Shown here: one piece after another, positions 1-64,000 of the stretch
Layout: each line of letters starts with the position of its first letter
How positions within the stretch are numbered: position 1 is the first letter of the stretch
DNA from: an uncultured Candidatus Bathyarchaeia archaeon
GTDB lineage: Archaea > Thermoproteota > Bathyarchaeia > Bathyarchaeales > Bathyarchaeaceae
Length of the DNA stretch: 64,000 nt
Direction: 5' to 3'
NCBI GenBank assembly: GCA_964418675.1
Contig: CAYQMM010000003.1
Location: 152,202-216,201, forward strand
Made by a program: the position numbers and the translations under genes
Notes under the pieces: model-generated
The model's input: only the letters and a program-made list of their open reading frames with translations
Database searches by the model: none
What the model was told of the DNA's origin: nothing

Positions 1-432
1 AGGCGTACTTTTCATGCGTTCAAAACCAAGATTAATAGTGAAATGCTTCCCACAACTCTTACAGTAGTAAACCTGAATGTCTCCACGTTTATTGTGCCTC
101 ACTCCATCCCTAACCAAATTTTCAGAACCACAAATTTGACAAGATTGCAGATTCGCAATAGGTTCAATTTTTACTTTCTCAACCGTTCTTCTTAGAGCAA
201 TCGAAAATTTTACAGCAAAAATGTGCTTACATTTCACTCCCCTAAATTGATGGTCTGGACACTCACAAACCCAGTTGTTATCTACTTTAGAAACGATATA
301 GCTACCATTTCCGCTTTGAGAAAGAACCCGATAAGAGAAACTGTCAACATTTCGGATGCTGTTTCGGTTATTATTAAAAATCTCTAAACCTCTTTCTTCC
401 CGAAGTTTTTGGAGTTCTTGTATGCTCATCAT
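1..432 (-). CDS. IS/transposase-like protein, N-terminal part only (SWIM-type zinc finger plus CxxC...CxxC zinc ribbon); the gene runs off the left edge
   Basis: This is my own reverse-strand translation from the ATG at 430-432: MMSIQELQKLREERG...NNWVCECPDHQFRGVKCKHIFAV...CQICGSENLVRDGVRHNKRGDIQVYYCKSCGKHFTINLGFERMKSTP. The frame is open to position 1. It is absent from the supplied track because its 3' end is cut by the window edge. Confidence 0.6.
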   Translation of the reverse strand, partial: MMSIQELQKLREERGLEIFNNNRNSIRNVDSFSYRVLSQSGNGSYIVSKVDNNWVCECPDHQFRGVKCKHIFAVKFSIALRRTVEKVKIEPIANLQSCQICGSENLVRDGVRHNKRGDIQVYYCKSCGKHFTINLGFERMKSTP

Positions 433-436
433 AGGC

Positions 437-545
437 TTTACCTACAATTTTACCTATACACTTACCTAGTATATAAACATTTAGGTAAAAAAATTAGACA
501 ACAAATAGGTAAAAAGTTTTATAAGTTACCTACAACATTACCTAC
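437..545. promoter_or_regulatory. Array of seven TTACCTA heptamers (five direct, two inverted) in the divergent intergenic region; likely an operator/iteron array, with TATA-like boxes
   Basis: TACCTA cores start at 439, 451, 463, 527 and 539, in direct orientation with 12-bp phasing. TAGGTA cores start at 482 and 506, inverted and 24 bp apart. AT boxes are tatataaa at 470-477 and ttttataa at 517-524. Confidence 0.5.
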
Positions 546-561
546 TCGTAGAGGAAATAAT

Positions 562-753
562 ATGAACGAAAAAGAGGACTTGGGGGAAACAACAACACTC
601 ACACCCGCAACCACAAAAAGTACCTCAATGAGAGCAACTGTCCCCATGAGCATAATCAAACAATTCAACCTAAAAGCAGGAGACAAACTTGGTTGGAAAC
701 TTAAAATTGAAGATGGGGAATTGGTGGTAATTGTAAGACCGATAAAAGAATGA
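562..753 (+). CDS. AbrB/MazE/SpoVT-type DNA-binding protein (63 aa)
   Basis: The C-terminal half of track ORF 409..753 reads ...SMRATVPMSIIKQFNLKAGDKLGWKLKIEDGELVVIVRPI, a typical swapped-hairpin AbrB fold signature. I moved the start to the ATG at 562 because the upstream part of the ORF is the repeat-laden promoter region. Confidence 0.7.
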   Translation: MNEKEDLGETTTLTPATTKSTSMRATVPMSIIKQFNLKAGDKLGWKLKIEDGELVVIVRPIKE

Positions 754-761
754 AAAAAAAC

Positions 762-3700
762 TTAGTCAAAATTAATTTCAGCGTTAAGATAATTTCCAAA
801 TGATGATAGTATGTTGTTTTTTACTTCATCTATTGCCTCATATTTTTTGCAGATTTCTCTTTGTTTATCAATATCATATTCTCCATCATCTTTAATGGGT
901 ATTTTCAGGATAGCTTGTTTCAATATTGACAGTGTTACTCTTTTATTCCCTTCACCGATTGCATAATCTTTGAGAGTTTTCGATAAATAGCGGTGAATAT
1001 AACCAATGTCGATTTGGTCTTCATAGTCGCCTTTTAACAATAAAACGCCACAATGAGTTGTTATGCTAAATTTTCCATTCCTATAGAAGACAGTTCCAGC
1101 ATAAATCCCATCTGTTGTCCACGTAATACATTCAGAATCATAATCGTATGTGTCAATGCACCCAATTACTCCTTCATCAGTGGTTTTAGAAGAATAAACG
1201 GGATATGATCCGCTATGAGTTCTAATGTAATTCAACGTATATTTTGCAGAGCCTTTATGACACTTGAAAAACTTTGTTATGTTTTCCTCTACAAAGTTGT
1301 CTCCAATTTCAAAATCTACAGATGCCGATTCAATTTCATCCTTAATCATTGACAATTTGCTTTTTACTTCTTCAATCTGATCTATTTTTCCAAGAAGATA
1401 TGTCTGATCGTCTAAACTGTAGTTTCCCGTATTATCAACAGGTATAGGAATTGTCAAATCCCTGATTTTGGCAACACCACATTTATTGCTATATAAAAAA
1501 CCCGATGTCAAAAATTTTCTTTCAAGTTGCCATCGCAAATAATCTAAATTCATTAATTTCCCATACTCGTTCTTAAGAAGCATCACACGATGATCATCAT
1601 TTGTAGCAAATCTGTGTTTATGTACAAAAACCCTTCCAACATGAACGCCATTTCTGTTCCAACCTATACAGTCCTCATAGTATTTTATCCCCTGAATGTT
1701 ATCTCGAATTTGACCAATTATTGAGCTTTCATGTTTTGAGCAACCATGAACAGGAACGTCTCCATCATTTTCCCTACAAAACTTTCTTGTTAATTTAGTG
1801 TTGGTTGGTGGAAATTTAAACAAATCACCGATTTTTGCCTGTTTAAACTCTATCTTTTTTTGTGTTTTTTTTAAGGTTCTTAATTTTTCAACACTTTTAG
1901 AAAATACGTCACCTGTGTCTTCAATTTTTTCTATAAATTCGTCTAGTTCCAAAACTTCTGTTTCTTCTTCTATACCAAGATCGATTTTTTCCTCTTTTGT
2001 CCACCAATTATCAATATACCAATACTCCTCTTTGTCAAATCGTTCAATTGGTTGCAGTTTGCATCTTGGATCGCCAATTTCTTTTACTGGAAAAGTGTTT
2101 GGTGAGCCTTTATACGAATTGAATAAATCCTTTGCTTTTTCTAAGTCACTTTTTCCTTCTATTTCAAATCTATAGACATTTAATTGTTCACCAATGTTAC
2201 TTACTAAATAGGTGAATACTGGGAAGTCTTGTTCTTGTTTGGGATTATTCTTTTTTGTTATTCCTAGGATGAATGTTTTTTGTGGTGTATTAAAGAATGT
2301 TTTTGATGGTAAAGATATTATACAATTAACGAAACACTGTTCTCTAATATACTTCCTCAATTCTTTATTTTGTCTAACATTCAAGATGCTGTGAGGTATT
2401 ATTACAAATGCTCTGCCATTACGCCTTAAACTTCGTATTATCCATTCTAATGCTAATCCATCTACGCCTTTGCTACCTGTAGTATAGTAAGCTTGCAATC
2501 CTTCTGTTTTTATTTCTTCTTTTATTGAGGTAACGCCACTTGTTATGTATGGAGGATTTGTTAGGATAAGATCATATTTTTCAGCTTCGTTGGTTATGAT
2601 CCTGTTTAATGTTCCCAAATTTGACTCAGTTAAGAAGTGAAAAATACGATTAAAAAGTGCAGAGAACTCTTTCGTGATGTTTGGATACTTCTCTACAATA
2701 TCTGATAGGTAAATGAGAAGATTAGCTTTAGCAAGTATTATAAGACGTTCCTCATCACTGTCCGAACCTTTATCATAACCCTCGTAGGTTATTGTGGGTT
2801 CTATTTTCCCGTTTTTAGGAATAAAATCTTGCTTCCTAATGGGCTTTTGTATTGTTTCTGCTATGAAGCCACCTACACCACAAAAAGGATCGCATACCCG
2901 TGAACCCTCTGGGAGTTTCTCAACATCAGCCATATCTACAATGGCTCGAACAACTTTTCTAGGTGTGAAAAATTGTCCTAATCTACTCTTATCTGAGCTT
3001 TCTTTAAGAAATGTTTCAAAAAGCTTTGTCTTAAACTCTTTCTTGATATGCCTAAGTGTTGTAAAATTATCATATTTTTTTAGTGTACTTTTGAAAAGAT
3101 TGGCTTGGCTGAAGACAGGGTTACCACTTGCATCTACAAAAATAGTACCATTTATGATGGTTGTTTTATCTTTTCCTTCTGGGAATAGTTCTCTTATTTT
3201 CTTGCGTGTATTTATAGCGTAGTAATTAAGCACATCTTTGTTCTTGACTTTTTGAGCATACATACCATATACAGTTTTGAAGTCATTTGGAACTTTGAGA
3301 ACTTCAAGATCGCTAAGGAATTTAAAGATAAACAGTTCAACAACATTGTACAAGCATTTTTCAGGTTCTTTTCCAGTGTTGATATAAATGTCTTGCCATA
3401 CACCTTTAGCTAAACTTAGCGGATCGACGGTTTCAGTGGGGATTAGTGTAGAATTTTTCTCATTTACTGCCGATAATATTCTATCTACATAATCCAATGT
3501 ATTTTTTGTTGTCTCCGCTAACTTGTCAAAAATAGGCTCGGAAACATCTTGGATTACAAAAGGTTCACTTAAATCTTTTTTATCCTCATTCCTAATGATC
3601 GAATAACTACGTTCAACATTGTACTTGTCTCTGTATGTGTTATTCTTGTTTGATTGTCTTGGGTTTATCCAGATGAATAGTTGTCCATCGGTAATTACGC

Positions 3701-4010
3701 CCATTTTTGAATTTAGAACTTGACAAACATCGTTACATTGTTCTATAGCGCTTTTCTTTTGGGCATCAGTCCTAAACTCTGATGGTTGCTTATATTCTAC
3801 TACAGCGATTACGGTAATGTTTTCTTTGTTTTGCCTATTGACAAGTAAGCCGTCTGGTTTTCGTTGGGAATATCTGCCGTAATCAACATTGGGAATAATT
3901 CGATAATTTTTATACTGATTGAGCGTAGTGTCTTGGGTAGGAAAATATTCAAGATGTCCAATTTTGACACCCGCTTCCGTAAAACCCTTACTTATTAATT
4001 CTTCGCTCAT
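762..4010 (-). CDS. Single-polypeptide restriction-modification enzyme (Type IIB/IIG-like RMS fusion): N-terminal PD-(D/E)xK nuclease, gamma-class N6-adenine methyltransferase, and a C-terminal two-TRD specificity region
   Basis: The 1082-aa ORF carries PDGLL...VVEYK (nuclease), QFFTPRKV (motif X), DPFCGVGGF (motif I, AdoMet binding) and TNPPY (motif IV). About 460 aa at the C-terminus form two similar HsdS-like halves. Confidence 0.8.
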   Translation of the reverse strand: MSEELISKGFTEAGVKIGHLEYFPTQDTTLNQYKNYRIIPNVDYGRYSQRKPDGLLVNRQNKENITVIAVVEYKQPSEFRTDAQKKSAIEQCNDVCQVLNSKMGVITDGQLFIWINPRQSNKNNTYRDKYNVERSYSIIRNEDKKDLSEPFVIQDVSEPIFDKLAETTKNTLDYVDRILSAVNEKNSTLIPTETVDPLSLAKGVWQDIYINTGKEPEKCLYNVVELFIFKFLSDLEVLKVPNDFKTVYGMYAQKVKNKDVLNYYAINTRKKIRELFPEGKDKTTIINGTIFVDASGNPVFSQANLFKSTLKKYDNFTTLRHIKKEFKTKLFETFLKESSDKSRLGQFFTPRKVVRAIVDMADVEKLPEGSRVCDPFCGVGGFIAETIQKPIRKQDFIPKNGKIEPTITYEGYDKGSDSDEERLIILAKANLLIYLSDIVEKYPNITKEFSALFNRIFHFLTESNLGTLNRIITNEAEKYDLILTNPPYITSGVTSIKEEIKTEGLQAYYTTGSKGVDGLALEWIIRSLRRNGRAFVIIPHSILNVRQNKELRKYIREQCFVNCIISLPSKTFFNTPQKTFILGITKKNNPKQEQDFPVFTYLVSNIGEQLNVYRFEIEGKSDLEKAKDLFNSYKGSPNTFPVKEIGDPRCKLQPIERFDKEEYWYIDNWWTKEEKIDLGIEEETEVLELDEFIEKIEDTGDVFSKSVEKLRTLKKTQKKIEFKQAKIGDLFKFPPTNTKLTRKFCRENDGDVPVHGCSKHESSIIGQIRDNIQGIKYYEDCIGWNRNGVHVGRVFVHKHRFATNDDHRVMLLKNEYGKLMNLDYLRWQLERKFLTSGFLYSNKCGVAKIRDLTIPIPVDNTGNYSLDDQTYLLGKIDQIEEVKSKLSMIKDEIESASVDFEIGDNFVEENITKFFKCHKGSAKYTLNYIRTHSGSYPVYSSKTTDEGVIGCIDTYDYDSECITWTTDGIYAGTVFYRNGKFSITTHCGVLLLKGDYEDQIDIGYIHRYLSKTLKDYAIGEGNKRVTLSILKQAILKIPIKDDGEYDIDKQREICKKYEAIDEVKNNILSSFGNYLNAEINFD

Positions 4011-4160
4011 CAGGATCGGCTAAAAATATATGATTGCATCCATATATCCTTTATCGACTTCATCTTGTACAAAAAAGGGGTTTTATTAGTCAGAATATGC
4101 TGATGATTAACACCTTTACGGAAAGTAGCCAACTCTTCGTAGGTTTCTATCCCACGACAG

Positions 4161-4613
4161 TTAACACCCTTTCCCATCCCGCAAGGAGTTAACAGAACCC
4201 GACTTCAGGCTCTTATTCTTCAAAGTCTCCAGATAGGCTGCCAACCCCTCTATGTCCTTGACATCATGTCCCACCAAACCGGATAATCTTCTCCAGAAGA
4301 GAAGATTGGGGGTAATTTTCATCCCTTCTAGGCAACGAGCCAAGCGGTGTGTCCAGTTTTTGCCCTGCCGGTCAAAGTCCAAGAGCAGGATGACTTTGCG
4401 TTCTCCGCTTTTTTCTATTTCTCCAACAACGTCGAGGAAGGATTTTCCCGAGGTTTTTGCCGAAATTATGTTGCCGGTTATTCCCAATCTGTTGAGGGTT
4501 TGGATGTCGTTTCTTCCCTCCACCACTATGGGAGTGCCGTTGCTTGCTTGCTTCTTCAGTCTTTCCAAAAGTTTATGGATTTCTTCAAGCCTCTTCTCCG
4601 TTTTCGTTGACAA
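4161..4613 (-). CDS. Small Toprim-domain protein (RNase M5/primase-like, COG1658-type)
   Basis: VVEGRNDIQTLNRLG...VILLLDFDRQG shows the Toprim E...DxD pattern in a 150-aa protein. Confidence 0.65.
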   Translation of the reverse strand: MSTKTEKRLEEIHKLLERLKKQASNGTPIVVEGRNDIQTLNRLGITGNIISAKTSGKSFLDVVGEIEKSGERKVILLLDFDRQGKNWTHRLARCLEGMKITPNLLFWRRLSGLVGHDVKDIEGLAAYLETLKNKSLKSGSVNSLRDGKGC

Positions 4614-4618
4614 CTTTT

Positions 4619-5704
4619 CTACCTAGTTATCTCTATCTTCAACATCTTTTCCAGCGTCTCTGGATGTTCACGGAAATGCTCTCTGACAGGCTTCAGTATA
4701 TCGACCAAGGCTTCGGCGACGCCGTTCTTCAGGTCAAGAGGATGCATTTTGCCTTGGGCGTAGACATCTGCTAACTGCTTGAAGCTTTCGAAGGTTTCTG
4801 GACCGCCATATTTGGCTGGTCGCGGTATTTCCAAAAGCTCTCTTTCACCAAAGATTACGAGCCTCGCCAATTCGAGGATGGGATTCGCCTTCACCACTTT
4901 AGGGGGACAGTAAGCATCCCTTATTTTAGCTCTGATTTCTTTGGGAGTGTCATGAACTAGTATGCTGCTTTGGGGTATGCTCTTGGACATTTTGGAGCTA
5001 ATCTCCACGTTCAGGTCTGCATTTTCGTCAAACTTCTGCTCTGTGCTCTGGGGTCCCTGAAGCCCAATCAAAAGGGGAGTGTGGACGGTGGAAGGCTTTT
5101 TCCATCTGAGCTTTTCTGCTGCGTCTCTCGCTAGCATATGGGCTTTTCTCTGGTCTATACCTGAACAGGCTACATCTAGGTTCATCTGGAAGATGTCTGC
5201 CGCTTGCATGCACGGATAGAAAATCCACGCTGTCTCCATGTCTGTCATGCTGGTTTCGCGACCCATAACGGGAAGGGCGCGCCATGTTCTCTTCACTGAG
5301 ACGCTTTTGGCTATGCGGATGACCTTTTCCCAGTATTCAACTTTGTCTGTTATGTCTGATGCCCAACGGAATTCAACCTTGTCGGGTGTTAAGCCTAGGG
5401 CTGTGAAGATTTGCTTCAGGTATTCTCCACAGGTGCGGATGTTCTCCATGTCTCCGCCTAGCTTGTTGTTTATCCATGAGTGCCAGTCGGCTAGGAAGAT
5501 GGTGAAGTCGAAGCCAGCGTTGACCATATCCTTGATTTTTGCGGAGCAGACCAAACCTATGCCTATATGCAATAGTCCAGAACATTCGAAGCCCCAGTAG
5601 GCTCGGGGATTAGCCTCTGTCTCCAGTAGCGTCTGGATTTCCTGGGGAGTAATAACCTCCGCCGTGTTCCTCATGACAAGGTCTATTCTTTCTTGCAAGT
5701 CCAA
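4619..5704 (-). CDS. tyrS: Tyrosyl-tRNA synthetase (archaeal type)
   Basis: The sequence is collinear with my recollection of M. jannaschii TyrRS: GFECSGLLHIG (HIGH region), FLADWHS, YPCMQAADI, QRKAHMLARD, KMSKS, IRAKIRDAYCPP and MHPLDLKNGVAEALV. Confidence 0.93.
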   Translation of the reverse strand: MDLQERIDLVMRNTAEVITPQEIQTLLETEANPRAYWGFECSGLLHIGIGLVCSAKIKDMVNAGFDFTIFLADWHSWINNKLGGDMENIRTCGEYLKQIFTALGLTPDKVEFRWASDITDKVEYWEKVIRIAKSVSVKRTWRALPVMGRETSMTDMETAWIFYPCMQAADIFQMNLDVACSGIDQRKAHMLARDAAEKLRWKKPSTVHTPLLIGLQGPQSTEQKFDENADLNVEISSKMSKSIPQSSILVHDTPKEIRAKIRDAYCPPKVVKANPILELARLVIFGERELLEIPRPAKYGGPETFESFKQLADVYAQGKMHPLDLKNGVAEALVDILKPVREHFREHPETLEKMLKIEITR

Positions 5705-5759
5705 GTATAGCGCCCTCGTTATCCTCTCATCTTATTCTACAAACTTAAAAGTTCTTATC

Positions 5760-5978
5760 GCGGGCGTTGTGTCCCACGTAACTAACTCTCACCCTCACAG
5801 TTGGAGCTAAGCGCTCTTCTCAGATGAGCTCTCTCAAACGTGGGTTGATTTGCCCGCGCCCACCGTGTCCCATGCCTGGGTAAACCCTCCGTCAACGGTA
5901 GATGAAAGTCACCATCCTCTGTCGGGTCCGTCTGCATGAGCCCATTAAGGTGCCGGCGGGATTATGCTCCAGCCCACC
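5760..5978. ncRNA. Unclassified structured-RNA candidate (or structured tyrS leader) between pheT and tyrS
   Basis: The 347-bp gap has no credible ORF and is visibly richer in G+C than its flanks. A long hairpin spans 5760-5857 (GCGGGC/GCCCGC plus CCCACGT 5773-5779 / ACGTGGG 5838-5844). A second domain is closed by CATGC 5871-5875 / GCATG 5934-5938 and contains three small hairpins. I could not fit SRP, RNase P or tRNA consensus motifs, and the strand is undetermined. Confidence 0.35.
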
Positions 5979-6051
5979 TATCATCGCAAAACAATAGTAC
6001 ACAGGCAAGAACATAAAACTTTTCCATTCACGAAAGATGAGCAGCATTTGA

Positions 6052-7728
6052 CTATATGATTTTTTGCAGGTCGATTTCGAAGGCGCTTGTCGGATTCTCC
6101 AGTTCAAAGTTGTTCAGGACTTCCGGGTGAATCTCTCCGACAACACCAAGTTCTTTGCCTTTGATGTAAACAGCGGCTACTCTCCCCTCTAAGAAGCTCG
6201 GATGCTTAGCTTCTTTCACTGTCCAGTTTTTCAAGCTAAGGTTCATCAACAAGGCTTCCAAGTAAGATTTCATCTCTGTGAAGTTTGCGGTTGGATGAGA
6301 GGAGACTCCAGCGGCATGCAGTCGCCGTTCTGTGCGAGTCTCAGCTTTCTTGTCGATTCTTATCACGTCAGAGACCTCAAACATCCGCTGAGGAAAAACT
6401 TGATGCTTATTGTCCGCCAGATTCCTCATCAAGCTAGGCAACAGGTCATTTCTTATTATGGAATACTCCGTGGAAACCGGGTTCGCCAACCTAACCAATC
6501 CCTCAGTTTTTCTTCTCATTTTCTGGTAGTGGTCCTCTTCGTTGGCGAGAATGAAGTTCAGGGCTTCCACGAATCCCAGCCCCACCATTATCTGCCGCAC
6601 ATCCTTCGCCACCTCACTCACCCGATGCTCCTTGCCCGTTGTCACAGTCGCCGGCTTCGAGGGCTTCAACCTAAAATATCCATAGCCGATTGCAACCTCT
6701 TCAACCAAGTCAATCTCATGCAGTATGTCGATTCGGTAGGCGGGAATCGTAACTTCCAAAACTCCTTTCTCAGCTTTTTTTGCGTCAAGTCTGGATTTAC
6801 GAAGAGCCTCCACAGTTTTTGCGGCTGAAAGCCTGAGACCCAGCAGCTCGTTAGCATAATCCACCTTCAGTTTCATCTTCTGGGGCGTCAAGTCGGGTGT
6901 AACCAAGTTGTGGTCGGGATACTTGATGGCTACGCTTTCTATGGTGCCTCCCATATCTGATAGAGCTGTGACTAGGACGTTTAGGCTTCTTGAGATGGCG
7001 TTAAGTTCGGTGCCAGTGATGTCGATGAAGAGATTCCGTGTATTTTCGTCCACCCGGGTCAGCTCGCCATTAATTATAGGTGGGAAAGAGAGAACTCTCC
7101 TCTGCTTGTCCACTATTAACGGGTATCTTGGAGCCCAATCCACTTCACTTTTGTATGCCACGCCCTTCTCATGCTTCTCCAGAATCTCCTGCGGCGTCAT
7201 CTCTTCCGTCTTATCTAAGGGAACAAACTTGATTTCGTTGGGGGCGCATGTTATATAGGAGAATGGGGGTTCAACGGCATTCAGGTTGTGCACTCCGATG
7301 GAAGCCTTTTTTCTGTCTCTGCCCACCATCCAGTGAAGGTCCTCCTGCATGTCTATGAGCTCCCGAAGGGCGGCAAGGTCAATCTTCAAGTCTCGAACTG
7401 CAGCAGCCACAACGTACGGGCGGACATTAGCCACACTTTTGTCAACGCTTAGAACGATGTTTCCCTCTTCCACATCATATTTAGGCAAGCCTGTCTCCCA
7501 GCCCATGAGCCCCCGAAAGGCTCTCGCCACTCCCCCGTAACTGGAAAAGTCCACACGATTCGGGTTATACTCAATCTTCACATAATCCGAACCAATCTCT
7601 TCGGTGTCAGTTCCCAGCCATGGAAGCCACTTAGCCATCTCTTCCACGCTTAAATCTCGCCCAACAAAAGTGGAGAAGCGCTCTCGCTCCAAGGTTATCG
7701 TTGGCACACCGGGGTCCTCCTTATCCAA
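6052..7728 (-). CDS. pheT: Phenylalanyl-tRNA synthetase beta subunit (archaeal)
   Basis: The 558-aa ORF lies directly downstream of pheS and has archaeal PheT length and B3/4-B5 style sequence. The annotated start overlaps the pheS stop by 34 nt, so a slightly internal start (GTG at 7707) is possible. Confidence 0.88.
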   Translation of the reverse strand: MDKEDPGVPTITLERERFSTFVGRDLSVEEMAKWLPWLGTDTEEIGSDYVKIEYNPNRVDFSSYGGVARAFRGLMGWETGLPKYDVEEGNIVLSVDKSVANVRPYVVAAAVRDLKIDLAALRELIDMQEDLHWMVGRDRKKASIGVHNLNAVEPPFSYITCAPNEIKFVPLDKTEEMTPQEILEKHEKGVAYKSEVDWAPRYPLIVDKQRRVLSFPPIINGELTRVDENTRNLFIDITGTELNAISRSLNVLVTALSDMGGTIESVAIKYPDHNLVTPDLTPQKMKLKVDYANELLGLRLSAAKTVEALRKSRLDAKKAEKGVLEVTIPAYRIDILHEIDLVEEVAIGYGYFRLKPSKPATVTTGKEHRVSEVAKDVRQIMVGLGFVEALNFILANEEDHYQKMRRKTEGLVRLANPVSTEYSIIRNDLLPSLMRNLADNKHQVFPQRMFEVSDVIRIDKKAETRTERRLHAAGVSSHPTANFTEMKSYLEALLMNLSLKNWTVKEAKHPSFLEGRVAAVYIKGKELGVVGEIHPEVLNNFELENPTSAFEIDLQKII

Positions 7729-9200
7729 CCTAAATCATTCTTGTATAGCAGCCGAATATCCTCGATGCCGAGCTTAAGAAGAATCAGGCGTTCCAAGCCT
7801 CCCCCCCAAGCCAACACCGGATGTTTGATGCCGAGGGGAGCCAACACTTCAGGACGGAAGATGCCCATTCCGCAGAGTTCCACCCAAGTTTTAAGTTCTG
7901 GAACGTAGACCGTGGACTGCATGGAAGGCTCTGTATAGGGGAAGTAGCTGGGCCAGAACTGCACCTTTTTCAGTCCAAGTTTCAGGTAGAATTCTTTGAG
8001 GGTTCCCATGAGGTCTCGCAGGGTCACCTTCCGGTCCATTATTATTCCTTCGATTTGATGGAATTCTGCGAGGTGTTTGTAGTCCACTTTCTCGTTGCGG
8101 TATACCCTGTCCACCGAGAAGACTTTGACGGGTGGTTCTTTATGTTCGGACAAGTAACGGATGGTTGTAGCCGTTGTGTGGGTTCTCAGCAGCAACCGCT
8201 TAGCCTCTTCGGGACTCCAACTGTATTCCCAGCCTCTGGAGCCTGTTTTCCAGCCATCCTCATGGGTCTTAGAAACAGCTTCAACAACCTCTCTTTCAGG
8301 TAGTGTTCCCTTATTTGGTTGTGCTAGGTAGAAGGTGTCCACCATATCTCTGGCAGGGTGGTCTTGCGGTTGGAAGAGTGCATCAAAGTTCCAGAAGGCA
8401 GTTTGAACTATGGAGCCACGAATCTCAGTGAAGCCCATCTCCAAAAAGATTTCTCGGACTCTCTGAATTATCTGCTGGGCAGGATGAATCTTCCCTGGAT
8501 AAACTGGAGGTCCAGGAGCCTTCACGTTGAAACGTCTAAGCTTCACTTTCCTCCATCCTCCACTTCTGATGAGTTCGGTGGTTAGTTGGCTGACCTCTCC
8601 AGAAACTTCAATTCCCTTCTTAACTAGACTCCAGCCTTCATCAGTCAACTCTAATTCTCTCAGAGCCTTCTCCTCAATTTCCGCGAGCCTCCGCCGCTTC
8701 AGAACAGAAACAGCCTTCTGCAGTTCTCTGTTAAGCTCCTCAACTGTCAGGGATTTCTTTTCGGCTAGGAGACGCAGAAGTTTTTCATCCTCTCCCAGAG
8801 GCGGTTCCCTCAAAGATTTCAGTTTGCCTTGCTTGATGGTTGCCCAGCCCTTACGATTAAGCCACCCCAAGGCGACTGATAGAAACTTTTTCTCTAAGCC
8901 TGCTTCTTCAACAACATAATTAACTGGGGCTTCGCCGCCAAGCTTGATTAACGCGTTCTGTAAACGTCGTTCGGGAAGACCCTCTTCTGAATGTTGGGTT
9001 CCCTCTTCAGTTAATGAAATCAATGATTGCTTTTTTTCATGTGTTACTAGGAGTTTCTTTTCTGAGAGGGAGAGGGCAGCCCGCATAACTGCCGCGTCAG
9101 CTAATCCGCTGATTTGCACTATCTGGTCGACAGGGGCTCTTCCTTTCAGCTTTTCTAGGGCAAGCAAGGTTTTCTGTTCATTCTCTCGAAGTTCAGCCAC
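7695..9200 (-). CDS. pheS: Phenylalanyl-tRNA synthetase alpha subunit
   Basis: The 501-aa ORF has class II motifs in its C-terminal catalytic half (FQPQDHPARD, RTHTT, GMGIFRPEVL, AWGGGLERL) and N-terminal winged-helix repeats. Confidence 0.92.
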   Translation of the reverse strand: MAELRENEQKTLLALEKLKGRAPVDQIVQISGLADAAVMRAALSLSEKKLLVTHEKKQSLISLTEEGTQHSEEGLPERRLQNALIKLGGEAPVNYVVEEAGLEKKFLSVALGWLNRKGWATIKQGKLKSLREPPLGEDEKLLRLLAEKKSLTVEELNRELQKAVSVLKRRRLAEIEEKALRELELTDEGWSLVKKGIEVSGEVSQLTTELIRSGGWRKVKLRRFNVKAPGPPVYPGKIHPAQQIIQRVREIFLEMGFTEIRGSIVQTAFWNFDALFQPQDHPARDMVDTFYLAQPNKGTLPEREVVEAVSKTHEDGWKTGSRGWEYSWSPEEAKRLLLRTHTTATTIRYLSEHKEPPVKVFSVDRVYRNEKVDYKHLAEFHQIEGIIMDRKVTLRDLMGTLKEFYLKLGLKKVQFWPSYFPYTEPSMQSTVYVPELKTWVELCGMGIFRPEVLAPLGIKHPVLAWGGGLERLILLKLGIEDIRLLYKNDLGWIRRTPVCQR

Positions 9201-9306
9201 TGACTATTCCTCCGTGACACTCAGGTTGCAACCTGTAATGGTGAACTTGGTTTAGCTTTATGACAAGAAGGCTTTAAAGGTTTCAACGTCAGTGATGGCT
9301 TTAGTT

Positions 9307-10419
9307 CTAGTTAACGCCTAATATTTCTCTTGCTTTGTCAACCTGTTTCGTTCGTCTTTTCTGATGGTCCTCAATGAATTTCAGAACTATCTCTTTTGTG
9401 CAAGCCTTGTGTTCCCCACATAAGAGCTTTCCACATTTGCAGTCGTTGTACACTTTCACCATGTAGTCGTCGTCATCAACGAAGTGGCACATCTCAATCT
9501 CGTAAATGGGACAGATTTCAGGCACTCCACCCAGCTTTCTCTGCTCCTCCACAGTGGCTCTTCCGCCCGTAAAGGCACTAGATATCTTCTTGGCTATGGT
9601 TTTGGGGCTCTCGTTCAGGGTAAAGTAGCTCATGGGATTCCGCTTAGACATTTTCGGAGAACCATCCAAGCCCTTCAGAATCTTGTGGTAAGTGGAGGAT
9701 GGAGGGATGAACTTGAATTTGCGGCGGAACTTGTTGGCTAGGTCTCTGGTTAAACGGAGGTGGGCGTCTTGGTCTACTCCTACGGGAACCACTGTTGGTT
9801 TGGGTCCCCCGAAATCTTTGAGTTGAGGCATAAGGATGTCTCCCGCCTGCACAAGGGCTGAGAGATAGAGTCCGATGTGCCGTTCTCCGTAGATGGCTTT
9901 CATCGTGGCTAAGGTCACGCCAGCCCCGAAATGAACTGCTAAGTCTCTGACTCGCAGCTCCTTATACTGCCTGTAAATGTGACCGTTTTTAGGGTCAAAG
10001 CCTAACGCTAACAGGTCTGCGACATTGCCGACAGCGATTTTCTCGGTCTTCTCGAAGGGCAGTCTGTTGTCTTCGTAGGCTTCGATGTCTGCGATGGCGT
10101 AGAAGGCTTTGGCTCCCTGCTGCTGGAAATAGATGATTTCCCGCGCGGTCATGAGGGTTCCTAGATGGAATTCGCCTGTGGGTTTGATGCCGCTCATCAC
10201 CGCAAAGTCTCCGCCCTGCTTCATCGTTTCTAGGACGCGGTCGAAGTCTCTGTGTCCGAAGATGACGCCTCGCCGCATATACATGCTGGGGTTCGGTATC
10301 TCTGGCAGAAGGGGCTTAAACTTTTGTATGCCGAATTCATCGTAGAGGTGGTCGTAGTCCTCAACCACCGTTGCTCCCCAAGGGTCAAGCACGGATTTTT
10401 TATCCTTAACATTAGCCAA
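9307..10419 (-). CDS. trpS: Tryptophanyl-tRNA synthetase (archaeal/eukaryotic type) with a Cys-rich C-terminal segment
   Basis: Motifs are DPWG..., GIKPTGEFHLGTLM (HIGH-like), VGVDQDAHLRLTRD and KMSKR (KMSKS-like). Six Cys residues fall between residues 303 and 340. Confidence 0.88.
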   Translation of the reverse strand: MANVKDKKSVLDPWGATVVEDYDHLYDEFGIQKFKPLLPEIPNPSMYMRRGVIFGHRDFDRVLETMKQGGDFAVMSGIKPTGEFHLGTLMTAREIIYFQQQGAKAFYAIADIEAYEDNRLPFEKTEKIAVGNVADLLALGFDPKNGHIYRQYKELRVRDLAVHFGAGVTLATMKAIYGERHIGLYLSALVQAGDILMPQLKDFGGPKPTVVPVGVDQDAHLRLTRDLANKFRRKFKFIPPSSTYHKILKGLDGSPKMSKRNPMSYFTLNESPKTIAKKISSAFTGGRATVEEQRKLGGVPEICPIYEIEMCHFVDDDDYMVKVYNDCKCGKLLCGEHKACTKEIVLKFIEDHQKRRTKQVDKAREILGVN

Positions 10420-10552
10420 TTTTTAAGGTTCCACCTTTGCTAAACGGGTATAGATTACAGGTTTAAAGGTTTCCGGAAGAAGAAACCACTTTTCCCGCAC
10501 CTTTCGCCTTCTAAACTCTTTTAACTCTCCAAACGTTTAATGATGTTCGTGG

Positions 10553-11461
10553 GTGACTATGGCAGTCCCTGAAGAAGATTTACAGAAATATCGGCGTGCC
10601 GGAAAAATCGCGAGGGAGGTTCGGGAAGAGATTAAGAGAACTGTCAAAGAAGGAATGCCTATCATTGATGTTTGCGAGAAGGTTGAGGAGTTAACCAGAA
10701 AGAAGGGGGGCAAACCAGCTTTTCCATGTAACGTCTCAGTTAACGAGGTTGCTGCCCATTACACATCTCCCCCCAAAGACAAGCAGACTATACCTGAGAG
10801 GTCCATAGTTAAAGTAGACATCGGCGTTCATGTTGACGGTTACATAGCCGACACAGCCACAAGCGTCTGCTTCGACCCAGAATACGTTGACATGGTGAGC
10901 ACGGCGGAAGAAGCCCTAGAAAAGGCTGTGGAGCTGCTTCGACCCGGACTCTCCATAACCCGCTTCGGCTCGGCAATTCAGAAGACCATCAAGACCCGAG
11001 GATTCAAGCCCGTCTCAAACCTCACCGGACACCTCATCAGACGCTACATAATTCACGCGGGAAAGTCTCTGCCCAACGTCTTAAGCCTCTCCGCCTCCAG
11101 AATAAAGGAGGGAGAAGTCTATGGGGTTGAACCCTTCGTAACAGTTGTTGATGCCGCTGGCAGAGTGGAGAACTTGCGGGAAGCCCACATCTTCCGCTAC
11201 GCTAAACACAAGTCCCTGAAAGACCCCTACGCCAAACAGATTTTGAATTATATCAGGAAGAATTTTTTGACGCTGCCTTTCACTGAGAGGTGGCTGAGCA
11301 GATTCTCGTCGTCCGATGGCTACAAAAACGCCTTCTCTGAGCTTCTCTCATCCAAAGCTGTTGTAGGCTACCCTGTCTTTGTTGAAGCAAGCAAAAAACT
11401 TGTGGCACAAGCAGAACACACGATTATGATTGTTAAAGACGGATGTGCAGTATTAACCTGA
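10553..11461 (+). CDS. map: Methionine aminopeptidase, type 2 (archaeal)
   Basis: AGKIAREV..., FPCNVSVNEVAAHY, VKVDIGVHVDGYIADTA and AQAEHTIMI show the typical MetAP2 metal-ligand pattern in about 300 aa. Confidence 0.9.
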   Translation: MTMAVPEEDLQKYRRAGKIAREVREEIKRTVKEGMPIIDVCEKVEELTRKKGGKPAFPCNVSVNEVAAHYTSPPKDKQTIPERSIVKVDIGVHVDGYIADTATSVCFDPEYVDMVSTAEEALEKAVELLRPGLSITRFGSAIQKTIKTRGFKPVSNLTGHLIRRYIIHAGKSLPNVLSLSASRIKEGEVYGVEPFVTVVDAAGRVENLREAHIFRYAKHKSLKDPYAKQILNYIRKNFLTLPFTERWLSRFSSSDGYKNAFSELLSSKAVVGYPVFVEASKKLVAQAEHTIMIVKDGCAVLT

Positions 11462-11607
11462 ACGGCTATTTTTGTATTCTAGCATGTAACTTATTTTCTA
11501 GGTTGTTAAGAATCGTAATTGCATCTTTATAATAATAAGTATTTTTCAAGGAAAAACATTAATGTAACTTATTTCCTATTTGCTATTTCTTTGGGGGCTG
11601 GGGAGTT

Positions 11608-12375
11608 GTGAGAAGAAAACAATTCTCAAAATTAGGCACTTTGTTTATGTTTTTTTTAGCTTTACTTCCGTTGATTTTTGTGGTAGCAAAGGTTGAAGCA
11701 GTGGCAGAGGTTACTATTGGTTCGAATACAGGCTACATCGACTCTCTAGGTTATTATAATGTTGTGGGTGAAGTTCAAAACGTTGGAGACCAAGCTGCGA
11801 GGTTTGTAGAGATTTCAGCAACATTTTATGATTCTGGCGACGTTGTTGTTGGAACTAGCTTCACTTTTTCATCGGTAGATGTTCTCTTGGTTGGCAAAAG
11901 ATCTCCTTTCAAAATTATATTTATGGACACGAGCCAATCATCGAAGGTAGACCATTATTCTCTTAATGTGGACTTGGACTCTACTGCTTCCCTTCCTGAA
12001 GGTCTTGAAATTCTATCACATAGTTCATACATTGATGAGATTGACTATATGCACATAGTTGGTGAAGTAAAGAACAAAGCTGCTGAAAAAGCCACATATG
12101 TTCAAGTAATAGCTACTTGCTATGATGGAGCAGGTAATGTCGTAGATGAAAGTTTCACATTTTCAGACCCCAGCGACATAGAAGCAGGTGAAGAAGCTCC
12201 TTTTGAGATTCTAATAATGAGTGAACAAGTAGATTCTGTCGATTCATATGAGTTAACAGCAGAATCCGTAGAGTATGCCGAAATACCCGAATTCAATTCA
12301 TATCTTTTATTGCTAGTTTTCCTACCCTGCATTACGTTTGTTATCTTTGTTCTCAAACGTAGGCTTACTAACTGA
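11608..12375 (+). CDS. Secreted protein with two tandem FxLYD-like domains and a PEF-CTERM-type anchor
   Basis: It has an N-terminal signal/TM (LGTLFMFFLALLPLIFVV) and two ~100-aa repeats (NVVGEVQNVGDQAARFVEISATFYDSGDVVV and HIVGEVKNKAAEKATYVQVIATCYDGAGNVV). The C-terminus is IPEFNSYLLLLVFLPCITFVIFVLKRR. Confidence 0.7.
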   Translation: MRRKQFSKLGTLFMFFLALLPLIFVVAKVEAVAEVTIGSNTGYIDSLGYYNVVGEVQNVGDQAARFVEISATFYDSGDVVVGTSFTFSSVDVLLVGKRSPFKIIFMDTSQSSKVDHYSLNVDLDSTASLPEGLEILSHSSYIDEIDYMHIVGEVKNKAAEKATYVQVIATCYDGAGNVVDESFTFSDPSDIEAGEEAPFEILIMSEQVDSVDSYELTAESVEYAEIPEFNSYLLLLVFLPCITFVIFVLKRRLTN

Positions 12376-12417
12376 CCCCCTTTTGCAACCAAAAGTTATG
12401 GTGTCGTCTTTTCGGAT

Positions 12418-12822
12418 TTATTCTTGTTCTTTTTTCTTGGTTTCGCGGTAGATAGCGGTTATCTTCATTGTGTCATCGCATTTCTGGCAGGGTCCAGTTT
12501 CTTTGAAGATAAAGTCTCCTCTCTGAAAGTCTCGAATGTTCTTGAAATCGCACTTTGGACACTCCAGCGTAGTTATCACCCGAGGCATCTCAAAGAGTGT
12601 GCGCATGGGTTTTGGCCTTGTCTGCAAGAGCATGTATCCCGAGAGAGCAAGCCCAAAGAGACCTATAGCCAAGAAGGTGTACGAGTTGGGGAGGTCGTTT
12701 TGATTGACAATGATGTCAAATGCCACATAGAGTGCGCTCAACGACAGAACAAATAACACCAAAATTATCACAAGATATAAAGAAGAAACCCTTCTAACCG
12801 GCTCAACACCACCATCAGCCAT
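12418..12822 (-). CDS. Membrane protein with a C-terminal zinc ribbon
   Basis: Two predicted TM helices are followed by CPKCDF...CQKCDD. Confidence 0.55.
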   Translation of the reverse strand: MADGGVEPVRRVSSLYLVIILVLFVLSLSALYVAFDIIVNQNDLPNSYTFLAIGLFGLALSGYMLLQTRPKPMRTLFEMPRVITTLECPKCDFKNIRDFQRGDFIFKETGPCQKCDDTMKITAIYRETKKKEQE

Positions 12823-12832
12823 ATCTTTTCAC

Positions 12833-13957
12833 CTACTGTCCAATCCCTATCGTATTTCCTATCCCCGCTATTATGACGTTATCCCCATCCTTGGTTCTTT
12901 CCAGAAGCAGACGTTTAATTCGCTTAATCACCGGGTCAACTGCGTCGAAAACTTCTTTCCGCATGGGGGAAACTGCGTCTCCGAGGTCCTCCTTGACGAT
13001 AATCGCGTTCACAGGAATCTTATGTTTAACTATTGCATCCTCTATCTTGAACTGTTCAACACCCGGTCCGCCGATGGCGGCACCTACTCCCTCAGCCACT
13101 TCCCCAACTTGTTCACCTTCAAGTTTCAGCGCCGCGTCAATCATGATTATTGTAGAAATATTCCCTTTCTTCTCCTCTATGATCTTTCTTATTCCGTCTC
13201 CAGGTTTGCCCACGTTTCCTCCCGGACCCGTTGCCTTCAAAACATAAGCTGTTCGACCATCTATGGGCACTGTGGCTGCAACCACATCCTTGGCTACTTC
13301 TCTCGTTTTACATCCCTGCATTAGTTTGGCGGCGACCAATGCACCGGCGCCGTCACCGATGGGTTGACCAACTGCGAAAGCCCTCAGAGCCTGGGCGTAG
13401 GCTTCGGCTTGCTTCATAATCATGGGGAGAACCATCTGAACCTGCATGATGACATAAAGGCTATTAGTTTTTTTGCCTAGGAGATAGAAGTGTCGGATAA
13501 TCTTGTAGATCATGTTTAGCGCCATGGCAGCCTCCAAGGTGTTCTCAAGATTGTTCAACTGCGTTTCATCTGCTTCAGGTGCCATGAGCTTCACTTCATC
13601 TTTGAAGCGGACATCTCTAACGTCAAGGATATGTTCCAGCTTCCAGACTATGCCCGAAGGATCCATGCCCTGAGGAGTTATTGCTATGTATTCCAGAAAC
13701 TGGTCTATTCTCTCAGCGGGGTCTCCTTGGGGTTTCCCTATCTCCTTAATCGTCTCCATGGCTACCTTTCGGCCATCGTCTCGGATTAAATTCAGGCGAC
13801 GCAGATGGCTTTCGACTTCTCTGAGCATTATTCTCGTCTGAAAGCGTTGCCCGTAAAACAGGAATAATACAAAGATGGCGGAGATTGCAAACTGAATAAT
13901 CACTGAGATAGTGTTATCTCCAGCAGGAAGCAACAGCGAAGTTTGGGGAAGCATCAT
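12833..13957 (-). CDS. Conserved archaeal membrane-anchored protein (DUF1512-like)
   Basis: The 374-aa ORF has an N-terminal TM and then a soluble domain. The family assignment is from memory of DUF1512-type archaeal proteins and was not verified. Confidence 0.5.
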   Translation of the reverse strand: MMLPQTSLLLPAGDNTISVIIQFAISAIFVLFLFYGQRFQTRIMLREVESHLRRLNLIRDDGRKVAMETIKEIGKPQGDPAERIDQFLEYIAITPQGMDPSGIVWKLEHILDVRDVRFKDEVKLMAPEADETQLNNLENTLEAAMALNMIYKIIRHFYLLGKKTNSLYVIMQVQMVLPMIMKQAEAYAQALRAFAVGQPIGDGAGALVAAKLMQGCKTREVAKDVVAATVPIDGRTAYVLKATGPGGNVGKPGDGIRKIIEEKKGNISTIIMIDAALKLEGEQVGEVAEGVGAAIGGPGVEQFKIEDAIVKHKIPVNAIIVKEDLGDAVSPMRKEVFDAVDPVIKRIKRLLLERTKDGDNVIIAGIGNTIGIGQ

Positions 13958-14155
13958 CAGTAGTCACATCTGTGAAAGACCACATAGTTGGTAATAAATT
14001 TTGAGTATTTCCCAGAATGATTTAGCGAAAGTATTAGTGAATAGGATATGAAGATGTTTCGCAAAGAGCATGCTGTCAGTTCCCCTGAATTAAGGTGAAA
14101 CATAAAGTATTCTTAACTGGGTGCCGACGGTCTTTTAAGACCTGAGAAGATTGAA

Positions 14156-14280
14156 GGGGTTGCCAGCTTTCCCGGGTTCACGTGGCCGAAGACCACACTA
14201 GCACCAGGAACGGAGCGTGGTTTAACTTCTGAGTTCGGAATGGGATCAGGTGGGTCCCACGCCCTATGGCCGGCAACCCC
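14156..14280 (-). rRNA. rrf: 5S ribosomal RNA (stand-alone)
   Basis: The reverse strand reads GGGGUUGCCGGCCAUAGGGCGUGGGACCCACCUGAUCCCAUUCCGAACUCAGAAGUUAAACCACGCUCC...CCCGGGAAAGCUGGCAACCCC. The termini are complementary and the conserved CCGAAC...GAAGUUAA core is present. Confidence 0.92.
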
Positions 14281-14476
14281 AATATCTTCCCTAGCTTTGG
14301 TTCATTAAGGTTTCGCTTGGTCTTCAAAAGTTGGATAATCCTATACGTGGGCGGAGCTTTTTTTGGGATTCGTACAAAGGAGGAGTTGCTTTTTTTAACG
14401 GTCACTAGCTTTGCCTAATGAACGTCAGTTCATCTTTTTGGTGCACAATCACAAATCAATATAAAGATGACAGAGA

Positions 14477-15085
14477 ATGGTTTTGATAAGGAGGAAATTC
14501 AAGGTCGTGTCAAAAGAGAATTTCTTAGAAATTATTGGTAATCTCTCTAAATTTCATCGGGAACATGAAAAATTTTATGGCGAAGCTCCTCTGAAGACAG
14601 CAGTCAAGATACAGGATGCCTCAAAAACCTTGAAGACACTAGCGGATAGATGGAATATTTTGAAGCAAACTGAGAAAACAGAAGGAAATCCCTACATGGG
14701 CTGTGAGGACCTAAATGAGAAAGCCACCATACAACATGATGGATTATTATTCATGGAGGGAGAAGACGAACCTACAGAAATATTCCAACTAAAACGGGAT
14801 TTGAAAAACATTGCAGAAGACTTTCAACGTTCTGGTAATTGGTTATCAAAGGCGATGGAAAACTCTTGGAAGGCAGCAATACAGTTAATGAAAATTCCTA
14901 CTTTAGAAGATGTATTAGGAGAAAGACATAGGATAATCATTAATGATTGGCAAGCGGCATGCCTGAGTAGTCTTGTGGCTAGATTGCTTCTAAGATCACT
15001 TCTAATACTGGATCAGATTGATTTCAGCCCCAAGGCAATAAGAACGGATATTTCAAACAAAAAGAGATACCCACATCTCTTGTAG
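14477..15085 (+). CDS. Hypothetical protein (possibly frameshifted near its 3' end)
   Basis: This is a 202-aa ORF. A coding-looking continuation in another frame is open from about 15060 to 15215 (SASELLDRAADLSSEFAMLVHDNERRWRVFHERVQKLKSHEV). Confidence 0.45.
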   Translation: MVLIRRKFKVVSKENFLEIIGNLSKFHREHEKFYGEAPLKTAVKIQDASKTLKTLADRWNILKQTEKTEGNPYMGCEDLNEKATIQHDGLLFMEGEDEPTEIFQLKRDLKNIAEDFQRSGNWLSKAMENSWKAAIQLMKIPTLEDVLGERHRIIINDWQAACLSSLVARLLLRSLLILDQIDFSPKAIRTDISNKKRYPHLL

Positions 15086-15264
15086 TTCAGCCTCAGAACT
15101 ATTGGATCGAGCTGCAGATCTTTCTAGCGAATTCGCTATGTTAGTTCATGATAACGAGAGGAGATGGAGAGTATTTCACGAGCGAGTTCAGAAGTTAAAA
15201 TCACATGAAGTATAGAAATTGAGGGATACGCTTTTCGGCGTATCTGGTAACTTGTGGCAGCTAT

Positions 15265-16416
15265 CTATAAGATCAGGTGATTTGATGCTTCCATTTCTTC
15301 TATGTTGGTTTTTGTCAAAGTTTTTATTTTGCTTAGTTCTGCGATTTCTCCGTAGCCCACGAGGGTTATAGCGGTTCCTTCGCCTCCCATTCTGGCGGTT
15401 CTTCCGATTCTATGGAAATAAACCAGTGCATCCAAGGGGACATCATAGTTTATTATATGGGTTATTCCCTGGATGTCCAAACCTCTTGCAGCAACATCGG
15501 TTGCAACAAGCATTTTTAGTTTTCCTTTTCTGAACGAGTTGCTAACGCGGTCTCTTTGTGCTTGAGTGAAGCCAGCATGTAATGATTGTGCGTCGTATCC
15601 GTTTGCGTTTAGCTTGTTTGCTAGCCAATCTGTTCCTCTGCGGGTGTTACAGAATATAATGGCTTTTCCAATGTTATTATGCTTCATTATATCGAGTAAA
15701 TACTCAAATTTGTTCCAATGATTTACCACTGCATAGTACTGGTTCAGCTGTGTAAGAGCTATCTCGTCTTTGCTTACAAGTATCTTTTCAGGGTTCTTCA
15801 TGTATCTGTGGCACACACTCATCACTGATTCATCAATGGTTGCCGAGAAGAGGCTTAACTGCCTCTTTGCCGGCACTCTTGAGAGTATGTAGTCAATGTC
15901 ATCTATGAATCCCATGTCAAGCATCCTGTCAGCTTCGTCAAGAACAACAATATTCGTTGATGACAGATTCAATGTTCCTCGTCTCAGATGGTCTATTACA
16001 CGACCCGGCGTACCAACAACAATATGGACGCCTCTCCTCAGTTCACTGATTTGTTTTTGGATCGGTTCTCCGCCGTAAACGGCTAGAACCTTCAGCATTG
16101 TATATCTGCTGAATCGGCGTATGCGCTGGGCAACCTGTATGGCGAGTTCACGTGTTGGCGCTAAAACTAAGCCTTGAACCCCCTTGATTTTTGGGTTTAC
16201 GCGTTCAACCATAGGAATTCCGAAAGCCGCAGTTTTGCCGGTTCCGGTTTGTGCTTGCCCAATGACATCCTTTCCTTCAAGTAATGGGATTATTGCTTGA
16301 GCTTGAATTGGAAAAAGATTGCTGAATCCAAGCTCCTCTATCCCTTTCATGACTTCTGGACATAAGGGCAAGTCTTCGAAGTTTTCTATTTGCATATTTA
16401 TTATTCCTCCTGTCAC
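15265..16416 (-). CDS. DEAD-box ATP-dependent RNA helicase
   Basis: Motifs are AQTGTGKT, PTRELA, VLDEADRMLDMGF, SAT and HRIGRTAR. The real start is probably MQIENFEDL, eight codons in. Confidence 0.92.
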   Translation of the reverse strand: MTGGIINMQIENFEDLPLCPEVMKGIEELGFSNLFPIQAQAIIPLLEGKDVIGQAQTGTGKTAAFGIPMVERVNPKIKGVQGLVLAPTRELAIQVAQRIRRFSRYTMLKVLAVYGGEPIQKQISELRRGVHIVVGTPGRVIDHLRRGTLNLSSTNIVVLDEADRMLDMGFIDDIDYILSRVPAKRQLSLFSATIDESVMSVCHRYMKNPEKILVSKDEIALTQLNQYYAVVNHWNKFEYLLDIMKHNNIGKAIIFCNTRRGTDWLANKLNANGYDAQSLHAGFTQAQRDRVSNSFRKGKLKMLVATDVAARGLDIQGITHIINYDVPLDALVYFHRIGRTARMGGEGTAITLVGYGEIAELSKIKTLTKTNIEEMEASNHLIL

Positions 16417-16598
16417 AAAATTTTTTGCACGCAGTCTTCAAAAGCCTTCAAAAGCCTCGAGTTAAGCATGAATGATTAATGTGACGATAACAGCCAACAT
16501 GTATCCCCCATATAAAAAGGTTTACCCTGTACACAAGCCAACACTAAATTAAGTACACCAGATAAAATTTGTCAAAAGCAAAAAGTAATGGGAGTTTT

Positions 16599-16752
16599 TG
16601 GTCGGGCGGGCGGGATTTGAACCTGCGACAGTCCGGTTTCTGTACGCTTGATAGGCTGGGTGATGCCCACCACCGGGTAGGCGTCTACAGCGTCTCCGTC
16701 AGCTTGGAAGTCAAGCTGGCTCGGAAGCTCTACCAAGCTGAGCTACCGCCCG
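16599..16752 (-). tRNA. tRNA-Tyr(GUA) with two insertions in the anticodon arm (30 nt at 31/32 and 47 nt at the canonical 37/38 position); CCA is encoded
   Basis: The reverse strand reads CGGGCGG-UA-GCUC-AGCUUGGUA-GAGC-U-UCCGA-[30 nt, genome 16691-16720]-CUGUAG-[47 nt, 16638-16684]-A-CCGGA-CUGUC-GCAGG-UUCAAAU-CCCGC-CCGCCCG-A-CCA. C1:G72 plus A73 is the archaeal Tyr identity set. The anticodon GUA is at 16686-16688. Confidence 0.75.
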
Positions 16753-16864
16753 ACCAAGTGTAACCAACATGAAATTCCAATTTATGCGTTTCGTTACGCT
16801 CAGTTAATGTTTTTTGGGAGATGATAAAAAAATGGGGGAGACTCGAATTTCAAAAAGAAAGATG

Positions 16865-17074
16865 CTAACCGTTTAGCTCTTTGATGTGTTCTTCTACAGC
16901 AGTGAGTTCTTTCTTTAGTTCTTCTGCATAGTTCTTCAGTTTCTCGGTTTTTTCCGCTTTGGTCAAAAGGCGCTTACCATAACCATGCTCTCTGCAGTTG
17001 CAGGGTGGGACGCAAATGCATTCTATGCACATGTTTTTCTTCACCTCCAGTTCTATGCAATGATTAATATCCAA
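16865..17074 (-). CDS. Small Cys-rich protein with a C-terminal coiled coil
   Basis: MCIECICVPPCNCREHGYG is followed by KLKNYAEELKKELTAVEEHIKEL. The gene is divergent from the HxlR gene. Confidence 0.4.
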   Translation of the reverse strand: MDINHCIELEVKKNMCIECICVPPCNCREHGYGKRLLTKAEKTEKLKNYAEELKKELTAVEEHIKELNG

Positions 17075-17140
17075 AGTAAAGTATTTAAACTATAAAGTTT
17101 ATAGTGACATAGTCGCTATCCACAATGAAAGTGAAAGGCT

Positions 17141-17539
17141 ATGTGTGAAGAAGCTAATCGCGTTTGCCTCTGTCCCCTCAAGGGCATAATAGATGTAATC
17201 AGCAAGAAATGGGCTCTCCTGATCATCAACGCCCTCGGCAACTGCGAAAAGTTAAGGTTCAACAAACTCATGGAAGCGTTAAACGGCATCAGCCCAAAGA
17301 CCCTATCTGACACATTGAAAGAACTCCGAGAAGAAGGCTTAATCAAGAGAGAATCCTTCGCCGAGATACCCCCACGAGTCGAATACTCCTTAACAAAGGA
17401 CGGGACCGAACTCAGAAAATCTATTATACCTCTTCTAGAATGGACTGCAAACAGAGATAACACGGATAAAGAGCGGTGCGCTGAATGCCCCCCGCAAACG
17501 CGCACCCGCCATCAAGCAAAGTTAGGTGAAACAAAATGA
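17141..17539 (+). CDS. HxlR-family winged-helix transcriptional regulator
   Basis: CPLKGIIDVISKKWALLIINAL...RFNKLMEALNGISPKTLSDTLKELREEGLIKRE...PPRVEYSLT. Confidence 0.85.
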   Translation: MCEEANRVCLCPLKGIIDVISKKWALLIINALGNCEKLRFNKLMEALNGISPKTLSDTLKELREEGLIKRESFAEIPPRVEYSLTKDGTELRKSIIPLLEWTANRDNTDKERCAECPPQTRTRHQAKLGETK

Positions 17540-18633
17540 AACGCGAGAAAATTCATGAAATATTAGCTGGCTATGACCCCAAACAAGTTATGATTGGAGT
17601 GCTTGGGTCCCATTCTGCCTTGGAGATGGGGCATGGCGCCAAGCAGGAAGGATTCGAGGTAGTTGTCATCTGCCAAAAGGGAAGAGAAAAAACCTACACA
17701 AAACACTACAGAAACCTCTTCGACCACGTATTGCTCCTGGACAAATTCGCCGACCTCATCAAAGAGGAGAACCAAGCTAAGCTACAACAACTGAACACCA
17801 TTTTTGTGCCCAACAGATCCTTCTCAGTCTACGTGGGCTATGACAACATCGAACAGAAATTGGCGGTTCCCCTCTTAGGGAACAGGTTCATGCTCAGAAG
17901 CGAAGAGAGAAACGTACCCAGAAACCAATATTACCTGTTAAGAAAAGCTGGCTTAAAACTGCCCAAAATTTTCAGTTCACCAGAAGAGATTGATCGGCTG
18001 GCTATAGTGAAGGTTCCTGAGAGAGAAAGAAGCATAGAGCGGGCGTTCTTTTACGCTTCATCCCCAGAAGAATACAAGAAGAGGGCAGAAGAGAGAATAC
18101 GAAAAGGGATAATTGACAGGAAAGACTTGGAAACAGCAACCATCGAGGAGTATATTGTCGGAGCCAAATTCAACGCCAACTACTTCTGGTCACCAATAAC
18201 CGACGAAATAGACCTTCTAGGATTCGACAGGAGAATACAGACAAACTTGGACGGCGTCCTAGATTTGCCCGCTGACGAACAACTAGAAGCAAAAATTTCA
18301 ACACAGAACGTGGAGATAGGACATATGGGAGCAACCATGCGAGAATCCCAGCTGGAAAAGATTCTGGAAGCAGGAGAAAAATTCGTTGAAACCTGCAAAA
18401 AGGAGTATCCTCCGGGCATAATCGGCTTGTTTGCCCTCCAAGGAGCCATGACCAAGAATTTAGAGTTCTACATCTTCGACGTAAGCCCCAGAATACCCGG
18501 CTGCCCCTGCGTGGAACCCACCAGCCCCTACATGAAGTACAAGTATGGCATGGAGGTTGGTCCAGGAAGAAGAGTTGCCATGGAGATTAAGACAGCTGTT
18601 GCAGAAAACAAGCTGGAGATGATAGTAACTTGA
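17536..18633 (+). CDS. purP: FAICAR synthetase PurP paralog 1 (ATP-grasp)
   Basis: IGVLGSHSALEM..., then an ATP-grasp body and the C-terminal FDVSPRIPG. The start overlaps the HxlR stop by 4 nt. Confidence 0.75.
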   Translation: MKREKIHEILAGYDPKQVMIGVLGSHSALEMGHGAKQEGFEVVVICQKGREKTYTKHYRNLFDHVLLLDKFADLIKEENQAKLQQLNTIFVPNRSFSVYVGYDNIEQKLAVPLLGNRFMLRSEERNVPRNQYYLLRKAGLKLPKIFSSPEEIDRLAIVKVPERERSIERAFFYASSPEEYKKRAEERIRKGIIDRKDLETATIEEYIVGAKFNANYFWSPITDEIDLLGFDRRIQTNLDGVLDLPADEQLEAKISTQNVEIGHMGATMRESQLEKILEAGEKFVETCKKEYPPGIIGLFALQGAMTKNLEFYIFDVSPRIPGCPCVEPTSPYMKYKYGMEVGPGRRVAMEIKTAVAENKLEMIVT

Positions 18634-19715
18634 TTTCAAAAACTGAAGTAGACAGTATTCTGGGAAAGTATGACAGCCAGAAAATCACAATAGGCACCCT
18701 AGGCTCTCATTCCGCCCTTAACATCTTCAAGGGGGCAAAAGAGGAAGGCTTCGGTACAGTTTGTGTCTGCAAGAAGGGAAACGAAATCGTCTATCAAAGG
18801 TTCCCTCTAGTCGACCAGGTTATTCTGGTTGAGGATTTCGGTGAGCTACTGGATAATGATGTCCAGCGGAAACTGAGAGAGGCAAATACAATCTTGGTTC
18901 CCCACGGCTCCTTCAACGCCTACGTTGGAACAGAAAAGATAATCGACAAGTTGCGTGTGCCCTTGTTCGGCAACAGGGAACTCCTGAACTGGGAGACTGA
19001 TAGGGAAAAACAGAGAGAGTGGCTAAAAAAAGCTGGGTTAAAGCTACCCAAGACCTTCGAGAATCCAGATGATATTGAGGGGCTGGTTATTGCGAAGTTT
19101 CCGGGGGCAATGGGTGGGAAAGGATATTTTCTAGTAGATTCGAAGGCGTCTTTTCAGAAGAAAGCAAAGGACATGGTCAAGAGAGGACTTCTGCTTAAGA
19201 AGGATTTGGAGAACATTCATTTCCAAGAGTATGTTGTCGGCGTGAACGTTTATCCTCTGTATTTTCATTCGCCCCTCAACAAGGAAGTTGAGCTTCTGGG
19301 AATGGACCGCCGCTACGAGTCTACCGTAGACAGCATTGGAAAGATTCCCGCCAGCGAACAACTGCAAGTTAACGTTAACCCCACCTACACTGTGGTTGGC
19401 AATTTTCCGATTGTTGCGAGGGAGTCGCTTCTGCCGGAGCTTCTCAGGATGGGCGAGAACGTCACCCTAGTGTCTAGGAAGATTGCTCCTCCAGGAATCA
19501 TAGGACCTTTCTGTTTGGAGACCGTCATCACGGATGACCTGAAAATCTACACCTTTGAGATTTCTGCGAGGATTGTTGCTGGAAGCAATGTGGGCATCGG
19601 CACTTCTCCGTATGCCTATCTGAAGTATGGTGAAGGAATGTACATGGGCAGAAGAATCGCCCTAGAAATAAAGAATGCAATAGCAAACGATGAACTGGAA
19701 AAAGTTGTCTATTGA
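18630..19715 (+). CDS. purP: FAICAR synthetase PurP paralog 2 (ATP-grasp)
   Basis: IGTLGSHSALNI... and FEISARIVAG are collinear with the upstream paralog. There is a 4-nt start/stop overlap. Confidence 0.75.
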   Translation: MISKTEVDSILGKYDSQKITIGTLGSHSALNIFKGAKEEGFGTVCVCKKGNEIVYQRFPLVDQVILVEDFGELLDNDVQRKLREANTILVPHGSFNAYVGTEKIIDKLRVPLFGNRELLNWETDREKQREWLKKAGLKLPKTFENPDDIEGLVIAKFPGAMGGKGYFLVDSKASFQKKAKDMVKRGLLLKKDLENIHFQEYVVGVNVYPLYFHSPLNKEVELLGMDRRYESTVDSIGKIPASEQLQVNVNPTYTVVGNFPIVARESLLPELLRMGENVTLVSRKIAPPGIIGPFCLETVITDDLKIYTFEISARIVAGSNVGIGTSPYAYLKYGEGMYMGRRIALEIKNAIANDELEKVVY

Positions 19716-19728
19716 CCAGCTTCGTGAA

Positions 19729-19935
19729 TCACTTGGGATTTGTTCTTGTTTTTATTTCGTGTTCAAGTATTCCTCGGTAGAGTATGAGGGGCGCAATCTG
19801 TTCATTGGGTTTATTGGTTGAAATCATCTGCTTTATGCTGCCATCCAAACGCTTCTTGTAGTCCTGAAGCTCCCTCAAACTCATATCCTTTAGTTTGGTT
19901 TTAAAATACTCTATAGGATCGCTCAACACATTCAC
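19729..19935 (-). CDS. Hypothetical small protein
   Basis: This 68-aa ORF sits in the same orientation as, and directly downstream of, the dCMP deaminase gene on the minus strand. Confidence 0.35.
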   Translation of the reverse strand: MNVLSDPIEYFKTKLKDMSLRELQDYKKRLDGSIKQMISTNKPNEQIAPLILYRGILEHEIKTRTNPK

Positions 19936-19949
19936 TCTCTCATAATTAA

Positions 19950-20450
19950 TTACTGTCGGTCATACTCTTCAACTTTGTTGTTCATGACAACCAATTCGAC
20001 GCCCGCCAGCTTGAAAAGCTCTATCGTATCATTGTCAGCATGATAATGCTTTTCACAGACCACACGCTTGATTCCCGAATTTATTATCATCATGGCACAT
20101 GTTCTGCATGGCGTCATTTTACAGTAGAGCGAAGAACCATCAAGAGCTATCCCAAATTTCGCCGCCTGAATAATTGCATTCTGTTCAGCATGCAAAGTGC
20201 GTACACAGTGCTGCGTAACAGTTCCACTTTCGTTCAAAACTCTTCTCAGGTCATGCCCCGCTTCATCGCAGTGCGGTAAACCTGCAGGCGCTCCAACATA
20301 CCCAGTTGTCATGATTCGCCGATCTTTGACAATCACACAACCTGCCCTTCCCCGGTCACAGGTGGCACGCTTGGAAACAGCCTCACACAAATCCAGAAAA
20401 TATCTGTCCCAATCAGGTCGCGGCTCACACTCCATCCTCAACATCTCCAT
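19950..20450 (-). CDS. dCMP / deoxycytidylate deaminase (ComEB family)
   Basis: HAEQNAI (H-A-E zinc/catalytic motif) and PCRTCAMMI (PCxxC). Confidence 0.88.
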   Translation of the reverse strand: MEMLRMECEPRPDWDRYFLDLCEAVSKRATCDRGRAGCVIVKDRRIMTTGYVGAPAGLPHCDEAGHDLRRVLNESGTVTQHCVRTLHAEQNAIIQAAKFGIALDGSSLYCKMTPCRTCAMMIINSGIKRVVCEKHYHADNDTIELFKLAGVELVVMNNKVEEYDRQ

Positions 20451-20582
20451 TAACTCGACTATACACCTAATCTAAACATAAAAATAAACCTGTTTTTTCC
20501 GCTACCTGCGAAATCCCCCTCCTCACCCGTAATCTAAGCATTCAATAGTGTTAAATATGGTCCCTGTTTCAAACGAATAGGA

Positions 20583-20671
20583 GGGCCGGTAGTTCAGTCT
20601 GGTATGAATGCCGCCTTCGCAAGCACAGCAGAAAGAGGCGGAGGTCGCGGGTTCAAATCCCGCCCGGTCCA
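20583..20671 (+). tRNA. tRNA-Ala(CGC) with a 14-nt canonical intron
   Basis: GGGCCGG-UA-GUUC-AGUCUGGUAU-GAAU-G-CCGCC-UUCGCA-[AGCACAGCAGAAAG]-A-GGCGG-AGGUC-GCGGG-UUCAAAU-CCCGC-CCGGUCC-A. The G3:U70 alanine identity pair is present and CCA is not encoded. Confidence 0.9.
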
Positions 20672-20918
20672 CTTTGGAATGCTCTCTGTTTATCTGTGTG
20701 TTTTTTGAGAAAAAGCCTGTTTTCAACAATACGCTGTGATTAGGCTCCAAATATGTTTGTTATTTCTGCTTAATTTCTTGTTTACTGGAACTCTTGTAGC
20801 CATAATAGGTGGAAATAAAGGTGGAATATTGACGAAATTGGTGATAAATACGAAAAGGTTTTTAGTTCCGTTCTATAACAACACAGACAAAACGTAGTTC
20901 ATATATGAGGTGAAATGA

Positions 20919-21653
20919 TTGTCTGTATTTGCCGCACCAGGCGCTTACGATCGTGCCATTACAGTGTTCTCTCCGGATGGGCGCCTCTTTCAGGTTGAAT
21001 ATGCCCTTGAAACAGTAAACCGTGGGGCAACAATAGTGGGAATCGCCTGTCCTGAAGGAGTTGTCTTAGGAGCAGAAGAAAAAATTGAAACCAAACTTCA
21101 AGATACGGATTTCACTTGGAAACTCTACACCGTAGACGATCATCTTGGAGCAGCGGTCGTTGGTTTGGGGTCAGATGCTCGCATACTCATCGACCAAGCT
21201 AGAATCTATGCTCAAAGCAACCGACTAATGTATGATGAACCCATCGATATTGAAATCATGACAAAACGAGTTGGAGACATAAAACAACTTTACACTCAAC
21301 ACGCAGGAGTAAGACCCTTCGGAGTCTCAATCATCTTTGGCGGAGTTGACAAAACAGGAAGCAGAGTATTCTCCACCGACCCAAGTGGCTCTTACAGGGG
21401 CTACAAGGCAGTAGCGGTTGGAATTGGCCGTGAAACCGTTGAAAACATCCTGAAGGAAGAATATCGCGACGACCTCAAGCTAGATGAAGCCGTCAAACTT
21501 GCTGTCAAATCTCTAACCCGCGCCCTCGAAGCCAGAGGAGAGCCAAAAAGAATCAAAATAAACCTTATTCCATCAGATACAAAAAAGCTCCGAGCGCTAA
21601 GCGACGAGGAAATCGAGAATATCCAGAGAGGGCTTGAGGGCAGTGGAACTTAA
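20919..21653 (+). CDS. psmA: Proteasome alpha subunit
   Basis: YDRAITVFSPDGRLFQVEYA at the N-terminus, 244 aa, with an alternative (TTG) start as in the track. Confidence 0.93.
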   Translation: MSVFAAPGAYDRAITVFSPDGRLFQVEYALETVNRGATIVGIACPEGVVLGAEEKIETKLQDTDFTWKLYTVDDHLGAAVVGLGSDARILIDQARIYAQSNRLMYDEPIDIEIMTKRVGDIKQLYTQHAGVRPFGVSIIFGGVDKTGSRVFSTDPSGSYRGYKAVAVGIGRETVENILKEEYRDDLKLDEAVKLAVKSLTRALEARGEPKRIKINLIPSDTKKLRALSDEEIENIQRGLEGSGT

Positions 21654-22342
21654 TGAGCGAACGCTACACCATCGCGCGCATCACTCATGATGGCGAACAC
21701 TTCGAAATCCTAACCAAACCTGAGCCTGCCCTTTCCTACCGACTAGGAAAAACCATCCCTATTTCCCAAGTTCTTGCCGCCGAAATAATCTTCACTGACG
21801 CAGGAAAAGGCACGAAGGCATCAGAAGAAAAATTGCAGGAAGTCTTCAGAACCACAGACCCTCTCAAAATCGCTGAAGTAATCCTTAAGAAAGGCACCCT
21901 GCAGTTAACAACGGAACAGAGGAAACAGCTGGTTGAAGACAAACGGAAACAAATCGTTTCCTTCATATCCCGTGAATGCGTTGACCCAAAAACAAACCTT
22001 CCCCATCCTCCCCTACGGATTGAACAAGCAATGAAACAGATTCACTACTCCATAGACACTTCCAGAGGAGTAGAAGAACAAGCGAAAGAGATAATAAAGC
22101 TCCTACTTCCGATTATCCCCCTAAAAATGGAGAAAATCTCAGTGGCAATCCGGATACCCCCAGAACATGCAAGCAAAGTTTACGGAACAGTTAAAGGATT
22201 CGGCACCATAAAGAGGGACCAATGGATGGCTGACGGGTCATGGTCTGCCATCGTGGAGATTTCAGCTGGACTTTATGGTCCTTTCTTGGATAAGTTGGGG
22301 AAAATGACCCGAGGAAATCTTGAAACTAAAATGGTAAAATAA
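21653..22342 (+). CDS. SBDS-family ribosome maturation protein (Sdo1)
   Basis: The 229-aa ORF occupies the conserved position after psmA in the archaeal superoperon and has an N-terminal FYSH-like segment (IARITHDGEHFEIL). Confidence 0.85.
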   Translation: MSERYTIARITHDGEHFEILTKPEPALSYRLGKTIPISQVLAAEIIFTDAGKGTKASEEKLQEVFRTTDPLKIAEVILKKGTLQLTTEQRKQLVEDKRKQIVSFISRECVDPKTNLPHPPLRIEQAMKQIHYSIDTSRGVEEQAKEIIKLLLPIIPLKMEKISVAIRIPPEHASKVYGTVKGFGTIKRDQWMADGSWSAIVEISAGLYGPFLDKLGKMTRGNLETKMVK

Positions 22343-22358
22343 TTAAAAATTTCTTGAG

Positions 22359-23072
22359 GTGATGTTGAATATGCCCGTTTTTTATGAGAAAAAACAGCTT
22401 GTTGCTCCTGGCGACCTTCTCGCCGAAGGCGATTACGTGTCGGGAGACAGCACCTATAAAGAGAATGGAAAAATCTATGCTAGCCGCCTTGGGCTTGTTG
22501 ATTATGATGGTAGGATAGTCCAAGTTGTTGCCCTCAAAGCATTTTACATTCCCGCCCCCGGAGATACGGTTATCGGAAAAGTGGTCGAAACCACGCCAGG
22601 CGGTTGGATTATAGACATCAAAGCTCCGCATCTTGCTAGGCTCCGAGCATCCGACGTTGTTGAACGCTCCTTCAAACCCGAAACAACAGATTTGCCCTCC
22701 ATCTTCGATGTAGGAGATTTGATAATCGCGAGGGTAGTTGCTTATGACCGAACCCGCGACCCCCTGTTGACCGTCCGTGAACCCGGTCTCGGGAAGATTA
22801 TGCGGGGGCAGCTTGTTGAGGTTACTCCCACTAAGATTCCGAGAGTTATCGGAAGAAAGGGTTCTATGGTAGGTATGATAAAGAGGGAGACGGGGTGCCA
22901 GTTGACCCTTGGTCAGAACGGATGGGTTCTCGTTAGCGGCAGGTCTCCTGAGGGCGAACGGCTTGCTATCATGGCTCTTCATAAAATTGAGGAAGAATCT
23001 CATACAAGTGGGTTGACTGACCGCGTAAATGAGATGATAAAAAAGGAAAGGAAAACTGTTGAAAGCAACTAA
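22359..23072 (+). CDS. rrp4: Exosome complex RNA-binding subunit Rrp4 (S1 + KH)
   Basis: [21 protein letters not shown] (S1), then [21 protein letters not shown] (KH GxxG). Confidence 0.9.
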
Positions 23073-23853
23073 AAAGAAAACTAAAAGAAAAACTAAAAAG
23101 GAGAAATTAAATATGGCAAAGAAAAAAAATGAAAAATTAATTGATAAAAAAGGCATCAGATTAGATGGAAGAAAATTGGATGAATTAAGACCCGTGAAAA
23201 TGGAGGTTGGAATCCTCCCAAACGCAGACGGTTCTGCATATCTGGAACAGGGAAAGAACAAGATTCTCGCAGGGGTCTACGGACCTAAAGAAGCGCATCC
23301 GAGGCATATAGCACAACAGGACCGCGCTGTCATCCAGTGCCGCTACCACATGGCACCCTTTTCGGTGGACGAAAGGAAGTCTCCGGCGCCTTCAAGAAGG
23401 GATGTTGAACTCTCCAAAGTGATTCGAGAAGCTTTGGAACCCGCGGTTTTCCTCGAATACTATCCCCGAACAGCCATTCAAGTGTATATTGAGATTTTAC
23501 AGGCAGATGGGGGAACGAGATGCGCGGGCATCACTGCGGCTGCTCTTGCTTTGGCTGACGCTGGAATTCCTATGCGGGACTTGGTTGTGGCTTGCGCGGC
23601 TGGAAAAGCCGATGGGAAACTGATAGTTGACCTCATGGACACGGAAGACAAGGTTGGTGAGGCTGATGTGCCCGTGGCTTTTATGCCGAACCTAAACGCT
23701 ATAACCCTACTTCAGATGGATGGCAGTCTATCAGTTAAAGAGTTTGAGGGCGCCATTAGTATGGCTCTTGACGGCTGCAAGCAACTGTATGCTCTGCAGA
23801 AGGAGGCGTTAAAATCGAAGTATGTTGCTGCTGAGGAGGCTGAAGAAGAATGA
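23059..23853 (+). CDS. rrp41: Exosome complex exonuclease Rrp41 (RNase PH fold)
   Basis: [42 protein letters not shown]. The likely true start is MAKKKNEKL at about 23113. Confidence 0.9.
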
Positions 23854-24653
23854 CAAACTCACCTATTGTTGTGCGTGTCAAGAAAAAACGAATCACTGAA
23901 CTCCTAGCTGACGGGCAAAGAGTGGATGGACGAGAACCAACTGAATATCGAAAAATCCAAATAGAATCTGGAGTGATTGAACGAGCAGAAGGTTCTGCCC
24001 GAGTGCACCTAGGCAAAACCGATGTTATGGTGGGCGTTAAAATCGACACTGGCACTCCCTTTGCAGATGTGCCAGATAAGGGTGTTCTGACGGTTAACGC
24101 TGAACTTGTGCCCCTTGCGTCTCAAGATTTTGAACCAGGACCTCCTGGCGAGGACGCGGTGGAACTGGCTCGGGTCGTTGACAGGGGCATAAGGGAGTCC
24201 AAGGCAATAGATTTGGAGAAGCTGTGTGTTGAGCCTGGCAAAAATGTCTTCATCGTTTTCATTGATGTTTACGTTCTTAACCATGACGGGAATCTCATAG
24301 ATGCTTCGGCTCTGGCAGCCTTGGCGGCTCTGCTTAACACGAAGATGCTCAAGTATACGGTTGAGGATGGGGAGATCGTGAAAAAGCCGGGTTATACTCC
24401 TCTTCCCATGATTAACTATCCCATATCGGTAACCTTTGCTAAGATAGGTGACAAGCTCATAATGGACACGGGGCTGGATGAGGAACAGGTCATGGACGCA
24501 CGATTGACGATGGCTCTGGACAAAGACGGAAACATCTGTGCCATACAGAAGGGCGGCGGTTCTGGCTACTTCACAAAGGAAGAGATATTAGAAGCCGCGC
24601 AGATTGCCCTTAAAAAGACTGAGGAACTGAGAAAACTCGTGGTTAAAGGCTGA
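23850..24653 (+). CDS. rrp42: Exosome complex subunit Rrp42 (RNase PH fold)
   Basis: [41 protein letters not shown], with a 4-nt overlap with rrp41. Confidence 0.9.
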
Positions 24654-24928
24654 TGGGAAGAAAAACAAAAAAAGTTGGGCTAGCACAAGGGCTTGGCGTT
24701 CGTTACGGCGCAACCCTTAGAAAACGTTACGTTAAGGTGGTCACAGAAGCCAAGAAGACCCACAAGTGTCCCCAATGCGGTTCTGAGGCGGTTAAAAGAG
24801 AGAGCGTAGGCATCTGGAACTGCAGAAAGTGCGGTCACACCTTCGCTGGCGGAGCCTACACCCCCGTCACGAAACTTGGGGTTGTGGCTAAGCGTCAAGT
24901 GAAGAGTTTATCCTCTTCAGAAGCCTGA
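24653..24928 (+). CDS. rpl37ae: Ribosomal protein L37Ae (eL43)
   Basis: YGATLRKR...CPQCGSEAVKRESVGIWNCRKCGHTFAGGAY zinc ribbon. Confidence 0.92.
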   Translation: MGRKTKKVGLAQGLGVRYGATLRKRYVKVVTEAKKTHKCPQCGSEAVKRESVGIWNCRKCGHTFAGGAYTPVTKLGVVAKRQVKSLSSSEA

Positions 24929-24970
24929 TGGGAACAGCAAAACAAAAGTTCTAAATCACCGTTCTCCTCG

Positions 24971-25534
24971 GTGAGGGCAACGAAGTTGATACTGTTAACT
25001 ACCTCCCGGAGACCAACCGGAGGGATACGAACACTCTGTCGTGATTTAGCTAACTCCCTTCCTGATGTTGTGCGAGTTAACAGGGGGAAGATGAGCCTCG
25101 ATGGAATAGCTGAGAGAGCGATGGGAATGGAGGCAGACCGAGCCATTGTGGTTGACCGGTGGCATGGAGGACCCGGAAAAATAAGTCTCTTTCAGATAGC
25201 ACCAACCGGACTAAAGCCGTTTCCTCCCCTAATGCTGATTGCGGGGGTTCGTCTTCGAAGAGAATTCAAGGAAGGAACGAGGCGCAGCCGAGCATCAGTA
25301 ATCACCATGGAGCCAGAAGATTCTCCTGAACTGGAAAGAATCGCTGGGCATCTGTCGCAATTCTTGAGTTTGCCTGTTCTACCCATGGATGAAGCTGCTG
25401 AGAATGGTGCTTCGATGCATTTTTCGTTTGACTCTTCGCGGCGCCCTCAAATCACGTTCCTGCTCCTCAGTCGAAGGGTTGAAATAGGACCAAGGGTCAC
25501 CCTCTCAAAGCTGGTTTGGGAAGTCTCTGCATGA
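24971..25534 (+). CDS. Brix/IMP4-like ribosome biogenesis protein
   Basis: LILLTTSRRPTGGIRTLCRDL..., in the conserved superoperon position after L37Ae. Confidence 0.7.
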   Translation: MRATKLILLTTSRRPTGGIRTLCRDLANSLPDVVRVNRGKMSLDGIAERAMGMEADRAIVVDRWHGGPGKISLFQIAPTGLKPFPPLMLIAGVRLRREFKEGTRRSRASVITMEPEDSPELERIAGHLSQFLSLPVLPMDEAAENGASMHFSFDSSRRPQITFLLLSRRVEIGPRVTLSKLVWEVSA

Positions 25535-25782
25535 AGGCTCAGGCAGTTATTCGCCTAAATTTTTCCTCGGAGAAACAGTTGAAGGTAGTTTTGGAGGCGT
25601 TGAGACCTGAAATCGAGACTTCAGTTACTTCCCGCTCCAAAGTTCAGATGAAGGCTGAAGGACACGGTTTGGTCATGGAGTTCAGGGCGAGAGACACCTC
25701 AGCATTAAGAGCGGCATTAAACTCCTATCTACGGCTGATTGGGGTGGCGATGAACCTCCAAAAATTAACCAAAGAAAGATAG
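25516..25782 (+). CDS. KEOPS complex Pcc1-like subunit
   Basis: This 88-aa ORF reads AVIRLNFSSEKQLKVVLEALRPE...ALRAALNSYLRLIGVAMN and lies in the conserved neighbourhood upstream of prefoldin beta. Confidence 0.65.
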   Translation: MGSLCMKAQAVIRLNFSSEKQLKVVLEALRPEIETSVTSRSKVQMKAEGHGLVMEFRARDTSALRAALNSYLRLIGVAMNLQKLTKER

Positions 25783-25886
25783 TTGCGTCTTGACTTCAAT
25801 CTCCCATGCTTTTTGGTGAAAACGCTTAATATACTCCAAGTTATTTTATGCTGTCGAATTGAGAGGCAAAGTTTGAGGAGTTATAG

Positions 25887-26255
25887 ATGAGCGAAGATAT
25901 TTCGAGACTTCCACCCCAAATTCAGCAACGGTTACTCAGACTCCAACAATTACAGCAAACATTACAGGGAGTAATGGCTCAAAAACAGCAGCTTGAGCTG
26001 CAACTCACCGAGGCTGAACAAGCAGTAAACGAACTAGAGAAAATGACTGAAACCGCGGTGATCTACAAATCCATCGGCTCCCTTCTCGTCAAATCAAAGA
26101 AAACCCAAATTACCACAGAATTAAGCGAGCGCAAAGAACTCTTGAAGATGAGAGTTGACGTTCTGGGCAAACAGGAGGAGCGTCTGCGAACCCAAGTGAA
26201 GGACCTACAGGAGAAGCTGCAGCGGGACCTGCGTCCAGTATCCGCTCCTTCTTAG
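25887..26255 (+). CDS. pfdB: Prefoldin beta subunit
   Basis: The 122-aa ORF shows a coiled-coil / beta-hairpin / coiled-coil pattern (LPPQIQQRLLRLQQLQQTLQ...IYKSIGSLLVK...). Confidence 0.88.
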   Translation: MSEDISRLPPQIQQRLLRLQQLQQTLQGVMAQKQQLELQLTEAEQAVNELEKMTETAVIYKSIGSLLVKSKKTQITTELSERKELLKMRVDVLGKQEERLRTQVKDLQEKLQRDLRPVSAPS

Positions 26256-26267
26256 GGAGAAATTCGC

Positions 26268-26573
26268 TTGGAAGAGAATGGAATCCCTGAACTCACTCTT
26301 GAACAAGTTGAGGAGCTCTGCGAAAGGGCGGAACAGGCAGCCAGAAAACATGTCCTATCCCAAGTTCCAGCCAGCCGAATAGCCACCCTCGACTTGACTG
26401 TAGACACCGAAGGGACAAAACCCCTAACCGTAAACGTTGATGTAAAAGTCGTTCTCTCCCCCCTCATGAAAGACTTCGATGTCGAAGCGCTGACCAAAGA
26501 AGCAACGAAGAGAGCCTTCGCTCACATTGAAGAATACCTGAGGGAACTCAAGTGCAAATCCACGAAATACTAG
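26268..26573 (+). CDS. Conserved archaeal small protein (DUF3194-like)
   Basis: The 101-aa ORF has the position typical of the superoperon tail. The family assignment is from memory only. Confidence 0.45.
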   Translation: MEENGIPELTLEQVEELCERAEQAARKHVLSQVPASRIATLDLTVDTEGTKPLTVNVDVKVVLSPLMKDFDVEALTKEATKRAFAHIEEYLRELKCKSTKY

Positions 26574-27535
26574 CCCTAATAGACAAACTGGACGCCAAAC
26601 TAGCCGTTCTCTTATGTCACCACAACGCCGACCCAGACGCCATAGGCGCAGCCTTCGCCTTTTCCAGCCTGCTAAAGCGCCTGCGACCAGAATTGGAAAC
26701 CGAGATTGCAGCGGCTTCGGGACCCAGCAGACTTGCCAAAGTCATGCTGAAATCTCTGCCTATAGAACTTACAGCCAATCCACGTATAGAAGAGGCTGAT
26801 TTAATCGTTTTATTGGACACAAACACTGTCCAGCAGTTGAATGAGTGGGGCAAGAGAATCAAGCCCGGTCACCCTCTAGTTGTCATTGACCATCATGCGA
26901 GTCATCCAGAAACCGAGCGCCTAGCAACCCTGCTAGTGGCAGACGAGGAGGCTTCATCAACCTGCGAGGTCGTTTATCGTCTCTTCAAGGAGGCAGAAGT
27001 TAAACCCGTCTCAGACGTGGCGAAAGCCCTCTTTCTCGGAATAGCCTTTGACTCAAGACATTTCATAATAGCCACTTCCGACACCCTCAAAGTTGTAGCA
27101 GAACTTACCGAAGCAGGAGTAAACGCCCAAGAAACCCTCCCCATCCTCTCACTACCCATGGAATACTCAGAGCGCATGGCACGACTGAAGGCAAGCAATC
27201 GAGCAAAACTCTTGAAAATGAATGATTGGCTGATCGCCCTTTCTCACGTCAGCGCCTACCAAGCCTCAGCGTCCAGAGGTCTCATCGCATTGGGAGCCCA
27301 CGTGGCAGTTGTCGCTGGACAAAAAGCGGACAGAATTCAAGTCAGTTTGAGAGCTACCCACGAGTTCTACGCAGAGACCGGCATCCACCTAGGTCGCGAT
27401 GTGGCAAAGCCTCTGGGAGATTTTCTGGGAGGTATGGGCGGTGGGCACTCAGTTTCAGCTGGGGCGAATGGTGTTGGGGACTTGAAGGCTTGTCTCGATT
27501 TCTGTGCTGAATTGCTGGAAAAGAAATTAAGCTAA
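26552..27535 (+). CDS. DHH/DHHA1-family phosphoesterase (NrnA/RecJ-like)
   Basis: LLCHHNADPDAIGAA (motifs I/II), LLDTNT, VVIDHHASH (DHH) and the C-terminal GGGHSVSAGA (DHHA1 GGGH). Confidence 0.85.
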   Translation: MQIHEILALIDKLDAKLAVLLCHHNADPDAIGAAFAFSSLLKRLRPELETEIAAASGPSRLAKVMLKSLPIELTANPRIEEADLIVLLDTNTVQQLNEWGKRIKPGHPLVVIDHHASHPETERLATLLVADEEASSTCEVVYRLFKEAEVKPVSDVAKALFLGIAFDSRHFIIATSDTLKVVAELTEAGVNAQETLPILSLPMEYSERMARLKASNRAKLLKMNDWLIALSHVSAYQASASRGLIALGAHVAVVAGQKADRIQVSLRATHEFYAETGIHLGRDVAKPLGDFLGGMGGGHSVSAGANGVGDLKACLDFCAELLEKKLS

Positions 27536-27597
27536 CCCTTTTTTGAGTAGCTACTCTTAAATGAAGTGAACTTTTGCAATAACTTGGCGGACAAACA

Positions 27598-28443
27598 GTG
27601 GCCATCATCGAGACAAAAGACCTAACATACACCTACCCGGGCGCAACAAAACCATCCATCACAGAGGTATCCCTAACCATCGAAAAAGGAGACTTCGTCA
27701 TCCTAACAGGCCCCAGCGGCTGCGGAAAAACAACTCTCTGCAGATGCTTCAATGGACTCATACCCCATTTCTACAATGGAAACCTCGAAGGAGAAATCAC
27801 AGTCGCCAATCTCAAAGTGAATGACCAAGAAATCCACCAAATCGCCCGTCACGTAGGCCTTGTTTTCCAGAACCCAGAGAATCAGCTCTTCGCCTTGTCA
27901 GTTGAAAAGGACGTGGCCTTCGGTCTAGAAAACTTCGCCATGCCCCGAGACGAGATGAGAAAGCGTGTCGATTGGGCTCTCCAGATGGCAGGCATAAGTG
28001 AACTCAGTGAAAGACCGCCCCACGAGCTTTCAGGTGGTCAGCAGCAGCGGGTTGCCATAGCCTCTGTGCTTGCTATGCAACCTGAAATCATGATACTAGA
28101 TGAGCCTACCTCCTTCCTTGACCCTGTGGGAGCACAAAAGATATTCGAAGTAATCAATGAATTGAACAAAAAACTGGGCATCACAATTATTCTGGTTGAA
28201 CATCGACTGGACCTAGCCTCAAAATACGCCAATCGTGTTGTCGTCATGAATGAAGGCAAGCTTGTCCTGAATGGGAGCCCTAGAGAAATCTTCAACTCCG
28301 AAAAAGCCCGTCTGATAGGTGTCGGCATCCCAAAGGCAACACGACTATATCAGCACCTCAAAACCCATGGGATAAACCTGAAAAGAGTCCCAGTGACCCC
28401 CCAAGAGACCGCAGATATTCTACGGGAGGCTCTAAAGGCATGA
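27598..28443 (+). CDS. ecfA1: ECF transporter ATPase component A1
   Basis: GPSGCGKTT (Walker A), LSGGQQQRVAIA (signature) and ILDEPTSFLD (Walker B). Confidence 0.9.
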   Translation: MAIIETKDLTYTYPGATKPSITEVSLTIEKGDFVILTGPSGCGKTTLCRCFNGLIPHFYNGNLEGEITVANLKVNDQEIHQIARHVGLVFQNPENQLFALSVEKDVAFGLENFAMPRDEMRKRVDWALQMAGISELSERPPHELSGGQQQRVAIASVLAMQPEIMILDEPTSFLDPVGAQKIFEVINELNKKLGITIILVEHRLDLASKYANRVVVMNEGKLVLNGSPREIFNSEKARLIGVGIPKATRLYQHLKTHGINLKRVPVTPQETADILREALKA

Positions 28444-29261
28444 TTGAGGTTAAGGATCTGCATTTCACCTATCCCACCGGCGTCGAAGCCCTGAGAGGAA
28501 TCAACCTCACCGTCGATGACGGAGAATTCTTAGCGGTCATGGGGCAGAACGGCGCTGGAAAAACAACTCTGGTGAAGCATTTTAACGGGCTTTTGAAGCC
28601 AACGGAGGGTGAGATTCTGGTTGACAGTGTGAGCACCCGAGATGTAAGCGTAGCCCAGCTAGCTAGAACCGTTGGTTTCGTGTTTCAGAATCCAGATCAC
28701 CAACTATTCAGCGAGACAGTGGAGGAGGAGATTGCCTTCGCCCTCCGAAACTTTGGTTTCAAAGAAGCAGTCATAAAAAAGCAGGTTGACTGGGCACTAA
28801 ACCTTCTAGATGTATCTCAATATCGGAAGACATCCCCCTTCATGCTCAGCGGCGGAGAAAGAAAACGAGTTGCTTTAGCCTCAATCCTCGCTTGGGACCC
28901 TAAAGTGATCATTCTAGACGAACCAACAATAGGTCAGGATCACCAGCAAAAGGAAAAGCTGATGCAATTCATTCTCCAACTTAACGCCCAGAAAAAAACC
29001 GTGGTCATCGTCACTCACGACGTAGAATTTGTCGCAGAATGCAACCCTCGCGTCATACTGATGAGCCAAGGAAAAATTTTGGCTGAAGGCATAGCAGAGG
29101 AAATTTTGACAAACCAGAAGTTGGTGGCGCAGGCTTCCATAATTCCTCCACAGATAACCCAGATTTTTCTGGAACTGGCTGATTTGGGCTTGCCAACGGA
29201 TGTTATTGGCGTTCATGAGGCAGCGAAGATTCTGTTAAATCGAATGAGGGGAAAGCAATGA
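28440..29261 (+). CDS. ecfA2: ECF transporter ATPase component A2
   Basis: GQNGAGKTT, LSGGERKRVALA and ILDEPTIGQD, with a 4-nt overlap with ecfA1. Confidence 0.9.
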   Translation: MIEVKDLHFTYPTGVEALRGINLTVDDGEFLAVMGQNGAGKTTLVKHFNGLLKPTEGEILVDSVSTRDVSVAQLARTVGFVFQNPDHQLFSETVEEEIAFALRNFGFKEAVIKKQVDWALNLLDVSQYRKTSPFMLSGGERKRVALASILAWDPKVIILDEPTIGQDHQQKEKLMQFILQLNAQKKTVVIVTHDVEFVAECNPRVILMSQGKILAEGIAEEILTNQKLVAQASIIPPQITQIFLELADLGLPTDVIGVHEAAKILLNRMRGKQ

Positions 29262-30079
29262 GCGTCTTCGAAGGCTTCAAATTCAGGAAAGTCTCTTCTG
29301 CCATCCACAGGCTGGACCCAAGAATCAAATTTTTCTACGTTATCGTCTTGTTTGTGATGGCGATTCTATTCACCAAGCTGCTGGCACTGATTGTCCTATT
29401 CTTCGTACCCTTGCCCTTCGTTTTTATGGCAAGAGTCAAACGAGAATGGCTGCGTTCCCTGAGAGGAGCCGCATTCTTAGCTATCTTCATCTTCGCAACA
29501 AACTTCATCTTCGGATACTTCTATCCAACATCATTCACGGAAATAACTCCCCCCGTTGACACAATCGGAGAGATTCTTGTTCTTTTGGAGCGAGCCTCAG
29601 CCATGACTCTACGTTTCGTCGTTCTAATTGCATCCTTCTCCGTATTCTTTCTAACAACTTCGCCTGACCATCTAGGCTTGGCGCTACAGCAGAGTCACAT
29701 TCCCTACGAGTTTTGTTTTGCCTTCACAACTGCGGTTCGTTTTGTCCCTGTCTTGGCTGACGAGGCGCAGACCATCATGGATGCTCAGAAGGCTAGAGGA
29801 TTGGAGTTGGAGCGTGGAAACTTTCTTAAACGGGTGAGAAACTACATTCCCATCCTCATTCCGCTGATTGTTAATGCCATCAGAAGAAGCTTGGAGTTGG
29901 CGGAGGCTATGGAGTCTCGGGCTTGGGGTGCCAGCGAAAAACGCACAAACCTCTACGTGCTCAAACTTAAACGGGCAGATTACCTCCTCGTCCTGCTTTC
30001 TGTTCTGATGCTGATCATTGCTGTTTACGTCTGGCTATACGTCCCCATTCCCACATTAACAACACTTCTTAACCTCTAA
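29258..30079 (+). CDS. ecfT: ECF transporter transmembrane component T (CbiQ family)
   Basis: This 273-aa polytopic membrane protein follows the two ATPases and carries the conserved ARG...E region (MDAQKARGLELE). Confidence 0.85.
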   Translation: MSVFEGFKFRKVSSAIHRLDPRIKFFYVIVLFVMAILFTKLLALIVLFFVPLPFVFMARVKREWLRSLRGAAFLAIFIFATNFIFGYFYPTSFTEITPPVDTIGEILVLLERASAMTLRFVVLIASFSVFFLTTSPDHLGLALQQSHIPYEFCFAFTTAVRFVPVLADEAQTIMDAQKARGLELERGNFLKRVRNYIPILIPLIVNAIRRSLELAEAMESRAWGASEKRTNLYVLKLKRADYLLVLLSVLMLIIAVYVWLYVPIPTLTTLLNL

Positions 30080-30196
30080 ACCCTCTCCAAAGCTAATTTA
30101 CACTGCAAACAGAATGTTACACTCAAAAAACATGTTTAATCCCCAGATTTGAACGGCAGCTCAAATCAACAATATCTAACGGAAGTTTCCTTCGGA

Positions 30197-30292
30197 TTAT
30201 TTGGTCTTCTTTCTTCGTCTCTGCCTCTTCTTCTTAACCCGCTTCTGTTTCTTCTTAGCGGTCTTTTTTGTCATGCCGTGATGTCTTGCCAT
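30197..30292 (-). CDS. Possible 31-aa extremely basic peptide
   Basis: My own translation is MARHHGMTKKTAKKKQKRVKKKRQRRRKKTK. It is below the track threshold, has no homology support, and is reminiscent only in composition of L41e-type peptides. Confidence 0.25.
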   Translation of the reverse strand: MARHHGMTKKTAKKKQKRVKKKRQRRRKKTK

Positions 30293-30385
30293 TCTAGTCC
30301 AGTTTCCTTCCACATTAGTCTAAAGTGTGATTCTTAAAGTTTTACGTTACCATCCTTGCGGCGATTATTAAAGCTTATTTCACCC

Positions 30386-30453
30386 GGTTCTGTAAAGTCT
30401 TCGGTTGATGGCATGTTTTGAGAGGGCTGTAAAAAATCGGTTGATAGAACTTT
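30386..30453. repeat. Left terminal inverted repeat (68 bp) with an internal CGGTTGAT duplication
   Basis: ggttctgtaaagtcttcggttgatggcatgttttgagagggctgtaaaaaatcggttgatagaacttt. Confidence 0.9.
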
Positions 30454-30535
30454 GCAGTGGACATGCTACGAAGAGCCTCTATACCTTTCTAATCGGTTTT
30501 ATATAGCGAGTAATGAAAGCATTTAACGGTTTAAA

Positions 30536-31021
30536 ATGTCTGAAGATGAATCCACAAAAGAAATGCTCAGTAAAATAGCTTCAAAAGTATCTACATTTGC
30601 AATTGGAAACTATATTCAACCTATACATAGCTTGAAGGACAGCTTAGAGAATCATGATTGGTTTAAGGGGTTAATTCTGTCTACGACTTTCTTAGAGATG
30701 TTTGGATTCTTGAGCTTAAGAACATATTATGAGCAAAACGTAGACCGTGAACACCATAAAAAAATCGGAGAATTCCTTTATCGTTCTGGACTAGCACGGA
30801 TAATAACGTTATTGTATTTCTCGGGTTTAATAAAACGTGATAGCTATACCAAAATGATTGAAATTAACAAAGCAAGAAATGAAATAGTTCATCGTGTACG
30901 AAGAATAAAAAAAGATGAATTTGCTTTTGACGATGAGATAGATATTAAATTTGAGAGAAAAGCAAAAAAACTGATTAAGCAGACAATCATATGCCTCAAA
31001 GAATTGGGAGTATCTCACTAG
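30536..31021 (+). CDS. HEPN-motif protein (predicted RNase-type toxin/effector), cargo of the TIR element
   Basis: The 161-aa ORF looks all-helical and carries an R-x4-H motif with the typical Asn after Arg (KARNEIVHR, R114...H119) in the C-terminal third. This is motif-level evidence only. Confidence 0.5.
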   Translation: MSEDESTKEMLSKIASKVSTFAIGNYIQPIHSLKDSLENHDWFKGLILSTTFLEMFGFLSLRTYYEQNVDREHHKKIGEFLYRSGLARIITLLYFSGLIKRDSYTKMIEINKARNEIVHRVRRIKKDEFAFDDEIDIKFERKAKKLIKQTIICLKELGVSH

Positions 31022-31131
31022 ATGAACTAGACCATATAATTCCACATTCAAAAGGAGGAAAAACCGAACTTCAAAATGCACAAATTACCCATAAATCCTG
31101 CAATGCCCAAAAATCCAAAAAGACACCATAG
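30991..31131 (+). pseudogene. HNH (His-Me finger) nuclease core remnant or mini-ORF overlapping the end of the HEPN gene
   Basis: My own translation in the other frame is MPQRIGSISLDELDHIIPHSKGGKTELQNAQITHKSCNAQKSKKTP, showing the DH...N...H..CN pattern. The N-terminal CxxC half of a normal HNH domain is missing. A 1-nt frameshift within 30979-31018 would fuse it to the HEPN ORF. Confidence 0.45.
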
Positions 31132-31218
31132 ACTCTTCGTGAAAATGGCAACAAAAGGCAACTCTACAGTATCTTCATCCACATCTTTTTATGTCCAATC
31201 CTGAATAAAGATAGATTT

Positions 31219-31713
31219 ATGGCATCAGACGAACAAAACAAATCTCTATTGGTACAATACCGAGAATGTTGGGCAGAGATTAGAAATTTAGATACTTTAA
31301 TTTGGCAAATTCCTTCAATAGCCATGGCAATTAATTCTTTTTTTGGGATTGCCTATCTCGGTTATGCAAAAACCCCTGAGGCAAGAATGATACTATTGTT
31401 TGCATCATTCGCATTCAATTTTGTTTCCATTATTACACTAAGAAAGCACCGTTTCCTTCAGATTGCTCGCACAGAGGATTTGATATGGGTTCAAGAAAGA
31501 TTGAGACAAACCGTAAAAATACGGAATATAAAATGGCAAACAGCACTGATTCTTTCAGATACAGAACAATATCGTGATGTCCCGAGAGACGGAATGATAG
31601 GCATTTCAGCATATCGATGGTTACTCGCTGTACTATGTTTAACATTAATTGTTATTACTACCGTACTAATGGTTGAAATACTTACTTTCTATTTTACATT
31701 TATTCTAAACTAA
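31219..31713 (+). CDS. Multi-pass membrane protein, cargo of the TIR element
   Basis: The 164-aa ORF has hydrophobic segments IPSIAMAINSFFGIAYLGY, MILLFASFAFNFVSIITL and WLLAVLCLTLIVITTVLMVEILTFYFTFIL. Its stop codon lies 2 nt inside IR-R. Confidence 0.55.
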   Translation: MASDEQNKSLLVQYRECWAEIRNLDTLIWQIPSIAMAINSFFGIAYLGYAKTPEARMILLFASFAFNFVSIITLRKHRFLQIARTEDLIWVQERLRQTVKIRNIKWQTALILSDTEQYRDVPRDGMIGISAYRWLLAVLCLTLIVITTVLMVEILTFYFTFILN

Positions 31714-31779
31714 AGTTCTATCAACCGATTTTTTACAGCCCTCTCAAAACATGCCATCAACCGAAGACTTTACAGAACC
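31712..31779. repeat. Right terminal inverted repeat (68 bp)
   Basis: It is the exact reverse complement of 30386-30453. Confidence 0.9.
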
Positions 31780-32011
31780 TTTCACCCAATGAAGCAGCTG
31801 AATAAACTTGTTCCCTGTTTCGAGAACATCCCTCAGAAGATTCAGTTATTTTTGTTGTCATCTGCCTTGATTAAGCGTCCAGTGTTTCGTGAGGCTGTTT
31901 CAGAGTCGCTCCATTTCATCATCACGTTAAAGCTCAGAGCGGTGTCCCTCATCACACAATAAACGTCTTACATGAAAGTTTAAAACCTTATCCTCAGGTT
32001 CCGATGCTCAG

Positions 32012-33421
32012 CTAGTTGTTATCCAACTTGAATTCTCTGTGGACCGCGCGAACAGTCTCTTCCCCATCCTTTTCTTTGACTACGAAAGAGACGTTAAGTT
32101 CAGAAGAGCCTTGAGCAATCATGCGCACGTTTATCCCCTTCAGTGCGACAGCTGTGAATATCTTTGAAGCAATTCCAGGCATTCCTTTCATGCCAGCCCC
32201 TAAAACTGCGACTACGCAAACGTCGTCTTCAGATGTCACTTCTCGGATGAAATCCCTGCCCAGAAGAGCTATCTCCAAGGTGCTAATTGCCTTCTCCAGC
32301 AGGCTTCTCTGAATCACAAGGGAGATGTTCGACTCTGAGACGCTCTGCGAAATCATCAGGATATTGATGTTTTCTCTTCCAAGCACGTCGAAGACTTTAG
32401 CGGCTGTTCCGGGGGCGCCCACCATGCCTGCGCCGCTCACCGTAATCACAGCAACGTTCCTGACTAGGGTTACGGCTTTCACGCCATCTTTCCGCTTGAC
32501 CTTCTGCTCCTTCCCTATGAGAGTTCCCATGTTGTCCGAGTTGAAAACGTTTCTAATCCTGACCGGTATATTTTCTTTTCGGGCTGGTTCCAACGCTCTG
32601 GGGTGCATGGCTTTGGCTCCGAAAATCGTCAGTTCTGTGGCTTCTTGGAAAGACAGCTGGGAAATCGTCTTTGCCGAAGGAATAATTTTGGGGTCAGAGG
32701 TCATTAGTCCGTCCACGTCTGTCCATATCCAAACTTCGTCGGCGGCTAAGGCGGCTCCCATGATGGTGGCTGTGTAGTCGGAGCCTCCTCGACCCAAGGT
32801 TGTGGTTTCTCCATCCTGAGTTGCCGCTATATACCCAGTTATAACCGGGACAGCTCCCTTTTTCAGCAGAGGCTCAATCTTCTTCTTAACTTGATATTTG
32901 GTTACGTTCATGAGGAGACCGGCTTCCCCATAATTGGAGTCAGTCACTATGCCCGCTTCTCCTCCGGTGAGGTGCGGAGACTCTAGCCCCATGTCCTTAA
33001 GGGCTCCGCTGACTATGGGGACGGATAATTTTTCTCCGAAAGAAAGAACGTTGTCCATCGATTTTGGGGTGAGTTCGCTCACGTAGCTGATTCCTTTCAG
33101 GACTTGTTCGAGTTCGTCCACCCTTTCCTTTAGAACCTGTTCTGTCTCTTCCTTTAACTGCTTATCTTCGACGGCTTCGTTGGCAGCACTCAAATGTTTT
33201 TGGAGGAGTTTCTGTTTGAAGTCGCTGATGTACTTGCGGTTCCCTTTTTTTGCTTCCTCTGCCGCCTTTATCAGCTGGTCTGTAACTCCGTCCAAGGCTG
33301 AAACCACTGTGACAATCTTGTAGTCTTGACCAGCATGGTTGGCGATGAGGTTGGCTACGTGGCGGATGTTCTTGCCCGTGGCTACTGAGGTGCCTCCGAA
33401 CTTCATCACTATCTTCTTCAA
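32012..33421 (-). CDS. lysC: Aspartate kinase
   Basis: MKFGGTSV, the kinase body and two C-terminal ACT-like repeats; 469 aa. Confidence 0.9.
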   Translation of the reverse strand: MKKIVMKFGGTSVATGKNIRHVANLIANHAGQDYKIVTVVSALDGVTDQLIKAAEEAKKGNRKYISDFKQKLLQKHLSAANEAVEDKQLKEETEQVLKERVDELEQVLKGISYVSELTPKSMDNVLSFGEKLSVPIVSGALKDMGLESPHLTGGEAGIVTDSNYGEAGLLMNVTKYQVKKKIEPLLKKGAVPVITGYIAATQDGETTTLGRGGSDYTATIMGAALAADEVWIWTDVDGLMTSDPKIIPSAKTISQLSFQEATELTIFGAKAMHPRALEPARKENIPVRIRNVFNSDNMGTLIGKEQKVKRKDGVKAVTLVRNVAVITVSGAGMVGAPGTAAKVFDVLGRENINILMISQSVSESNISLVIQRSLLEKAISTLEIALLGRDFIREVTSEDDVCVVAVLGAGMKGMPGIASKIFTAVALKGINVRMIAQGSSELNVSFVVKEKDGEETVRAVHREFKLDNN

Positions 33422-33439
33422 GTCTCCTTTCTCCTCCTT

Positions 33440-34465
33440 TCAAGCTATCATTTTGGTCGCTATGTTCTGTTTAATGTCTATCAGGTCCCTTAATATGGCG
33501 CTGGCGGTCTCCAATCCCCCTGCTCCCCTCCCTATTATCGTTTGTTCACCCGCGAATTCTGAGACGAAGGTTACGGCATTGAGGGCTCCACCCACACATA
33601 AGGGATCATGTCTCGATATTTGAGTGGGTTCTACTTTTAGGCTTTCTTCAATGGAACCTATCAGTTTTATTGTGGAGCCTCTCTTGGCTGCGTCCTCTAG
33701 GGCTTGGGATTTGACGTCGCGGATGCCCTTTATCTTCACGTCTTTCAAGGTGACCTTTTTGTCCATTATCCAATTTGCCATGATGACCAGTTTGGCGGCT
33801 GCGTCTATCCCGTCCACGTCCATGGTGGGGTCAGCTTCGGCGTATCCGAGTTTTTGGGCGCCTTTAAGGGCTTCCTGAAATGTGATGTGTTTCTCATCCA
33901 TCTCTGAGAGAATGTAGTTTGTGGTTCCGTTCAGTATTCCCCGTATGGAGACTATTCGGTCTCCCATGAGACACTTCTTGGCGAATTCGAGAACGGGAGT
34001 TCCTGCCCCCACGGTTCCGCTGAATCTCAGGTAAACGTTGTTGTAGTCAGCAAGCTCTGTGAGGGCTGGCAAAGCTAAGGCTAAAGGTCCCTTGTTGGTT
34101 GTGACCACGTGTTTTCCAGTCTTGAATGCTGTCTTGATGTGGGACAAGGTGGGTTCTCCGTCTTCGATGTTGGTTGGTGTCACTTCCACCATGGCTTCAG
34201 CCTCCACAGACTCTATCACATCCAATGCTGACATGCCGGGGCTTCCATTCTTGCTGTTAGCTGCTACTGTCCCCTTCTCAGCTTTTAGGGACAGCATCTG
34301 CTCAAGGTCTAGCCCCTTAGGGTTTGTGGCGGCTCCTCCCTTATCCACGATAGCTACAATTCTGGGGCGGAAGCCGTAACTTTTGACTAGCTCCGTTTCT
34401 CGACGTAGGAGGATTTGGGCGAAGCTCTGGCCAACTACTCCCCATCCCACCAAGATTATCCTCAT
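33440..34465 (-). CDS. hom: Homoserine dehydrogenase
   Basis: ILVGWGVVGQ (NAD-binding) and GILNGTTNYIL...A...GYAEADP. Confidence 0.9.
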   Translation of the reverse strand: MRIILVGWGVVGQSFAQILLRRETELVKSYGFRPRIVAIVDKGGAATNPKGLDLEQMLSLKAEKGTVAANSKNGSPGMSALDVIESVEAEAMVEVTPTNIEDGEPTLSHIKTAFKTGKHVVTTNKGPLALALPALTELADYNNVYLRFSGTVGAGTPVLEFAKKCLMGDRIVSIRGILNGTTNYILSEMDEKHITFQEALKGAQKLGYAEADPTMDVDGIDAAAKLVIMANWIMDKKVTLKDVKIKGIRDVKSQALEDAAKRGSTIKLIGSIEESLKVEPTQISRHDPLCVGGALNAVTFVSEFAGEQTIIGRGAGGLETASAILRDLIDIKQNIATKMIA

Positions 34466-34649
34466 TGCTGATCACCTGAAGGCACGATTATATTGAGTTG
34501 TTGAATCTTCTCTATTACAATTGCGATTTATAAATAGTAATCGCAGTTTGAATGCCTACCTCATCCCTTAATCGAATGATAGAACAGAAGACCCTCGCCA
34601 CGATTGCTTATATATTCCGAAGCGCTAAGTCCAAAATGGTGCTACAGCG

Positions 34650-34874
34650 ATGAGTGATTCAGAGGATGTGGAGTTCAGGGATGCCTTCAAACACTGGACT
34701 GAGCAAATAGATTACCATCAATATCAAATTTTCGTGGAAACAGCCAAAATTGTGGATTTGCTTAAACAGAAGAAGGCGTCTGCGAAAACAAAAAACGAGA
34801 TGATCATCATAGTTAAAGGGTTGCAGGCAACAGTGAAATCCGTCTCTAAGGTGCTGGCAAAGTACATCGAGTAA
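34650..34874 (+). CDS. Hypothetical small protein
   Basis: A 74-aa ORF in an intergenic gap, with no recognisable motif. Confidence 0.3.
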   Translation: MSDSEDVEFRDAFKHWTEQIDYHQYQIFVETAKIVDLLKQKKASAKTKNEMIIIVKGLQATVKSVSKVLAKYIE

Positions 34875-34877
34875 GTT

Positions 34878-36092
34878 TTACTGAACGTTTTTTCCTAGAA
34901 AAAGTGGCATGAAGGATTCTCCCTCTATTAGACCAAATTTTCCTTTCTGGGCAGAGAATTCATCAAATTTCTTCACTCCGTCAGGTTCCTCTGAGGGTTT
35001 GTAAATTGCGAAGGGCACTGGGTCTCTTGTATGTGTCCCGATTTTGATGGGTGTTGGATGGTCTGGCAGAACAGCAACCAAGCGTTCTTCGTTTAAACCA
35101 GCTAGTAAATGTCCTATCAGCCTCTTATCCAAGTCTTCTATTGTTTTAACTTTCAATTCATAATCTCTAGAGTGCCCTGCCTCGTCCGGCGCCTCAACGT
35201 GAACAAAAACCATGTCACTGTCTTCAAGAGCTCTGAGGGCAAACTCTGCCTTGCCCTCATAGTTCGTATCATACAAGCCAGTAGCCCCCGGCACATCAAC
35301 CACCTTCATCCCAGCGTAAACCCCAATCCCCTTAACCAAATCAACAGCAGAGATAACCGCTGCCTTGACACCAAACTTTTCTTCAAATGTGGGCATGTGA
35401 GGTTTTCTGCCTCCACCCCAAGGCCAAATCATGTTTCCGGGTCTTTTGCAAGCTTCTCTTCGGGCAACATTAACTGGGTGATTGTCTAGAACATTCTTGG
35501 AATCCATGATCATTTTACTTAGCAAAGCCGCTGTGCTCTTTGCTTCTTCAGATTTGGCTTTTGGCAAAATCTCTGAGATTTCCAGTCCTATGGCATCGTG
35601 AGGTAGTGTACACTCGATAATCTCGGAGGGCAGATAATTTCTTAAGATCAAGAAATGCCGGTAGCCTAAGCCAGCAAAGAATTCAATTTTGCCTGGCTTT
35701 TCGAAATTCTCTTTTACAGCTTCTATCAGTTTATCCGATTCGCTGTTTGTTATGTGATCAGCAGAATAATCGATTAGAATTCCATCCTTTTCTGTGATGA
35801 GATTGCATCTAAAAGCTACATCCTTTTCATCTAGCTTGATGCCTCTAGAAGCAGCCTCAAATGGACCTCTTCCAGTATAGAATCTCCTTGGGTCATAGCC
35901 CAGAACAGAAAGGATTGCGGTGCCTGAACCGGGAGTTAAGCCCTCTCTCACTGTTCTGAGGAGCCCGCTGCATCCTTTGGCTGCGATCATGTCCATGTTT
36001 GGTTTGTTTGCCACTTGGAGAGGAGTCTTATTGCCTAATTCCGGAACTGGATAATCCGCCATTCCATCTCCGACAATAAGTAAATACTTCAT
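34878..36092 (-). CDS. apgM: 2,3-bisphosphoglycerate-independent phosphoglycerate mutase, archaeal type
   Basis: MKYLLIVGDGMADYP... and VHVEAPDEAGH..., 404 aa, the typical ApgM signature. Confidence 0.88.
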   Translation of the reverse strand: MKYLLIVGDGMADYPVPELGNKTPLQVANKPNMDMIAAKGCSGLLRTVREGLTPGSGTAILSVLGYDPRRFYTGRGPFEAASRGIKLDEKDVAFRCNLITEKDGILIDYSADHITNSESDKLIEAVKENFEKPGKIEFFAGLGYRHFLILRNYLPSEIIECTLPHDAIGLEISEILPKAKSEEAKSTAALLSKMIMDSKNVLDNHPVNVARREACKRPGNMIWPWGGGRKPHMPTFEEKFGVKAAVISAVDLVKGIGVYAGMKVVDVPGATGLYDTNYEGKAEFALRALEDSDMVFVHVEAPDEAGHSRDYELKVKTIEDLDKRLIGHLLAGLNEERLVAVLPDHPTPIKIGTHTRDPVPFAIYKPSEEPDGVKKFDEFSAQKGKFGLIEGESFMPLFLGKNVQ

Positions 36093-36220
36093 TGTTCATC
36101 CGACCGCTTCTAGGTTCAGTTCGATACCCCTGTCTTGCAGCATCTTCCCGTATCTCTCTTTCGTTTTCAGATGCTAATTTTCTTTCTCGGTTTACTAATT
36201 AAAATGTAGCTATAGGCAGG

Positions 36221-37222
36221 TTAGACCTGAAAACGCCCTTCATCCAGTATTATAACGGTCTTCATGTCTTCCTTGGTCACTCTTACCGTGGGATTTGAGA
36301 GGAGCATGTCCATGTGATTTTTTGAGGGATTTTTGCCGCCGGGCATGTCCGTGTTTGCTCCAAAAGCCACGTGGACTGTCCCTAAGAGTTTTTCTGCCTC
36401 AAGAAACTCGTTTACGAACCTAGCTTTAGGGTTGATGCCGAAGGCAAACTCTCCCACCACATCCGACCAGTCATCAGTTGCGAAAGTTTCTTTGACTCTG
36501 CGCAGGCTATCTCTGTCCTGAGAAAAGGCGCCTGTTGCTCTGCCATCCTTTGTAAGCACTTCCACGGGTTTTCTCAGTTTTCCGATTCCGCCAATCGCCA
36601 TGTCACACACCAGTCGTCCATTTAAGGAATCTTCGAGAGGCGCAACGATGACTTCGCCCGTGGGCAGATTCATCCATTTCATGGTCTTCCAGTCCAGCTT
36701 GGTGTCAGTGAAGAATTTCCTGTTCTTTGTGCTTAATGTCAAACTGGTTCCCTTGGGATTGCGAATCTTCACTGTTTCGGTTCCTTCTAGGGCGTGGATG
36801 AGCCGCTCCGCGTGACTCTGCATGTTCCTGTGCCCTTGTGGGGTGAGAGCTAAGGCGCCTTCGGTGAGCATGTCAATGGTTACTCCGGGGCAGTGTCCGA
36901 GGCGTGCCTTGTGGTCGCCTGTCTCCAGTTTTATGAGTTTTATTCGGAAAGGAGTCTCTTCGCGGTTACCCCGCAACAGGTTAATGTAGATGTCTGGTTT
37001 CTGGACAATAATCTCCTGAAGCTTTGCTGGGATTTCTCTTCGGGGTTCTTTGGGTCTCTCAAGAATTATGAGCCTTGTATCCAGTTCAAGGGATAAAGCG
37101 CCAGTTTCGAAAGCTTTTCCCACCTCGCTTTTCTCGTCATCGCAGACTATGAGGATTCTCTCGCCGCTACTGGCTTCAAGGACGCTTTCTAGCGCGTTTT
37201 TTGAGGCTTCCCAAGCTTCCAA
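36221..37222 (-). CDS. Aminopeptidase, peptidase M29 (AmpS/aminopeptidase T)-like
   Basis: GEFAFGINP...EKLLGTVHVAFG pattern typical of M29 enzymes. Confidence 0.7.
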   Translation of the reverse strand: MEAWEASKNALESVLEASSGERILIVCDDEKSEVGKAFETGALSLELDTRLIILERPKEPRREIPAKLQEIIVQKPDIYINLLRGNREETPFRIKLIKLETGDHKARLGHCPGVTIDMLTEGALALTPQGHRNMQSHAERLIHALEGTETVKIRNPKGTSLTLSTKNRKFFTDTKLDWKTMKWMNLPTGEVIVAPLEDSLNGRLVCDMAIGGIGKLRKPVEVLTKDGRATGAFSQDRDSLRRVKETFATDDWSDVVGEFAFGINPKARFVNEFLEAEKLLGTVHVAFGANTDMPGGKNPSKNHMDMLLSNPTVRVTKEDMKTVIILDEGRFQV

Positions 37223-37342
37223 ACAGCCACCTCAAGGGCATCTTGCTCATAAGTGGCTTAAATCTTACACGGGCACATACAGAATTTTTCGGTTTTATAA
37301 GAGGCTTGCTAAATGAGTTGAAGGAATGCTTTGCTAACGGTT

Positions 37343-38557
37343 TCATGTTTTGGATAATCTTCTTTTGTAGTGAGCTACGGCAACTGCAAGCATTATGAGT
37401 GTGAGGAACATCAGTATCCATGACGGAAATTCTGGAATGTTGGTAGTTTCCATGAGAGGATAATTGTCTTGGTTGTCTCCGTAAATAATGTGAGGGCTAT
37501 CGCCTATATTGTCACCATTTTCGTCTTGTCCAGTGTAGTTGCTCCAGTAGTTACCTTCAAAACCGTTGTCCCAGCTGTTCTCCGAGGGAGGCGCCTCGGG
37601 ATGCTCCATAGTAATATCGCTGACCTGTATCGTGTTGTGGATGAAGTTATTCTGGTAAATAGTGTTGTTTGAAGAATTGCTTAAGTACATGCCGTTCTCG
37701 TTGTTTTCTATGTTGTTTTCGAATATATTGTTGTGCTTGGGGTCACCGCCGAGATAGATGCCGTTCTTGTTGTTTACAATGTTGTTGCCAGTTATTTGGT
37801 TGTATTGGCAAGAAGAGCCGGAGAGCTGAATGCCATCCTCATTGTTTTCTATGTTGTTTCCTTCTATAAGGTCATTAGAGGAACTGCGAAGTAGGATACC
37901 GTATCCTGTGTTGTCTTTTATGTTGTTTTCAACAATGTTGTTGTAATTAGAGGGATTAGAATTGAACTCTGACCAGATGCCATCGCCGTTATTTGTTATG
38001 TCGTTTCCACTTATGCTGTTGTAATGAGAGGACTCATAGAGTAGAATAGCTAAGTTGTTTCCTGATATTTTGTTTCCTTCGATGTGGTTGTTAGAGGAAG
38101 TGTGTAGCGCGATTGCAATTTCATTGCTTGTTATGTTGTTTCCCGCAATGGTGGTGCTTGAAGAATTAATAATGTTGATGGAAGTGCGAAATTTGTTGAG
38201 TTCTAGATTTTTGATTGTTATGCCGCTTCTGTTTTTCAGCTCAATTCCTATTCCGCTTCCATTTCCTTGGAGAGTATAACTTGCTCCGTCAACCACAATA
38301 TTATCTCGTTGAATCTCAATTGTATGATTAATAATATTGTTCGTGAAGGTGTAGACCTCTCCATCTCTTTGGATAGGAGCAGAAGGATTAACGCTTCCAT
38401 CACTTCGGATATAAATGCTCGGCAATTGTGGTAGAGGAGGCATAATATTTGCTGCTGCCAAGTTAACGAGGTGCACCCCACAGGTCACTATCAGAAGACC
38501 CACAAAAACAGCGGAGAACAGATACGCCCGCACACATTTTTTACTCAGAATTTTCAA
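37343..38557 (-). CDS. Surface protein with right-handed parallel beta-helix (NosD-like) repeats and a PEF-CTERM anchor
   Basis: It has a signal/TM, then IYIRSDGSVNPSAPIQRDGEVYTFTNNI, many N-rich ~22-aa repeats (GNNI..N..GI.L), and the C-terminus TNIPEFPSWILMFLTLIMLAVAVAHYKRR. Confidence 0.8.
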   Translation of the reverse strand: MKILSKKCVRAYLFSAVFVGLLIVTCGVHLVNLAAANIMPPLPQLPSIYIRSDGSVNPSAPIQRDGEVYTFTNNIINHTIEIQRDNIVVDGASYTLQGNGSGIGIELKNRSGITIKNLELNKFRTSINIINSSSTTIAGNNITSNEIAIALHTSSNNHIEGNKISGNNLAILLYESSHYNSISGNDITNNGDGIWSEFNSNPSNYNNIVENNIKDNTGYGILLRSSSNDLIEGNNIENNEDGIQLSGSSCQYNQITGNNIVNNKNGIYLGGDPKHNNIFENNIENNENGMYLSNSSNNTIYQNNFIHNTIQVSDITMEHPEAPPSENSWDNGFEGNYWSNYTGQDENGDNIGDSPHIIYGDNQDNYPLMETTNIPEFPSWILMFLTLIMLAVAVAHYKRRLSKT

Positions 38558-39721
38558 CTATCCCCCTTCTCTTTTACTACAGTTACGATTCCCACGTCTA
38601 GTACTGATGCTTCTGTGCAGTCTTCTTTTGTAGATGAGCATTGTAGCTACGAGCACCGTGAGTAGGAGTAGCATTGGTGTCCATGTTGGAAATTCGGGAA
38701 ATTCGGGTACTACGTTGTCTGGAATAATTGGGTAATGGTCTATGTTGTTTGGGTTGATGTAGAAGGGTGTATCTCCTATTCCTGTGTTGGCTATTTCTGT
38801 AGCGTTACCATACCTTGTCAGATAGTCGCTCCAGTAGTTCCCTTTTTCGCCGTCATCCCAAACGTTAGGGTTTCCCGGTCTCCAGTCATCTATTCCTAAA
38901 TATAACCCAGGAATTGACACCTGAAGATTTTTCCCTGTTAAGCCATTGTTGATGAAGTAGTTATGGTAAATGATGTTATTGTTGTTTCTTGCGTTGTGAT
39001 CTTCAAATCGGATCGTCCACTGGTAATTCTCTTTTATGGTGTTTCCAATGATGCTGTTGTTGGGTGAATCGTTGAGAAGGATGCCGTCACTATTTCTTGC
39101 TATGTAATTTTCAGAAATTATGTTATCTCCAGTTTCCTCAAGCAAAACGCCGAACTCGTTATTGTTTGTTATGGAGTTTCCAACTATGCTGTTGTTGCCG
39201 GGATAGACAATATGGATACCTTTATCGTTTAGTGTAATGTTGTTCCCATGTATGCGATTATGTGAAGAAGTTGCTATATAGATGCTCCTATGGGTTGCAG
39301 TTATTGTGTTTCCCAAAAGTTCTATGCCCAAATTACCATTCTGGAGCCTAATTCCATAATTGAAATCTCTAATTTCCATTTTTGTAACTGTAACATTATT
39401 CTGATTTCTGATGAAAATTCCAGTAGAGTTACCATATCCTTGGAGGGTGTAGTCTCCCCCATCAAGTACAACATTATCCCTTTCAATCACTATGGAATAT
39501 CCAAAAATGTCATCCATCAAAGTGTAGATTTCTCCGTTACGTTGAATAGGCGCTGTCGTCGGATCAACGCTCCCATCACTTCTGATAGTAAAAGCTGGCT
39601 GAGGAGGTGGAATATAATGAGTGAAATTTGCTTTTGCTAACCTTATGAATTGCGCTCCAGCAAGTAATGAAAACAAAAACAGCGAACTGAAAACTGTTGT
39701 CAGCAGCTTTTTCCTATTCAT
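38558..39721 (-). CDS. Surface protein with parallel beta-helix repeats and a PEF-CTERM-like anchor (paralog)
   Basis: FTIRSDGSVDPTTAPIQRNGEIYTLMDDI, beta-helix repeats, and VVPEFPEFPTWTPMLLLLTVLVATMLIYKRR followed by a short basic tail. Confidence 0.8.
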   Translation of the reverse strand: MNRKKLLTTVFSSLFLFSLLAGAQFIRLAKANFTHYIPPPQPAFTIRSDGSVDPTTAPIQRNGEIYTLMDDIFGYSIVIERDNVVLDGGDYTLQGYGNSTGIFIRNQNNVTVTKMEIRDFNYGIRLQNGNLGIELLGNTITATHRSIYIATSSHNRIHGNNITLNDKGIHIVYPGNNSIVGNSITNNNEFGVLLEETGDNIISENYIARNSDGILLNDSPNNSIIGNTIKENYQWTIRFEDHNARNNNNIIYHNYFINNGLTGKNLQVSIPGLYLGIDDWRPGNPNVWDDGEKGNYWSDYLTRYGNATEIANTGIGDTPFYINPNNIDHYPIIPDNVVPEFPEFPTWTPMLLLLTVLVATMLIYKRRLHRSISTRRGNRNCSKREGG

Positions 39722-39727
39722 TTTTCT

Positions 39728-40573
39728 TCACTCCCCCATTCTTTTGCGTTTCAGAAACAGATAACCAGCTATCACAACTATAGCTATCAGCATAGCCCCT
39801 ACAAGGGCATAACTATACTCTATGGGTAAGCTTGAACTTGAGGAACCGGAGTTAGCTTGTTCCGACTCGTCTTCGGTGAAGGAGATTAATAGGTCGCCTA
39901 GAAGCGGTTTATCGTACTCGGAGACAATTTGGAGTGTTACTGTTTCTGCTGTATCCTCTTTTGCGATTGTGTAGTTGACTGGATTCAATGTTCCATTGAC
40001 TGCTATGGTGTTCATTTGAAGTTCTGTGTAGTTTGTTTCGAATCTTATGTTAAAGTGGGCAGTGGATTTGTTGCTCCAAGGCGACAGATAGGGGCTTATG
40101 TTCAAGTCGTACAGAAACGTGTAGCTTCCATCTACCATCACAATAGGGTGCTCATAGTGAATTTTCAGGATAAAGTGGTCTGGAACTGTGATTACCGAAG
40201 AAATCATGGGCCAATAGCCAAGGGCAGTATAATGTGTCGCGTCAGGATAGATTTGGGTGTAATTGTCCCAAGTGAGCTCTGTTTCATCCATTTTTAGAGA
40301 TATGTTGGTTGTGCCTAAAGGAGTAGGATAAACCATTGGTAGGGTATCGTCAGTAAAGGTAAATGCCGTGTTGTTAGTCAATTGATTTTGACATTCAATA
40401 GCAACTTTATCCATGGGATATGTTCCGTCCACTTTTGCCCATAAGCTTCCATTAACCTGAGAAATCGTGTAGTTGATGTATTCTTCAGGCATCTGAAGAG
40501 AATAGAGTGGAAGAGGATTCGCCTCTGCCAAGTTAAGCAGTTGTGCTCCAGCGAATGCTGAGAACAAAAGCAA
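39728..40573 (-). CDS. Secreted N-glycosylation-motif-rich protein with a C-terminal TM anchor
   Basis: It has a signal-like N-terminus, numerous NxT/S sequons, a Ser-rich linker, and then LVGAMLIAIVVIAGYLFLKRKR. Confidence 0.6.
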   Translation of the reverse strand: MLLFSAFAGAQLLNLAEANPLPLYSLQMPEEYINYTISQVNGSLWAKVDGTYPMDKVAIECQNQLTNNTAFTFTDDTLPMVYPTPLGTTNISLKMDETELTWDNYTQIYPDATHYTALGYWPMISSVITVPDHFILKIHYEHPIVMVDGSYTFLYDLNISPYLSPWSNKSTAHFNIRFETNYTELQMNTIAVNGTLNPVNYTIAKEDTAETVTLQIVSEYDKPLLGDLLISFTEDESEQANSGSSSSSLPIEYSYALVGAMLIAIVVIAGYLFLKRKRMGE

Positions 40574-40590
40574 TGCAATAAATGCTGTTG

Positions 40591-40785
40591 TTAACTTTGT
40601 TTTCTTGTTCGTTTTCCTTCATCCCCTTTTTGGTGTTCGATGTATAGTAGATATCCTGCTATTGCAACAGCAACTGCTGCTACGATAACTACTGCGTAAA
40701 GCCATTCTGTTGGTAAACTTGAGCCAAAGTAACCTAGGAAAACCGCCAGTATCAACAGAGGCAGTATTAATGCGAATTTATTCAT
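40591..40785 (-). CDS. Small two-TM membrane protein
   Basis: This 64-aa ORF reads MNKFALILPLLILAVFLGYF...AVVIVAAVAVAIAGYLLYI and heads the minus-strand surface-protein cluster. Confidence 0.45.
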   Translation of the reverse strand: MNKFALILPLLILAVFLGYFGSSLPTEWLYAVVIVAAVAVAIAGYLLYIEHQKGDEGKRTRKQS

Positions 40786-40921
40786 GTTGGATGCTCCAAC
40801 AATTCATTTATCGCCGATTACGTCATAAAAGATTTTTTGTAAAGGTTTCTTGACTAAACAAATGATGCATTTAGTCAAGGTTTCTTGACCAAAAATGTTT
40901 TCTTTTCTGTAGGTAAAGGTA

Positions 40922-41779
40922 TTGGTGGTGCCCAAGGTGGCGCAAAGAAGGGTAGCTCTCATTCTGTTATTGATTCTCTCTTTCACCCTGATAATTTTGA
41001 CAAATGTCGAGGTAGTTGGGGCAAGCGGAACCGTCTACATTAGAGCTGATGGAAGCGTTGAGGGAACAGATAGAATTCAACGCAACGGCGACATCTATAC
41101 TTTAACGGATAACATTTCAGAGGGGATTCAGGTTCAGAGAAGTTTCATTGTGCTTGATGGCGCAGGTTATACTCTCCAAGGAACCGGAGGGACAGGAGAA
41201 ATAGGGATAGACCTCAGGAATGAAAGGCATCATTACCCATCACGCCCTGAAATATCCAATGTAACAATCAAAAACCTGCGAATCGTAAACTTCGACCGTG
41301 GCATAGAAAACGTCAACACCAGAAACAACACCATCATTGGAAACTACATAGCAGACTGTTCTACTGGCATCAATATAGGTAGCTCAAACAATCTCATCAA
41401 GAATAACACCCTTGCAAACAACGTTAATGGTGTATCCATAGCCTACAGCGGAGGCAACAATATTATCACCGAAAATAACATGATAAATGATGCAGTCTCA
41501 TCAAACAACGTATTCACAGTTTGGCTGTCCCCACAACCCACCATTGATAGGAACTACTGGAGCGACTACAATGGCACAGACAGTGACGGCGACGGCATAG
41601 GAGACACTCCCCACACCCGCATTGCTGGAAACGAGACAATATACATCGACAACCATCCCCTCATGGAACCAGTCCCCATAATCCCAGAGTTTCCCTCATG
41701 GATTATTCTGCCATTATTCTTGGTAGCAACTTTAGCGGTCCTAGTCTACAAGAAGAAAACTGCCTTTGCTTCAGCCTGA
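40922..41779 (+). CDS. Surface protein with parallel beta-helix repeats and a PEF-CTERM anchor (paralog, divergent orientation)
   Basis: VYIRADGSVEGTDRIQRNGDIYTLTDNI and the C-terminal PIIPEFPSWIILPLFLVATLAVLVYKKK. Confidence 0.8.
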   Translation: MVVPKVAQRRVALILLLILSFTLIILTNVEVVGASGTVYIRADGSVEGTDRIQRNGDIYTLTDNISEGIQVQRSFIVLDGAGYTLQGTGGTGEIGIDLRNERHHYPSRPEISNVTIKNLRIVNFDRGIENVNTRNNTIIGNYIADCSTGINIGSSNNLIKNNTLANNVNGVSIAYSGGNNIITENNMINDAVSSNNVFTVWLSPQPTIDRNYWSDYNGTDSDGDGIGDTPHTRIAGNETIYIDNHPLMEPVPIIPEFPSWIILPLFLVATLAVLVYKKKTAFASA

Positions 41780-41904
41780 AAAAAGCTGTTTTTCAACAAT
41801 CTGCTGTGATTAGGCTCCAAATAGAGCTTTTGTCTGTTGTGGAAATGTTTATGTTTTTAGGGTAGACAATTCCTTCTAAGGACAGCCCCTTAAAGGTAGA
41901 ACTT

Positions 41905-43593
41905 ATGCGAACTGAATTTCGGGTCTTGGCTGAGTTAGGCGACAGGCTAGAGAAGACCAGAAAGCGCACTTTAATGGTTGATCTTGTGGCAGAATTTCTG
42001 AGAAACCTGTCCCCTGACGAGATTGAAGCCGCAGTATCCATGATTCTTGGGCAACCCTTCCCAAAGGCAGATGCCAGAACCCTTGAAGTTAGCTGGGCGA
42101 CCGTGAGGGACGTGGTTAACCGTCTGGTAAAGGTGGATTGGAAGACTTTCACGGAAGCTTTCGGCAGAACTGGAGATTTGGGGGCAACCATCAAAAGCAT
42201 ATTTGAGGCAGGCAAGATTAGACGGCAGGCTACGCTTGTTGAGAAATCTCTAACCATTCTTGAAGTGAGACGCAGTCTAGAAGCCATCGCCGAAACCAGC
42301 GGCGCCGGTTCTAGGGAACGAAAGGAGCGTCTACTGGAAACATTGTTGGGAGATGCCACGCCCCTAGAAGCAAAATACATCATCAAAATATTGATTGGTG
42401 AGATGCGAACAGGCTTCCATGAAGGACTGATGGAGCTCGCTATCTCAGAGGCTTTCCATGTTCCCCATGAAGTTGTGAGAAAAGCAAACATGATAACCGG
42501 CGACATAGGAACAGTGGCGGCGGTAGCCAAAACAAGGGGCAAAGATGGGGTTTCGAAGCTTCAGGTGCAGGTTTTTCAGCCGATAAAACCCATGTTAGCC
42601 CAGACAGCTGAGGACGTGAAAGAAGCCCTGAACCAGCATAACGGCAAAACAGCCTTCGAATATAAGCTGGATGGAGCCCGCGTTCAGATTCACATCTCCA
42701 AGGATAACGTTAGGATTTTTAGTCGCAGATTATCTGATGTGACAGGGAGCTTCCCAGAAATCGTCCACCTAGCTCAGATCCAAATCGCTGCTGATGAAGC
42801 TATTTTGGAGGGTGAAATCATCGCCGTGGGAGAGGGGGGTGGTCCGGTTCCCTTTCAGCATCTTATGAGGAGGTTTCGGAGAGTCCGTGATGTAGAAGAT
42901 ATGGCTGAAAGGATTCCTGTTCAACTTCAACTCTTCGACCTCATGTATTTGGACGGCAGAAGCCTCATCGATGAACCATATATTGAACGAAGAAAAAAAC
43001 TGGGTGAAATATGTGGGAACATACGTTTGACCAAACAGAAAATCACAGATAATCCAGCTGAAGCCGAGAGTTTCTTGAAGGAAGCTATAGGTAGCGGTCA
43101 TGAGGGGGTTGTAGCCAAAAAACTGGATAGCCCATACACTCCGGAGATTCGGGGAAAACGCTGGTTCAAAATAAAAGAATCACTGGAGCCCCTGGATTTA
43201 GTCATTGTTGCTGCAGAGTATGGGTATGGACGGAGACACGAATGGCTCTCAGACTATTACTTGGCTGCCCGAGACCCAGAGACTGATGATTTTGTTGTAG
43301 TTGGAAAGACCTTCAAAGGCTTAACAGACACAGAAATCATCGAAATAACAAGGCACCTAAAAGAGTTGACAGTTCGAGAGGAACGGCGAAGAGTAACCGT
43401 GACTCCAAAAATCGTGGTTGAGGTGGCATATAACGAAATCCAAGAAAGCCCAAAATATAGATGCGGCATGGCATTACGCTTCGCTAGGATAACCCGCATC
43501 CGAGACGACAAAAGCCCCGAAGAGGCAGACACCATCCAAAGAATCAGAAAAATCTACGAGAAACAGTTCGAAAAGAAAGCCAGATTCCGTTAA
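41905..43593 (+). CDS. lig: ATP-dependent DNA ligase
   Basis: EYKLDGARVQIH (motif I KxDG), EGEIIA, GHEGVVAKK and RWFKIK; 562 aa. Confidence 0.93.
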   Translation: MRTEFRVLAELGDRLEKTRKRTLMVDLVAEFLRNLSPDEIEAAVSMILGQPFPKADARTLEVSWATVRDVVNRLVKVDWKTFTEAFGRTGDLGATIKSIFEAGKIRRQATLVEKSLTILEVRRSLEAIAETSGAGSRERKERLLETLLGDATPLEAKYIIKILIGEMRTGFHEGLMELAISEAFHVPHEVVRKANMITGDIGTVAAVAKTRGKDGVSKLQVQVFQPIKPMLAQTAEDVKEALNQHNGKTAFEYKLDGARVQIHISKDNVRIFSRRLSDVTGSFPEIVHLAQIQIAADEAILEGEIIAVGEGGGPVPFQHLMRRFRRVRDVEDMAERIPVQLQLFDLMYLDGRSLIDEPYIERRKKLGEICGNIRLTKQKITDNPAEAESFLKEAIGSGHEGVVAKKLDSPYTPEIRGKRWFKIKESLEPLDLVIVAAEYGYGRRHEWLSDYYLAARDPETDDFVVVGKTFKGLTDTEIIEITRHLKELTVREERRRVTVTPKIVVEVAYNEIQESPKYRCGMALRFARITRIRDDKSPEEADTIQRIRKIYEKQFEKKARFR

Positions 43594-43602
43594 CATTCCC
43601 TA

Positions 43603-44346
43603 TCAGGCAAGTCGACTTTTGATGAGGTCAGCGAATCTTTTCCATCCATTCTTCTCTTTGACAAACCAGAATTTTTTTAATCTCCTGAAATAGGCTAGAC
43701 AGTAACCTGCAAACAAAAAGACAACATTAAAACCGACCAACGTTGCACTTCTGTAATCTTTCACGCTGCGAAGAACCATAGGCAAGGAGTAGCCTAAACG
43801 ATACTTCAAAACTCCATTCTGAACCCAAACATCAGCAGGATATTTTTTAGAGGCTGGCTTAATCGGTTCAACAATATAGCCACGATGATTGTAACCCAAC
43901 TCATGGATTGTATGGTGAACCACACTGTCTTCTCCAAAAACCTGTGGATAAACGCCCTTAAAAGCCTCCAAAAAAGTAGGCATCCTCAGCAGTTGCGCAT
44001 ATCCACCGTAACCAGCTAAATCCACGTTCAACTGGAGCATCTTTTCAAGGAAATCCCGTGGCAACACCGTGTCACCGTCAACCCTGAGAAGATAAGTGTA
44101 ATCTCCCAAGTTCTCATACGATAAGACGTGATTTATTGCTCTGCCAACCCGTTCTCCAACATAACGATATTGACTGTAACTTTTGTGGGCAACAACAACT
44201 TTTGAAGGCTTAACCGTTTGATTGAAAATAGACTGTAAAGTGGCAGCTGGATGATCAAGAGAAACGACGACACATAGAACTTTAGGTCCACACATACTTT
44301 TCAAACAATTCCCTCCATTCAGGGTTCTTTTGGTTACAGTCCACAC
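43603..44346 (-). CDS. Glycosyltransferase family 2-like protein
   Basis: VVVSL...L.SI.NQT followed by LLRVDGDTVLP (DxD-like). The likely start is MCGPKV at about 44295, so the overlap with the upstream gene is smaller than in the track. Confidence 0.55.
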   Translation of the reverse strand: MWTVTKRTLNGGNCLKSMCGPKVLCVVVSLDHPAATLQSIFNQTVKPSKVVVAHKSYSQYRYVGERVGRAINHVLSYENLGDYTYLLRVDGDTVLPRDFLEKMLQLNVDLAGYGGYAQLLRMPTFLEAFKGVYPQVFGEDSVVHHTIHELGYNHRGYIVEPIKPASKKYPADVWVQNGVLKYRLGYSLPMVLRSVKDYRSATLVGFNVVFLFAGYCLAYFRRLKKFWFVKEKNGWKRFADLIKSRLA

Positions 44347-45256
44347 ATGCAGGGTGGTTCAAACCAACATCCAACCGCTTCCGATAAGCTTCAAGCAAAT
44401 CAATTTCCTCAACATGCCCATAATTCTGGGAATAGGGAGCGACACAACATTGCATAAGCTTGCCTTCAAAACTGATTGCCATATTATGAAAACAACTACA
44501 AGGCAATTCATACTTTGCCAATCTTAATTCGAATTGGCTCCGATAATCCTCAAGCAACTTGTTTGGCGCATTAAGTTTGTTGCTTTGATTCTGACCACAT
44601 CCAACATGCAAACATCTAACATCCTGCCTAAAATCCTTAAAGCGGTTTTTCCAATTTTCAAGATCAAAAGCGTTGTCATCGAATAAGATGAAGTTTATCC
44701 ATAATCTTTGATGCCAATACCTGTGAGAATTGACAAAATACAAGGTTTCCATGGCTTTTTCAAATAACGGTTTACCGTGAACCTTAGCGTACAAATCAGG
44801 ATTTGATGCCGAAATCGTAAACCGTATATCATCAATGTGTGGGTTAATCAAAAGATGTTTATTTTTGGTTGCCACCCCATTGGTGAAAATATCGATTCTA
44901 CAACCCAGCCCTTTCTTCAATAACTTAACAAAATCAGGCAAACGCTTTTCAAGTAAAGGGTCGCTGTCCATCCAAGGGCGGGCATAATTGATGAACACTT
45001 TATTCTCTCTTAGAACCCGCACCAAAAACTTTGCTGTGCCAAAATCCAATTCGCCTTGCTTCTCCTTAACAAAAGTTGATTGAGGATTACAATAAACACA
45101 GTTTAAGCTGCATTTTCTATTTTGAGTATCCAATTCTAGGCTAACTGGTTGTCTAGCCCATAAAGGAACCCCATGAAGCTTCTTATGCAATTTAACGCGG
45201 GAAGTTCGTAAGCTGCACCGCAAATCCTGAAGCTTATTAATCAGTTTTCCATCCAT
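44282..45256 (-). CDS. Radical SAM protein (additional C-terminal Cys cluster, SPASM-like)
   Basis: CSLNCVYCNP (CxxxCxxC), plus the C-terminal CSCFHN...CCVAP...CVDCN. Confidence 0.75.
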   Translation of the reverse strand: MDGKLINKLQDLRCSLRTSRVKLHKKLHGVPLWARQPVSLELDTQNRKCSLNCVYCNPQSTFVKEKQGELDFGTAKFLVRVLRENKVFINYARPWMDSDPLLEKRLPDFVKLLKKGLGCRIDIFTNGVATKNKHLLINPHIDDIRFTISASNPDLYAKVHGKPLFEKAMETLYFVNSHRYWHQRLWINFILFDDNAFDLENWKNRFKDFRQDVRCLHVGCGQNQSNKLNAPNKLLEDYRSQFELRLAKYELPCSCFHNMAISFEGKLMQCCVAPYSQNYGHVEEIDLLEAYRKRLDVGLNHPACVDCNQKNPEWRELFEKYVWT

Positions 45257-45727
45257 ACCCGTTCTTTGTCAAACCGTGCTATATGACTTTAATTGCCATC
45301 AACTTAGAAAAAGAAAGTTCGCATAGGAGACGGGTGATTTATCGCCACTGCTTGAGAAAAAGCCGGATTCCATTTGCATTTCGCGTGCCATTTGGAGAGC
45401 GCTTAAAGCTTATATAGTCATTGATAGCCAACAGAGTATGATTTGGGTTTGGGAAGCATGAGTAGGCAAATGAATAAACCCCCACGTCGTCGCCGAGCGT
45501 GGATGCTTCCCTTTACCCTTTTTGGAACTCAGGGAGTTCCTATTTAAGGGGAGATATAACAGTGTTATATAAAATTTACCGGTACATTACACTCTCCCGC
45601 TTTCAAGACCCTCCCCGTACAAAAGCACTCAGTTAAGCCCAACAGTTCTATTTCGCTTTTCTGGGACCTCAGCAACCTTTTAAAGAGACAAACTCCACAA
45701 ATCATTCAGAAGTTTGAGGGCTGATTT
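45257..45727. other. Candidate replication origin (oriC) region upstream of orc1/cdc6
   Basis: This is a 471-bp non-coding gap. It contains the dyad GGAACT-n5-AGTTCC at 45524-45540 followed by GGGGAG, the inverted repeat GGGAAGCAT 45451-45459 / ATGCTTCCC 45503-45511, an AT-rich palindrome ATATAAC-AGT-GTTATAT at 45554-45570, and CCATTTG twice (45370 and 45388). Confidence 0.45.
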
Positions 45728-46927
45728 ATGCCACGATACTCCAGCGTTTTCAAGGACGAAAGCAAACTTGACATCAACTACGTCCCACAACACCTACTCC
45801 ACAGAAGACTGCAACTCAATCTCCTAAACCAGTTCTTCCGTTTCGCCACTGAAAACCCTGGAAAAATGACCCAACGCGCCCTAATCATCGGAAAAATCGG
45901 AACCGGCAAAACCGCTCTCTCCCAACACTTCGGTTCACACTTGGTCAATGAGGCGGAGAAACGTAACATCAACCTCAAGTACATCCACGTTAACTGCCGC
46001 GAATCCAAGGGCAGCCTCTTCATGATTCTTCAACGAGTCATCATGAACTTCATTCCCACCTTCCCCAGACGGGGCTACTCAGCAGAGGAGCTGTTGCAGG
46101 CGCTCATGCAGGTTCTCGACGAAAAAGACGCCTATCTAATTTTGACTCTAGACGAGTTGGAAGCCCTTGTCCGCAACGAAGGGTCAGACCCCATCTACAA
46201 CCTCTCCCGCATTCAGGAAGACCGTTTAGATGCTCCAAAAAGGCTCTCCCTTATATGCATCCTCCGCCAACCCGAATACCTGGACAAACTGGACCCAAGC
46301 ACAAGAAGCACCCTCCAACGCAACATAATCCAGCTGGAAGAATACTCAGAGGCACAACTAGAAGACATTCTCAACGACCGGGTGAACCTTGCCTTCAGAG
46401 AGGCAACCGTCCCAACCCAAACAATGAGCCTCATCGCCGAGCAGGGATACTCGGAAGGAGGAAACGCCCGTTACGCCATCGAACTGCTGTGGCGAGCTGG
46501 CAAGTACGCTGATGCCTCGGAGATGCGGGAGGTTTCACCTGAGTGTGTTCGGAGGGCGGTTGTCAGCGTCTACCCGGTTGTGCGGAGGGACATGATTCCC
46601 TCCCTCACTCTTCACGAAAAGTTGTTTCTTCTCGGGGTTGCACGGCATTTCAAGCAAACCGACTCTGCTTACATGTCCATGGGAGAGGCGGAGGAGGCTT
46701 ATGCTCTGATCTGCGAAGAGTATGGTGAGAAGCATCGAGGTCACACCCAACTCTGGAAGTACGTTAAGGGGCTTTCTGCCTCAGGAATAATCGAGACAAT
46801 CGTTTCCGGGGTTGGGCAGCGGGGGAAGACCACCCTCATCAGCCTCTCCAGGGTTCCAGCCTCTGACCTAGAAGAGGAGCTGGTTAAGATTCTCCTGCAG
46901 AAGGAGGGTGAGGCAAGGTGGCAATAG
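45728..46927 (+). CDS. cdc6: Orc1/Cdc6 replication initiator
   Basis: GKIGTGKTA (Walker A), LTLDELE (Walker B-like), an AAA+ lid and a C-terminal winged helix; 399 aa. Confidence 0.9.
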   Translation: MPRYSSVFKDESKLDINYVPQHLLHRRLQLNLLNQFFRFATENPGKMTQRALIIGKIGTGKTALSQHFGSHLVNEAEKRNINLKYIHVNCRESKGSLFMILQRVIMNFIPTFPRRGYSAEELLQALMQVLDEKDAYLILTLDELEALVRNEGSDPIYNLSRIQEDRLDAPKRLSLICILRQPEYLDKLDPSTRSTLQRNIIQLEEYSEAQLEDILNDRVNLAFREATVPTQTMSLIAEQGYSEGGNARYAIELLWRAGKYADASEMREVSPECVRRAVVSVYPVVRRDMIPSLTLHEKLFLLGVARHFKQTDSAYMSMGEAEEAYALICEEYGEKHRGHTQLWKYVKGLSASGIIETIVSGVGQRGKTTLISLSRVPASDLEEELVKILLQKEGEARWQ

Positions 46928-47184
46928 AGGATGTTTTCTCGTCAAAAGGGCGAGTGAAAATTCTCAAGATTCTGGCTGAGATTGGAGAACTGAACATCTC
47001 AGAAATTGCTAGGCGAGCAGGATTAAACTACACCACCACAAACCAACACCTGCAAGTTCTGGAGAACCACAATCTTGTCCGTCACAAGACGTTCGGAAGA
47101 ATCCGCATCTTCCGCTTTGACCAAGAAAATCCCCGAGCAAAAATGATCAAAAAACTCATAGATTTCTGGGAACAAACAAAATAA
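46918..47184 (+). CDS. Small ArsR-like winged-helix protein
   Basis: RVKILKILAEIGELNISEIARRAGLNYTTTNQHLQVLENHNLV. It overlaps the cdc6 stop by 10 nt. Confidence 0.7.
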   Translation: MAIEDVFSSKGRVKILKILAEIGELNISEIARRAGLNYTTTNQHLQVLENHNLVRHKTFGRIRIFRFDQENPRAKMIKKLIDFWEQTK

Positions 47185-47223
47185 GCCTAGATCAAATATG
47201 AATAATTAGGTGGAGAAGTTTAG

Positions 47224-47667
47224 ATGACGATGGTTGATGTTACGGCGAAGCCGGAAGTTTATCGGGAAGCCAAGGCGAAGGGAGCTATCAAGCTGAAGGC
47301 TGAGACTATACGGCTGATCAGAGCGGGAAAGGTTGAGAAGGGTGACCCCTTTCAGGTGGCGAAGGTCGCCGGAATCTTGGCGGCTAAGAAAACAAGCACG
47401 TTGATTCCCCTCTGTCACCCCCTACCCTTAACTGGCATAGAGGTTGAACTGCACATCGTTGACGACTCTAAGGTGGAGGTTGAAACAACAGTTAAGACCC
47501 GAGCACAGACAGGGGTGGAGATGGAAGCTCTCACCGCAGCAGCAACAGCCCTCTTAACGGTTTGGGACATGACCAAACAGTACGAAAAAGATAAAAATGG
47601 ACAGTATCCCCACACCAGCATCCAAGAATTACATGTGGTCAGCAAGGTAAAGGAGAGACGAGTGTGA
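47224..47667 (+). CDS. moaC: Cyclic pyranopterin monophosphate synthase MoaC
   Basis: MVDV..K....R.A.A.G, IPLCHPLPL and GVEMEALTAA. Confidence 0.9.
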   Translation: MTMVDVTAKPEVYREAKAKGAIKLKAETIRLIRAGKVEKGDPFQVAKVAGILAAKKTSTLIPLCHPLPLTGIEVELHIVDDSKVEVETTVKTRAQTGVEMEALTAAATALLTVWDMTKQYEKDKNGQYPHTSIQELHVVSKVKERRV

Positions 47668-48197
47668 GCGAGACCGCCCGCCAACACAAGAGTGAGGCAC
47701 CTAAAAAGCTCAACTTTGCAGTTATAGTTGCCAGTTCCTCCAGGTATCAGAAACTCAATGCAAAAGAACCCTTCAGCGACCCCTCAGGTGACCTGATTGC
47801 TGAGCTTCTACAGAAGGCGGGTCACAGCGTCGCTTCACGGGACATTTTGCCTGATGACCGAGTGCTAATCGGAGAATATGTGGGAAACGCCATAGGGTCA
47901 GAAAATGTGGACGCTGTTATAGTGTGCGGCGGAACTGGAGTCAGCCTCAAGGATGTGACAATCGAGACGGTACGACCCCTGCTGATCAAGACCTTGCCTG
48001 GGTTTGGAGAGCTGTTCAGGAAACTGAGCTACGATGAGATTGGTTCAGCAGCAATCATGACCCGAGCCCTAGCTGGAACCACAGATCAGGGAAAAGCCGT
48101 CTTCTGTATCCCCGGCTCGCCGCAGGCAGTTAAACTTGTCATGGAAAAGCTCATCATACCCGAAACAGGTCACATACTGAAACACGCCCGCGAATAG
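47664..48197 (+). CDS. moaB: Molybdenum cofactor biosynthesis protein MoaB/MogA family
   Basis: VDAVIVCGGTGVSLKDVT, and PGSP near the C-terminus. Confidence 0.85.
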   Translation: MSETARQHKSEAPKKLNFAVIVASSSRYQKLNAKEPFSDPSGDLIAELLQKAGHSVASRDILPDDRVLIGEYVGNAIGSENVDAVIVCGGTGVSLKDVTIETVRPLLIKTLPGFGELFRKLSYDEIGSAAIMTRALAGTTDQGKAVFCIPGSPQAVKLVMEKLIIPETGHILKHARE

Positions 48198-48374
48198 TTG
48201 GCTCAATGGTGAAGGGATAAAGATAATTGTTGAAAAGCTCTTTCTAACCCATGTCAGCATTTGAAGTGTCAGTCTACAAGCTTGCAAGTCTAACGTTAAA
48301 AGATTTAAAATTGCTTTTTACGTTAAGTTTAAAACAAAAATTCTATTATATGGAAGCAAAGGAGACACTTAGCC

Positions 48375-48962
48375 TTGAGTAAGGGACGACATCTTGATAA
48401 ACGGAAGAAGACCATTACGCGGACTTTCAGGATTAGATATGAGTGGGACGACGTTCTGCAACAGGAGGCGGCGCGGCAGGGAGTCAGCGTTAACGTCTTG
48501 TTGAATAAGATTCTCCGAAAATACTCACGTTACGCTAGGTGGGCAGACAGGAACAATGACATGAGTTTGTCCCAGCAAACTCTCCGAGAGATTTTAAAGA
48601 CACTTCCAGTTGAGAGATTAGCTGAAGCAGGGTCCAAGTCCGGAGCTTCCGATGCCATAAACATCGTGAACGCCATGGGACTCCGTTCAGATTATGACTC
48701 CTTCGTCTACTTGGTAACCGAACACCTGGGAGGTCCCAATTTTGCAAGGTGGTTCCAAAGTTTCCATCACACTCAAGGAAACACGGATATCTTTCATTTA
48801 CAACATGACCTTGGACGCGGATGGAGCGTCTACCTAGAAAAATATGTTCTCGCTTACTTGAAGTCCATGGCAGACACGGAGGTTAAGACAAGGGTCTACG
48901 ATTACGCAGTTACCTTTGAGATAACGCGACCCCGATCAAAACCCCTTGAGAAGCCACGATAA
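48375..48962 (+). CDS. Hypothetical protein with an N-terminal ribbon-helix-helix-like segment
   Basis: TITRTFRIRYEWDDVLQQEAARQGVSVNVLLNKILRKY resembles a CopG/RHH strand plus two helices. The remaining ~140 aa are unassigned. Confidence 0.45.
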   Translation: MSKGRHLDKRKKTITRTFRIRYEWDDVLQQEAARQGVSVNVLLNKILRKYSRYARWADRNNDMSLSQQTLREILKTLPVERLAEAGSKSGASDAINIVNAMGLRSDYDSFVYLVTEHLGGPNFARWFQSFHHTQGNTDIFHLQHDLGRGWSVYLEKYVLAYLKSMADTEVKTRVYDYAVTFEITRPRSKPLEKPR

Positions 48963-49015
48963 CCTGACTCAATTCTCAATAGAATATGTCTCAGTAAAAC
49001 ACGGCAACACAGTTG

Positions 49016-49630
49016 CTACTTTTTGGCTCTCTTGAACTTGTTCACCATATCGAAGATGTCAGCCATTCTCTCCTGGATCTCAAGGGCGTTGAAAACAACT
49101 GCTCCCACATGATCCGCTAAAAACTCGTACTTCTCAATCGTTTCAGGGGTGAACATGTTTTCTCGAGGATCGTCCATCTGGATCAACCCTAATGTTTTGT
49201 CGCATACTCGCATGGGAATCAAAGCCACAGATTCGTAGCCGCTGTAATAGCACATATTTCTTAATTGCCCTAAACTCTCCTTTGAGAAGCTACCCAAAAG
49301 CTGTGTTGTACTATTGGTCCAGAAGCTTCCCTTCTCTGTAAAATACGGAAGTTTCGGGTCGAATCGTCCCTTGAGGACGTTCCCGCACATACACTCCAGA
49401 AGAAAATTACCCTCATCATCGCGAAGGGGCTTGCCTTTTTCGTCTCTTGCACAGAGACTGTTCTCCTTAAGGATGAAAAAATCTGGGAACCCATCTTGCA
49501 CGTAGTAAGGGTAGTCTCCATCCTTATGCAGTCTGATGCCGATGCTTTGGCAACCGGACAGGGTATGAATTTCCTCAAGAATCTCTGTTAAGACTTGCTC
49601 GAGGGCGTAGTCCTTTGTTTTCTCAGTCAT
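49016..49630 (-). CDS. GAF-domain protein
   Basis: The 204-aa ORF has ...GCQSIGIRL..., YESVALIPM and LGLIQMDD, patterns typical of GAF sensor domains. Confidence 0.65.
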   Translation of the reverse strand: MTEKTKDYALEQVLTEILEEIHTLSGCQSIGIRLHKDGDYPYYVQDGFPDFFILKENSLCARDEKGKPLRDDEGNFLLECMCGNVLKGRFDPKLPYFTEKGSFWTNSTTQLLGSFSKESLGQLRNMCYYSGYESVALIPMRVCDKTLGLIQMDDPRENMFTPETIEKYEFLADHVGAVVFNALEIQERMADIFDMVNKFKRAKK

Positions 49631-49780
49631 TTTTCTGCTTCCAACCAGACCTCTCTAGTTAGAGGGAACTACTAATAAAATTTAGTGTTTGCACTTGAAT
49701 ACACTGTGTTGCAGTGTGGACGCTCATCTTAATTGTCGTGACGGCGAATAATGCCTTAGGACCTAGAGAGGAAAGTCGCT

Positions 49781-50068
49781 ATGAGCAATAATGTTACAGA
49801 TTTAGATAAGAAGGTCACATCAGAACTGCCGATGCCGTCTCCTATTCCCTCAGAGAAGCACATGCTGTTCCAGATTTTTTTCTTGGATTACGATCAGAGC
49901 CAAAGCGTTGAAGTCGTAGAAACTGACGAGATAGATTTTGGGGAGATTATTCAGCGCCTAAAAATGGGAGAATCAGTTTTCATCAAATACAAAAACACGG
50001 AAAAACTTGAACCCCATCCGAAGCTAAAAGAGGGAAGACAGAGCCCTTGGTACTTCACTCGTTGCTGA
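49781..50068 (+). CDS. Hypothetical protein
   Basis: A 95-aa ORF preceded by a motif shared with the next small gene (see findings). Confidence 0.35.
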   Translation: MSNNVTDLDKKVTSELPMPSPIPSEKHMLFQIFFLDYDQSQSVEVVETDEIDFGEIIQRLKMGESVFIKYKNTEKLEPHPKLKEGRQSPWYFTRC

Positions 50069-50305
50069 GGTGCCGCACTGAAGGAGCCGTTTACTTAGGT
50101 CACATGGCTCTTGGAAAGGTTTAGAAGGAAGTTTTAACGGTGAAACTTGAAAACGCACCCCTTCTCTCCTAGAGCAACTTTCAACCTCTGAACCCCAAAG
50201 AGGTCACGTGACCATAGTTTACAATTGAACACAATATCTTGCACCGTGGACGTCCCGCTTAATTACGAATTAGGCATATGAGAAGAAAGAGAGAGGTGCT
50301 TTAGA

Positions 50306-50506
50306 GTGGAAAGGAGCTTAATGCTTTCAGATAGGGCTAAAGACCCAACGCGTTTGGATGTGGTAATTGAAAAAACGGAGTTTAGGCAACGTGTCCACCA
50401 AGTTCAATGTCAAGATCGGTGGGTAAACGGTTGTCAAGCTGGAAAATGTTCAGTATTCCAAGTCACGGGTGGTAATTATTACTGTACACAAAAACGGCTT
50501 GGTTAG
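50306..50506 (+). CDS. Hypothetical small Cys-containing protein
   Basis: A 66-aa ORF with CQDRWVNGCQAGKC...YYC. Confidence 0.3.
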   Translation: MERSLMLSDRAKDPTRLDVVIEKTEFRQRVHQVQCQDRWVNGCQAGKCSVFQVTGGNYYCTQKRLG

Positions 50507-50518
50507 AGTTGAGAAAAT

Positions 50519-50782
50519 TTGAGTAAAAGAAGTATCCTTGAAATATCTGCCGATGTTTTGCGGACCGCGAAGAAAGGAGCCGTAAAGACCCGTATTATGC
50601 ACAAATCGAATTTGAACTTCAAAATAACTGAGAAGTATCTGGAGCATCTAAGAAGTGCAGGTCTGATAATGGGTCCAATGGGCGAAGGCAACATATTTCT
50701 AACAACTGACAAAGGTGTCAAGTACCTCCATCAGTTTGAAGACCTCAAAAGCTACCTAGAAAACCCATGCTTTGAACCCTGA
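50519..50782 (+). CDS. Winged-helix DNA-binding protein (HTH_45-like)
   Basis: ILEISADVLRTAKKGAVKTRIMHKSNLNFKITEKYLEHLRSAGLI...TDKGVKYL. Confidence 0.6.
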   Translation: MSKRSILEISADVLRTAKKGAVKTRIMHKSNLNFKITEKYLEHLRSAGLIMGPMGEGNIFLTTDKGVKYLHQFEDLKSYLENPCFEP

Positions 50783-50808
50783 AATACACACAACAGAGGA
50801 CAAAAGCT

Positions 50809-50898
50809 ATGTCAACAGAACTATTTTCAATCTTTGCGGGCGCTGGTTTTGGAATCTTTGCCTTCGTAATAATTAGGATTTGGATGAAATATACATAA
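50809..50898 (+). CDS. Possible 29-aa single-TM peptide
   Basis: My own translation is MSTELFSIFAGAGFGIFAFVIIRIWMKYT. A GAGGA lies 13 nt upstream. It is below the track threshold. Confidence 0.25.
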   Translation: MSTELFSIFAGAGFGIFAFVIIRIWMKYT

Positions 50899-50923
50899 AA
50901 TGTTAGCAGGTGAATAGACCGCA

Positions 50924-51187
50924 TTGATTTATCTTGCTGGTATCAAGACGGATAATGGAGGAAAAAGCACGCCAAAAGTTATTGTCAATTGGAACCGATG
51001 CAGCGGTAAAGGCACCTGCATAGAAATCTGCCCAGTCGATGTCTTCGAACTCCAAGAAATCAAGGAGCATCCAGAGACCCTTAAAGCGGTTCCTGTCAAG
51101 ATGGATGCCTGTATCCTCTGCATGAAATGTGTTCCTGCCTGTATCGAAGAGGCTATAACCGTCAAGAAAGACGAGGAAACCTGGTAG
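50924..51187 (+). CDS. 4Fe-4S ferredoxin-type protein
   Basis: There are two cluster motifs: C..KGTCIEICP and CILCMKCVPAC. Confidence 0.8.
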   Translation: MIYLAGIKTDNGGKSTPKVIVNWNRCSGKGTCIEICPVDVFELQEIKEHPETLKAVPVKMDACILCMKCVPACIEEAITVKKDEETW

Positions 51188-51207
51188 AGGTACGCTGTTA
51201 CCTCGCT

Positions 51208-51942
51208 CTAGCTTATGTATCGCGGCTCTTTTTGTCTACCCACTTCAGGCATTCTACCTTCTCTGATTCTTTCTATTTTCTGCTCCATCTCTTCAGCCTG
51301 GCGTTCTAGCTCAGACAAATCTATCTTGATACCCAAAATTTTGGTTAGAGTGCTGAGAACAGAGTGAACGGATCTAGGTTGAGGCACATCTAAATATCTT
51401 ATCTCACAAAGGAGGCATATGCCGTCAATCCCCCTCTGCTGTGCGATTCCGATGAGGAGCCCGTTGAGTCCAGTGATTCTTCCATCCCCGCTGATTAGCT
51501 TAACTCCTTCTTCTTTCAAAAAGTCTCTGAGCTCAGACTTGTTAACTACTCCGAAGACCCGGGGCTTCACGTCACGAGGATTGGGAACCGCTGCAATGGT
51601 GTAGACCCTTTTGACGCCAAACTCCTCAGCGACATCCAAAACTTGGTTAGCCAGCTGCTGTATGGCGCTTAGGGATTGGGGCTGAATCTCCCCACTGCAA
51701 ATTATCAGGTCGCCATGTTCTCCATGCCAATAGTGAAAGTGGTGTCGGTATTGGCTGAGTTCTCCCACACCATCCTTGAAGTAGATGTCGTTGCTTGCGC
51801 TACGGATTTCAGCAAACTGTTTCGCATCCAACTGTTGGATAAGGTAATCAGCTGACATCCTAGCCAGCATTCCCATGCCAGGCCAAGAGGCAATTAAGGT
51901 TGGGTTTGTAAGTGAGGGCTTTTCCTCGAAGTATACTTCCAT
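51208..51942 (-). CDS. PAC2-family proteasome assembly chaperone-like protein
   Basis: The 244-aa ORF reads LIASWPGMGMLARMSADYLI..., with the C-terminal tail ending ...PRYIS. Confidence 0.65.
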   Translation of the reverse strand: MEVYFEEKPSLTNPTLIASWPGMGMLARMSADYLIQQLDAKQFAEIRSASNDIYFKDGVGELSQYRHHFHYWHGEHGDLIICSGEIQPQSLSAIQQLANQVLDVAEEFGVKRVYTIAAVPNPRDVKPRVFGVVNKSELRDFLKEEGVKLISGDGRITGLNGLLIGIAQQRGIDGICLLCEIRYLDVPQPRSVHSVLSTLTKILGIKIDLSELERQAEEMEQKIERIREGRMPEVGRQKEPRYIS

Positions 51943-52097
51943 GCTCCTATCTCCGCGGCTACTCTTCCATGTTTTTGAAGTGTGCGTGGAACTTATTAAT
52001 CGTTCCTAGCGTTATGGCAACCGTTAAAGAGTGGCGAAAACTGAAAACCTAAAAGCAGCGGGAACCCATAATCTTCCATCGAACCCTGGAGTGTCCT

Positions 52098-52505
52098 TTG
52101 TTGATTTTGCAATTACAGCGACGCCATGTTGATTTGTTGAAGCAAGAAGCAAGGAAGGCGCATCCAATTGAGGCTTGCGCAATGCTCTTCGGAAAATTGT
52201 CTAAGGATGAAGCGTCGGTGGAAAAAGTTGAGGTTGCTACAAACGAGTTACAGTCCACTGTAAGGTTTGAAATTGACCCTATGAGGGTTGTTGCCGCCTT
52301 CAATGAGGCTGAGAGGGAAGGTTTAGAGTTTATAGGTTTGTTTCATTCTCATCCAGCCCCAGCTGCTCCTTCACCCATTGACATCAAATTCATGAAATTG
52401 TGGGGAGATGCTCTCTGGTTAATCTTGTCTTCGACTGACGACAACTTAGCCGCATACCAAATTAAGGACGAGAAGGTAGAGGAAGCAATTATAAGAATCG
52501 CATAG
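52098..52505 (+). CDS. JAMM/MPN+ metalloprotease
   Basis: HPIEACAMLFG (catalytic Glu region) and GLFHSHPAPAAPSPIDI (HxHx7Sx2D JAMM motif). Confidence 0.85.
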   Translation: MLILQLQRRHVDLLKQEARKAHPIEACAMLFGKLSKDEASVEKVEVATNELQSTVRFEIDPMRVVAAFNEAEREGLEFIGLFHSHPAPAAPSPIDIKFMKLWGDALWLILSSTDDNLAAYQIKDEKVEEAIIRIA

Positions 52506-52519
52506 TAGTTTCTTACAAA

Positions 52520-53755
52520 ATGAGGGATAAATCATTGATGCCTTCAGTGGACGTGGTTATTGTCGGGAACGGTGTTGCGGGTGTAACAGCTGCAAGAATC
52601 ATAAAAGAGAAAAATCCTGAAGCAAGAGTCTCCATTTACACAGATGAGAATCACCAGTACTATCCTCGCCCCAGACTCTACGAAGTCCTGTCTGGGGAAG
52701 CTGAACCCCGAGAAATCTATATGTTTCCTGAGAAGTGGTATGAAAAGAGTGGAATCAAGGTTCATCTAAAAAAGAAGGCAACAAGCATTGACATAGACAG
52801 GAAGGAACTGGTGCTGGAGGATCAGACAAGAGTAAGCTATGACAAACTTCTCTTGGCAAACGGCGGGCACTCATTCATTCCCCCCATCAAAGGGGTGGAA
52901 AAGACCGGAGTTTTCACTCTACGCTCCATCAGAGATGCCCTGACCATAAGAGAATTCACGAAAAAATCAGAGAAGGCAATTGTTATTGGCGGCGGGCTAT
53001 TAGGCTTGGAATTCGCTGCTTCCTTGAGGAAACTGGGGCAGCAGGTAGAGGTTGTGGAGATATTTCCGAGGTTATTGCCGAGGCAACTAGATCAGGATGG
53101 AGCCGCCATTTTGAAGAATCGAATTGCATCTCGCGGCATAGACATTGTTTTAGGCGTCAAAACCGTGGAGATTCGAGGCAGCGAGAGGGTTGCAGGTATC
53201 TTGCTTGACAGTGGAGAAATGGTTTCTGGAGACCTTGTTTTGATTTGTGCGGGAATGAGGTCTAACGCCCAATTGGCTTTGGAGGCTGGAATCAAAGTTA
53301 ACAGAGGGGTCGTGGTTGACGGTTATCTGCGAACCAGTACCGAGGATGTGTATGCCGTGGGTGATGTAGCGGAGTTTGAAGGAAGAGTTTACGGCATAAT
53401 TCCTGCTGCGTTGGAACAAGCGACGATAGCAGCCACGAACCTCATGAAGGAGGAACAAAAAGTCTACACAGGAACAATTCCATCCAACACATTGGATATC
53501 GTTGGCATAGACCTAACTTCCATGGGAATCGTCAACCCCGAAGAAGCAAAGTACGAAGAGGTTAAAAAAGTAGATGACACGCAAGGCGTCTACAAGAAAC
53601 TAGTTCTAGACCAAGGAAAAATCGTGGGCGCCATACTCCTCGGAACCAAAAAAGGTCTAACAGCAATAAAACAACTAATGAGCCAAGAAATAGACATCAC
53701 CAAATACAAAGACTCAATTCTGAATGATGACTTCGACTACAAACAAGTAACCTGA
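52520..53755 (+). CDS. FAD/NAD(P)-dependent pyridine nucleotide-disulfide oxidoreductase family protein
   Basis: VVIVGNGVAGVTAA (FAD GxGxxG), AIVIGGGLLGLEFA (NAD GxGxxG) and YAVGDVAE. Confidence 0.8.
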   Translation: MRDKSLMPSVDVVIVGNGVAGVTAARIIKEKNPEARVSIYTDENHQYYPRPRLYEVLSGEAEPREIYMFPEKWYEKSGIKVHLKKKATSIDIDRKELVLEDQTRVSYDKLLLANGGHSFIPPIKGVEKTGVFTLRSIRDALTIREFTKKSEKAIVIGGGLLGLEFAASLRKLGQQVEVVEIFPRLLPRQLDQDGAAILKNRIASRGIDIVLGVKTVEIRGSERVAGILLDSGEMVSGDLVLICAGMRSNAQLALEAGIKVNRGVVVDGYLRTSTEDVYAVGDVAEFEGRVYGIIPAALEQATIAATNLMKEEQKVYTGTIPSNTLDIVGIDLTSMGIVNPEEAKYEEVKKVDDTQGVYKKLVLDQGKIVGAILLGTKKGLTAIKQLMSQEIDITKYKDSILNDDFDYKQVT

Positions 53756-53810
53756 AAGGTCAACAATGCTGTCACGCCAAAGATGCCCTTTTCCAGATTT
53801 GGGAGCAGTT

Positions 53811-54758
53811 TTATTCTTCAGCGTCCTCGACGCCTTTCTCCGTGATTTTGAATCGCGTCTTATTTTCGGGTAGGTTTGGAGAGTCTATGACTGTAGCTAT
53901 CCTAGTTCCTTTTCCTCCTTTCCGCAGGTAGACTCTGTGCGTGCAGGCGTGGGCCATGACGTTTCCGCCTGCGGGTTTGTTGGGGTCTCCGAAAAATGCT
54001 GTAGGGTTAGCTTGAACTTGATTTGTAATCACGACGGCTATGTTGTATGCTTCTGTTAGCCGATTCAGCTTGTGGAGTTGGCTGTTGAGTTTCTGTTGGC
54101 GCTCGGAAAGGTTTTCTCTGCCAACGTATTCGCCTCTGAAGTGTCCAATCATGGAGTCTACGACAACTAGTTTTACGTTGTTTTCTGGACAGAACTTCAG
54201 GAGGTGATCTGTAAGCAAAGATTGATGGCTGCTGTTGTATGCTCGGGCTAGAAAGATGTTACTTAAAGTTTGGTGGGGGTCAAGTCCTAGTGCCTCAGCT
54301 ATTTGGTAAACTCGTTCAGGTATGAACGTCCCTTCCGTATCGACGTAGACAGCGTTTCCCTCTAATCCTCCCTGTTCCACTGGAAGCTGGACCATAACGC
54401 AGAGCGTCAGAGAAATCTGGGTTTTGCCTACTCCATATTCGCCTATGAGTTCGGTCATGGCTTGGGTTTCGATTCCGCCCCCCAAGAGTTCGTTCAGGTT
54501 CTTGGAGCCGGTAGAGCATTTGAGCATATCCTGTCTCTTTTTCCACAATTCCTCTGCAGTTATGAAGTCGACACCCAATTTTTCTCTGGCGGCAGATACA
54601 AGGTTAAGAACGGTGTTGAAGCCTATCCCCGTCTTCTCCGCTATCTCTTTGGGTGGAGTCACGGCAATTGCCGCTGCCGTTGTGAGCCCGGCTGATTCTA
54701 GTTTGTTGGCTGTGGCGGGTCCGACGCCGGGAAGGTTTTTCAGGTCATTATCTTCCAT
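53811..54758 (-). CDS. radA: DNA repair and recombination protein RadA
   Basis: An N-terminal HhH (LPGVGPATANKL), GEYGVGKTQ (Walker A), VVVDS (Walker B) and a C-terminal region typical of RadA/Rad51. Confidence 0.93.
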   Translation of the reverse strand: MEDNDLKNLPGVGPATANKLESAGLTTAAAIAVTPPKEIAEKTGIGFNTVLNLVSAAREKLGVDFITAEELWKKRQDMLKCSTGSKNLNELLGGGIETQAMTELIGEYGVGKTQISLTLCVMVQLPVEQGGLEGNAVYVDTEGTFIPERVYQIAEALGLDPHQTLSNIFLARAYNSSHQSLLTDHLLKFCPENNVKLVVVDSMIGHFRGEYVGRENLSERQQKLNSQLHKLNRLTEAYNIAVVITNQVQANPTAFFGDPNKPAGGNVMAHACTHRVYLRKGGKGTRIATVIDSPNLPENKTRFKITEKGVEDAEE

Positions 54759-54988
54759 CTTAATCTCACCTTTATTTCAAGATTCAAATTATCGTTCGAT
54801 GTTTGCTATGGAATCAGCGAGAGTTGTTTTAAGCTCTGTGGCACAACGTATGACTACAGAGAGGGGGGAGATTAGTGAAAGTAATTTTATTTTTTTGGAG
54901 AGAGTAAGACATATTTACTTTTGTTTACTTAGAACCCTTCCAACCTGATGTTGGTTAAATATAAAAGCAGAGAAGGCATGGTTGACCC

Positions 54989-55486
54989 ATGGTTTTGATG
55001 GCTAACTATAGGCTTCGACGGTTTAAACCCTCTGATTTAAAGGGGGTAATCCGAATAAATCGGGAATGTCTTCCCGAAAACTACACCACCCTCTTCTTCA
55101 TGAATCTGTACAAACGCTTCCCAGAAACATTCATTGTCGCTGAAGCAAATGGAGAGATAGTGGGCTACATCATGTGCCGCATCGAAACCGGAATCCCAAG
55201 CTTCAAGATACTGGGAATAACAAGGAAAGGACATGTGATCTCCATCGCAGTCTTATCTGGGCATCAGAAGAAAGGCATCGGTTTTGCCCTTGTACAAGAG
55301 GCGATGCAAGCCATAGTAGACTACAAGGCAAAAGAATGCTACTTGGAGGTCAGGACAAGCAATTCACCCGCTATAGAGCTTTACAGAAAACTGGGGTTTG
55401 AAGTCACGCGTACAATCAGAGATTACTATGCGGACGGAGAAGATGCCTTCCTTATGGCAAGACAACTGCCCCTTTCGATAGAATAA
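54989..55486 (+). CDS. rimI: N-acetyltransferase (RimI / archaeal Nat, Ard1-like)
   Basis: ISIAVLSGHQKKGIGFALV (Q/RxxGxG/A acetyl-CoA motif) and LEVRTSNSPAIELYRKLGF. Confidence 0.85.
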   Translation: MVLMANYRLRRFKPSDLKGVIRINRECLPENYTTLFFMNLYKRFPETFIVAEANGEIVGYIMCRIETGIPSFKILGITRKGHVISIAVLSGHQKKGIGFALVQEAMQAIVDYKAKECYLEVRTSNSPAIELYRKLGFEVTRTIRDYYADGEDAFLMARQLPLSIE

Positions 55487-55515
55487 ACAACAAGCGATTT
55501 TCCTAAAATAGAAAT

Positions 55516-55683
55516 GCCCGAGATGGGTCGAAGCCGAGGCAGACCAACCAAACACCGCCAGCAATCCAGCTGTCAGCCACAACCCGCCTCAGTTGATGCA
55601 ATCGCGCGAGACAGACTACAGCCAACTGCTGGGCAACCAACCGTGCCTAGCCAACCTATCCAAGCGTGCTCCCCAACTCGGGC
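55516..55683. ncRNA. Unclassified structured-RNA candidate (168 nt closed by a ~12-bp terminal helix)
   Basis: GCCCGAG-A-UGGG at 55516-55527 pairs with CCCA-A-CUCGGGC at 55672-55683. An internal 7-bp helix (CTGAGGC/GCCTCGG on the reverse strand) and several CAGC/GCTG hairpins are present. The segment is G+C-rich between AT-rich flanks. The only ORF (59 aa, P/Q/R/S/T-rich) looks non-coding. Confidence 0.35.
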
Positions 55684-55967
55684 AATCATCTAGAATGGAT
55701 TCGTAATCTATATAGATTATCAAAATGAGTGATAGCATAAAACCAGACAAAAACAGTGACTTTTGACAGATTCCTTTGCATCTAACAACAATGGTTTGAG
55801 TTTTTGTTTGGTGCCTATATTAAGCATATAAAGGGAATGAACTGTCAAAACGCATTTCACGGTTTCTCTCTTGAAAATTTTCACGTAGCCAAATAAAACA
55901 GTTCATAATTGAACAGAAAGACAGGGGACAGCAAATTTATCTGCAGCTTTCAGCTTTGTCTCAGAAT

Positions 55968-56129
55968 ATGCCAAAAGAGAAAAAGCGAAAGAAGGCGACC
56001 AGCAGCAGGGAAAGTTCGGTGGAAGAATATCTGAAACAGTTGCCTCCCCCTCCTGAAGAACATGCCCATGAGTTAAAGATGGAGAAACGCCTCAAGCGCC
56101 TGATTGAGGAACAAGAGAAGAAGAGATGA
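55968..56129 (+). CDS. Possible 53-aa basic coiled-coil peptide
   Basis: My own translation is MPKEKKRKKATSSRESSVEEYLKQLPPPPEEHAHELKMEKRLKRLIEEQEKKR. It is below the track threshold and has no homology support. Confidence 0.3.
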   Translation: MPKEKKRKKATSSRESSVEEYLKQLPPPPEEHAHELKMEKRLKRLIEEQEKKR

Positions 56130-56135
56130 AGGCAG

Positions 56136-56429
56136 TCAACCGCCATGAACCATCGGAACCAGAACAACTTCCTCAGCGTCTCTGACCTCGGTCTCAAGCC
56201 CCTGTAAAGCGCTGATCTCCTTTCCTCCCACGAGAATGAGAGAGTTTGGTCTGGGGTCCTCAAGTTTTGAATCAAGTAAGACCTGCTTGAATTCGGATGA
56301 AAAAGTTTCCGTAAGCTTCATTATCACTTTTCTAACGGTTGCAGGTTCCTCCAGCTTCACCTGAAGACGTTTTCTGCCGGAAAGCCGTTGGAATGTCCCT
56401 AAAAACCTAACTTCTACAGTGACAACCAT
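56136..56429 (-). CDS. MoaD/ThiS-family ubiquitin-like beta-grasp protein ending in Gly-Gly (SAMP-like)
   Basis: The 97-aa ORF reads MVVTVEVRFLG...LILVGGKEI...EVVLVPMVHGG-stop. Confidence 0.75.
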   Translation of the reverse strand: MVVTVEVRFLGTFQRLSGRKRLQVKLEEPATVRKVIMKLTETFSSEFKQVLLDSKLEDPRPNSLILVGGKEISALQGLETEVRDAEEVVLVPMVHGG

Positions 56430-56447
56430 AGCTAACTCTCTCGTAAG

Positions 56448-56825
56448 CTACTGGGGGATTTCGCCTCCGAAAAGCTCCACTATCTCCGTTGCAAATTCAA
56501 TTATATCGCTCACGTGTTCCAGTGTCTTTTCGTTATCCGATGTAGGGTTATGCGCCAATTGTTGGAGGGTTTTTTCGAGTTCGACGAGAAAATTCAAAAT
56601 CGGCTCTTTAACATCCTGTCTCGTGTGGAGGGTCTCATGGACTATCGGCGCGATATAAGTGGGGTCCCCCAAGCTGTAGTAGATGGATGCTTGGGCTTTC
56701 GTCAGGGCTTCCATGATGAAACCTGTTGCCATGTAAGGCGTTTTTTTAGCCGCGGTCAACTCTGCCTTTGCTTCTCTCAAGTAACGTAGAGCCCAGCCTT
56801 TTCGATAACCATCCATCGTTGACAA
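56448..56825 (-). CDS. Helical protein of unknown function (HEPN-like four-helix appearance, no Rx4-6H motif seen)
   Basis: This 125-aa ORF lies 18 nt upstream of, and on the same strand as, the SAMP-like gene. Confidence 0.4.
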   Translation of the reverse strand: MSTMDGYRKGWALRYLREAKAELTAAKKTPYMATGFIMEALTKAQASIYYSLGDPTYIAPIVHETLHTRQDVKEPILNFLVELEKTLQQLAHNPTSDNEKTLEHVSDIIEFATEIVELFGGEIPQ

Positions 56826-56937
56826 TCGGGTTGCCTCTCCCAGTCTGTCTGCTCAGTTCAGTTTATTCATGAAAGGTACGCAAGTAATTATAAAAGATTC
56901 GACAGAACTTAACGAAGAAGGAACCGAACAGCCCACT

Positions 56938-57162
56938 TTAACTTTGTTCTTCCTCAGCTTCGGCAGCTTCAGAACCATAAATTGTGCCTGCCAATCTTGC
57001 AGTGTAACCAGCTACCCTGTTTCTCAGCTTCGTTGAAGAAATGTTGGTGAGAGCCTCCACAAGTTTTTTGTTGTTCTCAAAATCCGTAGTGAATTTGTCC
57101 GGATACCTGTCTAGCAGCTTTCGAGCTATCCTCTTCACCTGCTCAGTTCGCACTTTCCCCAA
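56938..57162 (-). CDS. rps17e: Ribosomal protein S17e (eS17)
   Basis: [35 protein letters not shown]. Confidence 0.9.
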
Positions 57163-57201
57163 ATCTTAACCTGTCCTCCATCTAAGCGAGTCCTTGCTTC
57201 T

Positions 57202-58023
57202 TTAGACATGAATCCCCTCATCATGCCTTTTATCCCTTACGCCTTCCACTCCAAAAAAGTCAGTGAAATTCTGGAAAATCTGTTCAGCAACCTCACTTTT
57301 CTCCTTTCCCTTCAGTTGAGCTATGGCTTCAACTGCCGTGGGAATGAAAGCAGGCGTAGTCGCTTTACCTTTGAATGGTCCCCAGAAACGGACAGGCCCA
57401 TCCGTTTCTGTCATGAGATTCGTTAAGGGTATTCGCCTAATAACCTCGCGGATGCCCGTTGAAAATACTGCGGGCGGTCCTTCAGTGATGTAGTAGCCGT
57501 GGTCCACGATTCGGGATATTAGGCTGTGGGGTCGACTGAACCAGTGCAACAAAACTTTTTTGATTTTGTAGGATGCGAGAAGACTCATAATCTGGCTTGT
57601 GGTTCCCCTAGAATGGATTATTACGGGTAAAGCCAACTTCTCAGCCGCAGACAGCAGTTCATGGAAGACCTGCATCTGGATTTCTGTGGGTTCTCCGCCT
57701 CCCGAGTAACTGGAATCTAATCCTATCTCCCCCACAGCAACCACTCTTTCCCGGTTCTCTCCATTTTGGTAAATTAGATTAATTGTTTCCTGTAATTCGT
57801 TTGGGGATAGATTTTTGGTGTTCCAAGGATGAATTCCCAGAGCAGCATATACGTGGTCAGGATATTCCTCAGCTAACTGAAGGCTTTGATGACTAGTCTC
57901 TAAGTTCATGGAATTTGAGACCAAAGCAACGACGCCTGATTGTTTTGCGTCTTCCACGATTTCTCCAACTTTCGGTGCGTAATCGCTGTCTGAAAGGTGA
58001 ATGTGGGCATCAACAAATCTCAT
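57202..58023 (-). CDS. tatD: TatD-family metal-dependent hydrolase
   Basis: FVDAHIHL, GEIGLD, VIIHSR, LHWF and ETDGP. Confidence 0.85.
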   Translation of the reverse strand: MRFVDAHIHLSDSDYAPKVGEIVEDAKQSGVVALVSNSMNLETSHQSLQLAEEYPDHVYAALGIHPWNTKNLSPNELQETINLIYQNGENRERVVAVGEIGLDSSYSGGGEPTEIQMQVFHELLSAAEKLALPVIIHSRGTTSQIMSLLASYKIKKVLLHWFSRPHSLISRIVDHGYYITEGPPAVFSTGIREVIRRIPLTNLMTETDGPVRFWGPFKGKATTPAFIPTAVEAIAQLKGKEKSEVAEQIFQNFTDFFGVEGVRDKRHDEGIHV

Positions 58024-58062
58024 GTCTCTTGACAGGTTTCCTTGGAGCTAAAAACCTTTCTG

Positions 58063-58227
58063 CTAGTTCAGTTCAGCCACCAGTCTCTCCAAGGTTTCCT
58101 TTACTCGAATAATATGCTGTAATGTTTCTTTTGAGCCTTCAAAATTTCTCGTTGTCTCTTTGCACTGTCTCAGAACATCTTGGAAGGCTCTTCGGCAACG
58201 AAATCTCTCCAAACCCTCACCGATCAT
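58063..58227 (-). CDS. Possible 54-aa helical peptide
   Basis: My own translation is MIGEGLERFRCRRAFQDVLRQCKETTRNFEGSKETLQHIIRVKETLERLVAELN. It lies between osmC and tatD on the same strand and is below the track threshold. Confidence 0.3.
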   Translation of the reverse strand: MIGEGLERFRCRRAFQDVLRQCKETTRNFEGSKETLQHIIRVKETLERLVAELN

Positions 58228-58408
58228 CTCGGTTTCATGGAAGAGGCTTAAAAGACAAGCGCTTCAACGAATAAGACTGTCCTGAACAGACTTGAGTGAA
58301 AGTAAAAGTAGCAAACTCAGCAATTAAGCGGCTTTTCTGCAACGAAGCAACTAAGCTATGAGTTAGAAGACCTCCTCTATGGAGATTCGCTGAAATAGGA
58401 GAGAGAGT

Positions 58409-58837
58409 TTACTCAGTGGTTGTTTCTAATTCTATCTTTACCGGTATCTTTTCCGTAAAGATGGATACAACTGGACAGTTTGCTTCGGTTCTCCTCCAGA
58501 CAGCCTCGATCTTTTGTTTTCTCGCTTTCGCAGTTACTGTAACTTTCATGTTCACGCCTGTCAATTTAGGGGAATCAGCAGGCTTTTCCGCTTCTGCCAC
58601 GACCTCCACCTTGCTGAGTTCCACTTTGCTCTTTTTGCAAACATCGGCAAATATTGTTACGGCGCAGTCAGCCAGAGACATGATTGCCAGCTCCAGTGCG
58701 CTTGGTCCCGTATTGTCTCCACCTTTTGCAGTTCCCAAGTCCAACACTACGCTATGACCTCGAGAATTGCTTGCTATGGACTGAATGTTCTCCACTAATT
58801 TTGCAGTTGCTTTGATTGTGGGCATTTCTTTCACCAA
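58409..58837 (-). CDS. osmC: OsmC/Ohr-family peroxiredoxin-like protein
   Basis: The 142-aa ORF carries GGDNTGPSALELAIMSLADC...ANCPV, the two conserved Cys regions. Confidence 0.8.
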   Translation of the reverse strand: MVKEMPTIKATAKLVENIQSIASNSRGHSVVLDLGTAKGGDNTGPSALELAIMSLADCAVTIFADVCKKSKVELSKVEVVAEAEKPADSPKLTGVNMKVTVTAKARKQKIEAVWRRTEANCPVVSIFTEKIPVKIELETTTE

Positions 58838-58995
58838 TAATTTCTACTGTTATGTTCTCTTAAGTTAAATATTTGTCTGTAGGCGAAGCAGAAATTCTGA
58901 CAGTGGCTCGCCAGAAACGCCGTTCTTCTGAGGCGAATGGCAAAACTAGATTTTATGAAGGTTTATATTTAGCGCTTATTACTAGCCTTTTTTAG

Positions 58996-59238
58996 GTGGA
59001 TGTATTGAGCGAGACAGTTGATGACCGAGTGAAAAAAGCTATTGACGAAGTGAGACCTCAATTACAGGCAGACGGCGGAGACATTGAATACATGGGATTC
59101 GATAATGGCATTGTGAAAGTAAAACTGAAGGGATCATGCAGCGGATGCCCAATGTCAGCTATGACCCTGCAGTGGGGCGTCGAAAACTTCCTCAAGAAAA
59201 GGATACCTGAAGTAAAAAAAGTAGAGGCAATCCAGTAA
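58996..59238 (+). CDS. NifU-like (Nfu C-terminal domain) Fe-S cluster protein
   Basis: VRPQLQADGGDIEYMGFDNGIVKVKLKGSCSGCPMS. Confidence 0.85.
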   Translation: MDVLSETVDDRVKKAIDEVRPQLQADGGDIEYMGFDNGIVKVKLKGSCSGCPMSAMTLQWGVENFLKKRIPEVKKVEAIQ

Positions 59239-59297
59239 CCAAAGCACTCAAAAAACCTTGAATCCGCCATCCAAGGCATTATACTTTTTTATAGCTT

Positions 59298-59320
59298 AGA
59301 ATGCGCGCGCATTCTTTTTC
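59298..59320. terminator. Perfect 18-bp palindrome followed by a T-run; possible bidirectional terminator or protein-binding site
   Basis: AGAATGCGCGCGCATTCT at 59298-59315, then TTTTC. It lies between the nifU-like and macro-domain genes. Confidence 0.3.
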
Positions 59321-59417
59321 AAATTGGCAACTTGTTTTCTCTTCTTTTCGAGTTTACAGGAGCAGTAAGAGCTAAAATCTGCTCGCACCAATATTATCTC
59401 TGTGGAGAGGTTGAAGT

Positions 59418-59798
59418 ATGCAGGTTAAGATTAACAAGACTTTCTTGGAATTGACTCAGGGAGACATAACGGACCAGACTACAGACGCCATAGTTAACGC
59501 TGCAAACACTGCATTGCAGCTCGGCGGCGGAGTAGCAGGAGCCATCAGAAGAAAAGGCGGACCAAAAATCCAAGAGGAATGCAACAAGATAGGGGGAACC
59601 TATGTGGGCGGAGCAGTGATAACAACCGGAGGAAACCTTAAGGCAAAATATGTTATCCACGCTGTCGGTCCGATTCATGGAGACGAACATGAGGATGCAA
59701 AACTGAAAGATGCAACCCTAAACTCCCTGATTTTGGCTGACAAAAAGAATCTGAAGAGCATAGCCTTCCCAGCCATAAGCACAGGAATCTTCGGATAA
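59418..59798 (+). pseudogene. Macro-domain (ADP-ribose binding/hydrolase) gene, 3'-truncated
   Basis: [21 protein letters not shown]...VIHAVGP...[12 protein letters not shown]-stop. The ORF ends inside the second conserved phosphate-binding loop (normally ISTG[IV][YF]G[YF]P followed by roughly 40-60 more residues). Confidence 0.7.
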
Positions 59799-59851
59799 TT
59801 GTGTTTCTAATCCGAGAATCCCTTTATCAAAGGTCATATTTAAGCTCTCTC

Positions 59852-60778
59852 CTACATCATGAAGGCATAGCCGACCGTAGCCAAGAATATCAGTAACATC
59901 AAAAACATAAAAGCCAACTGTGCAACCTGCGCACCGCTAAGTTCTGGTTGCTCTTGCTGTCTCTCTCTCCTTACAAAAGGCTTTGCTGGAACCAAGTTAG
60001 GCTTGCTGTTTGACCTGAACACTCCCGTTTTTATCAGCTTTGTTTCTATCCCTTTGTCATAGAAGAACTCACCAAGTCTAAGGCTTTGAAGCTGTCTAGC
60101 CTTCTCACTTCCGATATAGTTTGAAACCTTCTTTAGGTCGTTCTGTCCGTCCATTCGACTAAAATATCTTTGAAAGCTAAGCTCGAAAACTGAGGTATCA
60201 GTTAGTGCTGCCCTCTGAGTTATAGCGATGTAACCAAGTTTGAAGTTTCTTCCTGCACTCAGCAACCTAAGCAAATACTGAGCTTCATCACTTCTAAGCT
60301 GCCCCTGAGGTATCAAACTTTGAACCTCTTCAAAGACGTAAACGATTGTTTTCCGCTCTTCTTCAGGAATTCCGATTTGCCGATTCCATTCACTCTCTAA
60401 AAGCTTGGCTATGAACTCCTTCGCAATTTTTGGAGTTAACCGACTCAGGTCAAAGACGGCACTATCGTAAATACCAACATTAACTAAAGCATCAATGCCT
60501 AACTCAAAAACTCTGGGAATTGAAGACTTTAACCAAACTCGACTGATGTCAAAGACTTTCACGATTACGCCTTTTCGCATCAGCTTATCCGCTATGGTTA
60601 TGGCTAGGTTGCTCTTTGCTGTCCCTTTTCCGCCACATATGAAAACACCAGAACGCAAAGCCTCTTCAAAATCGATTTGAAGGTTAGAAGGTTCTTCTAG
60701 TTCACTTTCATCAATTAAGCTTAATCTTCTAGCTTCTTGCTCAATGTAGCTTCTGAATTCCGAATCCTCAGATTGCAT
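59852..60778 (-). CDS. P-loop NTPase with a C-terminal transmembrane helix (HerA/FtsK/Zot-like in architecture)
   Basis: VFICGGKGTAKSN (Walker A variant), TIVYVFEEVQ (Walker B) and the C-terminal VAQLAFMFLMLLIFLATVGYAFMM. Confidence 0.65.
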   Translation of the reverse strand: MQSEDSEFRSYIEQEARRLSLIDESELEEPSNLQIDFEEALRSGVFICGGKGTAKSNLAITIADKLMRKGVIVKVFDISRVWLKSSIPRVFELGIDALVNVGIYDSAVFDLSRLTPKIAKEFIAKLLESEWNRQIGIPEEERKTIVYVFEEVQSLIPQGQLRSDEAQYLLRLLSAGRNFKLGYIAITQRAALTDTSVFELSFQRYFSRMDGQNDLKKVSNYIGSEKARQLQSLRLGEFFYDKGIETKLIKTGVFRSNSKPNLVPAKPFVRRERQQEQPELSGAQVAQLAFMFLMLLIFLATVGYAFMM

Positions 60779-61251
60779 CAGTTCCCTTCTAGCTTCTTCA
60801 TAGATTCCCGATTCCTTCAGTTCTTCGACTTCAGGGTTTATTGAACTTACGCTATGGTTTCTGCCGTGATAAATCGCAAAAGCTCTTTCAATTATGTCAT
60901 TCTGTGTTGGTGTTGTCGTTTTTCTTTTCCTCCATTTTTGTTTTAGACAAGTAAAATCTAGCCTTATTTGCTTATAAGCCTTACGATTTGGCTTCTAAAT
61001 TGAAAAATAACACCATTTCAGGGCAGAACATTAATAAGCACCGCAAATCAAACCGTTTTCAGGTTCCCAGACTTTGAACGAGAAACCCCTTCCCCAGACC
61101 GACAACAGACAAGCCACGCAGACCATAGAAGGAGAAAGAAGGATGAAGCTAACCCGACCAATCGAAGGAGAAACCGCAAGACCTGAAGACCATTGAGAAA
61201 CTTTTGGCGAAAACTAAGGGATGGGAGGGGGACAGTAACTAAGCCTTTTCT

Positions 61252-61827
61252 TCACTCTCTTTTTTCTTGTTCCAACCTAGAAGTTATATAGTCAACTAAT
61301 CTTTCTAATTTCTCATACCTTTTTTGTTTAATTTGTTCATCTACCCAAACCAGTTCGGAACCTAATTTGAGTAATATAACCTCAGGGTCATTGATTATCT
61401 TCTTTTTACCAGAAATAATCTTTCCTTTCCCGTTTGTAAACGTTTCCTGCAAAACCGTAGTTCCATCAGGATAATCTAAAGCGTGTGTTACACGGTAAAC
61501 ACCAGAATAAGGTTTCTTCCTTGACGACAAACTCGTTTTCCGAAAATGAACATCTTTAGGAACATGCGACATAGCATTTAAGATTAGATCATAATAATAA
61601 CTACCATTATCAGAATCCCACTTTTGAAGCAAACGCAAGTCAGACCTAAACCGATTAGTCAATGCAGGTAAATCCTCAATTATCCTTTTAATCCGAGAAT
61701 CATATTGCCAATGCTTATTCATCAACCCATTCTTTTCCGCCTCTTCGGCAGCTTCAATATTATCTAAAAATTTATCCCTTCTAAGGATGTATTCCTTCAA
61801 AACAGGGGAGATAAAATTACCCTTCAT
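61252..61827 (-). CDS. Hypothetical protein (mobile-element module)
   Basis: A 191-aa ORF with no motif that I recognise. Confidence 0.4.
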   Translation of the reverse strand: MKGNFISPVLKEYILRRDKFLDNIEAAEEAEKNGLMNKHWQYDSRIKRIIEDLPALTNRFRSDLRLLQKWDSDNGSYYYDLILNAMSHVPKDVHFRKTSLSSRKKPYSGVYRVTHALDYPDGTTVLQETFTNGKGKIISGKKKIINDPEVILLKLGSELVWVDEQIKQKRYEKLERLVDYITSRLEQEKRE

Positions 61828-61908
61828 CGCTTGTTCGCCTTATAAAAAATTGTAAGGCTAGCCTATAAAGATTACCTCACAATTCTATAATTGCTATGGT
61901 GAGTTAAT

Positions 61909-62184
61909 ATGACAACAACCATACAAATAAGTGAGACCAATAAGAACCGCCTCGAGTCAATTTTGAAGAAAACGGAAACTTTTGACTTCGCTATCAGCGT
62001 GTTACTCCTTTGTTTTGATAAACCCCGTTTCGCCGCAGGTGACATACTAGGTCGTGGACGCACGGTTTACCCAAAATTCCCAGATGAAGAAATTGCAGAA
62101 ATCAGGCAACAGCTAGGGAAATATGCCGAAGTTGAACCCCTCAAAACGGCTCAAGAAATCCGAGCGGAAACCAAAAAGAAGTGA
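61909..62184 (+). CDS. Ribbon-helix-helix-like small protein
   Basis: The N-terminal TIQISETNKNRLESILKK is a typical RHH beta-strand plus helix start. Confidence 0.45.
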   Translation: MTTTIQISETNKNRLESILKKTETFDFAISVLLLCFDKPRFAAGDILGRGRTVYPKFPDEEIAEIRQQLGKYAEVEPLKTAQEIRAETKKK

Positions 62185-62194
62185 GGAAACCAAA

Positions 62195-62503
62195 ATGACC
62201 GATGTAAAAACCACAAGCGAGCGACCCATCAAAGACGACATAGGCACAGCTTACGGCTTAGGAGCCGTTCAGGCTATGAACGAACCGCTTTCACAGGACG
62301 AGAACTGGACTACCGCTCATAATGACCGAGATGAAGCGCATAGGATTGCCCTAGCGGAAGAAGACAAACACTATGCTCAAAATCACCCCGACCCAGAACC
62401 ACCGATTGAAATCTTTGAGACACCAGAACAGCCAACAAACAACCGTGCAGACGTTCAGGCAGCCATGCGGCGCAACCTAATCAATCGAAGGAGGCGCAAG
62501 TGA
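62195..62503 (+). CDS. Hypothetical acidic protein with a basic tail
   Basis: I moved the start to the ATG at 62195 (MTDVKTTSERP), preceded by GAGGAAAC. The track start at 62123 overlaps the previous gene. Confidence 0.4.
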   Translation: MTDVKTTSERPIKDDIGTAYGLGAVQAMNEPLSQDENWTTAHNDRDEAHRIALAEEDKHYAQNHPDPEPPIEIFETPEQPTNNRADVQAAMRRNLINRRRRK

Positions 62504-62865
62504 TGGACGACCGCACCATCGCCAAAATAAACGCAGAAGTTAGAGAAATGCTGAAGAAACAAAAAGCCGCAGGTGGTGGACGAGCAGCCAGAGCAAGATT
62601 TTTGGCGATGAACGCAGACCTTGAAAAAAACCCACGTGCCCTTCTTGACATAGCTGAATCCACAATTCCCCCCGAAGTTAAACAGCATGAGCAGCAAATA
62701 TATGATGAAAATGAAGAAGCCATGCTTGTCCAAGCTGTCCAACAGAGTGGTAGCAACCCCGCAGCTACAGCGAGTTTCTCCCACTTGGCGAAATTTCTAG
62801 CTGAGAGATACGGCGAGGGAGCAATGGAAAAAGCCCGAGAGCTTTTAGGAGCAGACCAACAATGA
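62500..62865 (+). CDS. Hypothetical protein
   Basis: A 121-aa ORF with an ATGA overlap on both sides. Confidence 0.4.
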   Translation: MMDDRTIAKINAEVREMLKKQKAAGGGRAARARFLAMNADLEKNPRALLDIAESTIPPEVKQHEQQIYDENEEAMLVQAVQQSGSNPAATASFSHLAKFLAERYGEGAMEKARELLGADQQ

Positions 62866-63383
62866 GCAAACTTAAAAATCCGTTCGCAGACCCCACGAAA
62901 CGCCATGTTCTACAGGGCGACTTCATCGGTTCCAAAGAATGGCACCGCAGAGCCACTTTTGAGGAACAGATCATAGCTTACTGTCTTGAAAAAAACTTTA
63001 GTGCTGAAGACTTCATCAAACATTTCAACGAAAACATCGCTCCGTCGCTCGCCAAAGTCTACAAAAATCGTGAGGAACAAAAAAAGAAGCTCAGGGAAGA
63101 ATGGAAAGAAAAGAGGAGAATTTCTGAACTGCCCGAAAATTATCTGCCACAGATTTTCCTAGCAAGAAAACACGCCCCGCAAAAACTGAACGAGACCATA
63201 CAAAAATACACACTAAAGGACTTCAGGAAGGTGCATCAGAGAGCAATAAATGGAGACTTCGACAGCCTACTTGGCATTTCAGCTTTACCGTTTATTCAAT
63301 GGCTAAACATGGTAATCCAACAGAAACAAGCAAAACCCGCATCTACAAAACAAAAAATCTTAAACACCCTCAGAGGTCACTAA
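62862..63383 (+). CDS. Hypothetical protein
   Basis: A 173-aa ORF that is translationally coupled to its neighbours. Confidence 0.4.
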   Translation: MSKLKNPFADPTKRHVLQGDFIGSKEWHRRATFEEQIIAYCLEKNFSAEDFIKHFNENIAPSLAKVYKNREEQKKKLREEWKEKRRISELPENYLPQIFLARKHAPQKLNETIQKYTLKDFRKVHQRAINGDFDSLLGISALPFIQWLNMVIQQKQAKPASTKQKILNTLRGH

Positions 63384-63384
63384 C

Positions 63385-63756
63385 ATGCTCTACGGCGACA
63401 CAGTAATCCTCCTAGACGACATATCAAGCGGATCAAGCGTAGTCTACAGCAAATCCGTTAATGTCAAGGACTTCAGCAAACTACTACTCCACTTCAAAGA
63501 AGGCGGCTATAGCAATGTCGAAATAACCGTTTATGCCCGCCTCAAAAAAGACGTGGATAACGCAACGACATGGACAACCATCCTAGCAGCAACGCTTCTA
63601 TCTAGCGGCGGAACTGCCATTCTTGTTTCTGGTAGCTTAACTGGTGCGACTCAGGTGGAACTTCTTGATGAAGTTTGGGACGAAATCCGAGTGGGAATCA
63701 AAAACAGCGGCGGAACAGGAAACGTCAAAGCTTACATCTCTAGGCGAAGACGATAA
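63385..63756 (+). CDS. Hypothetical beta-rich protein (possible structural protein)
   Basis: The 123-aa ORF has alternating hydrophobic patterns (VEITVYARL, AILVSGSL, IRVGIKN, VKAYIS) and an RRRR tail. The structural role is inference only. Confidence 0.35.
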   Translation: MLYGDTVILLDDISSGSSVVYSKSVNVKDFSKLLLHFKEGGYSNVEITVYARLKKDVDNATTWTTILAATLLSSGGTAILVSGSLTGATQVELLDEVWDEIRVGIKNSGGTGNVKAYISRRRR

Positions 63757-63770
63757 CGGAGCCACAGCCA

Positions 63771-64000
63771 ATGCCCGCCAAATACTACAGACCCCGCATC
63801 AAAAACCCCCCTAACATAGACTGGCAGCGGCTACTCGCTCTGGTTGCCATTTTAGAGGACACCACCAAAGCCGAAATCGTGACCCACGCCATCGCTTCAT
63901 ATTCAATTTGCAAACTAGATGACCACTATCTCGACAACCCAACCACCTTTAAAAAGGAAATTGAAGCGGAACTCGAAAAGCTACAAAAAGAGTTTGAATA
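63771..64000 (+). CDS. Hypothetical protein, 5' part (runs off the right edge)
   Basis: My own translation is MPAKYYRPRIKNPPNIDWQRLLALVAILEDTTKAEIVTHAIASY..., RHH-like, and the frame is open to the window end. Confidence 0.35.
   Translation, partial: MPAKYYRPRIKNPPNIDWQRLLALVAILEDTTKAEIVTHAIASYSICKLDDHYLDNPTTFKKEIEAELEKLQKEFE

Follow-up and report, generated by a model that had tools for sequence, protein, structure and literature searches.

Why does a macro-domain gene in an uncultured Bathyarchaeia archaeon stop inside one of its own catalytic loops, at the very point where the neighbouring gene content changes? The question arises in a 64,000-nt stretch of genomic DNA (hereafter the window, meaning the whole stretch that was analysed), for which a preliminary description made from the letters alone had proposed that a mobile element is inserted in the gene. 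Archaeal integrative elements usually target tRNA genes. We therefore asked whether the gene is truncated at all, where exactly its similarity to intact relatives ends, what lies beyond that point, and which kind of event best accounts for the join.

The macro-domain gene is cut in catalytic loop 2

The ORF at 59418-59798 (plus strand) encodes 126 residues ending in GIFG, followed by TAA. It matches the Pfam Macro family (PF01661) with an E-value of 3.2e-37 over profile positions 1-108 of 118, and the NCBIfam O-acetyl-ADP-ribose deacetylase models over positions 4-127 of 173 (NF001664, E 1e-40). Both the NAAN motif and loop 1, GGGV(A/D)GAI, are present, as are all the other motifs quoted in the preliminary description; what is missing is a complete loop 2, G(I/V)(F/Y)G(F/Y)P, together with the C-terminal strands and helices, leaving the ORF 51 residues shorter than its orthologues (a macro domain is normally ~170 aa long). 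The end coordinate originally given for this feature, 59851, proved to be the last base of a 53-nt spacer ahead of the next gene.

Comparison with uninterrupted orthologues places the cut precisely. Full-length orthologues of 176-183 aa share 88-95% identity with the truncated ORF, and among the 120 closest homologues listed (87-100% identity, all Bathyarchaeia), 114 run 50-57 residues past G[IV]FG, continuing as FPKDRCATIMLSTT... or FPKDRCATIML.... The other six comprise two proteins ended by contig ends, two of 177-183 aa missed by the motif scan, and two that stop at GIFG, namely the window's own protein and one other, P0012. We additionally scanned one genome per GTDB species in Bathyarchaeia and found the macro C-terminus at 27/27 species-representative loci, 26 of them full length (166-179 aligned residues) and one, L029, lacking its 5' end at a contig end. 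Because the homologues and all 27 species loci reach the C-terminus, the truncation in the window is real and exceptional. The Pfam match, the GIFG-TAA ending and the longer orthologues thus bear out the proposal that the gene is cut in its second catalytic loop, and on its sequence we regard the ORF as a gene fragment and not as a functional member of the macro-domain family.

Host synteny ends at a single nucleotide

Upstream of the cut, three syntenic relatives (L003, L005 and L006) carry the same gene order as the window—ThiS/Urm1, an unnamed gene, S17e, TatD, OsmC, NifU and macro—at 82-87% nucleotide identity. The blastn similarity to all three stops at 59794-59796 and nothing rightward matches them, base 59796 being the last that the window and the intact genes have in common. 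In the relatives, macro codons 127-177 continue and are followed by a GNAT acetyltransferase gene on the opposite strand and then by a histone gene; in blastn comparison with the relatives, neither the macro 3' fragment nor the GNAT nor the histone gene was found anywhere in the 64-kb window. The abrupt downstream change of gene content noted earlier is therefore confirmed by where these matches end, and the downstream genes are not in synteny with those of the relatives. Rfam detected no RNA gene near the junction.

The junction is also spanned by L001, a 1.6-kb Logan contig from the same sequencing run (SRR14802574) that ends 22 nt past it. Because this independent assembly agrees letter for letter with the window across the break, the join cannot be put down to an error in assembling the genome.

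The host side differs among relatives in one further respect. A 1.4-kb amino-acid-kinase gene lies between NifU and macro in L003 (8452-9894) and L006 (~8200-9570) and is absent from both the window (cf. 59275-59364) and L005, and this amounts to a host indel directly upstream of the target gene.

Elsewhere in the window, a 1082-aa ORF at 762-4010 (minus strand) combines N6_Mtase, an Eco57I-type methylase and two type I specificity (Methylase_S) domains; this fused restriction-modification enzyme sits in a block of GC 0.34 and is probably a horizontal acquisition. GC is also low (0.36) at 30000-32000, where two ORFs (161 and 164 aa) have no Pfam match. Rfam finds a 5S rRNA gene at 14158-14277 (minus strand) and a 151-nt tRNA at 16602-16752 (minus strand), presumably with a long intron, that ARAGORN missed; ARAGORN places a 90-nt tRNA-Arg(CCT) at 20583-20672.

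Occupied and empty versions of the same site

We found the same junction in a second host, on a contig from a JGI metagenome (L002): both sequences read GGAATCTTYGGAT up to the break and AATTGTG after it. The macro genes of the two hosts are 84% identical at the nucleotide level, and the protein from L002 is P0012, which is 91% identical to that of the window and likewise ends GIFG-TAA. Homology carries on past the break for ~55 nt (L002 1034-1083, corresponding to window 59797-59849), with a 1-nt indel between the two arms near the junction, before the sequences diverge. The preliminary description had reasoned that relatives ending naturally at this position would speak against an insertion; the only other protein that ends there carries the same insertion.

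An intact counterpart of the second host's allele comes from a sister sample. P0012 is 100% identical across its 126 residues to P0019, an intact protein of 176 aa, and L002 is 100% identical over 440 nt, through GGAATCTTTGGAT, to the sister-sample contig L043. Directly after GGAATCTTTGGAT the two contigs part, L043 reading TCCCAAAGGAGAGG..., which is macro codons 127 onward and is followed by the GNAT and histone genes, and L002 reading AATTGTGATTTGAATCC..., which is element sequence. L043 is the empty site and L002 the occupied site, forming a textbook pair.

The two occupied sites do not appear to descend from one insertion. Two intact proteins, P0002 (95% identity) and P0003 (94%), are nearer to the window protein than is the occupied allele P0012 (91%), and intact alleles lie closer to each of the two hosts than the hosts lie to each other. 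Because the intact P0002 and P0003 are the closer to the window gene, the insertions in the window and in L002 are best explained by two separate events that hit the same nucleotide.

The target is a palindrome in the coding sequence

In intact relatives the break falls inside a perfect inverted repeat with a 4-nt centre, GGAATC-TTYG-GATTCC in L003 and L005, made up of the codons of G-I-F-G-F-P. The empty site in L043 has a 7+4+7 version, GGGAATC-TTTG-GATTCCC, so that the repeat spans 16-18 bp across intact relatives. Palindromes of the 6+4+6 type occur at 0.16-0.39 per kb in these sequences, which puts the probability that the junction lies inside one by chance well below 1% (the figure rises to ~4% if any spacer of 0 to 8 nt is allowed). 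Across the 25 species loci tabulated, 21 of which have G[IV]FGFP, the exact palindrome is kept only in L003 and L005, the two closest; elsewhere it has been lost by synonymous changes, which may limit the host range of the element.

These features suggest a route by which the join could have formed. We infer that strand exchange would take place in a central overlap of ~7-8 bp (~TCTTYGGA), and exchange at the edges of this overlap would explain why attP/attB identity ends after GGAT, within the right half-site. Under this scheme attB would be GGAATCTTYGGATTCC, and attR would pair a core copy, ...TCTTCGGAT, with macro codons 127-177 followed by the GNAT and histone genes. By the same reasoning attR would lie ~5-10 kb beyond 64000, and further still if two elements stand in tandem.

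The element arm next to the att site carries two additional copies of GAATC(C), at 59808-59821 (within 37 nt), which we conjecture to be recombinase-binding sites. Just past the ATPase stop, at 59833-59844 on the minus strand, is the motif TTAAATATGAC, conserved in L002 and in L041 and present as TTAAATAT in L039 (two contigs with related elements, described below); it may be a TATA-like promoter facing the att site.

Gene content of the inserted block

Some 4.2 kb of the element lie inside the window (Table 1). A 5.1-kb Logan contig, L004, is 100% identical to window positions 60982-64000 and reaches 2.1 kb further, for 6.3 kb of readable sequence in total. It takes the element at least to ~66080 and adds a 99-aa Cys-rich ORF and a 561-aa Walker-A/winged-helix protein.

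Table 1. Features at the junction and in the part of the element that lies inside the window (strand "." denotes no strand).
Feature	Coordinates	Strand	Remarks and basis
Macro-domain gene, 5' fragment, YmdB/MacroD-type	59418..59795	+	Codons 1-126 of ~177; host DNA; Pfam, NCBIfam, orthologue identity
Putative attL core, GGAATC-TTCG-GAT	59784..59796	.	Left half-site, spacer and first 3 nt of right half-site
TAA stop made at the junction	59796..59798	+	T from shared core, AA from element; identical in L002
Element arm adjoining the att site	59797..59851	.	Homologous to L002 1034-1083
Terminal FtsK/HerA-superfamily ATPase with C-terminal transmembrane helix	59852..60919	-	Annotated ORF 59852-60778, 308 aa
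191-aa ORF	61252..61827	-	Weak homology to the 201-aa ORF of L039 in the same position (tblastx)
Four small ORFs (91, 102-126, 121 and 173 aa)	61909..63383	+	Weak tblastx colinearity with L039
123-aa ORF, predicted all-beta sandwich and basic C-terminal tail	63385..63756	+	AlphaFold single-sequence model
76-aa ORF running to the window edge	63771..64000	+	Overlap with L004

The gene nearest the junction, whose 3' end faces it with 53 nt between stop codon and junction, encodes an ATPase with 31 homologues of 343-376 aa among 5.8 billion proteins. Both the alignment and the sequence show the family homology running to 60919, beyond the annotated ORF; at the family start (60917-60919, minus strand) the codon is ACG instead of ATG, and hence the annotated ORF starts 47 codons later. 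Because this start codon reads ACG, the element may be decaying and may have lost the ability to excise. P0272 is a further ATPase of this kind, with 94% identity overall, rising to 100% in the last 162 residues, and an intact ATG. It is recorded on an NCBI contig of 220,895 bp, exactly as long as the window's own. On the simplest reading it would belong to another related element on that contig, possibly in tandem, and such a copy would account for the break in the Logan contigs between 59818 and 60982.

Similarity searches divide the likeness of this ATPase between viral packaging NTPases (B204) and plasmid translocases/HerA (TcpA). It matches phrog_2666, labelled 'terminase large subunit' in PHROG, at E 1e-11; a PDB profile search returned HerA at E 1e-4 and STIV B204 at E 0.15; and Foldseek with a pLDDT-65 model returned HerA, STIV2 B204 and TcpA at E ~2e-4. 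Its tblastn matches were all DUF87 genes of haloarchaeal plasmids (25% identity), with no virus among them; tblastn against phages gave one weak Pseudomonas match for the 561-aa protein and none for the ATPase. It shares the fold class and the Walker A/B motifs of HerA, the STIV2 genome-packaging NTPase B204 and the pCW3 coupling protein TcpA at a marginal level of sequence likeness, and differs from all three in a family-specific helical N-terminus of ~70 aa and in its C-terminal transmembrane helix.

Most other ORFs of the element match no family in Pfam, PHROGs or NCBIfam. The 191-aa ORF has no match in Pfam or PHROG, and the four small ORFs beyond it have no family match; the 561-aa protein matches HTH_33 below threshold and found nothing in the PDB profile search. 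The model of the 123-aa ORF (pLDDT 58.6) matches generic jelly-roll structures only, at E-values of at least 9e-3, a weak hint that the protein could be capsid-like. Viral contigs scanned with the ATPase, the arm pattern, the 561-aa protein, the macro C-terminus and the junction pattern gave no match. In a metagenome scan, one contig (L038) matched the junction-arm pattern and was rejected as a chance match on a bacterial contig.

Related elements and the likely recombinase

We next compared the block with relatives found through its ATPase, which is the last gene of related elements wherever the context is known, with its 3' end toward host DNA. Among relatives on long contigs, L039 (9.8 kb) is the closest, and it is colinear with window 59852-64000 and its extension in L004. 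The ATPases of L039 and the window share 64% identity by tblastn (61% when the 308-aa ORF is compared by BLASTP), and the 562-aa Walker-A and winged-helix protein of L039 is 74% identical to the 561-aa protein. A 13-nt direct repeat, of a length reached in 0/300 shuffles, has its copies 18 and 47 nt from the two ends of L039 and is flanked by an imperfect inverted repeat. L039 also encodes, at 96-1316, an unsplit 406-aa tyrosine-recombinase-like protein that matches NCBIfam XerA at E 1.9e-7, below threshold; an R..K..HxxR..W..Y motif is readable in it, as are the segments GLRASDF, RFHQLRVF and SAYVKP, and a PDB sequence search gave no match. Of the ATPase relatives on short contigs, the nearest (L041) has no macro gene beside it.

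L039 further carries a SIR2_2-domain gene at 2619-3728 (Pfam E 8e-10), possibly NAD-consuming defence cargo to judge from its domain; the gene is notable in that the window element targets a gene for an ADP-ribose hydrolase.

More distant members of the family sit in tRNA genes. The 10.1-kb element L033 has at its two boundaries an exact 52-nt repeat that covers the 3' part of tRNA-Thr (copies at 1154-1205 and 11248-11299), and its PF16795 integrase is split into Int(N) at 11034-11318 and Int(C) at 1177-2046. In L032 a tRNA-Leu follows directly after the ATPase and host genes come next, as they also do beyond L033. Many PF16795-family integrases in the databases begin with tRNA-encoded peptides such as VGRAGLEPATF or MNPRPTAYKA.

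The readable 6.3 kb of the window element (window plus L004) contain no integrase homologue of either type, and no PF16795 homologue was found in the window or in L004. Among at least 120 proteins from a search seeded with the L033 integrase, none has an N-terminus encoded by the macro antisense strand and none comes from the window's contig; P0218, an integrase candidate from Logan, proved unrelated. We rejected a split SSV-type integrase at the window junction because the frame of the short ORFs that cross it differs between the window and L002, so that no conserved Int(N) frame crosses. The earlier suggestion of an SSV-type integrase thus describes the distant relatives, which are split and sit in tRNA genes, but not this junction or L039, whose recombinase is unsplit and XerA-like. 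By analogy with L039, the window element would be ~10 kb long and its recombinase, a tyrosine recombinase comparable to the 406-aa protein, would lie at the right end beyond 64000, with recombinase and attR near 69000-70000.

A probable integrated element and its alternatives

We put a probability of about 0.85 on the reading that a mobile element of ~10 kb has integrated in the macro-domain gene by site-specific recombination. The insertion first proposed from the letters alone is upheld by the empty-occupied pair L043/L002, the exact break at 59796, the recurrence of the junction and the colinearity with L039, whose boundaries are defined.

It is very unlikely that a one-off illegitimate recombination or deletion fused foreign DNA to the macro gene, with the 3' fragment lost and no far att site. 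The right end does lie outside the readable sequence, and the mutated ATPase start codon would fit a decaying remnant; yet a single accident sits poorly with a breakpoint that falls within a perfect palindrome and recurs, at the same nucleotide and with a homologous arm, in a second host whose empty allele is 100% identical, and related elements have clean direct-repeat boundaries.

The odds are slimmer still for a target-specific transposon, casposon-like or Tn7-like, that made a target-site duplication here in place of integration by a tyrosine recombinase. Although the 13-nt repeat of L039 is within the size range of such duplications and the integrase of the window element lies outside the readable sequence, a tyrosine-recombinase-like protein is encoded by L039, which lacks Cas1 and DDE genes, and the inverted repeat around its direct repeat resembles that of an attP core. 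The distant family members, moreover, have SSV-type integrases, a 52-nt att site and tRNA-gene locations, and the window junction has no evident terminal inverted repeat.

An assembly chimera of host and foreign contigs is hardly credible: the genome was assembled from a metagenome and the run's Logan contigs break off 22 nt past the junction, but L001 crosses it with identical sequence, the same junction exists in another sample and host (L002), and the 94%-identical ATPase copy, apparently on the same contig, better explains the break. That the lineage naturally makes a short, 126-aa version of the protein, for which a second 126-aa protein (P0012) in the database might speak, has next to no chance of being right and is already refuted by the 27 species representatives, in all of which the gene reaches the C-terminus, by the foreign sequence that follows the stop of P0012 as it does here and the intact, 100%-identical allele of P0012 (the P0012/P0019 and L002/L043 comparisons), and by the position of the stop within catalytic loop 2.

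Comparison with known systems

Integration in protein genes has archaeal precedents. Of 68 thaumarchaeal elements, 14 are reported in protein genes, in 3'-distal regions (PMC6563490; PMC8371274 section 19), among the genic cases NitEve-E2 in a Zn-finger protein gene (Krupovic et al. 2019, PMC6563490), and section 19 of PMC8371274 gives further archaeal genic targets. As these sources describe them, the thaumarchaeal elements resemble the integrated element in the window in having a short att site and a protein-coding gene as attB (PMC6563490), in supplying a new stop codon, and in having been validated by empty and occupied sites in close relatives. The window differs in host phylum, its host being a member of Bathyarchaeia, and in the depth of the cut: where the thaumarchaeal insertions are described as 3'-distal, this one falls at 71% of the gene, in a catalytic loop, with 51 residues (29%) lost. 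A macro-domain gene is not among the targets quoted from PMC6563490 and from section 19 of PMC8371274. The 2021 review of archaeal tyrosine recombinases asks whether genic att sites show dyad symmetry (PMC8371274), an open question there; at the window site such symmetry is plain. The landing site is a clear case of an archaeal element in a protein gene, but not an unprecedented one, and the noteworthiness that the preliminary description attached to it should be toned down, given the precedents in PMC6563490 and PMC8371274 section 19.

SSV-type (type A) elements, such as SSV1 and the deep-sea 'suicidal integrase' elements (PMC7253208), are matched by L033 and L032: the split integrase and the 52-nt att site over tRNA-Thr are seen in L033, and a terminal ATPase stands beside a tRNA gene in both. 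The window element differs from this type, since its target is no tRNA gene and no conserved Int(N) frame runs over the junction. Among bacterial systems, phiSa3int in hlb of Staphylococcus aureus (PMC6597384, PMC12607152) likewise inactivates a protein gene by site-specific integration, and with such prophages, known as phage regulatory switches or cases of 'active lysogeny', empty and occupied alleles also coexist in related populations. The window element, in contrast, is small, has an archaeal host, and is known from sequence and not from regulated excision.

Implications

While the element is resident, the truncated host protein is almost certainly inactive, because 51 of ~177 residues are gone, comprising half of catalytic loop 2 and everything beyond it. 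Could the element then act as a reversible switch, an archaeal counterpart of bacterial 'active lysogeny' that silences an ADP-ribose hydrolase and restores the gene by precise excision? We consider this unlikely; the coexistence of empty and occupied alleles with 100%-identical flanks is compatible with such a switch and with simple recent insertion to an equal degree. If the switch were true, silencing of the hydrolase could matter for antiviral signalling based on NAD or ADP-ribose, a setting in which the SIR2-like gene of L039 would also be of interest.

To our knowledge, Bathyarchaeia mobile elements have hardly been characterised. The locus described here offers a nucleotide-precise target site in a protein gene, complete with an empty-site control and dyad symmetry, and points to a family of elements of ~10 kb marked by a terminal membrane-anchored FtsK/HerA ATPase. 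Members of this family with differing integrase modules, SSV-type in tRNA genes and XerA-like at other sites, illustrate the modular exchange of target specificity. For the host, the occupied genomes represent a natural loss-of-function allele of a conserved macro gene, which can be used to probe the role of that gene.

Follow-up and report, generated by a model that had tools for sequence, protein, structure and literature searches.

The anti-phage systems SIR2-HerA and DUF4297-HerA have HerA-type ATPases among their core components, and pSSVx and pSSVi, which are relatives of the pRN plasmid family, are satellites. A VirB4/B204-like ATPase has been proposed to act in DNA transfer in the pT26-2 integrative plasmids (PMC6972569). 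FtsK-like packaging ATPases had been found, up to the time of one study, only in viruses with jelly-roll capsids (PMC4158269). The 64,000-nucleotide stretch of Bathyarchaeia DNA analysed here (the window) ends inside an integrated mobile element, whose left end it contains (59.8-64.0 kb) and for which the pT26-2 plasmids provide a precedent. On balance, we consider it probable that this is a plasmid-like integrative element of a previously unannotated family, whose ATPase would translocate the element's double-stranded DNA for its spread.

Integration and related elements

The insertion target and left chromosomal flank is a host macro-domain gene (59418..59798, plus strand) that loses its 3' end at the junction. 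Its Pfam Macro match (E 3e-37) stops at profile position 108 of 118, and it aligns only to residue 119 of 159 in TTHA0132 and to residue 146 of 192 in Af1521, so at least 40 amino acids are missing from the protein. The 53 bp between the cut gene and the ATPase stop codon (59799..59851) form the left junction and, judging from the truncation of the host gene, presumably the att region, with a partner repeat beyond the available sequence. The GC content of the element region dips to 39% as against about 45% in the flanks. That annotation regarded the block as an integrated virus- or plasmid-like module. Integration is confirmed by the truncated host gene and by relatives that are bounded by att repeats and integrases, and the module looks plasmid-like rather than viral, since a RepA-like replication protein is encoded and the window element yielded no capsid gene.

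The right end of the element, including its integrase, attR and the missing macro-domain piece, lies outside the recovered sequence, and size and type are consequently extrapolated from relatives. Those with known bounds (ATPases 42-58% identical) are about 9.3-10.1 kb long, with integrase and ATPase at opposite ends. In L004, two perfect 52-bp direct repeats (att) are spaced 10,094 bp apart, with the right one lying within a tRNA-Thr gene, and the open reading frame of its split SSV-type integrase is restored across the reconstructed circular junction. Cellular genes stand on both sides of L008 (about 9.3 kb between the integrase start and the ATPase stop) and of L017 (about 9.2 kb, again with integrase and ATPase at opposite ends), and the ATPase of L002 adjoins a tRNA-Leu in a Bathyarchaeia MAG. 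The window element is therefore probably about 10 kb long, and its integrase is expected a few kilobases past the window end.

The closest relative is L021, a 9.8-kb contig that ends in a tyrosine integrase and carries a SIR2_2 gene as cargo. Its ATPase is 64% identical to that of the window, and six genes beside the ATPase occur in the same order with 27-71% identity. Because L021 is an independent contig, this synteny indicates that the string of open reading frames in the window is more than chance. In BLASTP comparisons across the other lineages, the ATPase alone is common to them and the window element. Some relatives carry a prohead protease (Peptidase_S78 in L008 and L002, E 2e-7, above Pfam's threshold), an HNH endonuclease (also in L008) or a possible jelly-roll protein, and L004 carries an Mrr-like gene pair whose Pfam matches are below threshold. 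The family seems to consist of rare, apparently undescribed integrating elements of about 10 kb that swap genes with head-tailed viruses.

Operon, replication protein and a virus-related gene

The open reading frames claimed in the first-pass annotation are real and lie where it placed them, and searches of Pfam, NCBIfam and PHROGs agree with its view that none resembles a housekeeping gene. The ATPase gene shares its direction of transcription with a 191-aa gene. A closely coupled operon, with a small ribbon-helix-helix (RHH)-like regulator first and a 559-aa replication protein last, runs in the opposite direction. The divergent pair described earlier was recovered as such. Its minus-strand member (61252..61827, 191 aa) is a core gene upstream of and co-oriented with the ATPase gene, and its product is 39% identical to that of a 201-aa L021 gene at the same position and has no match in Pfam, PHROG, NCBIfam or PDB. 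Three TATA-like boxes (ttataaaaaa, ctataaag and tctataat) can be read in the putative divergent promoter region (61828..61908).

The plus-strand member (61909..62184, 91 aa) encodes a putative RHH regulator, 56% identical to the 91-aa product of the first gene of the L021 operon. It has a weak DUF7557 match over residues 2-26 (E 0.014-0.028), and small RHH-like first genes occupy the same position in L017 (RHH_12) and L005 (RHH_1, E 0.03). The next gene (62195..62503, plus strand) encodes a 102-aa acidic protein with an RRRRK tail that is unique to the window element; it is called as a gene on a Logan contig, and no homologue was found in L021 or any library searched. Two core genes follow on the same strand, encoding 120 aa (62503..62865; 28% identical, E 3e-6, to a 118-aa L021 gene product) and 173 aa (62862..63383; 27% identical, E 5e-15, to a 201-aa one), both at corresponding positions. 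After the 123-aa gene discussed below comes a 76-aa core gene (63771..64000, plus strand), the stop codon of which straddles the window end; its full frame is present on L001 at 2790-3020, and its product is 44% identical to that of a 62-aa L021 gene. This would be the second RHH-type regulator of the earlier reading; both RHH assignments are tentative, with a weak match for the 91-aa protein and no family match in profile searches for the 76-aa protein. From 61909 onward, the first two genes are 10 nt apart, the next two junctions are overlaps of 1 nt (TGATG) and 4 nt (ATGA), and the last two are gaps of 1 nt and 14 nt; the string goes on past the window with 99-aa and 559-aa genes.

The 559-aa protein is 71% identical to its L021 counterpart. 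Its residues 210-424 match the RepA of pXZ1, an integrative pRN-family plasmid of Sulfolobus (tblastn E 3e-6, pairwise E 7e-17), as well as Thermus toprim-domain plasmid proteins. This similarity relates it to the RepA replication proteins of pRN-type plasmids.

The 123-aa protein, p123 (63385..63756, plus strand), has only 11 matches among 1.84 billion representatives and none in PDB or PHROG. Its homologues in head-tailed viruses, P0036 (63% identical) and P0037 (45%), are encoded within modules of portal, protease and tape-measure genes, each two genes downstream of the gene for the major head protein (phrog_24667, E 1.7e-29), a position typical of neck or head-accessory genes. In L021, p123 is missing and a 226-bp gap stands in its place. 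The RRRR tail noted in the first-pass annotation belongs to a conserved C-terminal RRR. Judged by these comparisons, p123 is dispensable accessory cargo that was recently exchanged with head-tailed viruses, and neither a core part nor the capsid of the element.

The tail-anchored ATPase

The hallmark gene of the family (59852..60934, minus strand) encodes an ATPase with a Walker A motif (GGKGTAKSN), a Walker B motif (VYVFEE) and one C-terminal hydrophobic helix (hydropathy 2.41), features already described in the first-pass annotation. The 308 aa listed there (59852-60778) are a shortened reading that begins at an internal Met at 60778. Homologues have 350-375 aa and begin MTTPT..IIERAF, and the conserved N-terminal segment is still open in frame in the window to about 60934. 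The start region (60935..60951, minus strand) is damaged: the ATG at 60951 is shifted by +1 from the conserved frame, with an A5 run in between, and an ACG is found at the start-codon position of the family. A paralogue that is 94% identical (P0054) begins MTTPT, and the homologue P0013 begins MEEKKITTPT. The window copy, having no canonical start codon, may be inactive. A 300-bp non-coding spacer (60952..61251) separates this gene from the 191-aa gene; it has no Rfam family match and no notable repeats, and an A/T-rich, TATA-like segment, some 30 nt before the ATG at 60951, could act as a promoter.

The protein belongs to the FtsK-HerA superfamily, and the nearest neighbours of its AlphaFold2 model (pLDDT 90.6) are the genome-packaging ATPases STIV2 B204 and that of haloarchaeal virus PH1. 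The top Foldseek matches are B204 (E 1.8e-11, target-normalised TM-score 0.75) and PH1 (E 1.7e-13, target-normalised TM-score 0.72), and HerA (E 2e-11), a corticovirus NTPase and A32-like ATPases are also matched. A profile search of PDB leads to DUF87/HerA, and 12 of 43 family members have weak Pfam DUF87 matches. The closest structures belong to icosahedral viruses with a membrane, where they serve capsid packaging, and this favours a link to viruses. The Walker A Lys is invariant across the family, and the Walker B Glu-Glu, R223, R229 and R260 are near-invariant (kept in at least 90% of members). The C-terminal transmembrane helix is present in 38 of 46 members and retains its hydrophobicity but not its sequence. 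These 46 relatives are the only ones found among 5.8 billion proteins, and the family is absent from IMG/VR, a search that had been recommended earlier, and from the phage collection. This rare and unannotated family fits the earlier suggestion of an undescribed mobile-element lineage. A distant ATPase clade is encoded by head-tailed viruses with their own terminase, including a 66.8-kb virus, where it stands at the end of early-gene clusters.

Alternative readings and a possible mechanism

The element could be an integrated small icosahedral virus that contains a membrane and has no tail (sphaerolipovirus-, turrivirus- or ArcVen-P3-like), in which the ATPase would be a packaging motor at a special vertex, anchored to the internal membrane, and a small beta-rich operon protein would be a single jelly-roll capsid. 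The packaging ATPases at the top of the structural matches, the reported restriction of FtsK-like packaging ATPases to jelly-roll-capsid viruses, and the size of about 10 kb with integrases, as in PM2-like and ArcVen-P3 proviruses (PMC4158269), agree with this, as do the predicted beta-strand richness of p123 and a weak precomputed match of a 127-aa L017 protein to the jelly-roll domain GH172_1st. However, that match is not reproduced with the local Pfam copy, the 127-aa protein and p123 are not similar to each other, and p123 is absent from L021 and has its homologues in head-tailed virus modules. Lineages with 50-64% identical ATPases share no other gene, a distance at which a common capsid gene should be detectable, the known part of the window operon consists of regulators and a plasmid-type replication protein, and terminase-bearing head-tailed viruses have distant ATPase homologues; we regard such a provirus as unlikely. 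Much less probable still is that the block is the terminal part, with early or regulatory genes, of a head-tailed provirus as large as 30-70 kb, whose structural genes would lie past the window. The unrecovered right end, the exclusively head-tailed virus homologues of p123 and the ATPase clade member in a 66.8-kb virus would allow this, but L021 has the same core and an integrase end without a terminase, portal or capsid gene, the bounded relatives are all about 9.3-10.1 kb, and the genes around p123 are non-structural ones, not those of a morphogenesis module. The suggestion of the first-pass annotation that the ATPase is either HerA/FtsK- or Zot/pI-like survives in its HerA/FtsK half. An inovirus-like element with a Zot/pI-type assembly and extrusion ATPase is extremely improbable: an N-terminal P-loop ATPase followed by a single transmembrane helix does resemble pI, but the Zot proteins among the BFVD matches (ranks 40 and 45, E about 1e-5) are some eight orders of magnitude weaker than PH1, no Pfam Zot match was obtained, no domain follows the helix, the replication protein is pRN RepA-like, and the window, L001 and L021 have neither small single-helix coat-protein genes nor a rolling-circle Rep.

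About as unlikely as the tailless provirus is an archaeal satellite of head-tailed viruses, comparable to PICI, P4 or pSSVx, with its own RepA-like replication and captured morphogenesis genes (p123 here; prohead protease and HNH endonuclease in L008 and the protease in L002) that would hijack or redirect helper virions. It would explain the viral neighbourhood of the p123 homologues and the ATPase family common to elements and head-tailed viruses, and size and module order (integrase, regulators, replication protein) are as in bacterial satellites; the satellites pSSVx and pSSVi belong to the same pRN-related circle. The set of captured genes, however, varies from lineage to lineage, and L021 and L004 have none of them, so hijacking as defined by them cannot be a family-wide lifestyle. 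Neither a small terminase nor a cos or pac site nor a gene that redirects capsid size was identified, and no helper virus was linked to the elements. We know of no satellite role for a membrane-anchored FtsK-HerA ATPase, and genes taken singly from viruses might just as well serve as decoys against viruses, a defence cargo comparable to SIR2_2 in L021 and the Mrr-like pair in L004. It is somewhat less likely again that the ATPase does not serve spread at all and is instead a membrane-located exclusion or defence factor, or anchors replicating DNA to the membrane. In Foldseek, the HerA subunits of SIR2-HerA complexes reach scores as good as that of B204, L021 has its SIR2_2 gene, and distant homologues stand last in early-gene clusters, as would suit superinfection exclusion or the tethering of replication. 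Yet defence HerA proteins are twice as large and possess an N-terminal barrel that the ATPase lacks, and no effector is conserved beside the ATPase; the SIR2_2 gene of L021 lies 5 kb from it and has no counterpart in the other elements. Since, beside the integrase-type function, the ATPase is the sole universally conserved gene, a backbone rather than a cargo function is suggested.

For the plasmid-like integrative element that we favour, the ATPase would most likely assemble as a ring against the cytoplasmic side of the membrane, with its C-terminal helix as the anchor, and translocate the element's double-stranded DNA so that the element leaves the cell. Exit could be by loading into a membrane-bounded particle or vesicle, or by direct transfer from cell to cell. 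Because the distant clade occurs in terminase-bearing head-tailed viruses, the job of the ATPase may not be tied to small-plasmid transfer. No partner channel protein was identified for the ATPase, and the single C-terminal helix per subunit looks like a tether rather than an obvious DNA channel.

An integrated element with a tail-anchored ATPase

The block at 59.8-64.0 kb of the window is an integrated element, and it very probably belongs to the family that is recognized by its ATPase gene. A disrupted macro-domain gene (59418-59798; Pfam Macro E 3e-37) lies at its border. The match ends at position 108 of 118 in the profile, and alignments to solved proteins reach residue 119 of 159 or 146 of 192, with at least 40 residues missing. 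The ATPase stop codon is located 53 bp past this truncated gene, and the GC content is 39% in the block against about 45% in the flanks. This interrupted target, together with the att repeats of a relative, bears out the integrated mobile module that the first-pass annotation had proposed.

Each of the ORFs named in that annotation is present in both the ORF listing and the raw sequence, and Pfam, NCBIfam and PHROGs likewise put no ORF of the block into a housekeeping family. The ATPase gene is on the minus strand (59852-60778) and encodes a Walker A motif (GGKGTAKSN), a Walker B motif (VYVFEE) and one strongly hydrophobic C-terminal helix. The next two genes are divergent and encode proteins of 191 aa (p191; 61252-61827, minus strand) and 91 aa (p91; 61909-62184, plus strand), separated by an A/T-rich spacer of 81 bp with TATA-like boxes. 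The plus-strand ORFs form a tightly coupled string, in which p91 is followed after 10 nt by the ORF in the 102-aa slot (62195-62503). This ORF overlaps p120 (62503-62865) by 1 nt, and p120 is joined by an ATGA overlap to p173 (62862-63383), which a 1-nt gap separates from p123 (63385-63756). After a further 14 nt, the last ORF of the string in the window, p76, extends on the plus strand from 63771 to just past the window end. The same string occurs on Logan contig L001 (SRR14802574), whose position 1 is window position 60982, and there the operon goes on with a Cys-rich 99-aa gene and then a 559-aa gene (p559). Homologues of six of the window ORFs recur on an independent contig with their order kept, so the ORFs are not chance reading frames. 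Repeat searches within 59.7-64 kb found no iterons, clt-like repeats or att repeats.

Perfect 52-bp direct repeats bound the relative on L004, a 47.8-kb ENA contig whose host is an uncultured sediment archaeon. They are found at 1154-1205 and 11248-11299, 10,094 bp apart, with the right copy inside a tRNA-Thr gene. An SSV-type integrase (PF16795) is encoded at the left end of this element and the ATPase at the right end. When the ends are joined, a single uninterrupted ORF runs across att into the integrase, which is therefore of the classical split SSV type. The ATPase from L004 (P0023) recurs in 26 indexed sample blocks, where most of its contigs are 5-10 kb long. On two other contigs, L008 and L017, the integrase and ATPase genes stand one at each end of a span of about 9.2-9.3 kb with cellular genes on both sides, and in L002/L003, from a Candidatus Bathyarchaeia MAG, the ATPase gene adjoins tRNA-Leu. 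The 3' end of the ATPase gene is directed towards the chromosome junction in every one of these contexts, as it is in the window. Two element-sized contigs (L009 and L018) were considered as excised circles and rejected, because they are 100% identical sub-stretches of integrated loci that contain part of the flank and whose ends do not overlap.

The ATPase belongs to the FtsK-HerA superfamily. Its family comprises 33 matching proteins, or 46 by profile search, in a database of 5.8 billion proteins, and none of these matches carries a Pfam domain or an informative name. Single-sequence searches of the PDB with the ATPase, p123, p191 and p559 gave nothing useful. A profile of the ATPase family matches DUF87/HerA chains in the PDB (E 0.0065, below the curated threshold), and the Pfam families DUF87 and TrwB_AAD_bind are matched by 12 of 43 members (sub-threshold, best E 2e-4) and 3 of 43 members, respectively. 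The ATPase core also matches phrog_2666, which is annotated 'terminase large subunit' (E 1e-11), and tblastn matches the ATPase to DUF87 genes of haloarchaeal plasmids (E about 1e-8). These sequence links are weak, yet all of them point in one direction, to a protein of the DUF87/HerA type.

An AlphaFold2 model of the ATPase from a 43-sequence alignment (pLDDT 90.6, pTM 0.70), which replaced an earlier run with 15 sequences (pLDDT 56), shows a RecA-like core that is preceded by an N-terminal helical region and followed by a long C-terminal helix. The top Foldseek matches are the STIV2 B204 genome-packaging NTPase (E 1.8e-11, target-normalised TM-score 0.75) and, in the search of viral models, the Haloarcula hispanica virus PH1 ATPase (E 1.7e-13). 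That search also returned A32-like packaging ATPases and an NTPase of a corticovirus, and there are further matches to HerA (E 2e-11 to 9e-11, with 4d2i at E 9e-11) and TcpA (6o1w, E 1e-8). Packaging ATPases of the A32, P9 and B204 type are the nearest structural relatives. The motifs that mark FtsK-HerA membership, GxxGxGK[ST] and hhhh[DE]E, are represented by GGKGTAKSN and VYVFEE. Among the 43 members, the Walker A lysine (K107) is invariant, and the Walker B residues E202 and E203 and the arginines R223, R229 and R260 are kept in at least 90%. Because these residues are conserved, the ATPase is predicted to be active.

The ATPase also carries a tail anchor. A hydrophobic C-terminal tail is present in 38 of 46 members, the most distant clade included, and its sequence is not itself conserved; hydrophobicity that is kept while the sequence varies is the pattern expected of a selected membrane anchor. 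A core fold that fits HerA, FtsK and packaging ATPases and a C-terminal transmembrane tail agree with one earlier reading of this protein, as a HerA/FtsK-like ATPase with a membrane anchor. The other reading, an inovirus assembly ATPase of the Zot/pI type, is rejected: Pfam Zot is absent, Foldseek matches Zot only at E about 1e-5, the protein stops at the transmembrane helix with no domain past it, and none of the small transmembrane coat genes is present.

The only annotated sequence relatives of the ATPase are DUF87 proteins of haloarchaeal plasmids (551-567 aa, about 26% identity), which are encoded by Halobaculum plasmid pCBA1158-3 (L019, 1-1656) and 14 further plasmids. On two haloarchaeal plasmids the DUF87 match is inside the first 800 bp of the record. 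A distant clade of tail-anchored ATPases is encoded by head-tailed viruses that have their own terminase and portal. One head-tailed virus genome, present as three Logan contigs of 66,802 bp each (L014, L015 and L016), encodes the distant ATPase P0049 at the end of an early-gene cluster, and this protein is indexed in 44 sample blocks. The coordinates of the P0049 gene differ among the three contigs examined, which have different start points, and because they vary between contigs of equal size the genome is probably complete and circularly permuted.

Homologues of the ATPase measure 350-375 aa and share an N-terminus (MTTPT..IIERAF..) whose conserved segment is still open in frame upstream of the listed Met of the window gene. 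On the minus strand of 60930-60955, however, an ACG occupies the start-codon position of the family, and an ATG at 60951 is +1 out of frame across an A5 run. Another ATPase (P0054; 355 aa) with an intact MTTPT start is 94% identical to the window copy, the C-terminal 147 residues (the C-terminal half) being identical, and both copies are recorded on a 220,895-bp NCBI contig. Since the family start is intact in P0054 and off-frame in the window, the window copy is slightly damaged or homopolymer-affected, which could reflect an assembly error in the homopolymer or early pseudogenisation. P0054 suggests that the genome carries another, related element or that two elements have recombined. The window covers just a portion of a single element, which may be decaying.

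Backbone and cargo genes

In an all-against-all BLASTP comparison, the ATPase alone is common to the window element and the relatives L002, L004, L008 and L017, and no conserved operon gene is common across the lineages. The closest relative is L021, a 9,794-bp Logan contig on which the window genes recur in the same order. Identities to the window proteins are 64% for the ATPase (360 aa in L021), 39% for p191 (201 aa), 56% for p91 (91 aa), 28% for p120 (118 aa), 27% for p173 (201 aa), 44% for p76 (62 aa) and 71% for p559 (562 aa). Downstream of these shared genes, L021 encodes a SIR2_2-domain protein (2619-3728) and a neighbouring 285-aa membrane protein, whose genes are flanked by the replication gene on one side and, on the other, by the gene of a tyrosine integrase (371 aa) with homologues in L017 and L008. 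The pair is probably anti-virus defence cargo. This synteny identifies L021 as a true relative of the window element, and a scan of JGI metagenomes found none closer. An integrase is found in L004, L008, L017 and L021.

Residues 210-424 of p559 match residues 457-671 of the RepA protein of pXZ1 (tblastn E 3e-6, pairwise E 7e-17), and p559 also matches toprim-domain plasmid proteins of Thermus (E 3e-5). Its only Pfam matches, to HTH_33 and AAA_22, are sub-threshold; it has no PHROGs match, and neither a prim-pol domain nor PlrA was detected with Pfam and PHROGs. The protein is a RepA-related replication protein of plasmid type. The L021 synteny and the RepA link therefore define a backbone in which the anchored ATPase and an integrase are combined with putative regulators and a replication protein of plasmid type.

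Sequence-family searches (Pfam, PHROGs, PDB) found no capsid, portal or terminase family in any lineage, and the capsid families sought among the proteins of the window, L001, L004, L008 and L017 gave the same result. The sole capsid hint is a weak precomputed GH172_1st match in L017; a local copy of Pfam reproduced neither this match nor a precomputed RHH_12 match in L017. A large head-tailed provirus is rejected, as no gene for a terminase large subunit, a portal or an HK97-fold capsid is present in the window, L001 or L021, and the one accessory gene in common with such viruses is p123.

The first-pass annotation had named the beta-rich p123 among the ORFs to be examined for a jelly-roll or other capsid fold. 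The operon proteins contain no capsid family by sequence, and a p123 profile has no useful match in the PDB or PHROGs. The p123 family is tiny, with four close homologues and 11 matches among 1.84 billion representatives. Homologues that are 63% and 45% identical occur in the morphogenesis modules of head-tailed viruses, two genes downstream of the major head protein (phrog_24667, E 1.7e-29), and these modules include portal and prohead-protease genes and a downstream gene long enough to encode a tape measure. At the position of p123, L021 has only a 226-bp gap. Because it has viral homologues and is missing from L021, p123 is accessory cargo that is exchanged with head-tailed viruses and not the capsid of the element. 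A 127-aa protein of L017 and p123 have no mutual similarity.

Other cargo varies between lineages. Lone genes for Peptidase_S78, the Caudovirus prohead protease, are found in L008 (7558-8460) and L002 (3255-3980), in elements of about 9-10 kb with no detectable major capsid or portal gene, and L008 also carries an HNH endonuclease gene. L004 has a gene pair with sub-threshold matches to Mrr_N and Mrr_cat, which is cargo of the defence type.

Known systems and a proposed function

Packaging ATPases of icosahedral viruses with a membrane (STIV2 B204, PDB 4KFT; PH1; PM2/corticovirus; A32-like) have the same FtsK-HerA P-loop core, with target-normalised TM-scores of 0.72-0.78 over about 220 residues. 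The window ATPase differs from them in its additional N-terminal helical region of ~85 aa and its C-terminal transmembrane tail anchor, and identity is just 17-20%. A jelly-roll capsid gene was not found beside it, and it stands alone at the border of the element, facing the att site.

The pT26-2 plasmids of Thermococcales and Methanococcales are also archaeal integrative elements with SSV-type integrases, tRNA targets and a variable region that holds a Rep gene and ORFans. Their core ATPase, t26-14p, has a VirB4/B204-like structure and has been suggested to carry DNA through membranes (PMC6972569). These plasmids are 17-38 kb with a 12-gene conserved module rich in multi-TM proteins, whereas the present elements are ~10 kb with the anchor fused to the ATPase; the hosts differ as well, and sequence similarity to the pT26-2 core was not detected with the tools used. 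The pRN-family plasmids of Sulfolobus (pXZ1, pSSVi) are likewise small and integrative and encode an integrase, a CopG/RHH-type regulator and a large RepA. However, an FtsK-HerA ATPase is missing from them, p559 reaches only half the length of RepA with no prim-pol domain detected in it, and the integrase of the window lineage (known from L021) is a classical tyrosine recombinase and not of the split SSV type. The TraB elements of actinomycetes are bacterial, tRNA-integrated elements of about 9-24 kb with an integrase, a Rep protein and one membrane-associated FtsK-like translocase of double-stranded DNA that is sufficient for transfer. In TraB, an N-terminal membrane domain is combined with a winged-helix domain at the C-terminus, which recognises clt repeats. 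The present family resembles these elements in outline; the repeat search found no clt repeats here. The cryptic integrated elements of Thaumarchaeota are similarly small and integrase-bearing without viral or conjugative hallmarks, and they include NitKor-E1, which has stray genes of head-tailed viruses (PMC6563490). That class has no signature gene, in contrast to the tail-anchored ATPase of the present family.

The kind of element is thus already known: archaeal integrative plasmids and cryptic elements have SSV-type or tyrosine integrases and sometimes FtsK-HerA ATPases, as in pT26-2, pRN, ArcVen-P3 and the thaumarchaeal elements. This family stands out by its self-anchored ATPase of the packaging type and its size of ~10 kb; its members exchange genes with head-tailed viruses, and at least one of them belongs to a Bathyarchaeia MAG. 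A scan of IMG/VR with the ATPase alignment found nothing, tblastn of the ATPase and of p123 against a phage collection gave nothing useful, and the literature searched, which included the Bathyarchaeia virus survey, yielded no report of the family. The earlier suggestion of an undescribed lineage appears to hold for the family but not for the kind of element. Bathyarchaeia are among the most abundant sediment archaea. So far, four proposed virus families are all that has been described of their mobilome (PMC10848311), and a ~10-kb integrative plasmid-like family would add a new component to it, with a searchable signature gene.

We infer that the ATPase would form a membrane-tethered ring, which would translocate the double-stranded DNA of the element into a vesicle, a particle or another cell and so disseminate it. 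This proposal is made because the ATPase is the sole backbone gene besides the integrase, because its fold family consists of DNA pumps, and because the VirB4/B204-like ATPase of pT26-2 provides a precedent (PMC6972569). The ATPase is likely to be a DNA translocase; that it serves export of the element is a more tentative suggestion, which falls somewhat short of probable. A different main possibility is that the ATPase has a role in exclusion or defence. SIR2-HerA and DUF4297-HerA defence systems have a large HerA protein with an N-terminal barrel, whose gene adjoins that of the effector. Against such a system in particular, the ATPase is a protein of 355 aa with a helical N-terminus and no conserved neighbouring effector.

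Two further main rivals concern the element as a whole. It might be a cryptic tailless icosahedral provirus like ArcVen-P3. ArcVen-P3 and the small proviruses related to it are integrated in archaeal genomes and encode an integrase together with a divergent FtsK-like ATPase (PMC4158269). ArcVen-P3 has a gene for a VP16-like single jelly-roll capsid one gene downstream of its ATPase (PMC4158269), and an equivalent capsid gene was not found here. Alternatively, the element might be a satellite of head-tailed viruses, of the PICI, P4 or pSSVx-like kind, as the 63% identity of p123 to a head-tailed virus gene and the S78 and HNH genes of L008 and L002 would suggest, but all of these single virus-derived genes are absent from L021 and L004. 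A bolder and, in our judgement, unlikely reading is that these elements are a new archaeal class whose universal machinery is only an integrase and the FtsK-HerA pump. One protein might then be enough to load or export double-stranded DNA at the membrane, as in an archaeal single-protein conjugation of the TraB type or a minimal vesicle or virion motor. Morphogenesis genes would be traded with the head-tailed viruses of Bathyarchaeia, so that the first satellites of archaeal head-tailed viruses might be found among these elements.

The fused membrane anchor is a simple architecture for a packaging-type ATPase, and it could show how FtsK-HerA pumps were recruited between plasmids, membrane-containing viruses and head-tailed viruses. 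Given the virus-derived cargo, the question arises whether archaeal head-tailed viruses have satellites or are targeted by decoy proteins.

Other features of the window

An Rfam search of the whole window returned only a 5S rRNA gene (14158-14277) and two tRNAs, and none of these is inside the 59.8-64 kb block. One tRNA match spans 151 nt (16602-16752) and is read as intron-containing; the other is a tRNA-Arg(CCT) of 89-90 nt (20583-20672). These features are consistent with an archaeal chromosome. A RadA-like gene, recognized by eye, is located at 53811-54758, and because of this gene and the intron-containing reading of the 151-nt match the host is taken to be archaeal. A tentative placement in Bathyarchaeia comes from its association with L003. 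Two stretches of the window, 1-4000 and 30000-32000, have GC contents of 34% and 37%, compared with 45-50% elsewhere, and may be other foreign islands. The first of them is filled by an ORF of 1082 aa on the minus strand (762-4010).
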